Below are positions 1 to 64,000 of a stretch of 64,000 nt of DNA, piece by piece. The notes under the pieces were generated by a model, which worked only from the letters and a program-made list of their open reading frames with translations, was not told where the DNA came from and ran no database searches. Position numbers and translations under genes: made by a program. The first letter of the stretch is position 1. Each line of letters begins with the position of its first letter. This stretch comes from Botryllus schlosseri. Lineage: Eukaryota. The stretch lies in the NCBI GenBank assembly GCA_051294905.1, contig CM119372.1, positions 13,332,001 through 13,396,000 of the forward strand. Direction: 5' to 3'.

Positions 1-41
1 AATACTTGATACTGTTATTAACGGTAAAGTGCAGTACTGAC

Positions 42-719
42 TGGATGCTTTCCGTTCGTGTAATTTTGAGGTGTGTATACTGACAGACGCAGGCAATCCT
101 CTGTCATTCTTTTGGAAATATTTTTCAGATCCCCAACAAAAGGCGTATAATAGCTCATTTCATCAGCCTCATTCAGATTTTGCATTGGATAGTTTGTCGG
201 ATGTGTACAATCAATGACTCCATTCCAGGGTGAAACTCTGATTGATGGAAGATAAAGTTATTACATATTATTTATCTATGTACTCTGCGGGAATAAATCG
301 GTGTTGCGTAAAACATGAACACCAATATTATTAATCAATAAAGAACGAAGCTACTGATGTGTAGAACTGATTAAAGTAGTCGATAGTTAGTTGGTCGAAG
401 TGGTTGACATAGTAATGGTCAATGGGGACTAATGACAGAACAATATATATACCTAAGACCTACCAGTAGTTGTATGTGCATTGTGCACGCGACCTAGATG
501 AATTGATCTATTGTAGGACTACGCCAAAATAAGGCTGCTAATGTGTACAAGTACATCGTAAATTACTTACGGTTCTGGGGGCATAAACCTTCTAGTTCCT
601 GTTGGCGGTTTCCCATACGGTAAATTCCGGAAAGAAAGAACTTTAGTACCAAGTACCTTGGAGATAAGTCCCGATACTGATCCGTCACTGATGTTTATCA
701 CTGCCTTTGCAGGAATCAT
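42..719 (-). CDS. Type-B carboxylesterase, 5' part (exons 719-571 and 237-42; gene continues off the window's left edge)
   Basis: Manual splice reconstruction gives MIPAKAVINISDGSVSGLISKVLGTKVLSFRNLPYGKPPTGTRRFMPPEP|VSPWNGVIDCT...MTEDCLRLSVYTPQNYTNGKHP. This contains the P(Y/F)xxPPxGxxRFxPP, PWxG and EDCLxLxVYTP motifs. The GT-AG boundaries are phase-compatible. Not present in the ORF track. Confidence 0.88.
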
Positions 720-1595
720 ATTGCAAAATGTCTACAAATATATTGCAGATTTATGAAAAACACTATAAAAGTATCTTGTTAAGCTATCTTTACTAAGTAT
801 CTCGTATTTACAAACAACTCACTTTACTGTGTGACACGAACAAAGCCGAAAAGGGAGTAAATCATTAACACAACACTCGGTTGCAGAAGACTTCTGATTG
901 ATATGTATCTATAGATTACGCTGCAATGATACTTTCTACCGTCTGCACAAAGCGACGAAGTCATTGCCGAAGATCGGCAATCATGATCGCACACATACTG
1001 CATGGTTGAGTAATTTTTGCAGTGTTATGATATTTGGATTGTACTGCTGGCTTTTGTGAGATTCGTTCAGTTATTAGCTTGTTCGACTCCACTGCGTTGA
1101 AAACCGGAGTTACTGAGAATTGAGAAAACTCTCTGTATTAGTGCCATGCAACATCTGAGCATGCATGATGCTCATCAAGTTGCAATGTAGAAGTGCAGAC
1201 TGAATAAACTGAGTGTTGCAAGTTGCAACGACATACTGAACTCTACATTGCTTCATTTCTTCTATTATGTGCGTGTTATTGATGTACGTTGATACAGTAC
1301 TGACGAAGTCCGTGTACCTTGCGTTGTATCGACAATATTCTGTTGTTTGTTCGCTGATTTCCTCTCACTAGTCAATTTTTCGATTAATGTGATGAAATAT
1401 TGTTGATATGTAGCCTATATAATTTCTTATTTATACACATGGCCAGAAACCATCGTGATGAGCAGAGCAATAGTGATCTCCTTTTCATGCAGTGTAATCC
1501 CCATTATAATCTACCTGTATAAAAATGCAATAATAACAAGATCGTTTACTATATTTTGATTAGAACAGAAACGGTTGACAAATTTAGGTGGCGGA

Positions 1596-2795
1596 ATGAA
1601 TTTTGATAAAGATCTGTCGGTGAAAAGGTTTCAAGAGTATCTGCGAATAAAAACTGTCCACCCCGAGCCGGATTATGAATCAGCTGTAAAATTTTTGGTC
1701 AACTATGGCAGAGAATTGGATTTGGAAACTACCTGCCATGAAGTATGTAAAAACTATACAGTTGTGGTGATGAAATACCCTGGAAAAAATCCATCTTTGC
1801 CTTCAATACTGCTAAACTCCCATACCGATGTTGTTCCAGTTTATCCTGAAAAGTGGACACATGATCCCTGGACTGCTGATATTGCAGAATCTGGAGAAAT
1901 TTATGGTAGAGGAACTCAAGATATGAAGTGCGTTGGCATTCAATACTTGGAAGCAATACGAATGCTGAAAAGTAAAAATCAGCAGTTTGAGCGTGACATT
2001 TATATCACTTTCGTTCCGGATGAAGAAATTGGGGGAGTCAAGGGCATGGGGACTTTTGTCGATACCCCAGAATTCAAAGCATTGAACGTTGGATTTGCGT
2101 TGGATGAAGGATTAGCTAATCCAGAAAATAAATATTCGGTTTTCTATGCGGAAAGAGGCGTCTGGTGGGTACGTGTGAAATGCGAAGGGTCACCAGGACA
2201 CGGGTCCAGGTTCATTAAGAATACCGCTGTCGAGAAATTGCAGAAAGTAATGGATTCTTTTCTGAGCTTTAGAAGACAGCAAGAGCAAAGGCTCAAGAAA
2301 AACACTTGCATGCATCTTGGTGATGTGACCTCTGTAAATTTAACCATGTTGAGTGGCGGTGTCCAACCAAATGTAGTTCCGCAAGAGTTTACGGCAACGT
2401 TTGACATCCGCATTCCTCCGACTGTTGACTTATCTGAATTTGGGGACATGGTTGATGGTTGGTGTAAGAATGCTGGATCCAGTGTTACCTATGAATTTCT
2501 GCAAAAGGGAATGAAACAGAGCATTACGTCGACCGACGAGCAAAATCCTTGGTGGGTAACGCTCAAAAGTGTGTTGGAACAGCGCAACGTTGAAGTTGTG
2601 AAGGAGATATTTTCTGCTGCCACCGATGGGCGATTCCTACGAGATGCTGGTTACCCAGTGATTGGCTTCAGCCCTATGCGTAAAACTCCTGTTCTACTAC
2701 ATGACAATGATGAGTTCATCCACAGAGATATCTTCTTGGAGGGAATTGAAGTTTATTCAGAACTGATTCCAGCACTAGCCAATCTTCAATTTTGA
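1596..2795 (+). CDS. ACY1: Aminoacylase-1 (M20A metallopeptidase), intronless CDS
   Basis: ORF 1575-2795 with first ATG at 1596, just after an ATTTAG acceptor-like site. Motifs: FQEYLRIKTVHPEPDY, LLNSHTDVVP, GRGTQDMK, PDEEIGG, LDEGLA, GHGS, ATDGRFLR, GFSPM..TPVLLHDNDE. Confidence 0.95.
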   Translation: MNFDKDLSVKRFQEYLRIKTVHPEPDYESAVKFLVNYGRELDLETTCHEVCKNYTVVVMKYPGKNPSLPSILLNSHTDVVPVYPEKWTHDPWTADIAESGEIYGRGTQDMKCVGIQYLEAIRMLKSKNQQFERDIYITFVPDEEIGGVKGMGTFVDTPEFKALNVGFALDEGLANPENKYSVFYAERGVWWVRVKCEGSPGHGSRFIKNTAVEKLQKVMDSFLSFRRQQEQRLKKNTCMHLGDVTSVNLTMLSGGVQPNVVPQEFTATFDIRIPPTVDLSEFGDMVDGWCKNAGSSVTYEFLQKGMKQSITSTDEQNPWWVTLKSVLEQRNVEVVKEIFSAATDGRFLRDAGYPVIGFSPMRKTPVLLHDNDEFIHRDIFLEGIEVYSELIPALANLQF

Positions 2796-3437
2796 TAAAC
2801 CTCATAAACGTGATTTAAGAAACAAATATAAATTTTCCTCTAATCATTGGTACCGTACATGTGTAGGCCTACATGAATATTTAAGCATGAAGGTAGACTG
2901 ACTTCATTGTATACAAGCCTTCGAGTTCGGTGTTTTGGCTAGGAAACGTCATGGTATTGATATAAGGATGCTGATGTCCTTATATCTCACTGGGTAATTG
3001 CAATTGTGCAGACTAGATTTTGGCATTTCCACTGTATCATTGCTTTCATTCCATGATATAATTATGGTGAATCAATGTAATCTGATGTCTTATGCCAATT
3101 AAATATTTTGTTTTTCTGAAGCACTAGTGATCATATTTTTCAGAGTGTTATCAATAGGGATATTATGTGGTGACTAAATCCTGTTGATTAGGCTTCAGGA
3201 TACTGCGTTAATATCGTTTTCATGTTCCATATATAGGCAATAGCCATGTCTGTGATGTTAATCTGTATTATATCTTGAAGTACAATTTGGACTTATTAAC
3301 AAGTAGAAGTAGCAATTTTCAAGTTGTTCATATTTCAAGTAGAAGTATGAACAGAAGGAATGACTAGTACTGCTGTCACAAGAGATTAAGACAGGGCACC
3401 AGTCTTTTGGAGTTAATCGTCATTGACGCCTTTCAAA

Positions 3438-4096
3438 ATGCCTCTGATTTTGTTTCATCCATGCCACAATCAAACAGTGGAACGACATGTAAAGCTCGTA
3501 ACAGAAGCATCAGCACAAGTTTCGGGATTTGAAAGACGAGATGGCCTCTCAATTGCCACAAAATTAAGTCTCGTAAACTGATGAATAAATTTGACACAAG
3601 AATGCATTTTCAATAAGTCATTAAATGTGAGTGTTTCATTATGATGTTCTGAACCGATTTTAAAAGGACTGTGTTGTGAATAAATTTGTATTATGGGCCC
3701 AATATTCGGTATTGTCAGTGTGTTACTTTTAGATTAAAAAAAAACTGATGACCGATCACAATTCGTCAGAATAAATGCTGAATTTCAACAAAAATGTGCG
3801 TATATATTGTTTTTTGGCTATAACTCATTTTGTGTTCACAATAGAGAAAACTTTCTTCTTAAGACAGATAGAAACATGATGCTTCCGCAGAGTTTGAGCT
3901 ATATATCATGACTCTACGACCAGCGGTTGCCGAGATGGGCCATTTTACCCTCCACACGCAGAAATTGGGGGGTTGCCGGCTGGAAAATGGGGGTAATACC
4001 CTGAAGTCACTTTTTATTGAAGTTTTAGGTCATTTGTCAGGATTGAGGAAGCCCTTTTTTTGATTTGAAAAAAAAAGTCATTTTCACTCCACCCTA
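3438..4096 (+). mobile_element. 3' remnant of a DNA transposon (hAT-related, possibly hATm-like): transposase C-terminal fragment plus right terminus
   Basis: 3438-3600 translates as MPLILFHPCHNQTVERHVKLVTEASAQVSGFERRDG, matching the PCHxQxVERxVKLVTEAS motif I recognise from invertebrate transposases. The element ends in ...CACTCCACCCTA (reverse complement TAGGGTGG). The subfamily name is from recollection. Confidence 0.6.
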
Positions 4097-5642
4097 TTGC
4101 ATAACCAATAACCATATTAATCATGCCGTTTATTGAACTGTGGCCTATTTCCAGGTTCAGGATTGCACGGTAGAGGGTAGAATAGAGACGATAGGTCTCT
4201 ATATAAGGCCATAATGCACTTGCACGCCAATTTTTGCAGCTTGAGCAATAAGTGTGCAATGGTTGGTCACGTTTCGCTGCATTACGTTTGTTATCTTTAC
4301 GAAATAACGCCGCGGACGCGGACGATCGCCGAACTGTAATGTTAATCGATTTGGTCGGTGTCGTCTGCCTATCGCATCTCTATTCGCTAATGACGAATTG
4401 GTGAAAACGGCACGGGGAACTTTACGCTATTATTCTATGCAAGAAACCCTTCTGTCACCAGTGTCACGCGTAACTTATTGCCGAAAACAACCACTGTTTC
4501 CAGTCTAGACTTGCAATAACAATAAGCATACAGTATACATGTATGGAATCGGTGTCATGTGCTCACACTATATATTACTTTATATTAGATTACTTTAACT
4601 TTGAGAATCATAGCTGCTCACCTGATATATCAGGCAAATCGTACCGAGATTCCAGTAGGGACAGTATCTCAGTATACGTGTAAAATTAAACGTAGTCTCG
4701 CGCCCTCGCCGTGTACAATCAGGCCAGTGATTATGGCATACCTGAAAATTGTAGTGCTGACTCATTTAAGTGGGAGGTATTTTAGACTAACAATTCCACT
4801 TCTATCATCATGTCATTAAAATTTTCATCAAATCATAACACCACATGACTGCGATAATGAAAAGATAGGAGAGTGCCATATATCAGCAGTTTTCGAAGCC
4901 AAACTACTTCTACATAAGTTGTATGTGACAGAATGGTTTCTTGCATTGAACAAGTGAACAGAAAGTTGTATGTGACGTTGCCACCATTGCTACGGTGCAC
5001 GGTGCTCTTTGGATATTAGTAATATCATGAGTTTGCACCACTGGCTTGCAATAACTGACTACAATTTCCACATATATGGAACTGTAGTCATTGTGCGTTT
5101 ATCACGAAGGCATATTTTTTATTTTCAATGCTCTTTTGATTGACTAAGAAACCTCAGGTCTGAAGATTAACATCACCTAATTTAAAGACGTAAAAAGTAG
5201 TTGTGAACGAATTGTCTGGAAAATACCCGAGAAATTGATGAAAAAGATTGAACCCTACTTTTCTACCAATCATGTCTTGAAATCGTTGATTCTACTCTAA
5301 AAATCAAACTTACGAATGATGGCAAAAACTTAAATTTGGATTTAAACTTCAGATATGGATTTTGTGCACTCCATCACACCAACCCTTCTTGAATGTCTTG
5401 ATAAATAGACAGGAAATGGAATTTCAGTCATTTCCTTGTATTTCTACATTATTGTTTTGAATCTGGGCCTACTCAAGATCAGATAGCCTGATGCCAGTGC
5501 GCTGTTAATATCTATTGGATAGATTAGATTGTAATATAGTAACTACTTGTACTGATCCATTCAAATTTTGGCAATGTTTTTTCAAGATCAGTGTTTGCGT
5601 TGACGGTGCCTTTTTTCAAGTCCTGACCAAAATTGATATATA

Positions 5643-6698
5643 ATGAGTGATAAGAAGTCAAGGATTTTCTCCGAAGTTCACCAGATTCTCGAAGACTGTG
5701 GATGCCCTTACACCACTGATATCGATAGCACATACCTCGGCGACCTATTGATGGAGCCGGGCGATCACAGACTCCGAATTCTCATGTGGATATTTAGTCA
5801 AATTGACACAAGTGCAGAAAAGGTGATCGGATCCTTGGAGGAGAGAACTATCAGTTTGACAGGTACCATAATTGATAAAAGAGTTCAAGTACTGACGAGT
5901 CTGGCTTCCACGATAGGATTGTGTCGCGCCGTTGACTTGGATCTTATAAGAGGAAAAGCACAAGCCAGTTCTCAATTTTCATTCTGGAGAACGATCACAA
6001 GAATATTGAAATTCTCGAACAAGCACTTCCGCAGCTCATTCATCAATGACTGCCTAATCTTAAACAAAGTGAATGCAACGGACAGCAATGTACCGAAACA
6101 GGTCAGTACAGTCGTGACCAACCTATTACCGCCAAATCTGGATGAGGAAATTAGCAAGATGCAGCTCCCTCGTAAGTCAACGAATATTATTGATCACATT
6201 CAGTCAGAGTTGGAAGAACTATCTAAGTGCCTGGCTACGGACACGTCACGTCTAAATATGCTAAAAGGAGACTCGATGTACACTACCGCGGACGATGAGG
6301 TCGCAGCCAAAAGCGTCGCTCGCAAACTGAATTTGACATTTGCTGACCTCGATCAAATGATCACAACCTTCGAGCAAGTGTTTATCAACAGTTACCTGCC
6401 CTACTGTGATAAAGAGAAGGAAGAATTTGGTAACGTTGGACCCTTGTTTCAAATTGTCATGAAGCAGTTTTCTTATGTCACAAAAACTCTCGATGACCTT
6501 CTTGCTGTTACCGAGTCTCGTGACATCATTGATAAATGCTCAAAAGATTTGGGAAGTATAGGCCTCCTCGCTTCCAAACCATTTCTCTCCGAAGCAACGA
6601 AGCGCCTAGAATCTTTATCATGTGTATTAGAAAAACAGAAATATGACAGTGAGGCGGTCGACTTGAAAAGGTCACCAGTTACGTTAATGACTTTGTAA
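5643..6698 (+). CDS. HAUS7: HAUS augmin-like complex subunit 7, intronless CDS
   Basis: 351-aa ORF. ILEDCGCPY..LLMEPGDHRLRILMWIF and LASTIGLCRAVDLDLIRGKAQASSQFSFW resemble the HAUS7 N-terminal domain (LxxLxCP..LL..P..RL.IL.W; LGLC..D..LI.G.....Q..F). The C-terminus looks coiled-coil. Confidence 0.82.
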   Translation: MSDKKSRIFSEVHQILEDCGCPYTTDIDSTYLGDLLMEPGDHRLRILMWIFSQIDTSAEKVIGSLEERTISLTGTIIDKRVQVLTSLASTIGLCRAVDLDLIRGKAQASSQFSFWRTITRILKFSNKHFRSSFINDCLILNKVNATDSNVPKQVSTVVTNLLPPNLDEEISKMQLPRKSTNIIDHIQSELEELSKCLATDTSRLNMLKGDSMYTTADDEVAAKSVARKLNLTFADLDQMITTFEQVFINSYLPYCDKEKEEFGNVGPLFQIVMKQFSYVTKTLDDLLAVTESRDIIDKCSKDLGSIGLLASKPFLSEATKRLESLSCVLEKQKYDSEAVDLKRSPVTLMTL

Positions 6699-6702
6699 AT
6701 TT

Positions 6703-9700
6703 TCACTCTTGCTTTGAACTTAAAATTTTTGGCAGTAAATCGTCTTCTATTACCGAATTCAACCGTTCGCACACAATTTGTGAAAACAGGAGATGCTCTT
6801 TAAATTTACCGCAGAGCCGAACAAAAGCGATTGCGTGCATGATATGATTATTTTGAAACGAACGAGATGTGCAGAATAGTCGAGTGTAGTTTTCAACGAT
6901 ATCGGCGTACTTGTGCATACAAATGTAGTCCCAGAAATAGGAGGAATGGTCTCCCCTCCGGGTGTCTTGCTCGGTGGCGTTCACGTGATGAGAGGTAACA
7001 TTCTCGTGTTGCAAGATCTCGGACTTGACATAATTTTCCATGAAGAAATTCTTGAAATAGTCCAAAAAAGTAGCTTTCTCGACACGCAGAAGCCACAAGT
7101 CCATTGTCTTTAATAGTTCAAGTTCAAGTTTCTGATTCACGACCGAGCCGGTGTTCGTGGTAGGGCCCGTATTGTCATTAATCTGTAAAGACAATCGGAT
7201 GGGTATCAGAGTACTAAAGATGATGCGTTTAATGAAATGTACCTGCATCTCAGATATCTTTTTGCTCAGATATGGACAGACTCTCATGTCACAACCGTAC
7301 ATTAAATGCACAAGGAACATGCAGCAACAGTGTGATGTATCCATCAGTCTCACGATCCTTTCGTTTGACTCCCTAAATATATATATGATGATGACCGCCA
7401 CTGGATTAGAAATGTCAAAGGAGCATTGTGCGGTCTTATTGCCGCAACAAGAGATCAGAGGAATAATCTTCGGGTCCTCGCTCCTCAATTCGGAATGAGC
7501 ATCCGTACAAACATAGTTAACCAAGGACTCTACATAAAACTAAGAAGTATTTAAATATTAGGATACTGGTTTGTGATATGGCCTATGTTATCTTGTTAGG
7601 ATCATACTGATACCTCATGAACAGAGTGTTACTTGAAATCTTTATAAATGGTGCCACTGCCTGCCACATGATTGAACTGAGGGCATGACCTTGTAGGCTG
7701 CTACATTTTTTACGTTAGTAATCTAGATACTTGGATATCCAAGTCAATTTCTTAATCGAATGTGAGCCATCGGCACATCCGGAAAATGCTTGGTCAGACA
7801 TGAATAAATTTTCAATCACTCTATAGCAGTGGTTCTCAACGTGGGCGATTTGGCGGTCTAGAGGGGTGAAAATAACAAAGGAGGCGATAGGGGAGTGAAA
7901 ACGGACGAAGGGAGCTATGGCGCGTTAAAACGGCTATATTTGAGTCAAGTCGGAGAAATGACCTTTTTTTAGTCAACTCTTGCAAATTTAGCTGTAAAAG
8001 TGTAATTTTGAGGTCGAGCCGAAAAGATGATTTTTTTTAGTCAACTCGCCGGTGATTACAGTTTGCATGCGCATTTTTCGGTTCCCAATATTTGGGAGGG
8101 GGGCGATGATCGGTGTGGAGGTTGAAAATGGGGCGATGAGTCGAAAAAGGTTAGGAACCACTGCTCTATAGTTTATTTCGTTATCATAATAAATGGATCA
8201 CAAGTAAGAGAAACAATGAAAGTCGAAAACTGACCAGCGACCACAAACAATGCAGCATCGTTTACGCAGTTAAACATACCTATATTTCCCAAGAAACATA
8301 GCTTCAAACATCGGCGACTTTGAAACTAACATATCGCTGTGAACTGGTATCGTCTTTTCCTCAATGGATGGCTCACCTTCGTTCCCAATATCCGATGAAT
8401 GCTGAAAAAGTTCAGCGAATTGAAATGTGACCTAAATCAGAATTACAGCAAACAACAAACACACCGTAATGGTTTCCGATGAAATATCTGCATCTGGGAG
8501 CAATTCCTTGTCTGGCACCCGAGATTTGCGTAAGTCCTCGTAATAGCATTTCTTTATACCCCCGAGGTAGCCTTTTCCTGTGTGTTGGTTATGAATTAAA
8601 CCACAGTCACAAAAGTTAAAGGGGCTCTGCACTCTAAAAATGATGTGGTCTCAAATCGAAGGGCAAAACGAAAAAAAATTTTGGCCGCAGCCGTTTTCTT
8701 CAGAACGCCAGCGTAATGGAGCTGCATTGTATTGAAATTTCCACAAACACATCACGCTCCTGCAGTCACGCAGAGATCGAACTTTATATAGTTGTCAGCC
8801 GATGTTATGAAGGAAATATGTCGTACACGACAGAAATAGAATACACTAGGCCCGATTTTGACATAAATCTCCTGACTGAACATCTTCCGTTGAACGCTGT
8901 ATCTAAACCGCCTTGGCGTGTCCGACATATTTCCTTCATAACATCGGCTGACAACTATATAGAGTTCAATCTCTGCGTGACTGCTGGAGCGTAATGTGTT
9001 TGTGGAAATTTCAGTTCATTGCAGCTCCATTACGGTGGCGTTCTGGAGAAAACGGCTGCGGCCAAAATTTTTTTTTCGTTTCGCCCTTCCATTTGAGACC
9101 ACATCATTTTTAGAGTGCAGTGCCCCTTCAATGAACACATCACACCTTTGCGAGATTTTGCATTTGCATCAGTCTCATAACACTTCCCTGGAGAATTTGG
9201 ATCTACTCTTGATGCTAACTTGTGGAAAAGGTATGAGGTAGCGTTGAAGATTTCGGAATCCACATCATCGCTTGATAAGCATTGAAGAATGTGTAAAAGG
9301 AATTTTCGTTTTGCAATAGTTTCTGTGTGTGCGTAGAGTTTTCTGGGAAAATGAAAGCGTGTTTGTTGCGAAGTCAATACTCAAAATCACTGGACATTCC
9401 TACCTCCGGAAATGCCCGGAAACACTGTACAGCTTCTCCGTCTCATCGTACCAAATGGCCAGCAACAGGGTCATCACGGTAGTAGATCTCGAGTCTGGCA
9501 GCTTCCCTGTGTTGAAGCAAACACTGTTTCTAGTGGTAATTGGACGGTCACCAGGGAAAAAGCTTACACTTAGACAAATTGAAATCGATCAAATTGGATC
9601 CGTATGTCGAAGACTGCACAAGCGCTACGTTACGCCACATCGTATCGAGCAAATCTTTCCAATTGATTGATATTTCACGGTTCCCAGTCTCCTGAATTTG

Positions 9701-12700
9701 AAAGATTATGAGAATATGTGGCTTTAGAGCAGTGAGAGGAACGCCGGTTTCGATTAGTAAAAAACTAATTTGAAAATTTGGGCGGAATAGGTTAGAATTG
9801 GGATTCTAAGATTTTTTAAGCTGGATTATGACTTAGACATGAAATTTTTAGTAATTTACTATCTTCTTTAATCTCAACCCCAAAACCATTTGAATTTGAA
9901 AATATTAAACTTGCTTTGTGAGCACCAAAGAAAGTTCCAACTCACTTTGGAATCGAGGTCCGAAGCCGCGTCTTCCTTTCTCGTACAGCAAACAGATGCT
10001 ATTGTCGACACAAGGCAACTCGTGTTATTGAGATTGAAACATTCGGGACAAGACGTCATTTTCTCGACGATTCGTTCGATTCTGAAACAAACGTTCCAAA
10101 TGATTTGGAAAAGTATAAGTGGCTGCAGATAAGAAAATATGATGACAGCAGCATACAGTTTTAGCGAAAAAAAGTTGACTGAATATTCAATGGATCAGAT
10201 TCTATTCAAAGATGAAATAAAAAACGCTGCGTTGCAGTTGCAAATTGATGCCTACGAAACGTTTCTTGTTTTGATAATGATATTACCACCACAGAATTCC
10301 ACAGTGCAAAAATATAGGGTGTCATAATCAGAGATCAAGGTTCACACGCTCAAAATCCAGGGTCTACTCACTTGTTATCCAACGACTTGCAATAACGCAA
10401 GTAAGTAGTAATGGCTTTTACGCAATTATCTTGCTGGCACAGCGAGACGACATAGCTATCCGATACTTCACAGTAATGACAAAGTATCAACAGAACAACC
10501 TGAGTCGGGGTTGGTCGCTCTAAAGTTGCGCTGTCGATTTCTTCGTCGAGATGTCGTTCTCGCGACAGTGTCTTATGAACTAATTCGGTAACTGGGGATG
10601 ATACCGAAATTTGAAGAGTCGCAGACACATCTTTCAGACCAGACGATATGCCTTCAACAGCTTCGGCTTTGTCTAAAAATTTTGAAGGCGTCATAGAATT
10701 TAATGATGGTCAGTAGAGATGATGCTACACAGAGCAAAAACCGCAGCATACGGTACTTTGTGTCTTGCATAGGTTCGTTATACATAGTGTGTTTTTAAGG
10801 AGGAAGGTCGACTGTTTGGCCATGCACGGTCAAGTGAAAGATATATATTTCTAAATGGTGCCATAATTCTTACACTGCTACTGCCCAGTGCCCATCATAT
10901 GCATGATATTCTCTAATGCGCCGAGGGCATATGCATTGTCCTTGTGCAATTGAGCATCAAAATGATGTTTGACAAATTTTATTGTGAATACCTTACATGG
11001 AAATGGATTATGTTTGAAGACTGCTCGGTGTTTTAGCGATTGCAAGTGTGTGATAAAGTCTTGGCATGTTAGACTAATTACATAAACGTTGTAAAGAACA
11101 GTTGACCCACCTGTAGCTGTGATTGCCGACAGTTTCCTCTTTGGTTGCTTTGAAGCTGCCGTACTGGACCCGGCATGCAGCAAAACACTTGATTCATCAC
11201 TAAACACATGAACGTAACGTTGCATAATGTATATTATGAAATGGCAGATAACAGCAGCGTAATGGCCAACCTGCAAGTTTCGTTCACAAATCTTAAGAAA
11301 CTGGGACTGCAATTCCCGGCAATTGCTTGAAGAAAACTCTCTCTAGGTGGCGTTTGAAATGCTTCAACAAAATAATTCTTGAGTAGATAAAAGATAACGC
11401 CCAACAAAAATTTTCTTACCTGTATTGACACCTGAAATTTCTTTGTCTTTGACATCCTCCGTTGAGCGAGATCTAGAGAGAAGATTTAGTTGGTTGTGCG
11501 CCCATGCAATACCCGTTACGATTTGGTGCTATACAATAGTAACACAATGCTATTAACCTGGAGTTGGTCTTTTCACAGTTCTGGCTATTGAGCTTGGCTT
11601 TTTTCAATGGGTTCTGCATTCGTGTATCCGCTTGCTCAACTTCATGCTAAGCGCACAAATAAAAGTTGTTGTGAACGAGTGTCAACGACAATGACGCCAC
11701 AAGGGGGACTGTTATAATTATAGTTATCTTATTTTTTAGGCATGGAATGGCCTAAATAGAGGAGAGCTTGACGTGGGACCTTTTTCTTCTATTTTGTCAT
11801 CGGCTTCTAAAATTTAGGGATACGCGCAACCGCCCACAAAATTAAAGGGTCCGCGCTCAAAAAAGGTGAAGAACCCCTGAACTAGAAGAGAGCTGGAAAT
11901 CCATAACCTATTCAAGGATCCGTGCTTGACATTGTCACCAAATAAAAAGGCCTCTACAGGCTTTTCGGTCCCGAATTTGCTCTGGCAAATTACGCAGAAT
12001 AAACTGATAGAGCACATAGTCTATCAAATTAGGACACGCGCGCTAGATCAGGGGCGGGCAATTATTTTTCTCTGCGGGCCATATGAGAAGCAGAAAATAC
12101 GTTGGTGGGCCAAGTAATAATTTTAGCCATGTATCCTTAAGCATTTTATTTTTATTTTTAAATTGAAAGCAGTGAATTACGCTGTTAGCTAAGAAATGCT
12201 GCACAGTCGCCACAGTGGATGTATTGATATTAGGGAATCAGATAGTGACGGGTGATTAGCAAAACATAGTAGTTATTTGATGTTATATTTCAATACAATG
12301 TTAAACATGATACATTTGGAACTTTCTCTAAACCCTTATCTGCGTTTTTCTATGAAGACATTAAAATGTCTTTGGGATACTATAAAGCTTTTTGTCTTGG
12401 TCGCTGCCTTCCAAGTAGTTTGCAGCTTGGCAAAATAGGCTTGTTGTTGAGCGAAGCTTGCAATTCCTTTGAAATTCGCCCTACGTTGACCGAACTCATG
12501 TCTTCGTGTTTTTGTTATAAGACCGACTTGAATTATACTCCTTAAACGCAACGACCTGCTCGGCACTAACTAGTAAAATGACGGCCGACGGGTTTATCCC
12601 TGACTTTAGTGAGCAAATATTTAGTGCTCAAATCCATCTTTGAATTTCGGCTTTCTTCTTTTGACATGCTCGTTTATCCTTTATCAGTGATGACGACACA

Positions 12701-15700
12701 TGGTAATCGCGGGCACTGAATGACTTGTTTCATGAATTAGGGATTTGGAAATGTATCCCATAACAATGTTGAAGCACGGACTGACCGCGTAATCTGTAGC
12801 CTAATGCGACAATGGCAGCAAAGAAGGTTTGGTGACTTCTTGCGACTTTAATTGTTACGACATAATTTGCTATGTTGACTTTATTTTCTATCTGGATTAC
12901 GCATGTGTAATCGCACCATATTATTGAACAGGCTTGAAAGTAAGCGAATTTTCGGTACAGTTTATACAGCCCATGGTTTTAGTCAACGCAGTAACATTAA
13001 AAAGTAGGTTTTGTTTTGAATTTCAAGCAACTTTTCGCGGCCTGCACAGAATAGCTCAGCGGGCCGCACTTTGCCCAGGTCTGCGCTAGACAATGACTTC
13101 TGCTGCCACCATCACAAGCCACATAAACACAGTCACCTTTTCATCTGATCCCGGAGAATCCTCACACCCTCGTTTGATTAGACCAGAATGTTGTTTTCCT
13201 GGAAAGGAACCGGATTTGAGAATAGATTCTCGAAGCATTCTCAGTACTTGTTGACGCTGGGATCTTAGAGTATCAGTTTAAGTGGTTACGACTACTTCAG
13301 TAGAATCCAATATGGAAACAATTGGAAAAGTAGTTGAGATTATTCATGATTACTGCATATAAGACAAACTAGACTCAACGGCGAGTATCTCTAGAACTTC
13401 AATGTCTGCACATCAAAATTCTACTCAAATCCATGCATCACATAACTTTGTATAGGAAATTAGCTGCTTATCAATATACGTAATGCGCATACCTGTCGCA
13501 GGCAGCAATGCAGGAGAGAACATGAGATCAAAGCCATCCCTGGAGGAAGAACTATCGTCATGAACATCGTCGGGTAACACTATAAAAACAACGGTGAAGA
13601 GTGACAGGGAAAACGCCGCAATTATTACAAATCAATCCCTACAGTGGCTGACGACTGGTGTCTGAGCTGTCTTGGTCGAGTCATCATAACAGTCTGAAGC
13701 AAATGTTGCCAGTTCATCCAAAAGAGAATCCGAGTTTATTGGCGACCACTGAGGGGAATAGACTGGTGTGTCTTCATGAAATACCTATTCAATACCAAGG
13801 TTTGTTAAAATAGCAAGGAACTAAATTCCGCAAAGCATGACGGCAAGACATACAGTAGATTGATCGGTAAGTGTACTCTTTACCGTGATGAAAATTGTAT
13901 CAGAACATAAAAAGCGGCTATGGTCCGAGAAATCCGAGTGATAACAATGATGGAGGCAGACCGTGAAGTTTTACAATATCGGCATACACTGGCAGGCGTA
14001 GGCATCGGACGCTAATTTTCCTTAGGTATGCGGGTTCGATGACGTCATAATGTGACAAAATTGATAATTAGGGTAAAGTACATACGTAAATGCCGATTAT
14101 ACAATCTCCCCATGTTGAATAACTTACACGTATGATAAGCTTGCCAACGAGTACGGAAGTGCTATCACTTAGCGAGTACCTGATCTCTCGCAAACAATTA
14201 AATGCACGCGCTTATCAACGCGTATTTCATAACCTCGGCGACGATTGTACTAGTCAGGATGTCCAATATATTATAGAATCTGTTCTATAATGGCACCGAT
14301 TTCAGGTGGTTCAAACCTTTCTCATCTTTTATACCTCAAGCCTTGACACACATGTTCTGATCGTTACGTGTAAGTATAAGTGGAAATCAAATACGGAGAT
14401 CGCGTCGCGTTACATTGTGCACATTGTGAAATCATTACGAATGTTTACAACGCAATTGCGTACCGAAGAGTTTCCGAGTCTGGACAAAGAAGTTCCTCTT
14501 CCCGTGTCATCTGTTTTCAGTTGCGGCCTCTCATTAAATTTGGTGGGAATATCGTAGGAGAGAGACTGCCTTCGATCGAAACCTTCTCCCTCTTCTGCGC
14601 CTTGGCTATCCCACACCATGTGATTGTCGTCGTCTCCTATTGAGAAAAAAACTCTTTATAAATGTTGCTGCCGTTGCTCGGAGATTTGTACGACCTCGTG
14701 AATTGGCTTCAAGAATGCAGTATTCCGTCAGTTTGTCGAGCAAAGCCGCGAAAATCCCGTTTTCGTGAAGAATCTGAGGAAATAACAGTTAGGCTGGATC
14801 GATCATTCTCTTATTTTGCTCACAATAGCTGTTGTACGTATATTAGATCCTGTTGGCTCTGTTCAGTTTATTAATAATTTCTTCATTTCAAAACCCTGCG
14901 GTATTGCGATACAATACAGACTTCGCATAGTTCGTTATGCGGCGATTTCCCATTCGTCTGCCTCGAGTTTTGGAACTTGACTCAACTTGACTCAACCCGC
15001 CATTATGCAAGACGTCGCTCGTGCATCGGAAATTAATGAACACCAGGTAGATTTGGCCAAACTACTAATTAATAAATCAAACCGTTGGTAATTTGCAATT
15101 CGAATTTAAATTGTTACGACCCCTCCCCCAATAATACTAGATTGGAGTTATTGGCGTCAATAAAGAATCAAATACATACCTTCAAGCCCTCTTCATCATA
15201 CACAAAGCTTAATAAAGATCCAATCAGAAACAAATGAACGCCATTCCACCGCGCATCGTTTAGAACGTAGATTAAAATAGGCAGAGCGTCAAGAGATCGC
15301 AAACGAGCCCTACGGATGAAATACGGGGTATAAAAAGAAGAGAAGTCAAAGTACAATTTTCTGCAATCACCTATTGATAGCCTCTCTGCAACAGTAGCAT
15401 AACGAGCTGATCAGCGATAGCGCGGCCTCGGGCAGCGGCCCTTCATAGAGTACTTGGGATGTTTTCACACCAGTATACGGATATAGAATTGTTTTCATTT
15501 CTCCGACTATCATTTCGATTCCCCCAAGCGTCCCAAGAGTGGGTCTCGCGCAAGCTTGCCAAGTCAGGTTTTGAAGTATTGTCAACACATCGCCCTTGAC
15601 CGAAGGCACTGGATCTGAAATGGAGAATAGAGTAGAGTAGGCCTACTTTTATTTTTTACTTGAGCACTCAAGTATACTTATCCTCGCTTTTGTACTTCTA

Positions 15701-18700
15701 TGCTCAAATAGTTATGATTTTAGACCAGTAGTCTTCTACTAGGTGTATGATACGCCATACATTCTAGCGCAGGGGTGGGCAAACTTTTCAGCTCTCGGGC
15801 CACATTCGACATCTGAATCCATCCGCGGGTTTGGGTCACACTATTCAAATTGGGATTATTAGCTAAAGCGCAATATTATTATGTAATTGTATGGGGACCG
15901 GGGAATTATGGAGATGACATCTATGTATATACGGTATTTTTAAAAATCTAACAATAATTTAATGATAACGTACACGCGTCAAAAATAATGACAAGATTTT
16001 CTAAGCTGGTCATCCTCAATAACCAATTTGGTAAAATTTGGGATGAAAGGCTGCTGTGCCGATTCTTATAAGCGGATGTAAATTTGAATCTGAGGAACGA
16101 CCTCTTCACAGATTTGCAGATACTACTTTTGGTTTACCTCCGGACAGACAATCCTGACAGCATCATAACCATGCTACCTTCAATTTACGCTTCTACAAGG
16201 CCCCATAGGGTGATAAACTTATGTCAGTTTCGATCGCGCCATGCGCCATCATGATTGAATCGGTCAATAATATCGGGAATCGTATATATATTGCTATACA
16301 TTTATTATACTCTTTCTCTGTCCACGTAATCAGATTTACCGGAAGCGCTGGGTGAGGTGTTTCCTTGGAAAATGTTGGGCTTGTTAATAATAATTAACAT
16401 ATTCGGGTGTCCCCGACGGTATACTGACTTCGTTACACGATTTCAAATTGGTATTTCTTCACTGGGAAATAATTTGTCTCTGCGGAATGGCATTTATTGT
16501 CTTGTAGATCGCCAGGACAGGAACATTTGACGCCAGCCATTTATAGGCTCTTAGGGACATTTTAACATATCAAAGTTTTTGGTCAGCATAACAGCAGTCC
16601 TTTTCGGCCAAGGTTTTCTCGCTGCCTATCGTTCTGGCAAGACTAAAATACTTCTACACATATCGAGAACATATCTATACCTAACACACGTGCGAAGCGG
16701 TGTCACAAATACGGTAACAAAAGTAATAGAATTACTGGAGTCAATTATGTTATTTCCGTTTTAAATTTCTGTGATGTTTACCAACTGAACCCTTTGAAAA
16801 TGCGTAGGCCTTGAGATCAAGCTACTACGCCAGCAATAAAATAACCATCATAGTAAGTCTATAAATTATTATCATTGCCATGGGTAAATGTATTGAGAAA
16901 AAGTATTGCGAAGTCGCTGCAAAAATTACATTTTACTACTCATCGTATTTTCGAGGCTTTCGCGAGTCGCACTAAACGGTGTTCCAGGCCGTAGTTTGCC
17001 CACACCTTCCCTAGCGTGTACCAGAAATTTTCAAGGGTTGCACCTTGCACCAGATACGCTGATTAGGACCCAATGCAACTTGCAACTGATGTTGATCTGT
17101 TTTTTACTCATCATAACTGAGGTGTATAACTTTTGTGAAAATGTTAAAAGGCTGTACCATTCCGAGAAAGGTTGGATAGCAGTGATTTAAACGACTTCAG
17201 AGAGCACTAGCTACGCAGGCAGCTCGGGTTCAATTCAACGTCAGAGGCTATCTGGGCTCCTCATTCCTGTGTCGCCGTTCTTACGGCAACAATAAAAGCA
17301 CAGACCCGATGAAGTGCGTACTCTAAAAGAAGTGAATGGACGAGCAAAAAAAAACTGTTTCGAATTTAAGAAATACAACATCTACTTTCAAATTGATTCA
17401 GGAATTTGGAATGAATTTTCTGTATGGTGTCGTAATAGAGATTGTGGTCTACTTGGGCGTACGTCACATTAGTGCAATTGTTGAACTGTTTGAAAGTAGC
17501 GCACAATTTGTTTAGGAGATGTTATCTGTGAAAGCTATGGAGACTTTTTGACAGTGCGACACTTGGGAGAATAATAGAGGTCATAGCAACAAACAAAGTC
17601 ATGTTTCTTTCAATGGAAACCGAGCAATCAAAATCAAGCTAGTGTTTTTTTACTGGACTTCGTGACCTTCGCCTTGCAGAAACTTCAATAAAACCACGTA
17701 TAACATAAAAAATGCGGCATTAAATGAAGTTTCCAATATTACATTTGGGTTGGATACATCAGTCGTGATTAAATTTAGAGTTCATTTTGATTTTTGAAGA
17801 TTCACTGGTCCGAAACATTTGTTCTGAAGTTTTACCGGTACGCGACGTCAAAAAGATTGAGAACCATTGGTCTAAAATATCGCCGAATAATGACTAACAT
17901 AAAAAAAATGAGACTTTGGGCACTAGGCCAAGGTGGATGCCAGTTAAGAGACCACAACTGGTCGTTTCAAATTATCTTGTCTGTTCATTACACCGCATTG
18001 TGTCTTATGAATCATATTATCTTTATCAGATGAAAATATGTAATCTGACGATTATTATGACTCCCATTCTATTTCAGCAACTTTCAGAGTAAAACTATTC
18101 GGTCTCTACTCTATGGATTTTGTTAAATACAAGTAGTCTTGGAGGTTTAATTATCTAAAAAGCCAGGAGACAAACCCATGACCCATGTTTGGGCCTGCAC
18201 ATGGCAATGTTGGACATTTTGCACCCTTCCAATTCCGAAAAAATAATTCTGCAGAACATCGCCCCAACGTCCGTTTCGGGATGATAGATGCGCGTTGTGG
18301 CAATTGATATTATTCCTCACCGCTATATCATCAGTTCGTATCACTAAAAGCCTATTTGAAAGAGAAAATGCCACCTGCGCTTTCGCTGGCTATCTTCACG
18401 AGTTCCCCGATAGCCGCACCGTCATTCGCGAGCATATGATCCGCAAACTCGATACTCTTCGAAAGACTGATCGCACTCAACGCTTTAACAGCCGACGAGG
18501 CTATTTCCTAAAACAGTGATCATTTTCAGAAGAGAATATGATGCATGGGAATCAGGCTTGACAAATGAGAACAGAAATTCTGGCCAGGCAATTCAGCCGT
18601 CATATTTCTCAAACTAGGCATCAAGATATGCCAACTTTCGAATGGTAGCAATTGGATAGCAGTGTCATTGCAATTCGAGCCCTTCCGATATCTGTCCTTA

Positions 18701-20564
18701 GAAAAATGGATAATACGGTCAATTTTTATCAGCCGGTCCAATGACGTCACATCTCTATTTCGGTAGAAAATACTGGCTTTGACGGCAAGCAGATGCAATA
18801 TTGTCTAAAATTTCAGGTATTAGCCAAGCGCAGTACAATTGTAGCCTAACCACATAGGCAATATTCAAAAAGTAATGGCGCAAAATAGGCTATTAAATAG
18901 GACGACATCACATAAAACAAACGACTCTGCAATTAAAATCTTTGACCACAGCATTCACACTCACATCTGACTCGAACGGCATCAATCCGTTGATAGCTGC
19001 TACTGCTCCGTGCTGCACTAATTTTTTACGATGAGATGGATTATTTGCCAAGTTCTTGAATGCACGGAATGCGCTACATATGCAGTGGGGCAAGGTTGAT
19101 GAATTTTTTACCAGGTGAACAAGTAGTCTTACAGTTGCAGCCTGAAATCGTATAATATACATATTATATTCTCACTATAAATAACTTCTCATTAACCGAA
19201 TCAGCTCACCTTATGCAGAGCCTCGGCGCATTCTTCGTTGTAAGCAAGATTTGCGATAGCACGACAAACTCTTGACGTTATGCTTGGGCATTTTATATAC
19301 TGTAGGATCCATACTAGAGTAAAATGTTAAGAGTGAAATAAGCACCCAAGTCAAATACCACGGATTCATACCTATATGAGATATTGCGTTGCCATCGCAT
19401 ATCTGCAAAAACATGAAATTCAATTTGTTATAAATCAGGGTGGATAGATACATCTTTTAAGGGTGTTTCCGATGTAGCTTTGGCAGAGACTTGATTGGAT
19501 GACCGAGAGTCACTAGTGCATATATTTCATTGAACTGGATAGTAGCAAAGATGGAATGCAGAAAATATGGTATGGTACACAACTTCATCGTCAGTAGGCG
19601 TATTCAAATCAATCTATATCAGAAGATATCAAATGATGCTGACGCGATAAAAATACCCAGTCGATCAGAGATTGAAAATCTTGCAATACTACTTGGCTAT
19701 CTACACAGTGTCGGTATCTTGATAATTCATAGGTTCACGTTCGCAAAAGAACCGTGGTAGGTTCTACACTGTGAACATTTTTTGAAATTATCAGAATTTT
19801 AAAGTGAAATATTGTTCCTGAGCTTCAAGGATCCTATGAGCAGCCCAGCAATAGTGGATGCAAATAAGGGCCTTTGTACAGAATTTATGAACAAGTTGTT
19901 ACAAGATCATGATAGGACATTTCACTGCAGTCACATCGTCATCAGTGACTTCTTTAAAATGACACCAACCGTACTCAGATTAATGACTGCTGCACTCCGG
20001 AAATATTTTAGACCAGTGGTTCTCTAACTTTTTAAGACACGCTCCGCTTTATGATAGTGAAAATTGTGCCCCCTCTTATCGTCATTTTACAAAATGCAAT
20101 CAGGATGCTGACAATCCCAACGGATAGCTTGATGGCATGGAAGGTTATGACTGTTGATGAGAGAATTCTCAAATATGAAAATCGGACTGTACGCAGAGCA
20201 GTAACTATGAATTCGAGGTAAATCGCGTAGTTGTACTTCTACTACAACGATTGCATCTAAATCTTTGTTAGTGAAACTTCAAATCAAATCACAATATTCA
20301 TTGACTCACCTTTTGCCGTGCAGCATCCTGCGTGACACAGTTTGCGAGAATACTTATCGTCATGTCAATAATCCTTTGGTTCGTTTTTTGCAAGAATGGT
20401 ATCAGCACCTCTATCCCATCATTTTCGATAATCGTTTTGATGCCTGTCCATTTCTTCGAGTAAGGTCTTATCTTCAATAGAGCTTCACAAATTTTTGAGT
20501 CATTCCCAGAGTCACAAGTTGAAAGGCTTTCAAGGCATCGTTTGATGTGCTTTTGCTGGGACAT
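6703..20564 (-). CDS. ARMC5: Armadillo repeat-containing protein 5 (ARM repeats plus C-terminal BTB), multi-exon
   Basis: Phase-consistent GT-AG exons: 20564-20310, 19402-19372, 19313-19210, 19141-18965, 18507-18375, 15614-15371, 15309-15180, 14773-14695, 14636-14464, 13784-13643, 13579-13493, 13198-13137, 11472-11420, (11306-11271), 11199-11111, 10672-10372, 10081-9946, 9691-9568, 9506-9404, 9342-9146, 8577-~8465, 8431-8280, last exon ~7530-6703 (the last junctions are uncertain). Diagnostic motifs: SILANC, RVCRAIANLA, RPTLGTLGG, CYCCREAINRARLR, and BTB VHSDMLVSKSPMFEAMFLGKY. Confidence 0.88.
7827..8163. mobile_element. hAT (Charlie-like) MITE
   Basis: Ends CAGTGGTTCTCAAC...GTTAGGAACCACTG with perfect 8-bp TSD CTCTATAG. 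Confidence 0.9.
8620..9127. mobile_element. Palindromic non-autonomous DNA transposon, Kolobok-like
   Basis: About 210-bp inverted arms (AGGGGCTCTGCACTCTAAAAATGATG.../...CATCATTTTTAGAGTGCAGTGCCCCT) flanked by TTAA/TCAA. AG...CT termini with a TTAA target are typical of Kolobok. Confidence 0.8.
12049..13083. mobile_element. Non-autonomous hAT element
   Basis: CAGGGGCGGGCAA...TTGCCCAGGTCTG, GCGGGCCG subterminal motifs, TSD CGCTAGAT/CGCTAGAC. Confidence 0.85.
15770..17008. mobile_element. Non-autonomous hAT element (same family as 37282-38869 and 52875-54107)
   Basis: CAGGGGTGGGCAAACTTTT...GTAGTTTGCCCACACCTT, near-TSD TTCTAGCG/CCCTAGCG. Internal sequence is shared with the other copies (e.g. 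CCTCAATAACCAATTTG). Confidence 0.8.
17170..17340 (+). mobile_element. tRNA-derived SINE fragment
   Basis: B-box-like GGGTTCAATTC followed by GAGGCTATCTGGGCTCCTC. Related reverse-strand copies are at about 25880-25980 and 32290-32488. Confidence 0.55.
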
Positions 20565-21450
20565 TCTAAATTAATCATTTGATATCATGAAAATGTGCTC
20601 CTGTTGCTAATATAGTAGTCCGTTAGCAATGCATAGAATAAAATGAATTTGTATGTTTATATGCGCAATGAATTCAGCTAAAGCCCGAAAACTCGGCTGC
20701 GCAATGCACGGTTTCACCCACATTATAGGAATGCAGAGACAGACTGGATAGATTGCAGAAATAAAATTGTTCGCTAGTCGTTACCGTTTGCAGCTATATA
20801 TTTTTGATTCACCAAATAAACGGTTACGTTAGCGGTACCTCGGGTGCTTCCGACTTGGTACAGCTGTAGAAGGAACCTTGAGTTATACTTTCAGGTGAAC
20901 GTTCACTTCATATCCTGTCACGCCGAAAGAGGATTTCCATTTCAAAATATGCATTCAAAAAGTCACGATTACCCTTCACAGGATCAGGATAATAATAATA
21001 AATTATCTTCCAAGTAAACTATAAAGCACGGAACCAGGCGACACGATAACGGACCGCGAAGAAATGATATGAACCGCTAAGAATGAGAAACCGAGTGCAG
21101 CCATCGCCAGCATTGAGATAAACTCAATATAGCTATCAATGTGTTGATACATTTTTTTTTATTTTGAAAGTTTTCGTCTTACTTAAGCACATAGGTTCCG
21201 GAAGGAATCTCACTCGTACCTGAAGCATACAGGTTTACAAAAGGCCACACGTATGATAGAAGAATAACAGTATATAACCATTTATTGACAACAGCTTGCG
21301 GATATGACGATTATATACAAAAAGCAAATAGGTTATTGAAACCGAGCGGTTACTTTTTCCACTTTACACACTCATTTACCCAACTGCATCCGCTAGATGA
21401 CGCTATGCATAAATTTGAATCACTCGGCATTAGGGCTGGGCACAATACAT

Positions 21451-23071
21451 TAGGGATGGTGTGAACCTCTGAAAGGTTCGGGTTCGTGTGAACGCGTACC
21501 TTTTTGAAAGGTTCTGTGTGAACACGAACGTGAACCTCGTGACGCCATATTGCTAATTCCAACCCTATCTTTCAATGAAGTGATAGCCTATATTAATGTA
21601 CACGATACCTAGCGAAGACTCGGGCCACATAATGTCGCATTGCTGTAGTAGGCTACATATTGGCGTTATAAACGTCGCTTAATGTATCAACCGCGGTTAT
21701 CAAAGGATATAATAATCTCATAAAATCAATACATTCTGTCGCTTTGCCAACAATTTCGACGAGGACTTACCATGAAATATAAGCTTACGCCTCAATGGTC
21801 TTAGCCAGACCGGACAATGTGTTCGGAGTCTGAGTATTGCTACATTGATGTTGAGCAGAGTGTAAAACGGGTTTCTATACTCGCTACCGATACCATAAAC
21901 AACAAGTTATATAGCAGTAGCCAGCACCTTAATCGCACGGATTTGGTTTTAATGATACAGTTAAGATATTTGGTCAAGATTGACCCCGTACGCCCATTCG
22001 ATATTTTACATCAGAAAACGATATCAATGTCATTGATTGGTTGAATAAGCATCATTCGCTGACTACGTATATCGCTCGTGACGTTGTGTGATTGCGGGTC
22101 AAGTTCACAGCGGAGAGTCACTAAATATTCAAAACGGAACGCTAAATATTTCGAGACATTTTTGGTAACAAAAAAGCAAGTAAAACTTTTAAGGTTGTCA
22201 TGGTGCATGCTCGTTTAGTGTTTATTTTTTATGCTGCCAGCGCCATGCATAGAGTGACCCGCAGTTGAAATGCAATAAACTTGAACCAAAGAGATCTTAT
22301 AACGAAGTGCAAATTACAATTTACCAAAAAGGTTCATCATCATCATTGGTTTATTAGCAATTTTATCAGTTCAATACACCACAAAAATGCGATACAATGA
22401 AAAGACAGGAAGATGTCGAAGCGACAAGGAGTAGTCTATGGAATCTGACACCCACCTTGGCCTAGGCGATGTAAAGAGGAGGCATGCACACTGAATGAAA
22501 GTAAAGAAGATAGTATAGAAAAAGAATGCGACAAGAAATAGGGCGGCATGTCATGGGAAGCGAGATCGATAGGTCAGTCGTGGTCCGGTAATCTTGAGGA
22601 TGGACTGTATTTATTTAGTAGTAATTGCTTGTATTTCGACTTGAATGTGGACATGCTCGTCGACTGTCGGATGGCCGGCGGGATACTGTTCCACACATCA
22701 GGTCCGGCATATTTGATGGAGCGATGATCTTTTCGGTCGATCATATGATATTTGGACGACGTGGACGCGCGTGTGTTGTACTTGTGCGCTTTTGATTCAG
22801 AGGTAAAGAAGTCATTGAAATATTCGGGGCAACGACCGCAGTGAAACTGATACATAAACTTGGCGATTTCTAGTTTCTGCATATCTTCTAAGTTTAGGAC
22901 GCCGAATCTCTTCAGCAGCGACTTATTGGATGTGCAGCCAGGCCCCTTTGGGGCCCTAGCTATGATTCACAGTGCAGAACCTACCAAGGTTCTGTTGTGA
23001 ACGCGAACCTCTAAATTTCCGAGGTTCACACACAGAACACGAACGTGAACCTCACGTTCACACCATCCCTA
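21451..23071. mobile_element. hAT-type element carrying a nested LINE fragment
   Basis: TAGGGATGGTGTGAAC...GTTCACACCATCCCTA with perfect 8-bp TSD CAATACAT. Confidence 0.88.
22335..22945 (-). mobile_element. CR1/L2-clade LINE 3' fragment
   Basis: ORF 22574-22882 ([38 protein letters not shown]) is a typical LINE ORF2 C-terminus. It is followed by a 3' UTR ending in (ATG)n. Further copies at about 45400-45790 (-), 59220-59315 (+) and 61720-62035 (+). Confidence 0.85.
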
Positions 23072-23146
23072 CAATACATAACAGCTATGATCAGTAGAGG
23101 AATGAATTTGCTTTGCATTACATTTGGGGCATCGGCCCATCGCAAA

Positions 23147-23968
23147 TAGGGCTGGGCACAATGGATTCGAGTACTCGAATCTGAATCGAGTATTAATTTT
23201 CATGATTCGAGACGAGTAGTAAAAGAAGATTTTTTCAAGTACTGAAATTATACGCTCCTCGCAACTGAAATTCCGAGAATTATAGTTTTGATACTATTTT
23301 CCACTGAAACCTTGATTGGCCGTCTCGCAGCATACCAGACAAGTACAAATCTACGAACGTTACAGGAAATAACACATTTCCGAAGTCATGATCATCTAAC
23401 ACAGTGGTTCTCAACCTTTTTTTAGACACGCCCCCCTTTATGATAGGGAAAAATTTCGCCCCCCCCCCCTTATCGTCATATCACAAAATCCAACCGGGAT
23501 GCTAGCAACCCCAACAGATTGTTGAATGGCATGGAAGGTTATGACTGCTGATGAGAGAATTCAAAAGTATGAAATTCAGTCTATGGAGAAACACGCGTGA
23601 ATTGGAGGTAAATCGCGCAGAGCGCGAAAAAAATTGTCAGTTGACCGCTTCTTCGCGCCCCCTTCAGATGCTTTCATACCCCATACCCCCCCAGGGGGGC
23701 GCGCCCCCCAGGTTGAGAACCACTGATCTAACAACATTGTCAACAAGGGCAATGAAATCGGTATATGGTCGACAAAATACCAAAGTATCTTTAATGTGAC
23801 GGATAACAGGCATTATGTTCTTTATGGTGCCATAAAAGGTGCAAATTTGAACTTTGACATAATACATTCCGTTGTGACGTCATAATGAGTGATACTCGAC
23901 TCGACTCGAAGCGTAATACATGATTCAGAATCGAATCACTATAAGGTACTCGATTTTGCCGAGCCCTA
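23147..23968. mobile_element. hAT-type MITE with a nested second MITE (23402-23725, TSD ATCTAACA)
   Basis: Outer ends TAGGGCTGGGCACAA...TTTTGCCGAGCCCTA; inner ends CAGTGGTTCTCAAC...GTTGAGAACCACTG. Confidence 0.85.
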
Positions 23969-23997
23969 CTCGACATGTAGGCCTATTATATATATAA

Positions 23998-25132
23998 TAG
24001 GGTTGCCATACGTCCGGAATTTTCCGGACATGTCCGGAATTTCACTGAAAAATCTGCGTCCGGGAGGAATTTCTAAAATATGCCTAAATGTCCGGAATTT
24101 TGAGGGCTTGAAGCAGGCTCAAAAGTTTTTCGCAAATCAACATAAACAATATTATTTTCAAGCAGATTTATGCTATTCAAAATTGTTCTTCGCGCCGCGC
24201 GCGAGTTAATGCAACGTATAATGATATTAGTATGGGCTCCAGGCACCACCCTCGCTAAAAAATGCAATCAAAATAAATATAATTAACCATCATTTACTGA
24301 CATAAGTCTGATTGTAATCGCAATTATAAGCTAACACGGTATATTCCTAAAGTTGGTTAAGGCCGATTGGATGCTTCAATCACAGACAGTGGTTCCAAAT
24401 TTTGGGGTCGTCCGCCTTAATCTGGAGATCGCGATGATGTTGGACGTAATCAGCTTCCTAGGCCGTGAGTAAGTTTGAGCAAGCTCATTTTTTTTAATAA
24501 TCAGCTTATCAAGTTTTGAGCTTTGCCACGGAACATTTTCAAGTGGGAAATGAGGTCGCGAGCATAAAAGGTTGGAAATCACCTGATGTGCAACCTGCTG
24601 GTACATTTTATAGAAGCCTAATATATCAAAGAATCAATATTATTGACAGAATGCAAACATAAAATTTAACAGCCAAATGCATATAGTAAGTGCCGAAGAA
24701 GTTATGGACTACCCTATGGTGGACCCAAGATCAGTGTTTTTTTGGTAAAAGGGGGGGGGGGGGGGGGTGTTGTTTCGGATCTGATTAAAACACATAAATA
24801 GATAGCCGCACCGACCTAACTGTATAGCAGGGCTGTCAAACACAATCCTGACAGGCCAGACACGGCCTGCCAGGTGATTTCATCCGGCCCGTGGAAGAAT
24901 CTATTACAAACCCTAGCAAGTAGCAATCACCAGAGCTCACATTACAGATGGCCCAATTCAAGACCTATATTTCACTTCATTCCTGTATACTGTATAGTGT
25001 ATGCAGTCGATGAGCAATGCTTTGCTAGTGTGACGTCATATTGACGGTCAATGTGTGACACCTCATTTTAAAACCCGCTAGTGGGCGCTAAAGAGTGTCG
25101 GGAATTTGCTTCACAAAAATATGGCAACCCTA
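23998..25132. mobile_element. hAT-type element
   Basis: TAGGGTTGCCATA...TATGGCAACCCTA, TSD ATATATAA, TCCGGA subterminal repeats. A related copy in the opposite orientation is at 32683-33561. Confidence 0.88.
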
Positions 25133-25229
25133 ATATATAACTCAAGAACTTCTTGGAGGTACAGAAATTCAGTATACAAAACTGAACACGACTTTTTTCG
25201 GCTGACACCTCGTCATGGGTTGTCGTCAG

Positions 25230-25744
25230 TAGGGCTGGCCAAAATCGAGTACCTGAGTGATTCGATTCTAAATCACGTATTATACTTCGAGTGAGTATTA
25301 CAGTATCACTGATTATGACATAATAACAGCATATAAAATGTCATGCTTCAAATATTTAGGCCTACCTTTTATGCCACGACAAAGAATATAATGCCAGCTA
25401 TTCGTCACATTACTTATACTTTCGTATTATTTCGACTCAGCCGATTTCATTTCACTTTGTGACAATGTTGTGGGAGGATCATGACTTCGGAACTATGTTG
25501 TTTCCAGTAACGTTCGTAGCTTTGTACTATGAGTCGTATGCTGCTATACGGCCTATCAAGGTTCCAAGGCTTCCACAGTGGAAAATAGTATCAAAACCGT
25601 AATTTTCGGCGATAAAATAGCTCTCAGTGGCGAGGAGCGTATATTTTCAGTACTCGAAAAAATCGTATTTTGCTACTCGACTCGAATCATTAAAATAATT
25701 ACTCGATTCAGATTCGAGTACTCGAATCATTGTGCCAAGCCCTA
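25230..25744. mobile_element. hAT-type MITE, inverted relative of 23147-23968
   Basis: TAGGGCTGGCCAAAATCGAG...TGTGCCAAGCCCTA, perfect TSD GTCGTCAG. Confidence 0.88.
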
Positions 25745-27914
25745 GTCGTCAGTATCTAGCAAAGAACTGGAAAGTCGAGCATTCTATATCAAATACTACT
25801 CAACCCTCAAGATTACTGGACCACAACTTGACATATCGACCTACCCTACATATCGCCTACCGACACATGGCGGCTCTTTCTTGCTCTTTCCATCGGGTCT
25901 TTTTTGTCGCCGTTAAAACAGCGACGCGGAGGAAGAGGAGCTCAGATAAACCTCCTACGCGGACCGGGCCGCCCAGGTAGAATATAGGTGGTAAAATTTT
26001 TAATTACATTTTAATAAATACCAGACGACAGAAAACAGCAAGCAGCAAGTCTGTCTCTAGGAGAATTAAACATATATGTATATGGAAAATATATCGAAGT
26101 TTTCGGTCAGCATATGGGCCGTCCTTTTCGGCCAAGGTTTTCTCGCTGCCCACCGTTCGGGAACACTTCTCGGAGTCCTATATGTTACATGGCCTAAAAC
26201 TTAATATGTCTTGATGCGTTTTGGCGCGGTAATGGCAGACGCCGAAATGCTCATTTTTCTACATCATGCGTACTTTTTGTTGGGCGAAAAGTACCAAATA
26301 ACCGTAAAATATGGCAACGTTAAATCGCGCGCAGCGCGAAAACTTAATGAAAAAGTATCGTAATAAATTCCTCAGAAAATACTCTAAGAAATGTCAATTC
26401 ACGAAGTAATTTTGGCCCCCCTTAGAGATCGCCGCATGATGACGCCCTTATTGGGGGGGGGGGTGCGGCAGTTACGGTTCTGCGTACACCAGCCCACTTC
26501 TAGGCTTTTATAAGAAAACCGCTTACACGGAAGAGATGACGAGGAGGAGCCAAATAGATAAACATCCAACACGTATAGGTAGGAATTACAGCGAATGATC
26601 AGCGTCCAGGCTTTCACATTGATTGAATAAGCTTAAGCGTGACAAATTTAGCCCTTTATCGGTAATTGTTTTCTGGGGACGGACCGACCATAATCGACTG
26701 ACACGCGGGACTGATGCAATTTCGCACCAATGTCAGTTAGGCCTACTACGGAGAAATGGCTTTTGGTCCGAAGGTCCCTGAGCCATGTCCCCGTCCCCTA
26801 CTGTGATGCGCTTTGAATATGCGACTATCGTGCCCGTCCATCTCACACACTAACTATAAGGCAGGCCTGGGCAACGTGCGGCCCGCGGAGCCATTCTGTG
26901 CGGCTCGCGAAAGGTTGTTTGGAATTCAAAACGTAAAATCTACTTTTGAATGTTGTTGTGTGAACTATAAAACTTTAAGCTGTATAAACAGAACAGGAAA
27001 TTGGTTTACTTTGAAGTCTGTTCATTAATATGCCACGATTACGCTGTCTACGTAGGCCTACCTGGCATATGCGTAATCCACATTCAAAATAAAGTCAATG
27101 TAGCAAAGTAGGAGGACTGAGGAGCATGCGGCCCCGTGCAAGCCTTCTTACGGCTCTCATTGACTTTACGTCTACCTGTACTGGTGACGTAGACTTATAT
27201 AGATATTTTTCTGTGACGAATTAGTGCCCAATGCCCATGTAATGTTACTAGCATCGAGATAACTGTTACTAGCCAAGCATAAGTAGCAGTAAGTTCAATA
27301 CTACTCCTCGTATATTCCCAGGCAATGTCAGTCCACAGTAAGTGGAAAACAGGTGAATTTACCAGAATCCATCCATATAGCAGGATGTAAATCAGGTAAG
27401 CGGCACCTTCAGGTATGATATTTCACTTTGAGTGAAATGCATAATTACACAGATGCTTATGGTCGTACATCCCTGCAGCAGGCGAGTATTATAATGGGTT
27501 TAGTTTTCATACCAGCATGTTATTTGTTGAGGTGGGGAATGAAAACAGAATCCACTACAGAGCTTTGAAATACCGTATCTCCATCAGCATTTGTGTGCTG
27601 ATAGATCGGCACACGTTGCAAGGGTGCCAAAACATAATTCGAGAGCCTACCTGAAAAAGATGTTTACCTGATTTACACCCTACGCCGGGGTGAAAATCGG
27701 CGACGTACACTATTTTCTTTCTCACCCGGTAGTTATTTTACGCATTTGCAGTTTGTTTAAGATAATTTCACTCGCCAAGTCGTGTCTATCAATCCTAAAA
27801 TCACCGATATAGAGTATAAGTACAATGTGCATGTACTGTACACACTACAGATGCTTTAAAGTGGTCGTTATAAGTACTTGAGCATTTTCATGCATCTCCA
27901 TACGTAGCCTATAC

Positions 27915-29154
27915 CAGTGGTTCTCAACCTTTTTCACCTCGCGGACCGGTAAAACTTTAAAAAATGTCTGGCGGACCGGTGCACTCTGAAAATTGAAATG
28001 AAGCCAAAATGTAAAGTATGCAACCGTTTTTTGCAATTATATGGTGCTGGAGAGTGACATTTGAAGGGTTTTGATCGTAATTAATTATCTTTATGACAGC
28101 AACCATGCGATTTTATGGTAGTCAGTCCGCTGACGCGAAGGAAAATTGCCTTATCCAGATAAACGTGCAGTTTACAGTTTACACTCTTTCGCGCCGAAAG
28201 CCGTGGGTTTAAACGACCACGCCAACTCGAACCAAGTAGAACCAAGCACCTTGCCGTGCTACCTTGCTCATTGCCCACTTCCATCAGACGCATACGCTAC
28301 TCTGGCAACTATACGAATACAATGTGTGCCTCAGGAAAACACCTTGCAGCAACTATACCGGCCATCCGGAAATCCGGACCGCAAAAGCACTTCGTTAGCC
28401 CATGCACCCCCAGAAAACGTTGGTCTTGGTCCCCCACAGGAAGATAAGCCAAACTTCCGGGGGATTCACCCACACACCCTACAGTTCGGTGGATGTCTTC
28501 ACCTGTACTTGTGAGCATATTCATTCTACTCGATGTAAGCAGAGAGTTTATGTAGCTTAATCGCGGCAATACCGAATATTATCGATCATTCATGACTGAA
28601 TCGGTTTTCTCGCTGCCGAATTTTTGGCACACACTTCGGAGTTCCGTGTTAGCCTATACTTCATTAGGGGTTGGTACGTCGTGTCGCGGTAATGGATGAC
28701 GCCGAAATGCCGAAAGAAATTGAAAATGTTGGAAAAAGTTTCAGAAAAATACGCCATGATTTAGGTTCATTTGCAAGATAATATTCGGCACTTTTTAAGC
28801 TCGAACCCTCTTCAATTGGGCGGTTTCGGGTGCCCCAGTTACGGTCCAACACAGAATGAATGAATCGAAAACGAATGATCGCTCAAACTGCGCTGTTTAG
28901 CGATGAGTCAGTTAGTACCTGTCCTGTACTTGTCGCTCGTCAAATAACACGTCTTGAACTTTAAGTCAAATCGAACATGTTTCAAGCCCTAATGATACCT
29001 CACGAACTTCTGAATTATTTTAAAATTTGATGTTTTATTTATTCTATCATTGGACAAGCCTTCAACATTACATCTTGAAATTGAAGTAGAAAATTGCAAT
29101 ATACCTCGCGGACCGGCAGGAATGTCATCGCGGACCGGCGGTTGAGAACCACTG
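27915..29154. mobile_element. hAT-type non-autonomous element
   Basis: CAGTGGTTCTCAACC...GTTGAGAACCACTG, TSD GCCTATAC, GCGGACCGG subterminal motifs. Confidence 0.88.
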
Positions 29155-29220
29155 GCCTATACTCTGAAGTACGAAATGCGGCTCTGACATCAATAAATAC
29201 TGGGAACCATTGATTTAGAG

Positions 29221-30545
29221 CAGTGGTTCTCAACCGCCGGTCCGCGACGACATTTTTGCCGGTCCGCGAGGTAAATTAGGATTTTATACCTAAATTTCAA
29301 GATGCAATGTGTTAAAGGCTTTACCACTCATCAAATTGTAAACTCATTCAGCACTGCGTGAGGTGACATAGGCATCGAAACATGTTCGATTTGACTTTAA
29401 GTTCGAGATCGCTGGTGACGTCATATACGAGCGTACTCGTTAAACCGCTTATAGTTTGCACGATCATTCGTTTTCGATTCATTCATTTTGTGGATGACCA
29501 GGTATCGATGCTGCCTGCTGTTTTACTCTCGGCATAGCAATTTTACCTGACTCAGCAGACACACTACCGTAAAATCACATGAATACCATCATGAACATAT
29601 TTAATTACGAAAAAACCCTCGAAATGTCACTCTCTAGTACAGGGGTGGCCAACCTGCGGCCGTAGCAGAAAATTTGTGAGGCCGTCGACACGTATTTCAA
29701 TGAGAACGTGTTGGCGGCCGTCGACAAGAAAATTGAATTTACGAATTGACTCCCGATTAAACCCGCGATTCAATGCGATTTCATTTTTCGATTTTAATAT
29801 CATAGCGCCCTTTGCAATCTGAGCCCCATAGTACAGATGTGAACATTAGAGGAAAATGGTGCGTCCTGACAACTTGGAATCGTGTGCTCCTGACGAAAGA
29901 AATTTGTTTCTGTCGCGTTTGGGCTATTTCAATATCTTTTCACTTTGACCGACAATCCTGATGGGAGGTCTATAGTAATAACAGCAAAAAAGTGACTGTA
30001 ATAGCAATTGGCCTACGAGAAGATGCATCATCATTTATAATTGGCCCTACATTTTTGAAAACACTCTCTCCATCAACTCTACTGTTGAATCTGATTACAT
30101 GGGCTGAAAACGGATAAATATTTCATAGTAATATCTATGACTGCTAATATTGGACGAAATGCATTCGTGAATCTGAAAAAAATTTAGCGCGACCACAGCC
30201 GTGTAGTAGGCTACGTATAGTAAGCCGATATGAAAAACTAGATTAATCCGGAGTTCAACGGAAATGGACATGAACACTGCATGATGGGCAGTTAACATGA
30301 GTATTTGGCGTCCAGTTATCTCACTACAGATATGCCCAGGCATGCGGCCGTAGGCTACATAAGTAATGTAAATGCGGCCGCGAATAGCAAAAAGGTTGTC
30401 CACCCCTGCTCTAGTACAATACTTGCAAATAACGGTTGCATACCTTACATTGCGGGTTTATTTCAATTGTGGAAGGTCCGCCGGTCCGCCAAATATTTTT
30501 TGAAATTTTACCGGTCCGCGAGGTCAAAAAGGTTGAGAACCACTG
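29221..30545. mobile_element. Inverted copy of the same family, with a nested hAT (29640-30408, TSD CTCTAGTA)
   Basis: TSD ATTTAGAG. Internal sequence is the reverse complement of parts of 27915-29154. Confidence 0.88.
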
Positions 30546-31323
30546 ATTTAGAGCACTGATTATTATTGTATACTGGAGTTAGGGGTAAACCCATCATTTT
30601 AGTTTGTGCCGAGCAGGTCGCCGAGATTAAGGATTTTAATTAAAGTTTGTCTTACGACAAAAACATGAAGACAGACACTCAGTCAAGAGAGGGCGAATTT
30701 CAGAAGAACTGCAAGCTTCGGTAAACATCGATCAAGGCTATTTCACCAAGCTGCACACTGCTCTGAAGGCAGCAACCATAGACAATAAGTTTTATACAAT
30801 TCCAAATAAATTTTAGTGCATGAGGTTCTCAAACTACTAGGAGGCGTGAAAGCATCTGAAGGGGGCGCGAAGCCGCAGTGAAATAAAAAAAATTGCGCTC
30901 CGCACGATTCACCCCCCTAGATCGTGGTTATTGCCCTGCGTATTGTCCTACTTTGATATTCAAGAATTCTCTCAGCAACAGCCATAAACTTTTCATTATG
31001 TCAGACTGTCTATTGAGATTGCTAGCATTCTGATTTCTCTCTTTAATAACATTTTGTGATATCACGATAAGTGGGGGGAGTGTCTAAAATAGTTTGAGAA
31101 TCAGCAGAAGAGCGTGCTGGATAGAGGTTTAAAGAGAAACGTATCATGATTATCATTGTTTTGAATGCAGTCCTAGATGCATGGTTGGCAAATGCGGGAA
31201 ACTCCGATGCCAACATATATGTTTCTTATAATTTCTTAACATTGCTGTTCCCTTATTTCATTCTGTTTAGTTTGGTCAAACCAAAATTTTGCATCGAAAT
31301 TGTCAATGACATGAAAAATATTT

Positions 31324-34300
31324 TCATTTCATTTTCCTCTTTAGAAGCGTGTAAGCAGATAAGTTCTGTCTATTACATTTTGGTTCCATTGGAGATTTGG
31401 CTGCCTGCTCTTTTGAAGAAATCCAGATGTTCAATGCGATATTGGGAAACCCCGACGACCGGACCTGAAAATAACAATTTATTTTATTTCACTGAATTGA
31501 AATGTGAAAGTTAACGTTATGTTCATTCTATATCTAGTCAACAGATACTATAGATATAATCTGAGGTGACCGAAAGAGTCGTTGGTGGAACTTAACTACA
31601 AATAGAAGTAAATATCATAAAATTCTACTCAATTACAAGTAGATGTAGTGATTTTCAAGATACGTTAAAACTATATGATGATGAAGAAGAAGATAAGTTT
31701 TAGAATTGCTCTAGTGGTTTGATGTAGTTTGATGATGTGAATTGATCGCTGACCTAAGTTTGATAATAATATATCATATAACCAGTCACAGCTTTCAAAA
31801 TGACAGTCGCATATTTGCTGTTACCGAAGAGTGATGCATGCCGCCACAAATAGTAGCAGTTCTCGTAATATTATTTTGTTGTTCTATCGCCAGGTATTAT
31901 GACAATATCGCCCATAAACGTGAGGTAAATCTATCTATATACACTATAGGGATTGCCAAACCTTTCCTAGATTAATTCCACAGACTTAATTCTTCCAGAC
32001 TATAAACGAAGTGTAGTTTCGTCACATAAACTGTCGAATGTAGCATTCACGTTTTATACTTTGGTAGCCTACCTTGTATCATCGTTATGCTAGCCTCTAC
32101 CTCAACCAACGCAACATATAGAGTTAAAAAGACAGAGACACGCCAACTACGTATATAGGAAGCACTTGCGCTTGTGTGGTACTGGTATCTCCTACATCAC
32201 TTCCATCTGGGGTTGTTGCTTTTGTTGTTTGACATTCATGGTGTTTCGACTACTATGGTCATTTTACAGCAGGTCAATATTCTTTATTATGATTCCGTAT
32301 TTACCGACTTGTATCACGGCCCACTTCTAGACTTTTTAAGACACCGCTTACGCGGATCACGGGGCGAGGGGGAGCCTAGATAAACCTCCGACACTTAGAC
32401 AGGTATCCTGGGGTCGATATCGGACGGACTCGAACTCGCAACACATGGATGTCGCACCTGTGGAACGTACCACTACGTTATCTCGCCACTTTACATCAGG
32501 GGTCGGCAACTCAAATCGGGTCGCGGCCCACCGTTCAAATTTCGTAGAAGCTGCTGGCCACAAAAATGCTATATCGAGACAAAATATGCCATACAGTTGA
32601 GCAACGGCGTTGTTAATCTTTACGTCAGCACAACGCTGTGCTCTCTATCATGGGCGATGGCGATGGACATACTTAGTTAGTTTAGGGTTACCATATTTCT
32701 GTAACCCGAATTCCGGACACTGTTTAGCGCCCACTAGTGGATTTCAAAATGAGTTATGACGTCACATTAGCAAAGCTTTCCTCATAGACGGGTCACGATC
32801 CGATTCAGGAGTTGTATATGGATGTGTGTTGTGTAACCGGGACCGAAAGCACATGTTTTCAGCTCCTTCCCGCCCGAATGAACAACGATTTTGAGCCCAC
32901 ACTGTAGTATAGGGTAATCGATGCAACTACAGGGGGGAGGGGGTGCTTGATATATGAATCTGGTTTCTATACGCATCTGGTCGTTAACTTATTTGAATGA
33001 ATTCTGTGAATAATATTGGTTGTTCCATATATTACTATATAGATACTACTCTCCGTCCACATGATCAGAGTTAGCGGTAGAGCTAGTGGAGGATGATGAG
33101 TTCGAAAATACAGGGAGCGTAATTGCACGTCGTTGCAAGTCATGTTCATATCCTACCGATAAAATTGTTTATCAGTCTTATGACGGTGCGCACCACGTAG
33201 CTTTATCAACACCCCACATCCAGTAGATTCCAACCTTTTATGGTCACGACTCCACCTCCCATTTGAAAATGGGCCGTGGCCCAGATCAAAATTTGACGAG
33301 CTGGTTACTAAAAGAAGTTAGACTTATTCCGGTAAATGAAGGCTGTTTTTATTTATATTTTATTGCAGTTTTGCGAAGAAATATATCATGCATTAGCATA
33401 AATATTCTCAAAAAATATTGTTTTTAGGATGATTAACGAAAATAAATTTTGAGCCTACGTCAAGTCTTCAAAATTCCGGACATTTGGCATATTTTAGAAA
33501 TTCCTCCCGGACGCTGAAATTCCGGACATGTCCGGGAAATTCCGGACGTATGGCAACCCTAAGTTAGTTACCAAAAAAGAAGTAATGATATATTAAATAC
33601 GTATAAGTACAGCAAGAAATGTCATGATCATCAACTTCATTTTCTTTTGAATCAGGAGCTGCGCACGATACCTGGCAACGCTTTACACCAGTGGTTCTCA
33701 ACCTTTTTCACATCGGGTAAAATTTCAAAGTGCAACCGTTTGGCAGGCATGTGGTGCTAGAGAGTGACATTTAGAGGGATTTGGTCGTAATAATTTTGTT
33801 CATGATGGTATCTATGGGAGTTTACGGTGATGAGTCCATGCTGAGTCTAGGTGAAATTGCCTTGCCCAGATAAACGTGCTACCGACGAGAGTCGTTTTTA
33901 AGTATTTCGCGCCGTCGGTGTAATCGACCACGCCTACTCGAATAATATTCTTTTCTTCGATAATATCAAGAGGAGAAGCATTTCGGAGTCAAACCAAGCA
34001 CCATGTCGTGCTACCTTTCTCATTGCCCACTAACACCAGACGTAGGCTAATCTGGCTACTACGAATACAACGCGCTGCACGAAACACCTGACAACAGCTA
34101 TACCGGTTTTCTCGCTGCCAAACTATTTTGGCACTCCTTTAGAAGTCCCACGTTAGCCTAAACGTCAATATGTGTTAGTGCGTCATAGGGCGCTAATGAC
34201 TGACGACGAAATGCCTATTTTGTGAATCATGTGTATTTCTTGGAGAAGGGCACCCGATAAGCAATACATTTAGTGAAACTATATAAATCGCGCCAAGCGC

Positions 34301-37300
34301 GCAAAAAATTTGAAAAATATGTTGGATAAAGTCTAAAAAATACTCTATAATTTATGCTCATTTGCAAAATATTTTTGGCCTCCTTCAAGCTCGGCCCGTC
34401 TACAATTGGGGGGTTAGGGTGCCGCAGTTACGGTCCTGCACAAAATGAGTGAATCGAAATCGAATGATCGCGCAAACGGCGCGGTTTAGCGAGTCAGCTC
34501 GTAGGCCTACTTGTCGCTCGCATGTCGTCAAATGACACGTCTAAACTTCAAGTCAAATCGAACATGTTTCCATAATAGGGCCTACCTAATGTCACTTCAC
34601 GCAGTTCTGAATCAGTTTAAAATTTGATGTTTATTTATTTGATCAATGGATAAGCCTTCAATATATTGCATCTTTAAATTAAGGTGCAAAATTGTAGTAT
34701 GCCTGTGCTTTACACAGCGGTTCTCAAACTTTTTAGCCACGCCCCCTTTATGATGGTGAAAAACGTCGCGCCCTCTATCGTCATATCACAAAATGCAACC
34801 CGAATGCTAGCAATCCCAAGAGATAGCTTGATGGCATGGGCGGTTTATGACTGTTTATGAGAAAATTTTAAAATTCTCCATGACCGCAGCTTCGCGCCCC
34901 CTTCAGATGCCTTCACGCCCCCCAGTTTGAGAACCACTGCTTTACATCAACTAAGGAATCGATATAGGGACTAGCGATACACGTTACTATAGCTTAAAGA
35001 CTATCTCCTCCTCAAGCTTGATCTTGTGGGGACGCCCTAAGGGCTTTTCTAAGCGTCTCGGTCTTGGCAGTATCTGGACCATTGCACGTCAAGGCAATAT
35101 ACCCATGCCCATTCATATCAGCCGTTTCAGCTATTGAGGAATAGTGACGTTGGGCACAGCCCAATAGCTTATTTTAAAACAATAGCAACAACAACAATAT
35201 TTTAGAACCGAAATCAATTGCGTTACTTAGCGTCATTCCGAAATCTCAAATCAGATCGCGCGCGCAAAATATGACCTCGCGGAACGCGTGTCGGTGACCT
35301 TTGACTTACATAATGAGGCCAGTCTCTTGGTACGTAAAGAATGTCTCCAGGATGTAGTTCCAATTCGAAAAAGACGACCTCTGACACCCGTGGGAATTTT
35401 TGCAGATCAACGCGATCGGGAACGACTGGAGACATGGTAGGTGTTTCGGTATCGTTGCCTATGTACAGCTTGAATGAAAAGTAAATATTTTATCATTATT
35501 TTATAGTACTTGAATTCAAACCCAGAACACAAACCGATTCAGCGAATGTGCTATTTGCTATGAGCCATCGTTTTCGTCCAGCTATGAAATGGAACAAATT
35601 GTCTGACGCGTCATTGTGCAGAACGTAACTTACGTTTCCAGAGTTAACCATCAAGTTGATATATTGAACCTGTCAAGAGCATTTGAATAGGGTATATATG
35701 TGATATAAAACTTATTCAACATACAGTCTGGTACGTGTATCCCCCCCCCCCACCGAACGTGGGTGTCTGATTGAAAGACTAACTCCATTTTGTTTTGACT
35801 CCTTCCTATCTTTTCATTTTATCGCAATCTTATAGTGTTTTGAAATGATGAAATTATTGATAAACAGAACGAACTTAAAGCTCAGGAAAAGACTATACTT
35901 AAAGTAATTATTCCAATCGAAACTGCGGCTGGCAGGCTATATGACCTACAAGGATATACGTCACTGTTATTACCTCATAAAGACTTGTCTCTGCTACCAC
36001 AAGAGTAATGATGTGAGTGGTTATAAAATTTTTATCGAAAACTTGCGACAATGTTGCTAAATACGATGAGAATAATGTGCAGATTCAGAAATTTATTTAA
36101 GAGCCATACATTATCATCAAAAGAGTCATATATGGCTCGCGATCCGTATGTTCCCGGCCGTTGCTATATAGTAATATCTTCCATTCGCAACGGGTCAGGC
36201 ACATTGGCGTAGCCAGAGGGGGACGTAAAGCGTCATGGGCCCCCCGCAAAGCCATATATAGTTTTGGTCAGCATGCCGCACTTTGTGAAGTGCGGTCCCA
36301 GTAGTCTAGGGCGATAAAACCTACGCATGTTGTCGCGGAAGAAATGCGATCCGTACATGAAAATATTTTCCCCCATGAAAAAGTGCGAATGTGGAATCGT
36401 ACGAGTCCGACCACAGGAGTTTTTCTTAGTTTGCTCTTGTAAATGTGAGCGATTCCAGCGTCTTCAGAGTGATAGAGTCCATAGAGACAATCTTTACCAG
36501 GGGTCATGAAATAACAACATGCGTCAGGAGTAATTAATAAAGATGGACCCGTCCGAGCTAACCTATACGAGAACCTCATGAATAGTCTGAAACGTGTGAC
36601 ACGAACACTGCTTAGTGATCATATGTATCAGTCAACTCAATAGTAGGCCTATCGAAGAAAACCATTCATTTACTTGAAAAAAATTGCGCTTAGCGCGACT
36701 AGGATTGAAATACAAACTGATTTTCCATAACATGAATATTAACGATTTTGGCTCGAACATCAGTTAGATTGGAACGCAGCTTTTTTGTCAATATTCATGG
36801 TCGAAAAAGGAACCAATAAAGAATAACCACAGTCACTATACTTTTACGTAGTATAAGAACGGATAGTGATTGCGGGTACAGTGCCCACGGGTCACGTTGG
36901 CCGGAAACTGTCTGCGGGCCATATGTTGCTTGGCCCTGTCGTAGAAGACAGGACGGGTCTGGGGGCGATCCTCTGAGGGAGTTCCCCTGAACTCATCAAT
37001 CCACCCCCATTATTTTCTGACTACGCCTATCGCGGATTTTGACATCATCACCTTATTGCACAGGGTATATTCGCCCCGCGCATGACATGTTGGTATTCGG
37101 GAATGGGTGTTGAAAAGTGCGAACACACTTACCTGCTCCAGTAAGCCTTCACAACTGAGGAATATACCCAGCGGGATGTCGGAGAGAATTTTTTGATCTG
37201 GGCGAATTACATCGTCCCAGTAAAGCTGTTCGCGGCGTACACGATCCAAGAAATCGCTAAATTATATAGCAATGTTTATATCAGGGTGGGCAAACTTTTT

Positions 37301-40300
37301 AGTTCGGGGGTTGTATTCAAAATAGGAATTCATTCGCGGGCCGCACTATAGTAAAATCTGCATTGGAAGCCGGAACGCAATATTTTCTTTAATTATATTT
37401 TATAACCGAAGGCATGGAGATACGTACGGTAGCATTTAAAAGAAACGGCATTTTAAAACACGTTGTTTAAAACATGTTTTAAACAAAGGCATTTAAAAAA
37501 ACATTTTTTTTTCAAGTTGTAAAATTATGCCACAGTTGTGTAAATACTTTCCCAAAAAACATGTTGTATTAGCCTACGGACAATTACCACCCGATTTAGC
37601 TGACGTATATCGATATGGGATGGTTGGAACCATCAAAATAGCCGGTTCAACAGTTATGGATATTTCGTCAAAGGAGCTATATTTACCCTATATTTTCAAT
37701 TGTCAATCTGTTATGACGTCACAGTTGGAATATTCAAGACGTCATGGCTTAGAAAAACAAACAAAAACCAGGGAAAAACATGTTTTAAATATGTTTGTTT
37801 TTAATTGATTTTTGTTCTAAATGCAACCCGTAGAGATACGTGTATAACTATACCTGAAAGAAACCAGACATTGTTTTGATGAAAACGCACACGCGTCAGA
37901 AACATATGAACGAGTTTTTATGAGCTGGTCCTCCTCAATAACCAATTTGTTCAAATTAGGAATGAAAGTATATGTTGTGTCAAGTCTTAGAACATGATGG
38001 AAATATGAATCTTGAACAGCGATTGCGGCTTTTGGTGTAGCTTCAAAACACACTTGGCTGACAGCGTCATAAACACGTTACCCTAAATGCGATTCAGCAA
38101 ATGGCTTACTGTGTTAAACATTAAACTTGCCTTCTTCGCGATCTTTTGTGAAGACGACAGCAACATAATTTACTATTGTCTCAAACATTTTATTAATCCT
38201 GTTGAAATATTTTGCACCTTTACCCCCATCATTCATAAAAGGGGCTGGCAACTTCTCCAGCAGTTGGCGGGCCGGATAGAGGAAAATTAGGTATTGGCTG
38301 GCCGGATTGCTGAATCGATACAATATCCGCCCATTTATCCACATATACAAGGAATAACTCGTATTTAATGAATTTATTTCTACGACAGCATAATGTCACA
38401 TCAAAGCCATTTCTCGACGATAATGCCGAATAAAATGTGCATTTGAGAACAGCATTGTCGTACAAGCGCCGCCATGTCTGCTTCTCTCTGATCAATTAAA
38501 AAACGGTGCAATCCTTGATTAAGATTTCAAGGCGTTCGATACGCTCGGTACCCCAGATGTGCCAATAAGATATCAATTCATTAGGGTTGAGTACATCGTA
38601 AATGCCGATAATCCAAGTCTTCTCGCTAGTCGCTTCGACGAACTTACGCGTAAGCTTAGCGTTGCCATATTTTGGAATCGGGAAAGGGAGGACCGCGGGC
38701 CGTATGTAGCCCGTCCCTGACTTATAACTTACCAGTATCACGGCGAAACCTATCCAGAAAAAGTTTAATCAAGACGTTGCTTTAATTCGAATATTACTAC
38801 TATATATTACTTTTAATATCTTTATAACGCTTCTCGAGGCTTCCGCGGGCCGTAGTTTGCCCACCAATGGTATATAGCAATGTAGATAAGCTCCTAGTGT
38901 TATTGAAGCCATAAAGCGCGTAAGCGTAGGCGATAGGTAGAAATTTTTACGTATATCAATTACATCATAATCACTATTAAATCACCCGAGAATTATAATA
39001 TAATTGCTTGACACATTGTACGTCAGTGCAATGAAACATGTCTCTAAACTAAAGTCATACCCAAGTTCCATATTTGTACTCAACTGCTGAGATCGAGCAA
39101 TATCTCCCCTTGAAAATTATTAGTATCATTGATTCATTCGTTATGTACAACAGGACGGAAGGAAGAGCGTCAATTTTCGTCTGCGCCATCGATCGCGGTG
39201 CAGGTGCGTATATTAGTGCGGGGCATGGGAAGTCCATAAACTAGATATCCGACTGATTTTTTTTTCATTTTTGGCCGGAGCCGCATCGGATCAGTACCGG
39301 ATTCCAACTACGGAGTACTGGGAGTGATGTGGAGGATTCAGCCAGATCTGGAGTATTGGCCTGATTTTTTTTGTATACTTGACCGGAGTCGGATTCATGC
39401 TTTACTCTGATGCAGCCGGAATAGGTTCGGAGCCGATTTCCATTTTGCATAAACAGGATCGGAGTCGGACTTGGGAATTTGTCGATACGGCAATGCGAAG
39501 GAACGGCAATGTTATGGAGCCGGCACTCTCATTTCCTTCAGGGGCAATCCGTGGGAACCAGTTTTACAAGCAAGCCTCCGATCTGGCCCAATGATATATA
39601 TACCTTTGGTCTGGCCCGACCGGAGTACGAAACCACGACTTACTGATCGAGAAGTTAGTCAACCGGCCATTACGCTATATTGTCGAATGTAATGTCGCTG
39701 TAACGGTTTGGGGCAGAGTATAGTTATAATAAAATTTGAGGTATATCCTGAACAAACCTATAGTTCATCACACTCCGAGGAGGTGCTTCGATGCCACCTT
39801 TCTCCCAAGTTGTTCTTCTGTCCACTAACCCTGCTACTGACCCGAAATTCGCCTTCATGTAAGTATCGTTCACCCAGTTTAACATAGCCTATAAAACAAA
39901 AACGATATAGCTATAATGGCTCGATGTATAGCAATAATAGATAATATGTCACAAGTGGTCTCGTGTATAGATCTTCCAAAATATGTAGGCTACCATTTGG
40001 TCAAAAGGCAATCTCATTTCGCTACATTTATCAAAGAGAAGAGAAAATGTTTTCAATACGCAGTGACATAATAGTGATAGCGGTCGCAATAGCGCACGCA
40101 CAGCGTTCAATTCGATATAGTTTTGGATTTTGAGACCATGCACAATTGCGCATTGTCCACTTTGTATACGCTCGGACCTTGTGCAGTTTTACTATTCCAT
40201 GACATCACTTACTACGAAAACATTTCATAGTTGAAAATGCTATAATCTCTGAGCAATTAAAACGACACTAAATCGCACCGCTAGAAAATAGACAGGACAT

Positions 40301-40663
40301 GAATTCGGAAATGCTACAATAGAGATTATAGAAAAACGATGTATGGAGCGGTGAACCAGAGAGGTTGCGAAAAACGTTGATACATACACACGAATTAAAT
40401 CATGCCAATTACGAAAATATAACTTTCCAATTTACCGAGCTGTGTTTCATAGCACCCCTAAACACGACCGGTTTTCCAGGCTTCCAGTAATCGCGATAGA
40501 ACACTCGGGACGGTATTGTATAGGAATATTCATCTATTCCGCCTCGGATGATATAGTTTTGGTTCCCAATAGGCTTCAGATGTCCACGAGGAAACTGTCG
40601 TAGTCCTTGCTCGCCTGCTAGGACCAGAGCAGCTAACAGCGACAAAGTCCACGCCACGTTCAT
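31324..40663 (-). CDS. JmjC/cupin-like (Cupin_8) 2-oxoglutarate oxygenase with N-terminal signal peptide, 6 exons, 305 aa
   Basis: Exons 40663-40436, 39888-39758, 37256-37133, 35669-35535, 35468-35310 and 31464-31324 splice in frame. Motifs: MNVAWTLSLLAALVLAG (signal), GHLKPIG, FYRDYWKPGKPVVFRG, LHNDASDN (HxD), GRKRW, LHPGDILYVPRDWPHYVRS, NIALNIW. Confidence 0.88.
32290..32488 (-). mobile_element. tRNA-derived SINE
   Basis: The reverse strand reads TGGCGAGATAACGTAGTGGTA (A-box-like) ... GAGTTCGAGTCC (B-box), then the family core GAGGTTTATCTAGGCTCC. Confidence 0.65.
32683..33561. mobile_element. hAT-type element (family of 23998-25132), nested in another hAT starting at about 32497
   Basis: TAGGGTTACCATA...TATGGCAACCCTA, TSD AGTTAGTT. 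Confidence 0.85.
34715..34939. mobile_element. hAT MITE (family of 23402-23725)
   Basis: CAGCGGTTCTCAAAC...GTTTGAGAACCACTG flanked by CTTTACA on both sides. Confidence 0.75.
37282..38869. mobile_element. Non-autonomous hAT element in an intron of the JmjC gene
   Basis: CAGGGTGGGCAAACTTTT...GCGGGCCGTAGTTTGCCCACCAATG, degenerate TSD GTTTATAT/GTATATAG. Confidence 0.75.
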
Positions 40664-41699
40664 ACTCAACGATCGCACCCAACAGCAGATGCTTCTTTCG
40701 AAGCTATCCAAATTTATGCATAGCATCGCCAAATATAATAATGATTCATTCGATCATTACATGATAATTGCATGTAGGATATCATGATGCGACACCGAGC
40801 ACAACGGAAGCTTCCCAATTCTCAGAAGACTCCTAGCCATATGTTCAATCTTCTACGAAAAACTCCTGATGATTAGCATTAATTCTGCGATGCATGTTTT
40901 CACATTTCGAGCGATGATCTACTTGGTCCCGTGTACTATACTAACAGAGCAGCATCCGTGATCCGTCGCTTGGTCATGGCGACACATTAGCCTAAGCACT
41001 TATATTCCAACAGTTTTTGGAGCCAAATTAATTACGTTAAACATTTCAGATTTATCAACAAAGCAGGATTTAGACAAGTTCGCAAGATTTCACGAGTGAA
41101 ATTGCCATGACAACTGAGAGACACAGACCGTGCATGACGGTGAGATACTATAATTTCGAAGATTGTGCTTCAATTCAATGGGGCATTGCCATTCATCGTC
41201 AGTCGTGAATATGAACATTTTAATGAATGGCAGTCTGATCGTCTCACGGAAATCTTTAACCGTTCACTTCAAACTACTTGAATGGTACTAATTATACTGT
41301 TCCCTTTCGCCTCATACTTGTATTTAGTATAAATTGATGGCATAGCTCGACTTGTACTCGAGTGCCAACAATCACTGCTTTGCTCATCTGTGCACACCTC
41401 AAGAATCACGACTCGCGAGACAGATGAGATACGAGTTTTTAATTCTCCTCTTGGCAGAATAACGCTCACTTTACAGAGCAGATTTGAGTTCAAGGCTATT
41501 AAAGAGATATTTCAAGCCAAATAGGCTACATTTGCTAGCAGGTCGCACAACTCGTTTAGAAATCAACAGTGTCGGCAATGTGTGAATAGCTACTTCGATT
41601 GCGGGATTCAGGTACAGAAAAACCATGAATATCATGTTGAAGAACGGATTCGAAGCAGCATTTCTCGAGTGTCAGCATGCATGTTAGTTCGCACGGTCT

Positions 41700-44600
41700 T
41701 CAGTCGTCTGAATCGTCGGCAATTTCCGCCTGTTCCCTCACCAAGAGCTCTCTTGCCTTTTTCAAATCACTCTTCATGTTATAATGCTTCTTTCTAGCAG
41801 CTTCGAACTTGGATTTTTTTTCTGCAACAATGGCGGATCGCTTCAGCAAAGATCTTCATGAGAAAAATTTAAAGCAGCAAATGTAAAGAGCTAGGAATAC
41901 TTCAACAGCACACATTATTAACGCATCATATTGCATATAGTCATAATTGCAGATCATTACACACTCAAAACCCAATCGGTGACTAATCTTTGTAGTTGCC
42001 CAGAGTCAGAGCTGGCCAAAGTAGTCTGCGTTGCTACTCAAGTAGAAGCCGAAGTAGCGTAGTAGATTTATACTAAATTACAATTGAGATGTAGCAAATT
42101 CAAAGACATGACAAGACTACTTCAAGTAGAAGCAGTAAATGAGATCTAAAAGTACTCAAGTAGTTTTAAGATAGAGATTTAGTTGATGGGTTGCATATCT
42201 TAGCTGTCAACCGTAGGTGGCTACCTTTGATGTCGCAGCGTGCATCTTCGCGAGCAACGCAAAACGACCACTATTACTACAAATAGGTGTAATATTTCGC
42301 AGCGTGCATCTTCGCGAGCAACGCAAAACGACCACTATTACTACAAATAGGTGTAATATTTGGGTGACCATACGACCTCCTTTTTCAGGTTTTTGAAAAT
42401 GTCCTCCTTTTTGGCATTTCGTCCTCCATTACAGCTTTTACAGCTAAGACAATGGACGGATTCGAGTGAAAATGGGCATAAACGAGGCTAAGACGGACGT
42501 TCAAGCGGGAAATTTGTGGTTCGATCGAAAGTGACGACTTTTTTTTGTTAGTCAACACCACTACTATATTTAAGTAAAAAGTGTGTAAATCGTGAGTCGA
42601 ACGGAAAGTGATGACCTCTTTTTAGTCAACTCACCAAATTTTACAGCAAAAATAGCGAAATCGGCTGTTTTTAGTCTTGTTCAACTAACTTTTCTGATTT
42701 AGCAAAAGTGTCCTTCTTTCCCGATTCCAAAATATGGTACGGGATACCGGTCAACCCCGTCCGGTTATTACGCAGCTCACTCACCATAAAGCCTTGTTTG
42801 AGCAATGAATATAGGTCTTGGTTAGTTACAAATTTCAGTGCCTTACCTTTAGCTTGAGGTGAGAGATGGTCATCCTCCTCATCAGTACTTATCGCTCTAT
42901 TGCGGGAGGATGAGGTTTCAGATGAAGCTAATCTAAAACAAGGATGAAAAGATAGAGAAATCAAAGCACAAGACAACATAACCAAACAAATGTCTTAGAA
43001 GGATTCGAGTGTAGTCCGCAAACAAATAGTAGGCATATGCAAAACACTAGCAATCAATTGATTGTAGTTGCAGATGCTTTCAAATAATGCTCTCAATCAC
43101 AGCCGACAGGAAATATCATTCATACTTATACTTCAAGACGGGGGAGTTTTTTTAACTGCTCTCAAGGTCTATTAGGTTAGGTTACCGTTCTGACAATTCA
43201 TCAGGATCTACTGGCTGTGAGTCATCATCATCATTGCTATGTCGGTATGGAGTCTTTGGCTCTTCTATTTTCATGTGACCATAATCTTTATCTGCTGGAT
43301 GATGTGTTGCCAAGATATTCATCTCGTCAAAGTGAGCTGCTTCCTTGCTGTAAAATTATACATAAGAATGCGCCTTGATTGAATGAGTCATTCGCGAAAG
43401 GTTTCTATAAAATTCATATGTAACATATTGGGACCCTGTTAGAGGATTACAGCACAACTGCACTCTGCTAACATACACTGGTTACTAAATTACATTAAGC
43501 CTAAGGCCTACATACTGATATAATAATAATAATATTGCCAGTACAGGAGGACGAAACCATCGATTACAAGTTTCATCAACGTGATATCAGTCATCAATTG
43601 GAATATCATAAACAAACCGACAATTGGATAATGTTTGTTTTTTTCCTTTCCTATATCTCATCCCTGTCTATCTGTCAACTGTCTTGATCTGGGTTGCTCG
43701 AATTGGATTAGTTACCGTCAACCTGACAATACGATTTATGGTTAATAACGAATATTGAATAACTAAATAAATCAAGAAGTAACGAGGCTTTTGGTTTTCA
43801 GTGTGACTGAAAAGTTTCGAATGTTTCGCTCAGAGGAATACTTGATGACACGAAAATGGAGTTGAAACCATAGTAATTCGATATGTTTCATCCGTCCAGT
43901 CACATAATTTATAGGCAACGACTAGAGTTAAGTCAAGTATTGACGAATATCATTCGAGTCACCCCAACGAGCATCTGTGGTAGGGATAAATGAACATTAA
44001 CCCATACCGCTAAACGACGTATATTGACATGCTGAATATGAAGATCTTCCCAGCACCGTCACATTAATACTGGTGCCTTAGTCTGACTGATTACAAATTA
44101 CCAACTAGTACATATACCGTTCGGTACAAACGCAAAGTCAGAAGACGTAAGATTCAACAACTTTATTTCCCATCTAGTCAACATATCGCAAATGTGTATG
44201 GTGAAGAAACACTGCTATATCATGATAATACGGCAATTGACATTCGGTATTTTATAAACCTGTAATCACTAGCAATAGGCCTAAACAATTTGCTGTTGGC
44301 TTTTTGTAGAAAACAAGCTATGAAGTAAACTGCAGTTGAGACCGACACAAAATTTGATTGTAAATTTTAACGCTCGCAATGGCATCCAGTGCGGCATAAT
44401 GCAATTGCTGCTCAGTAAGAGGGTAGAGATGCCATGAGCCTTTTCTGATTGAATCAACTTTGGGTAAATCACAGTTGAGGAGGAATTTCACTAAGCCAGC
44501 TAGACTCCATCTTTCATTGGACATCAACCTTTCATTAGCAAAACTGCCGAGATCTACAAAGCCACTTTGCGGAAAAATCAGATCAAAATCTCTGCACAAT

Positions 44601-46114
44601 TTCTGAATGTCACCTTCGACATTCACACCGACCTTAAGAACGTCCACTCTCTCTATAACCTCTCTAAGAGGTTTCGGGATTGAATTCATACACGAGACAT
44701 GGAAAACGAAACACACTTCATCGGGAATGTGGCAAAACTGGATGACCGCAGTTCTCCCTTGTTTGCCATGTTCATACGTAACAGGCCATTCAATGTCAAA
44801 TCCGATATGACAAGGTCCTCTCAGAGACTTCAAAAATTCATTGCACACCACAGCACAGTCGTTTGCATTGAAGGAATATACAATGCTACAGCTACTTGGA
44901 ATAGAGAAGGTTGGGAGTGTTTTCTTGATAGCACCATTTTGCATCCATTGAGGGAGCTTTCTGGGATTCCTAATAAAAGATTTTTAGTGTAAATAAATAA
45001 TGGAAAATGTCTCATAAAATAGCAATTCCGAGATCAGGTTTCCGAGACATACTGATTCTCTGTTCCCATTTCGGGTTACGTTCAGGTCTCCAGCTACTAG
45101 ACTACCTTCAATTTTATTAATTGATATTTTGAGATAGATGCAATGCAACAACACGTCATGAGCACTCGAATACAGCATCGCATATTGCAACAGTGTTCTC
45201 ATTGTGAAGGTAAAGAAACAGCTGGGCTAGGTGAGGCATGATTGTAGCATGGGCAGGTCCAGAAGATCTAGGAGTAGGAAGTTTATAGTATTAAATGAGA
45301 ATTCTAAAAAATGCACAGATTGTGATGTAGTTTGAGCAAATGAGTCACAGGCATATATCCTTAATAGATGTTCTCTTGATCGTTAATTCAATTCAATTCA
45401 TTACTATAATCATTTTAATACACCACAAGACTGTGATACAATGAAAATAGGAAGGTAGCGAAACGACTTGGAGTAGTCTAAGAAATCAGACACCCACCCG
45501 GCCTAGGCGATGTAAAAAGGTTGCATGCACACTGAATGAAAAGTAAAAGAAGATAATATAAAAATAGAGGTGACAAAAAAGTGGCATGTGTTGGAAGGCG
45601 AGATCGATAGGCCCATATGTCAGGTCATGGTACAGTGAACTAGAGGGCTAACTATATTCATTCCGTAGAAATTGTTTGTATTTTGACTTGCATGTGGACA
45701 TGACTGTTGGATAGCCGACGAAATACTATTCAACAAATCAGGTCCGGCATATTTGATGGAGCGATGCTCATTTATGTCTACCATATGGTACGGTACGGTA
45801 TGTAGTTGGACGACATGTACGGTGTACGTACAGTGACGTATGAGTCTCAATGCAGACCAGTAGTAAGTAGTTCACTAGTTTGTAATTTCAGCAGTTTGTA
45901 CAGTCAAAATAGAGCATAAGGACGCAAGCTGGCACCTTTATATGCCTATATCATCGAGAATTCTGAATATATCTTTCACTACTACACCCATATTTCATAA
46001 ACAAACGGAGTCAACAACCGTATACCTTGCGTTAGATTCGATCTTTTTATCCGATCCAGATTTCTTCAGAATACCCCGAGTAGGCTTATGTCCGGCACCA
46101 GAATTGCTCGCCAT
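41700..46114 (-). CDS. PPP1R2: Protein phosphatase 1 inhibitor-2 (IPP-2), 4 exons, 152 aa
   Basis: Exons 46114-46026, 43347-43186, 42932-42847 and 41821-41700 splice in frame: [18 protein letters not shown]...[31 protein letters not shown]...[12 protein letters not shown]...KKARELL. Contains the GILK, PxTP and HYNE-like motifs. Mostly absent from the ORF track. Confidence 0.95.
42233..42361. repeat. Perfect 64-bp tandem duplication
   Basis: TCGCAGCGTGCATCTTCGCGAGC...GTGTAATATT occurs twice, immediately before a MITE (GGGTGACCATA...GGTCAACCC, about 42362-42757). Confidence 0.9.
44318..45069 (-). CDS. Stand-alone Werner-syndrome-type DEDDy 3'-5' exonuclease (WRNexo-like), nested in PPP1R2 intron 1
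   Basis: ORF 44318-44944 has IGFDIEWP (ExoI), [17 protein letters not shown] (ExoII), WSLAGLV and W...[14 protein letters not shown] (ExoIII), then a stop. The frame extends to the acceptor at 44969 with [10 protein letters not shown] candidate mini-exon at 45069-45053 supplies MGTENQ. Confidence 0.9.
45400..45790 (-). mobile_element. LINE 3' fragment (family of 22335-22945) in PPP1R2 intron 1
   Basis: [15 protein letters not shown] peptide and a shared 3' UTR (GACACCCACC..GGCCTAGGCGATGTAAA). Confidence 0.8.
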
Positions 46115-46234
46115 GTTTTCTTCTTAGTTTTCCGAATGTAGAAGCTTTCAATCAGGTATAACACTCACCGGCAAACCGACTCAAAATAACCAGGGCCAGT
46201 CAATCAATCAATCATCAATCAATCAGTCATCTCC

Positions 46235-48918
46235 TACAGGGTTGGTTCGATTATGTTCACAATAAGAGCAATTCTGTTCAAAATAAGAGCAGTCTCATGT
46301 TCACAATAAGAGCAGTCATGTTCACAATAAGAGCAGTCTCATGTTCACAATAAGAGCAGTCGTTGTATTCACAATAACATCAGCCGCAGCACCACCATAT
46401 CCCCCGGACACGATGTCCGAGTGGCAACATCGTCCGAACACAACCCAGACACGATGTCCGAACGCCCCCCCCCTCTACACACCCCAGACATAATGTCCGA
46501 ACACCCCAAAGACATCCTCCATACACGATGTCCGATCTCAACACGCCCCCGACATGATGCCCGAGTGTCAACGCAGTCCGAACACACCCCAGACACGATG
46601 TCCGAACCCACCCCACCCCCAGACACGCCCCAGACACGATGTCCGAGTGTACACGCAGTCCGAACACACCCCAGACACGATGTCCGAACTCCCCTTCCCA
46701 AGACACACCTCAGACATGATGTCCGAATACTCCCCAGACATCCTCAAGGCACGATGTCCGAACTTGCCACGCCCCAGACAAAATGTGCGAACCCCCCCAG
46801 ACACGATTTCCTAGTGTACACGCAGTCCGAACACACCCCAGACACGATGCCCGAACTCCCCTTCCCCAGACACACCCCAGACATGATGTCCGAATACCCC
46901 CCAGACATCCTCAAGGCACGATGTCCGAACTCGCCACGCCCCAGACATGATGTCCGAGTGTCAACGCAGTCCGAAGACAACCCAAACATGATTTTATGAA
47001 CACACCCTAGACTTGATATTTGAACACAGGCCGGGGCATGATGTCCCAACACGATTTCCGATTGGCAACGCAGTGCGCGGACACACCTCAGTCATTATAT
47101 CCAAACACCCCCAGACATGATGTCCAGAGTGTCAATGCATCATGTCGGGAGTGTGTTCGGACTGCGTTGACACTCGGACATCGTGTCTGGGGTGTGTTCG
47201 GACTGCGTTGACACTCGGACATCGTGTCTGGGGATGTTCGGACATCATGTCAGGAGTGTGTTCGGACTGCGTTGACACTCGGACATCGTGTCTGGGGTGT
47301 GTTCGGACTGCGTTGACACTCGGACATCGTGTCTGGGGGTGTTCGGGCATCGTGTCAGGAGTGTGTTCGGACTGCGTTGACACTCGGACATCGTGTCTGG
47401 GGATGTTCGGACATCATGTCAGGAGCTAGTGTGTTCGGACTGCGTTGACACTCGGACATCGTGTCTGGGGTGTGTTCGGACTGCGTTGACACTCGGACAT
47501 CGTATCTGGGGTTGTTCGGGCATCGTGTCAGGAGTGTGTTCGGACTGCGTTGACACTCGGACATCGTGTCTGGGGGTGTTCGGACATCATGTCTGGGTTG
47601 TGTTCGGACTATGTTCCCACTTAGACAACGTGTCCGGGGGATATGGTGGTGCTGCGACTGATGTTATTGTGAATACAACGACTGCTCTTATTGTGAACAT
47701 GAGACTGCTCTTATTGTGAACATGACTGCTCTTATTGTGAACAGGAGACTGTTCTTATTGTGAGCATGACTGTTCTTATTGTGAACATGAGACTGTTCTT
47801 ATTGTGAACATGACTGCTCTTATTGTGAACATGAGACTGTTCTTATTGTGAACATGACTGCTCTTATTGTGAACATGAGACTGTTCTTATTGTGAACATG
47901 ACTGCTCTTATTGTGAACATGAGACTGTTCTTATTGTGAACATGACTGCTCTTATTGTGAACATGAGACTGTTCTTATTGTGAACATGACTGCTCTTATT
48001 GTGAACATGAGACTGCTCTTATTGTGAACATGGCTGTTCTTATTGTATTATCATGTCTGAGGTATCTTCGGACTGCATTGACACTCTGGACATAATGTCT
48101 GGGGGTGTTTGGATATCATGACTGAGGTGTGTCCGCACTGCGTTGCCAATCGGAAATCGTGTTCGGACATCATGCCCCGGCCTGTGTTCAAATATCAAGT
48201 CTAGGGTGTGTTCATAAAATCATGTTTGGGGTGTCTTCGGACTGCGTTGACACTCGGACATCATGTCTGGGGCGTGGCGAGTTCGGACATCGTGTCTGGA
48301 GGATGTCTGGGGGGGTATTCGGACATCATGTCTATGGTGTGTCTGGGGGAAGGGGCGTTCGGACATCGTGTCTGGGGTGTGTTCGGACTGCGTGTACACT
48401 CGGACATCGTGTCTGGGGGGGGGGTTCGGACATCGTGTCTGGGGTGTGTTCGGACTGCGTTGACACTCGGACATCGTGTCTTGGGGTGTTCGGACATCAT
48501 GTCAGGAGTGTGTTCGGACTGCGTTGACACTCGGACATCGTGTCTGGGGGGGCGTTCGGTCATCGTGTCTGGGGTGTGTTCGGACTGCGTTGACACTCGG
48601 ACATCGTGTCTGGGGGTGTTTGGGCATCATGTCAGGAGTGTGTTCGAACTGCGTTGACACTCGAACATCGTGTCTGGGGGTGTTCGGACATCATGTCTGG
48701 GTTGTGTTCGGACTATGTTGCCACTCGGACATCGTGTCCGGGGGATATGGTGGTGCTGCGTGCTGCGACGGATGTTATTGTGAATACAACGACTGCTCTT
48801 ATTGTGAACATGAGACTGCTCTTATTGTGAACATGACTGCTCTTATTGTGAACATGAGACTGCTCTTATTGTGAACAGAATTGCTCTTATTGTGAACATA
48901 ATCGAACCAACCCTCCTC
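46235..48918. mobile_element. Foldback-type element built from minisatellites (FB1)
   Basis: Inverted ends AGGGTTGGTTCGATTATGTTCACAATAAGAGC / GCTCTTATTGTGAACATAATCGAACCAACCCT. The arms consist of 19/21-bp ATGTTCACAATAAGAGCAGTC(TC) units and CCAGACACGATGTCCGA units. Candidate 9-bp TSD GTCATCTCC at 46226-46234 and 48919-48927. Confidence 0.8.
47680..48045. repeat. Alternating 19/21-bp (40-bp dimer) minisatellite
   Basis: (GACTGCTCTTATTGTGAACATGAGACTGTTCTTATTGTGAACAT)n read directly from the sequence. Confidence 0.95.
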
Positions 48919-49649
48919 GTCATCTCCAGTCCACCACTGTGATTCTGCCAGAAAATGCTAACGTCATATTTCCGAATTTGCGAGTCATTGTTGTCGCAAT
49001 GATTCACTTGTACTAAAATCAAATATTATAACCGGAAAAACAATTTCGCGACAGATTTGGAGTGCAAACGAACTGAAACACACGAGTTTTATCAATAAAT
49101 GGCGCAAACGGTATGATCAATACAATATATGATCGAAACTTGAAGGAGTGCTTCATTTTACAACCGCCAGGTATTACTTATGGCATCTAAATTTTCAGCC
49201 GTTACGTAATCTACGCAGGCGGACCTATTTCGATTCTCGCCTGTAGCCGAAGCATCAGAGGTTAATTTATGTTCCTTCCCCCATGTGTGACTATTTCTTG
49301 CGGCAGCGAGAGGCCCGGAAACAGACTCCACAAATGATTATACGTGATATCGAGGAGGAAAAAAGTAAAAATAATAATATTTAACGAAGACAGCCTATCC
49401 AACACTGTTAGGCTATATCGGCCAATTGGCTCAAGTCGTTTTGGATTAAAATGCCATAATAGGTAAATGCAACATCTTCCTGCCGATCACCTGCATCGCA
49501 TTGCACACTATGTGTATTGAGCACATCAGAAAACAAATGATTACGATTATTGCGATTCACGTCATGTTCTTGTTTAGTATAGGTCGACAGTAATACAGTA
49601 TTTTATGAATTATTAAATAAACAGTTAAAACAAAAAAGCAACGGCGTTT

Positions 49650-51045
49650 CTTCTGCTTCGAACATTTCATATATTCGGAAAACTATTTCATCGTGGTTTT
49701 ACGACGCCTACTATTTTAAGATCAAAACGCACGATTTTGCGTCAAATACGACTTTTCGTCCAATTGGATTATCGGTAAGTTTCAATAGACAATTAGGACA
49801 CCTAAAATATAACGGCGTGCCCTCTGCTTTGAATATGTTATATATCTGGATAGTATTACATCATGGTATTAACGATATTATCAAAAAGTTGAGAAATTGT
49901 GTACTTTTTGAGGATCAAAATGCATGATTTTGCGTCAACTACGACTTTTCGTCCAATTCGATTTTCGGTCAGTTTCATTCGACAATTAGGACACCCAAAA
50001 TGTAACGGCGTGCCCTCTTCTTCGGATATGTTATGTATCTAGATAATTATCACATCATAGTATTAACGATAATATCAAAAAGTTGGGAAATTGCGTACTT
50101 TTTGATGATCAAAATGCATGATTTGGCGTCAAATACGACTTTTCGTCAGATTCGATTTTCAGTCAGTTTCAATCGACAATTAGGACACCTAAAATATAAC
50201 GGCGTGCCCTCTGCTTCGGATATGTCATATATCCGGATAGGTATTACATCATGATATTAACGATAATATCAAAAAGTTGAGAAATTGCGTACTTTTTGAG
50301 GATCAAAATGCATGATTTTGCGTCAAATACGACTTTTCGTCCAATTCGATTTTCGGTCAGTTTCAATCGACAATTAGGACACCTAAAATATAACGGCGTG
50401 CCCTCTGCTTTGGATATGTTATATATCTAGATATGTATTACATCATAGTATTAACGATAATATCAAAAAGTTGAGAAATTGCGTACTTTTTGAGGATCAA
50501 AATGCATGATTTTGCGTCAAATACGACTTTTCCTCCAATTCGATTTTCGGTCAGTTTCAATCGACAATTAGGACACCCAAAATGTAACGGCGTGCCCTCT
50601 GCTTCGGATATGTTATATATCTAGATAATTATCACATCATAGTATTAACGATAATATCAAAAAGTTGAGAAATTGCGTACTTTTTGAGGATCAAAATGCA
50701 TGATTTTGCGTCAAATACGACTTTTCGTCCAATTCGATTTTCGGTCAGTTTCAATCGACAATTAGGACACCTAAAATATAACGGCGTGCCCTCTGCTTTG
50801 GATATGTTATATATCTAGATATGTATTACATCATAATATTAACGATAATATCAAAAAGTTGAGAAATTGCGTACTTTTTGAGGATCAAAATGCATGATTT
50901 TGCGTCAAATACGACTTTTCCTCCAATTCGATTTTCGGTCAGTTTCAATCGACAATTAGGACACCCAAAATGTAACGGCGCGCCCTCTGCTTCGGATATG
51001 TTATACATTTGGATAAGTATTACATCATGGTATTAACGATAATAT
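49650..51045 (+). repeat. 194-bp tandem array, about 7 units (left TIR)
   Basis: Anchor GACAATTAGG at 49788, 49981, 50175, 50369, 50563, 50757 and 50951. Confidence 0.95.
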
Positions 51046-51453
51046 CTGTTATAACATCATGATATAACAGTTTCGGTTTTACCATGCTATGTCCTGTCCC
51101 GCTTTGTCATCTTCCCTAATTTTTGTCAGCAACTCCCCTCGAATCAATGAGTTTCAGACGGATTAATATGCAAATTGAAAATGTAATTTCGAAACGTGTA
51201 TTTTGTAAAGAATACTCGATTTAGATATAGGATTGTAGAAATGGACGTATTTAGAGAAAAAACGAATTCTTTTAATTCACGCGGCATATCATTCCAATTA
51301 ATCCAATGAAGACCCAAAGTCTTTTGATATTGAATTGTAGTCCTGATTTTTCAGTGCCATTGCGAAAAATATCATTCCTTCAAAATGCAGCACTTCGTTT
51401 ACATATTCTCGGAAATTTCGTTTTTTGTCTTTAAAACTACGTTCCTGTCCATG

Positions 51454-54320
51454 TCATATTGTTGAGATTGTTTCCATACCGTGGAACATATGGCACATCT
51501 TTCTTTTTCTCCACAATTGTGCATGTGCCAAATTAGGCGGTATGCGGCGACGAGGAATTTGCTTTGATCTTGCGTCCTTGATCGTCTCACCAGTTTTTAC
51601 GTACATCAGGATTGTAGCATTTTGTTGCGTGTCAATTATTAGCCCATCAGTATTTACCACACGTAATGCGTCGTCGTCGAATACTGTGCAGAATCCATCA
51701 TGATTTCCGGTATATGCGAGATAGTGGCCCGATGCACACGACGTACCATGATGGATTACTTTCCCTTTTAGCATATAATGGGATTTCAATCCATCTACTT
51801 CGAGATCCATTAAATCGGGTATCTGGACTGAGGTGATGTTTTTACCCTCTGGAGTTCCGCGACTGACATTTATCACCAGCATGTTGGGAAGGGTTCCAAA
51901 TACGACATGTTCGTCTACATCAGCGTGGCATTATAGGCATTTGCTGTTAGTATTAACACATTGACGAGGAAAATTTGTGATCAGGTCAGAAATATCACTG
52001 TCCTCTTCAAATGTATGTAAAACAACGGATAGCCGATGTTCTATGAACTTCGAGGGAAAATTGCAACGCTTGCAATTGACTTTGCGAACCAATCGAAATT
52101 TGGAAGTAACCCCCATCTGCTCCATCGCATCGCTCAAGTCTGTATCGAGAATTCTGGTGATGAACTCTCCGGCATCTTGCTGCGTGCCACAATCCCATCC
52201 AAACTTTGAACATATATCTGATACCAATTTTTCAATGTCAGATACGATGCAATGTCTGCGGCTATCTAAAGTCAATTGCATAATTAATTGCATGAAATCA
52301 GAGGTTATGGATGCGTACTCGGCATAGTTCATTGCTGCACCGATATGGCCTTTCAGACATAATGTCAAGCATTGGGTGGTAGCATTGAACCAACAAGAAT
52401 TTCCAATATTAGGCATACCTTTGGTGCAGGTGTTAGCGCAAAACGTATTGACAGCGATGTGTCTAATATCGCGGTGAACAGAATGTGACTGACTAACGAC
52501 TTGAAAACATATCCATTTTCGATACATGGTCAAAAATTTAATTACATCGGTACCTTCAGAAGGTTGATCGAGTCCGAAACAAACCCGATCCGCGACAACG
52601 CAAACGCCGCAGCTCTCAAGATCTGGCTGCTTAATCGGACATTTTCGTGAAAAAGAAACGACCTCGCACTTGGTGAAGTTTTGCAGCTCGGGCATTAAAT
52701 GTTCATTAATAGCCCAGTTAAGACCTTCGATCACGTGGTCAATGGAATCGTATAATGTAATAGAATTGTCATGTGAATCAAATACAATCAGATAGAAATG
52801 CCTTTCCCAAACTAATGGATAAAGTCGCGTCATGAAAGCACAATGCCCCTCCTCGCCATCTCATCAGTCTAAGCCAGGGGTGGGCAAACTTTTGAGCTCG
52901 CGCGTCGCATTCAACATCTGAATCCATTCGCGGGCCGCACTATATAAAATTGGCATTTGAACAGCTTCTTGGAGGTACATACCTTCAGTACAAATTGACA
53001 TTGTAAACCGAAACTCAATATTGGTATTTGATTATATAGTAAGGACGTGGAGATAATATACATGCTTATTTAAAACAATCCAAGCAGTGCTTTGATGATA
53101 TCGTACACCCGTCAGAAACAGTGACGAGATTTCATAGGCTGGTCGACCTCAATAACCAATTTGTTAAACTATACAGATGAAAGTCGGTTGTCCCGATTCT
53201 TAGATCAGGATTGAAATTTAAATCTGTGAGCATATATTTGCTAATTCCACTTTTGGTTCAGTTCCAGGACCAGGACACACAATACTGACAGCACAATGAC
53301 CATGTTAGCTTCAAACACGCTTCTACTACAAAAAATATAAATATACCCTATTTCTACGCATACAGAGAACGAATAATATAACTCTAAGACACGCGCGAAT
53401 CGTTTTTTTATAATAAGCACATCACGGAAATAGTTAAAACTGGAGTGGCCAATCTGAAATCACACTCGTGATCCTAATTATGTCAATCTCGTTTAGGATT
53501 TCTGTGATGTTTAGCAGTTGAAACCTTTCAAACTGCGTGGGCCTTGCGTGGGCCTTGAAATTACACATATAATGTAATACAATATATAATAATAAAATAA
53601 TATAGGAAGTATTTACCGTAGAATAGTGGTTCTCAAACTTTGTAAGACACGCCCTCCTTATAAAGGTTACAGATTTATCGCCCCCTCATCGGCATATCAC
53701 AAAACGCAAACAGGATGCTAGCAAACCTAACGGATAGTTTGATGGCATTGAAGGTTACGACTGTGGATGAGAGATTTCTAAATATGAAATTCAGACAAAA
53801 TATAGAGCAATAATTATTAATGGGAAGGAAATCGCGCCGTGCGCGAAAAAAAATTTCAGTTGAGCTCAGCTTCGCGCCCCCTTCAGATGCTTTCATGCCC
53901 CCAAGGGGGGCGCGCTCTCCCCAGTTAGAGAAACACTGCCTTACAATTATCATGGTGAAGTATACTAAGATCAAGTACCTGCATTAATTCGATTTTTTGT
54001 ACGCATTTCATCAATATTTTTAATGAGTTTCTGTAGACTCTCGCGGGCCGCACAGAACGGTGTGGAGGGCCGCATGCGGCCCGCGGGCCGTAGTTTGCCC
54101 ACCCCTGGTCTAAGCGGTGCTCTATAAAAATGCTATTCTAGCCGTGCTACAAGTCGGCAGTTAATATATATGAAATAAATATGAAAAAATGGCCTTGTGT
54201 AAATGACCATAGTGGCTGACAAACACCATGAACACCTCAAGCAAACAAAGACTGAACATATTGAAGATCAGCCAATTACCAACGCCTAAAATGTCTAATA
54301 TTTCAAAGCTTTGCATTTCA
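51454..54320 (-). pseudogene. Decayed Ulp1/SENP-like (C48) plus USP-like (C19) cysteine protease fusion, interrupted by a hAT insertion
   Basis: C48 motifs: ILGVGNWL (about 54270), PLVWERHFYLIVFD...ITLYDS, KQPDLESCGV. C19 motifs: GMPNIGNSCWFNATTQCL, QQDAGEF, CKRC, CL*C (in-frame TAA at 51931-51933), LPNMLVINVSR, YMLKGKVIHHG..SGHYLAY..FDD, ILMY. Confidence 0.85.
52875..54107. mobile_element. hAT element inserted into the protease gene, with a nested MITE at about 53625-53938
   Basis: CAGGGGTGGGCAAAC...GTTTGCCCACCCCTG, perfect TSD GTCTAAGC. Confidence 0.92.
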
Positions 54321-54321
54321 T

Positions 54322-55360
54322 TTTGAGTGTCCTAATTGTCGATTGAAACTGACCGAAAATCGAATTGGACAAAAAGTCGTATTTGACGCAAAATCGTGCA
54401 TTTTGATCCTCAAAAAGTACGCAATTTCTCAACTTTTTGACATTATCGTTAATATCATGATGTAATACTTATCCCAATATATAACATATCCGAAGCAGAG
54501 GGCGCGCCGTTATATTTTAGGTGTCCTAATTGTCGATTGAAACTGACCGAAAATCGAATTGGAGGAAAAGTCGTATTTGACGCAAAATCATGCATTTTGA
54601 TCCTCAAAAAGTACGCAATTTCTCAACTTTTTGATATTATCGTTAATATCATGATGTAATACCTATCCGGATATATGACATATCCGAAGCAGAGGGCACG
54701 CCGTTATATTTTAGGTGTCCTAATTGTCGATTGAAACTGACTGAAAATCGAATCTGACGAAAAGTCGTATTTGACGCCAAATCATGCATTTTGATCATCA
54801 AAAAGTACGCAATTTCTCAACTTTTTGATATTATCGTTAATACTATGATGTGATAATTATCTAGATATATAACATATCCGAAGCAGAGGGCACGCCGTTA
54901 CATTTTGGGTGTCCTAATTGTCGATTGAAACTGACCGAAAATCGAATTGGAGGAAAAGTCGTATTTGACGCAAAATCGTGCATTTTGATCCTCAAAAAGT
55001 ACGCAATTTCTCAACTTTTTGATATTATCGTTAATATCATGATGTAATACCTATCCGGATATATGACATATCCGAAGCAGAGGGCACGCCGTTATATTTT
55101 AGGTGTCCTAATTGTCGATTGAAACTAACCGAAAATCTAATTTGACGAAAATTCGTATTTGACGCAAAATTGTGCATTTTGATCCTTGAAAAGTACGCAA
55201 TTTCTCAACTTTTTGATATTAACGTAAATACTATGATGTAATACATATCTAGATATATAACATATCCAAAGCAGAGGGCACGCCGTTATATTTTAGGTGT
55301 CCTAATTGTCGATTGAAACTGACCGAAAATCCAATTGGACGAAAAGTCGTATTTGACGAA
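54322..55360 (-). repeat. 194-bp tandem array, about 5.5 units (right TIR, inverted)
   Basis: Anchor CCTAATTGTC at 54331, 54525, 54719, 54913, 55107 and 55301. Confidence 0.95.
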
Positions 55361-56393
55361 TATATAAAATGTTCGAAGCAGAAGAAACGCCGTTGCTTTT
55401 TTGTTTTAACTGTTTATTTAATAATTCATAAAATACTGTATTATTACTGTCGACCTATACTAAAGAAGAACATGACGTGAATCGCAATAATCGTAAGCAT
55501 TTGTTTTCTGATGTGCTCAAGACACATAGTGTGCAATGCGATGCAGGTGATCGGCAGGAAGATGTTGCATTTACCTATTATGGCATTTTAATCCAAAACG
55601 ACTTGAGCCAATTGGCCGATATAGCCTAACAGTGTTGGATAGCCTGTCTTCGATAAATATTATTATTTTTACTTTTTTTCTCCTCGATATCACGTATAAT
55701 CATTTGTGGAGTCTGTTTCCGGGCCTCTCGCTGCCTCAAGAAATAGTCACACATGGGGGAAGGAACACAAATTAACCTCTGATGCTTCGGCTACAGGCGA
55801 GAATCGAAATAGGTCCGCCTGCGTAGATTACGTTACGGCTGAAAATTTAGATGCCATAAGTACTACCTGGCGGTTGTAAAATGAAGCACTCCTTCAAGTT
55901 TCGATTATATATTGTATTGATCATACCGTTTGCGCCATTTATTGATAAAACTCGTGTGTTTCAGTTCGTTGGCACTCCAATTCTGTTGCGAAATTGTTTT
56001 TCCGGTTATAATATTTGATTTTAGCACAAGTGAATCATTTAAACAATAATGACTCAGTGATTTCCGAACTATGACGTAAGCAATTTCTGGCAGAATCACA
56101 GTGGTTCCAGTCCAGTCTCAAGCTCGTGCGTCTAACGAGAGATAACTAGCATGGAACGAATTCATCACCTATTGACCTTACTAACACCAGAGACGAGCAT
56201 GGATTAGGATTTGAAAAAAACGGATTTGTGAAATCTTGTCGGATTTGGATAGGAATTAAAGATTTTTCTCTGAACGGATTAGGATTTGGATTGGAGCAGC
56301 CGATTTTCTTGGAGATTGATATGTCGTGTGACGTTGCGAATGGCGACAAACTTTATTGAGATCAGTTATGAATGTACTTATGGCACATTATAC

Positions 56394-59300
56394 CTGTGTT
56401 CTTCAACCTTTTTCGTCGTGGTACACCCTTTTAAGTTTTACTTGTAACTGGTACACCCCTGACCGGATAACTCATTGATTCCGTATAGTAAGCCTAAGCC
56501 TAGACCAGGGTGTTCAACCTCCTTGTTATTCACTGCCGTGCTTCGATTCCTTACATAGCATACTACCGCCTTCCGGCGTAGAGTCGTAATGGCCCATCTG
56601 AACGTCATATAATCAGGACTCGAACTGCCGCACCCCAAACCCGTCGATTGGAGGGGGGAGGGGCGAGATCGAAGGGGTCCCAAACTTATTTCTTGAATAA
56701 ACATAAATTATCGAGTATATTTTTGTTCAACTTCCTTCAATTTTATTCACCCTACGCTCGATTTAATGTCAAATTTCTTGATTATTGGGTAGCCTTCCCC
56801 AAGAAAAAATATCCAAGATTAATAGCAATGGGCTTTTCGGTGTCGGGCATTACCGCGCCACGACGCTCCAAGACATATGAAGTTTTAGGCCATGTAACAA
56901 AATGCGACCCTAGACGTGTGCCAGAATGATCGCCAGCGAGAAAACATTGGTCAAAAAGGACCGCCATAGTGCAGACTGAAAACTCGAGGGGCCCTACATT
57001 TTCCAAAACATTTCATTTTGATTGTAAATCTTAAAGTAAATCTGATTATGGTACCTGGGCAGAGAGAGAAAATAACAAAACATATAACAACATGTATGAA
57101 ATTTTTGATATTATTGACAGATTCAATCACGAATTATAGAAAATTTCACGCCTCGCGCAATCTTACGCTATAAACTAGCCAAATAACGTGTATAAAAAAT
57201 TTCGCTGACAAAGTAGCGGTTATATAGACCGTGATGAGGGGTCTACTGTTTGGTTTATGACGCTATGAGGGCCCAAGACCAACGTTTTTTTAGGGGGCTG
57301 ACGAAGTGCTGTTTCGGCCCTGCATATACTGATGTTAAATTGGCTACTGGCAACTTCACACCGCGGAGAGCGCTTGTGGTCAGACTTGGACAACTAGAAA
57401 ATTTTCAGCTTTTCTAAATTAGATTAGAATTAGAATTACAGCTACATATTTTTTTTCCATTCCCATTACACGAGATCCTCGTCTAAAGGAAACATCTACT
57501 TACCCCCACCCATTAGCAACCTAACTAAGAGATCTATCGACTACTCGGGACCTATCATCTGGAATGCATTACCACCACATATCCGTGAATTGCCTTATAA
57601 TAGATTCAAAAAAGCCCTACTTGATCACCTCTTGTCGTTACACTAACACTGTTGCCCTACCTCGCCCAGACATTGCTTCATTGATCATTTGCCACCATTG
57701 TTTAATTTTTTTTTCTATTTTCCTTTAACTAAACATTTCTTTACAGCCAGACTGTTCAGAGTCAAGTGTACCTGTTTGATGCTGGTGTGATCAGACTAGA
57801 TGACCTTCACGGTCTTATCGATCATTCCTATCTAATACCGAATACTGTGCACGCATATTTTCTGTACCACCATCACTGCCGTTTGTTATGTATTTTGGTT
57901 CGATGAAAATATAGACTCTCTCTCTCTCTCTCTCTCCAAATTAGATTAGAATTAGAATTAGAGCTACAAAATTTTTCCAAGTTAGATTAGAATTAGAATT
58001 AAAGCTTCACATCTTTTCCAAATTAGATCAGAATTTGAATTAGAGCTATACAGTTTTTTTTCAAATTAGATTAGAATTAGAAGTAGAATTTCTGAATTTG
58101 CAAAAAGTTGAAAATTGAATGAAATTGTGAATTATAAATAAATACAGCGAAAATCAAGCTCAGTTCATATCAAATCACAGTGCATTCTCATAAACATGAG
58201 AATGGTTAACGTCTGTACATCAAGCTTGTCTCGTTTTGCACTATACCACGGGTCACCAACACGCGGACCACATGCGGCCAACAATCTGATTTGCGATTTT
58301 TAAAGAACACGATAAACAATTTGAAATGCTGAAGTTGATTCCAAGTATCAAATTATTGTAGTTGCTTCAAAATAATTCATTCACCTGTGCCAAACACCAC
58401 TATTCCTCACTAGCTGAAATGGCTTCGGCCATGGAAACATTATTGGAGAGTAAGCTGATATGAGCATATTGTCTTGACGTAAAATGGCCCAGACACTGCC
58501 AAGACCGAGACGCTTAGAAAACCGCCTATGGCTTTCCCACAAGATCAATCTTTAGGATGAGATAGTCTTTCAGCTAGCAACATGTCTGCATATCCCCAAT
58601 ATAGATTCATTAGTCTCTGAAAAGCCTGATCAGGTATCGTGCGCAGCTTATAGTTCAAAATAATATGAAGTTTATGATCACGATATTTCATGTTTTATAT
58701 GTGTTTCCTTAATAGAATGTTACTTCTTTTGTAGTAACCAAGCCCATCGCCCATGTTAGTGAGCACGGCGTTGTACTAACGTAAAGCTTAAACATGGTTG
58801 CTCAACTATGTGTGGGCTATTTCGTCTCGATATTGCATTATTGCTTGGCTCTCTTGCATGGCTGTAAAAAAGCTAATATTCCAGTCATGCTTACGAGTTC
58901 TCGAGCAGCAACCTTAATATATGGAAAACGATTTTCTCCTTTCCAGTAACTCAAAAACATCGCAGTCCATGATCTCATGCTCTGCTTCGAAATCTCTTTC
59001 CACTTCATCATTCTCTAATATATTTTCTTTGGTTAGATCAAAAGCAATCATCCTCTTTTTACTTGATGTAGTTATGGGCATGAAAGTGATCAAGGTTGCT
59101 GTGTTAACTATCTCTTTTCCTTCGCCGCTGTGCTGTTTGTGATCGAAACTAGACTTTTGTTCTCAGACCACAAGCTACTATGCCAGCATGGCTATTGTTC
59201 GTCACGATAAATGCAATGAAAGTCGCTTCGACACCTTCCTATATTTTCATTGTATCGCATTTTGTGGTGTATTGAACTAATAAAAATTGCTAATAAACCA

Positions 59301-60744
59301 ATAATGATGATGATGGTGCGGTGTATGGAAGTAATGCGATGGCGCCTTGGCACTGGATTTTCCTGTGCAAGAGGGATATTCTTGTTAACTCGCTGCAAAA
59401 TGCCGTGGGCAAAGAGGCATTTTAAGGAAAACAATAAATTCGATTCGAAACTAAAACTAGAGCATAGAAACATTTCAGTAATTAGATTAGAATTAGAATT
59501 AGAGCATAGGGTCATTTTACAAATTAGACTAGAATTAGAATTAGATCACAGAAACATTTCACAAATTAGATTAGAATTAGATTTCTGGCATTTCGCTCCA
59601 ATTTAGTAGAATTAGACAACTTTAATTATCTAGTTGTCCAAGTCTGCTTGTGGTGTTCTGCGCCATCACTGATTTCTTGAGGTATACCTTGCATATATAA
59701 ATTTTTAATTGCAACAGTAGTCGCCCGGGCGCTAAAAACTTTTATATGTGGGAGATTTATTTCGTCTATAATATGGGTACTTCCGTATATTACTGTAAAC
59801 TATTTATCCATTCTTGGCACTCGAGAATGATTAAGCGATGGAGCTGGTGGAGGGGTGTGGCATACACGCATACGAATCCGTCTTTATGGGGTGCATCGTT
59901 TTCCTTTACGGTTTGCATTTGTTCGGTGGGGCTCAGATTACACTATATATAAAATACGAAAGATCCTGGTCCCCTGAATCGCACAAGCGTGAATAAAATT
60001 TTCAAGTTTAAAATCTCTCAAAGATTTGAGAACCTATTCGTTAATTAAAATTTCATATTAACGGACGCCAAAAAACGCTCTAATTTAATTAATATGTTCT
60101 GCATAAATATTGTTTAACGGCTGCATGCGACCGTATGTCTGCAGGTGCTGGCCTAGTGAAATAAGGATGAGCAATCCTGCAACGTATTTGAAATGCTAAA
60201 TACTAATCAGGGCTCGAGGATCCGGCCACCAGCTAGCATGGTGGTTCTCAAACTAGACCCCCTCGAGACACCCTGGCTACGCACCTGTAATTATGTACAC
60301 TGCGCTATTTATAAGGAGCTCACATAAAGTACAAATTCAATATTTCTGAACCGTCGCAGTGGTTTCCTTAAGCATCATTATAGACGGATAATGCAAGCGG
60401 AACACATGTCATCTCCATCCTTTTCTACTACAAAAGGAATCAAAAAGTCCATACCAACATTTAAGTGATGTGTACAAACATATGCTTATGGTACATCAAA
60501 AGGAATATAGCTTACAAGCTCGTACAGCTGATATGAACATATCTTACGATAATGCACGCCCGGTCAACATACTGATGTTCTGAAGCATATAATTGCCTGT
60601 TTATTGTGATAGCTATATAGTCATCGGTCCATTTTAATTCGGATCTGGCACACCCCTGTACACCCCATGTGAGTGGTACACCCTTTTAAAATTTTGGTAC
60701 ACCCTAGGCCTAGGGTGTACGAAAACCCCGGTTGAAGAGCACTG
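56394..60744. mobile_element. hAT-type element containing several nested insertions; itself inside a GGATT-repeat element at about 56188-61486
   Basis: CTGTGTTCTTCAACC...GGTTGAAGAGCACTG, TSD CATTATAC, GGTACACCC subterminal motifs. Confidence 0.75.
57381..59646. mobile_element. hAT deletion derivative with (AATTAG)n subterminal repeats and a transposase dimerisation-domain remnant
   Basis: CAGACTTGGACAACTAG...CTAGTTGTCCAAGTCTG, TSD CTTGTGGT. The minus strand at about 58885-58965 reads LSYWKGENRFPYIKVAARELVSM (hATC-like). Contains a LINE 3' fragment at about 57450-57935 ending in (CT)n. Confidence 0.85.
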
Positions 60745-60985
60745 CATTATACTATCATAGCAACTTACAAAGTTGTATATTGCTAGTGCCAGTGAACATG
60801 AGAGGTGCAGCCCTATGCTAAGTATTAGGATTTGGATTGGATTCACCGATTTTCAGGGAGATTGATATGTCGTGTGGCGAATGGCGGCAAACTTTATTCA
60901 GATCAGTTATTAATGTACTCATGGTACACTACACGATGGTACACTCGGTGCCAATGAACATGAGAGTTGCAGCCCAATGCTAAGG

Positions 60986-61279
60986 TAGGGTTACCATATT
61001 ATGGTAATCTGAATAGAGGACACTTTTTCAGAATTTTCAGACTTTCAAAACCGGCGGAAAATCCTGAAAAATGGTAAATTTTTCACATTTCGTGTTCGGT
61101 TGACTAAAAAAAGTCATCTCCTGCTCAGCTCCCGAAATACCCGCCTGAGCGTTACTCCGGCGCTGATTTACGGCATATCAGTCGATTTTGGCTGTAAATT
61201 TGACCTACATTGTCAAAAAAGAGGACAAAATATCAAAAAGAGGACAGATCCTCTCGAAAGAGGACGTATGGTAACCCTA
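60986..61279. mobile_element. hAT MITE
   Basis: TAGGGTTACCATA...TATGGTAACCCTA, TSD TGCTAAGG. Confidence 0.9.
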
Positions 61280-62403
61280 TGCTAAGGTATCTTAAATCAA
61301 GAAAATTGTTGGTTGTGAAAGAAAAATGCATAAATTAGCATTTGTTCTGAATCTCAAGTTAGAATTGGATTAGGATTGGACGCGGATTTGAATATACAAA
61401 AGTTATGGATTAGGATTTGGATTATAATTTGAAGCTTCGGATATGGATTGATTAGGACATGGAAATTCCAAATCCGCTCATATCTGTAGCCTACCCATGG
61501 CCCACGTGGACAATGGACATGCTTTACTGTGGTCCGCACCGTAATTTTCGAAATAAGCTCTGTTATCAAAAAATTGATTGCCCACATAATTAATCGTGAA
61601 ATTGCAAGGTCAGCAAATAATATGATTACCATGACCTTGGCGTATTTGGGGTGTAAAAATTTTCGTTTGCGCTTCGCGCGATTTAGTTCCACAATATCGT
61701 ATTGCCTTTAGTCCACGTCGTCCAATTATCATACAATCGACCGAAAAAATCATCGCTCAATCAAATATGCCGGACCCGACGTGTGGAACAGTATCCCGCC
61801 GGCTATCCGACAGAGGGCATGTCCAATGTCCATGTCCATAAGTCGAAATACAAGCAAATAATGAATACTAGTCAAGTCAGCCCTAATCATTTACCGGACC
61901 ACGAACTGACATATCGATCTCGTCTTCCGTCACATGCCACCTGATATTGTCGCTTATCATTTTATATTATCATCTTTTACTTTCATTCAGAGTGCATGCC
62001 TCTTATTTACATCGCTTAGGCCAAGGTGGGTGTATGATTTTAACAGTGGCGGCTCGTCCTATAGGGCAACTGGGGCATTGCCCCACCTAAAATTCTGTTC
62101 AATAACAGTTCTTTACCATTTATAGACGCACAGCAATCTATATATACCGAAATCACAGCAAAAATCGTATTCTTCTTGTCCTTTCGCTTGTAAATGCCCA
62201 TATATATAGCGAAGTCTCTGCGAAAATCGAATTCTCTTCTTGTTTTCGCTTTGCAAATGCCTAGCCGGGGCATGCCCCGGTAGCGCTCATAACAAGCTTT
62301 CACTGTCTATTCTCTCAAACCTGCGCACAATAAAGAAACAGTGATTTACTCTCTCCTATTCATAAAATGACCGAGCAACCGGGGCAACATAGCCTGCTCG
62401 CCC

Positions 62404-63735
62404 TTAAGGTGTGATGTAACAATCGTATCTATATCAGAACTCGGCTACCGTCATATGCGTTTAGTCGACCTTTGCTGGTATAGGTCGATTTTGATGGTGT
62501 TTCACACCATGATAATTCTTGAAACTTGGTATGTCATGTCGTGATGGTGGTATTTAACATTGTCCCAAGTTTCAGGGTTTCTACTTAAAGTTTAGGGTAG
62601 TAATTCCGTTTCCGAAGTTGAGTGTGTGCTGATTCGTCATGTATCGCAAACAGATTTTACTCAAAAGCCGGTATTGGTATCCATTGATTTTGACGATGTT
62701 CCATACCGAGATCGGTCATGACATTTGGTACGGTAAGTCTTAATGTTAGTATTGAACGCGGTACCAAGTTTCAAGTTTGTCACTGTACTGTGTTAGTGGT
62801 AATTTCGTTTCGTAAGTCGAGTGAGAGCTGACTCGTCATTTATCGCAAACATATTTTACGCAAAGCCGGTATTGGTCTCCATTGATTTTAACGATGCTCC
62901 TTACCTAGATCCGTCATGAGCTTTTGCATGGTATGTCTTGATTTTAGTATCGAACGCTGTGCCGAGTCTCAAGGTTGGCACTCAATGATTAGGGCAGCAA
63001 TTTCGTTATCAAGGTCGAGTATGGTAAAGAGTGCGCTGATCTGACACTTAGCCTACCTAACGCATTGCGGATTTCACGCAAAAGTCGGCGTATCTGTGTT
63101 AACGCTAACTGTGTCCCATACTGAGATAAGTGATGAGATGATGATATCATGAAACAGTTTACTAACATCCTCGGTTTGCATTCAAATATTTACTTTTTTT
63201 TTATATTCTCCAATGTCAATTTTGACCGTGAAATTGTGGCCTTCAGACCATTTGCTTACAATTACAACCCCTGTCAAGCGCGATAGCTGTTTCGTTTTCG
63301 ATGGCGGCTAACAGCTGATCGCTTGATCATTGATCAGCCTATTCCTCATTAAATTTTACGCAAAATTCGGTGTTGGTCTGTTTGTAATAATTTTGACAGT
63401 GTACCATACCGAAAACGGTCATGAGGCTACTTCTCGATGATTTCATGTAACAGTGTACCAAGTTTTCGGCTTTCATCCACGTATTTATTCGGTAATATAT
63501 TTTCCAAAGGCGATTTTGCAGCAGACATATAGACCGTAAGCCGTATGTGTCGTGTGACAGTCTCCAGCATCAAGGCCAAAATATCTCCTATGCTGTATCG
63601 GGACCGAATTTCCGAGGCTGCTATCCGTAGTTCTTCAGAATTATGTTTTGGATTCAATATGACATTGTCCAATCTATGAGATAACAATTGCGTATGTGTC
63701 CGAACTCGTTGACCTTTCCAGCTAGGCTTACGCAA
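62404..63735 (-). mobile_element. Probable end of an unclassified large DNA transposon, with about 199-bp degenerate subterminal repeats and a terminal ORF fragment
   Basis: CCAAGTTTCA..GTAATT..TCGTCAT..ATCGCAAAC..GCCGGTATTGG units recur at about 62565, 62764 and 62962. ORF 63427-63735 points toward this end. No family recognised. Confidence 0.4.
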
Positions 63736-64000
63736 TCTCTCGAGTTATAGTCATTTCCATTTCTGCAGATAATTAGTCAAGTCAGGTATAGTGCGAACAT
63801 GAGCCGTGTCAAATCTTTGTTCCGTACGCCGTCTACGCAGTTACCACACTTCAAGTCACAGCTCACCGGCAGACCTCTCGCGGCACATACGTTAAATCAC
63901 TGTTGTCGGGAAGTTCGTGTTACCGTAGTTCGTACCACCACTTGTTTACGTTGGAAAACTCCATTGTGACGTCATCTTGATAAAAAGTCGTTTGCAGCCC

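Follow-up and report, generated by a model that had tools for sequence, protein, structure and literature searches.

In Botryllus schlosseri, one coding first exon opens two unrelated proteins: most transcripts join it to exon 2 of PPP1R2, giving inhibitor-2, whereas a few percent join it to an exonuclease exon nested on the same strand within intron 1. We consider it probable that the nested product is a Ku-recruited WRN exonuclease that has borrowed the promoter and ATG of its host and is expressed as the alternative last exon of one two-ended transcription unit. Positions are given in the window, the whole 64,000-nucleotide stretch of DNA that was analyzed, and all features described lie on its minus strand. 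The shared coding exon 1 (46026..46114, ATG at 46114) comprises 89 nt, or 29 codons plus 2 nt, and ends in a phase-2 donor (AAG/GTATAC) that is joined to both 43347 and 44969 in X3 contigs; its 5′ UTR reaches to at least 46193 in an X3 contig. It encodes, at residues 14-17 of both isoforms, the sequence GILK (46064..46075), the SILK-type PP1-docking motif of inhibitor-2 (motif identity from PMC11561318). When 46026 is joined to 43347, the product is a PPP1R2 of 152 aa encoded by four exons. Exon 2 (43186..43347, with an RVxF-like region and the IPP-2 core), exon 3 (42847..42932) and the last exon (41418..41821, with a HYN motif, the stop at 41702-41700 and ATTAAA at 41443-41438) are supported by RNA, and exons 2 and 4 match PF04979 (IPP-2). 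When 46026 is joined to 44969, an intron 1a of 1056 nt (GT..AG, 44970..46025, placed from RNA and sequence) is removed and an open frame of 246 aa results.

The alternative terminal exon (44195..44969) is an intronless WRN-type exonuclease assigned from Pfam, PDB and RNA evidence. It begins at 44969, preceded by ...TTTATTAG, codes from 44969 to 44318 in a frame that stays open until the stop at 44320-44318, and is transcribed at least to 44195; an AATAAA at 44162..44167 is its likely poly(A) signal. The hallmark of an exon trap is therefore present: a single-exon ORF within an intron of its host, preceded by a 3′ splice site and followed by an AATAAA. Multi-copy repeat fragments occur inside intron 1a, at about 45400-45760. 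The coordinates and the matching phase 2 of exon 1 and the exonuclease exon, as given in the earlier note, were all confirmed on the minus strand, and the in-frame joint that it had drawn from GILK to a Ku-binding motif and a DEDDy nuclease is both open in frame and seen as a junction in RNA.

The RNA sample consisted of 4 of the 24 runs listed, namely raw reads of X16, X18 and X20 and contigs of X3. In the raw reads pooled from the three runs, 2 of 58 exon-1 junction reads carry the 46026->44969 junction (exact 95% interval of the nuclease-isoform share, 0.4-11.9%). Both come from X16 and have different start positions, and the junction was found in 0 of 8 exon-1 junction reads in X20 and 0 of 2 in X18. 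One X3 contig runs unbroken from exon 1 through the entire nuclease exon, with a depth of 8.79 for the nuclease form versus 94.7 for the normal splice. Depth in X16 was about 2.6-5.9 across the nuclease exon and 0 in 43397-44072, while X20 had zero depth on the nuclease exon. At the RNA level, and with low counts, both in-frame isoforms are expressed. The phase match is by itself a 1-in-3 event, but the junction, which the earlier note had proposed to look for, is visible in X16 raw reads and in the X3 contig.

A corresponding pair is annotated in Styela clava, where NCBI lists the WRN-type exonuclease and inhibitor-2 as RefSeq isoforms X1 and X2 under consecutive accessions. The first 30 residues of the two are identical, they diverge after residue 30, and the fused head was kept in a second accession version. 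The nucleases of Botryllus schlosseri and Styela are 53% identical, and exon 1 (11/30 identical residues) is less conserved than exon 2 (75%). Since the nuclease begins with the first 30 aa of inhibitor-2 in both species, one gene start serves two unrelated proteins. Two ideas put forward before any RNA was consulted, that one promoter yields both proteins by alternative terminal exons and that there is a chimeric nuclease carrying PPP1R2 exon 1 in frame, are thus borne out by the RNA joints and by the Styela clava annotation.

The nested exon matches PF01612 (E 1e-20), and its best PDB matches are the mouse and human WRN exonucleases (E about 1e-43; WRN 1.6e-43), with EXD2 at E 1.2e-10. Alignment to the PDB WRN exonuclease places the DEDDy residues within 44384..44797, with codon starts at 44797 (D), 44791 (E), 44611 (D), 44398 (Y) and 44386 (D); all five are present, and they are invariant or nearly so among aligned relatives. 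All five are catalytic residues of the DEDDy type, and for two of them, D82/E84 of WRN, the role is described in PMC2408639. The N-terminal side of the nuclease carries an APLF-like Ku-binding motif (KBM), R-K-L-P-Q-W-M (44942..44962), with the core R-x-x-P-x-W (consensus from PMC4831024). The codons for R, P and W precede the exon's earliest in-frame ATG (44944), so that keeping this conserved motif requires an upstream start. Short proteins pairing a KBM with the exonuclease are widespread among invertebrates, and the KBM pattern was matched in 65 of 151 relatives. According to PMC4831024 and PMC13377182, human WRN exonuclease is stimulated by Ku via its KBM, and the helicase-free DmWRNexo is described as an active nuclease in PMC3636389.

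Searches of the animal's own genome found no other WRN-like exonuclease and no parent copy of the nuclease; Ku genes and PP1 catalytic genes are present. WRN-like helicase exons lie on another contig, C16, with no exonuclease match in the 17 kb upstream of the first matched helicase exon. We considered a full-length WRN with downstream helicase exons and rejected it on the grounds of the stop at 44320-44318, the end of the transcript within intron 1 and the location of the helicase on C16. A family search of the genome for RQC came up blank although tblastn matched RQC-region exons, which makes the blank search uninformative.

Among relatives, Phallusia (P0322), Clavelina (P0168) and the named non-tunicate WRN-type exonucleases have their own Met and lack the inhibitor-2 head. 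A metagenome scan yielded one informative animal locus (L005) among the 80 kept; the relative encoded there is intronless and has its own ATG, 11 nt upstream of which lies an acceptor-like site; no PPP1R2 exon occurs within 8 kb. The P0002 and P0157 proteins, for neither of which the scan gave a locus, are cut off at the Met of the KBM, a truncation that is no more than suggestive; P0303 is cut at the same Met, despite an upstream ATG in its gene. Botryllus schlosseri, Styela, P0002 and P0157 form a clade with only 85% SH-aLRT in a quick tree in which proteins >400 aa were reduced to their first 260 residues. Search listings returned no report of this arrangement, subscription papers and supplements being beyond their reach.

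Under the explanation that we favor, the nuclease isoform would end at the AATAAA at 44167 and its protein would be the only WRN exonuclease of the animal. Ku80 would recruit it to DNA ends through the KBM, as with human WRN exonuclease, and it may act beside the separately encoded WRN-like helicase. An intronless, formerly independent WRN exonuclease gene may have come to be nested within the first intron of PPP1R2 in the lineage of Botryllus schlosseri and Styela. The acceptor upstream of it would then have drawn in the donor of exon 1, and the gene would have lost its ATG. Exon 1 would now be chiefly a promoter and a start codon, with the 30-residue head, including the SILK motif, as a passenger. 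The conservation of GILK is uninformative on whether the head is a passenger or is used, because inhibitor-2 needs GILK anyway.

Alternatively, the head may matter in its own right: it is conceivable, though in our judgment unlikely, that the SILK motif docks PP1, perhaps on a holoenzyme in which another adapter occupies the RVxF groove, that the Ku-bound nuclease carries PP1 along to stalled forks or to DNA ends, and that the fusion was selected for this reason. The same degree of doubt attaches to the broader proposal of a natural PP1-targeting WRN nuclease in these ascidians, with Ku80 holding the nuclease at DNA ends through the KBM and SILK docking PP1, end-trimming coupled to dephosphorylation, and supply set by the inhibitor-2 splice switch. 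The in-frame fusion in two species whose nucleases have diverged to 53% identity is consistent with such a use, as is the presence of PP1 catalytic genes; however, the need for a start codon already accounts for frame conservation, and the other WRN-type exonuclease relatives examined all lack such a head. Among the PP1 motifs of inhibitor-2 the chimera carries only SILK (GILK, 46075-46064), while the RVxF-like and HYNE motifs sit in exons that the nuclease isoform skips, the IDoHA helix with HYNE lying in PPP1R2 exon 4. The RVxF consensus, which we take to be [RK]x?[VI][^P][FW], was not matched in the Botryllus schlosseri chimera, P0002 or P0157. The Styela chimera has one N-terminal match, at residue 52 and 35 residues past GILK, which favors docking but is not conserved. 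For own-genome PP1 (residues 5-300) paired with residues 1-60 of the chimera from Styela, a complex prediction returned a score of 0.05 and a mark of 0.34, from a tool unvalidated for peptides, and weighs neither for nor against docking. SILK is a recognized PP1-anchoring motif that, according to PMC11561318, is still engaged when the RVxF of inhibitor-2 is out-competed in ternary complexes. In the same source, however, mutation of SILK alone cut PP1 binding only partly in cells, whereas loss of HYNE, absent from the chimera, abolished it. Mutation of SILK had little phenotype in C. elegans, as described in 10.64898/2026.03.15.711929. PP1 recruitment by the chimera is possible but weakly supported.

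We find it improbable that the splice/poly(A) switch is itself the purpose of the arrangement, either holding the nuclease at a low dose or trading inhibitor-2 for nuclease by tissue or damage. The nuclease form is indeed minor by X3 contig depth, its exon is covered in X16 and uncovered in X20, and switch-like control is known at shared-first-exon loci such as unc-60 (PMC3875643). However, depth is too low to separate regulation from sampling, X20 contributing 8 exon-1 junction reads, and diversion of a few percent would barely alter inhibitor-2 levels.

There is very little to recommend an independent nested gene with its own promoter and ATG, supplied by a mini-exon or a trans-spliced leader, for which the exon-1 junction would be a by-product. 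The candidate mini-exon (45053..45069), which the earlier note had offered as an alternative start, exists in the sequence with an ATG and a good phase-2 donor (TCA/GTATGT); 45065-45398 is covered at low depth by X3 contigs, and the 44918-45086 bin has some depth in X16 and X18. Nevertheless, dinucleotide shuffling of intron 1a gave such an ATG plus donor 767 times in 1000, with 151 of the 1000 placing it no farther than about 160 nt from the acceptor, which is chance level; no 45053->44969 joint is among the RNA joints listed, the X3 nuclease contig starts in exon 1, and the annotated Styela protein uses exon 1. We therefore rejected the mini-exon as the main start. It is scarcely credible that the junction is splicing noise and the nested exon a silent or decaying copy: junction reads are few, with none in two of the three raw runs, but the frame, the KBM and the five catalytic residues are intact, the exonuclease is the only WRN-like one found in the genome, and the same structure is annotated in Styela.

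What appears to be a single-copy DNA-repair gene thus lacks a start of its own and persists in two well-diverged ascidians as a minor splice form of a housekeeping gene to which it is unrelated. The locus is a natural test of PP1 recruitment by a lone SILK motif. In this sister lineage of vertebrates, two distinct genes encode the exonuclease and the helicase of WRN, as short amphioxus and hemichordate proteins also suggest. In practical terms, PPP1R2 exon 1 knock-outs or gene-level counts in these animals would affect both proteins, and the KBM is lost by single-exon gene callers, as in P0002 and P0157.

The nuclease resembles stand-alone WRN exonucleases (Drosophila WRNexo/CG7670, Arabidopsis WEX) and the N-terminal exonuclease of human WRN in its DEDDy WRN-type domain and N-terminal KBM, and resembles the stand-alone enzymes in having no helicase in the same protein. 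Unlike them, it lacks a start codon upstream of the KBM, is a PPP1R2 splice form and bears a 30-residue inhibitor-2 head. A comparable architecture is that of CSB-PGBD3, the "exon trap" of ERCC6 intron 5, described in PMC2268245 as a single-exon ORF with a 3′ splice site and AATAAA that forms a conserved in-frame alternative 3′ terminal exon. In both cases an intronic single-exon ORF is fused in frame to a host exon; however, what is trapped in ERCC6 is a transposase, whose fusion matches the host protein in abundance, whereas the ORF in PPP1R2 encodes a cellular repair enzyme, apparently as the sole copy, and is included in a few percent of transcripts. In C. elegans unc-17/cha-1 (the cholinergic locus) and unc-60, a common first exon can be spliced either to a gene lying inside intron 1 or to exons farther downstream (PMC3875643). 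The shared exon of unc-17/cha-1 is untranslated and that of unc-60 gives only a start codon to two paralogues, while here it supplies unrelated proteins with 30 residues that include a docking motif. As in retrogenes that use host exons (mouse Taf9/Ak6, jingwei, TRIM5-cyclophilin), an intronless copy uses upstream exons of its host. For intronless genes in tunicates, retroduplication followed by loss of the parent is reported as a major origin (PMC5408686); in contrast to such retrogenes, the L005 relative is already intronless at a different locus.

PPP1R2 (inhibitor-2) is present in one copy in the 495.5-Mb assembly searched, in which the window corresponds to G000:C2:13332001-13396000. Its 152-aa product is encoded by four minus-strand coding exons (46114-46026, 43347-43186, 42932-42847 and 41821-41700), with RNA joints covering all three introns, and the best named match of exon 2 was in Styela clava (75%). 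Within intron 1, on the same strand, lies an exonuclease exon of 216 codons (44969-44318), followed by an AATAAA at 44167-44162. As the earlier note had read from the sequence, exon 1 ends in phase 2, the phase in which the nested exon also opens; joining them leaves a 246-aa frame open.

Four of 24 sequencing runs were compared with positions 41200-46240, 6-13% of each raw run being sampled. An RNA joint at 44968/46025, with ends CT..AC (cut +1), corresponds exactly to the chimeric splice 46026->44969. In raw run X16 it was represented by 2 reads (2 starts) versus 46 for the normal splice 46026->43347, and the counts were 0 versus 8 in X20 and 0 versus 2 in X18, giving 2 of 58 when pooled (3.4%; exact 95% interval 0.4-11.9%). 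X16 covered the nuclease exon at a depth of 2.6-5.9 and had a depth of 0 over 43397-44072, and X20 depth on the nuclease exon was zero. The joint had entered the joint table via an 805-nt assembled contig of X3, a run presumed to be RNA and whose contigs skip all three PPP1R2 introns; this contig carries 31 letters of exon 1 followed by 44968-44195 without a break, at a depth of 8.79 compared with 94.7 for the normal form. Present in both X16 reads and the X3 contig, the chimeric junction proposed from the sequence is genuine, and the two joints together demonstrate, at the RNA level, the suggested alternative choice between the proximal terminal exon and exon 2. An opposite-strand joint (41823/42931) in X16 (9 reads, 2 starts) is probably a library artefact. 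Multi-copy repeat fragments in the PPP1R2 introns (45400-45760 and 42380-42740) attract many reads from elsewhere, and that near 45750 is similar to an ORF end at 22577-22966.

The nested exon matches PF01612 (E 1e-20), and the WRN exonuclease was its best match among solved structures (E 1.6e-43, versus 1.2e-10 for EXD2). Its best named match was in Styela clava (53%), as for PPP1R2, which suggests that the window comes from another ascidian related to Styela. D, E, D, Y and D are retained at the catalytic positions where it aligns to WRN. It opens with R-K-L-P-Q-W-M, in agreement with the reported core R-x-x-P-x-W of the Ku-binding motif (KBM; PMC4831024). The N-terminal KBM of human WRN-exo is described as binding the Ku80 vWA domain and as required for recruitment and stimulation (PMC13377182, PMC4831024), and DmWRNexo is reported to be active without a helicase (PMC3636389). 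By analogy with the human enzyme, the nuclease is probably a Ku-recruited end-trimming enzyme.

The own genome encodes Ku70, a second Ku gene and two PP1 genes. The nested exon was the only close WRN-type exonuclease found with the protein, PF01612 and a fish full-length WRN as queries, these counts being lower bounds. On contig C8, a weaker match spread over several exons is, we assume, probably EXD2. A putatively WRN-like helicase, encoded by several exons on C16, gives a better match to WRN residues ~453-1138 than the other RecQ loci; exonuclease matches were absent from the 17 kb that precede its first matched exon. In this genome a single long ORF without introns encodes each of many housekeeping proteins (L085, L088-L092, L002, L003 and L107), among them Ku70, two PP1, three other PPP phosphatases, two other PF01612 nucleases and one RecQ helicase. 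Near-identical RecQ helicase exons at L113 and L114 (G000:C15:11.96 and 12.01 Mb), ~40 kb apart, suggest local duplication.

Because the KBM has its conserved R, P and W ahead of the first ATG within the nested exon (44944), we infer that translation of the nuclease must begin upstream of this exon, and the only upstream start seen was exon 1. Exon 1 thus probably serves as a borrowed promoter and ATG for the nuclease. Complex tandem-repeat arrays (46253-48899; periods 23, 41, 44, 64 and 105-173 nt) start ~60 nt upstream of 46193, the outermost PPP1R2 transcript end seen, and leave little unique promoter sequence.

Alternatively, the SILK motif of the chimera (here GILK) could dock PP1 functionally. 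Inhibitor-2 is reported to contact PP1 via SILK, RVxF and IDoHA/HYNE, with SILK or RVxF mutation partially reducing binding and HYNE loss abolishing it (PMC11561318), and a worm SILK mutation reportedly had little effect (10.64898/2026.03.15.711929). Of these motifs the chimera holds SILK alone; the RVxF pattern had no match anywhere in this species' chimera, and one near the N-terminus of the Styela chimera (residue 52). Exon 1 is identical to Styela exon 1 at 11 of 30 residues, centred on R-GILK, which inhibitor-2 needs in any case. We consider functional docking unlikely. That the main purpose of the two splice forms is a regulated switch is less plausible still. An independent start for the nuclease is slightly less probable again: the mini-exon with its own ATG (45069-45053) offered in the earlier note is not supported, as no 45053->44969 joint was among those listed (all but one) for the four runs over 41200-46240, and 767 of 1000 shuffled intron 1a sequences (44970-46025) contained an equally good ATG and phase-2 donor (151 of 1000 near the acceptor). 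Splicing noise is the least credible reading. These weightings follow from the KBM start argument, the presence of SILK alone, the effects of SILK mutation and the need for R-GILK in any case.

Judged from protein sequences, the fusion that supplies the nuclease with exon 1 is conserved with Styela. NCBI annotation, the source for this isoform pair, gives a WRN homolog 'isoform X1' (XP_039267575, 251 aa) and an inhibitor-2-like 'isoform X2' (XP_039267576, 154 aa), identical over their first 30 residues and diverging at the same point as in the window. The head is retained in the second version of the X1 accession, and that version and X2 lie on equal-sized contigs. [GS]IL[KR] occurred in the first 80 residues of 2 of 151 exonuclease relatives (the top 150 of 2,879 plus the relative P0002), once in the Styela protein and once, in another relative, inside the domain, and in 1 of 111 further proteins, again in-domain; close relatives were hidden in the first library because one protein was kept per 50% cluster. 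Phallusia mammillata P0322 has a Met immediately ahead of the KBM and no head in common with Phallusia inhibitor-2 (P0098), Clavelina lepadiformis P0168 starts without the inhibitor-2 head, and the named amphioxus, hemichordate, priapulid, mollusc and cnidarian relatives each have a start of their own and are short proteins of the KBM-exonuclease type. At animal locus L005, an intronless relative has its own ATG, preceded at 11 nt by an AG with a pyrimidine tract; PPP1R2 matches were absent within 8 kb on either side. By parsimony, the fusion is the derived state; a quick tree grouped the window protein with Styela, P0002 and P0157, at an SH-aLRT of only 85%. L005 carries a tandem pair of intronless WRN-type exonuclease ORFs (3823-4476 and 8001-8669; ~45% identical), the upstream one with a degenerate KBM in which F replaces W.

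Elsewhere in the window, a cupin-8/JmjC gene (35226-40753, minus), whose first exon resembles a signal peptide, adjoins PPP1R2 downstream on the same strand. Two arrays with a 194-nt repeat unit (49709-51046 and 54320-55358) lie on either side of minus-strand ORFs at 51457-52860; these ORFs resemble the UCH deubiquitinase family in two reading frames and are possibly mobile-element cargo. There are also an intronless M20 peptidase (1560-2792, plus), which we take to be aminoacylase-1-like, a second intronless ORF (5637-6695, plus), which matches Plant_NMP1 weakly and is presumably HAUS7-like, and exons with weak ARMC5 matches (18150-20570, minus).

The PPP1R2-nuclease arrangement is real and conserved, and is a variant of arrangements already known. 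The pairing is already in RefSeq for Styela; no paper on it was found in literature listings, which carry no supplements and few subscription papers. Stand-alone WRNexo has been described (PMC2408639), as have intronless copies that use host exons, e.g., Taf9 with Ak6 (PMC5408686). In its mode of working the arrangement resembles the reported CSB-PGBD3 exon trap (PMC2268245), although the trapped ORF here is not a transposase. It is likewise similar to unc-17/cha-1 and unc-60, as these are described (PMC3875643), but differs from them in that 30 coding residues are common to unrelated proteins.
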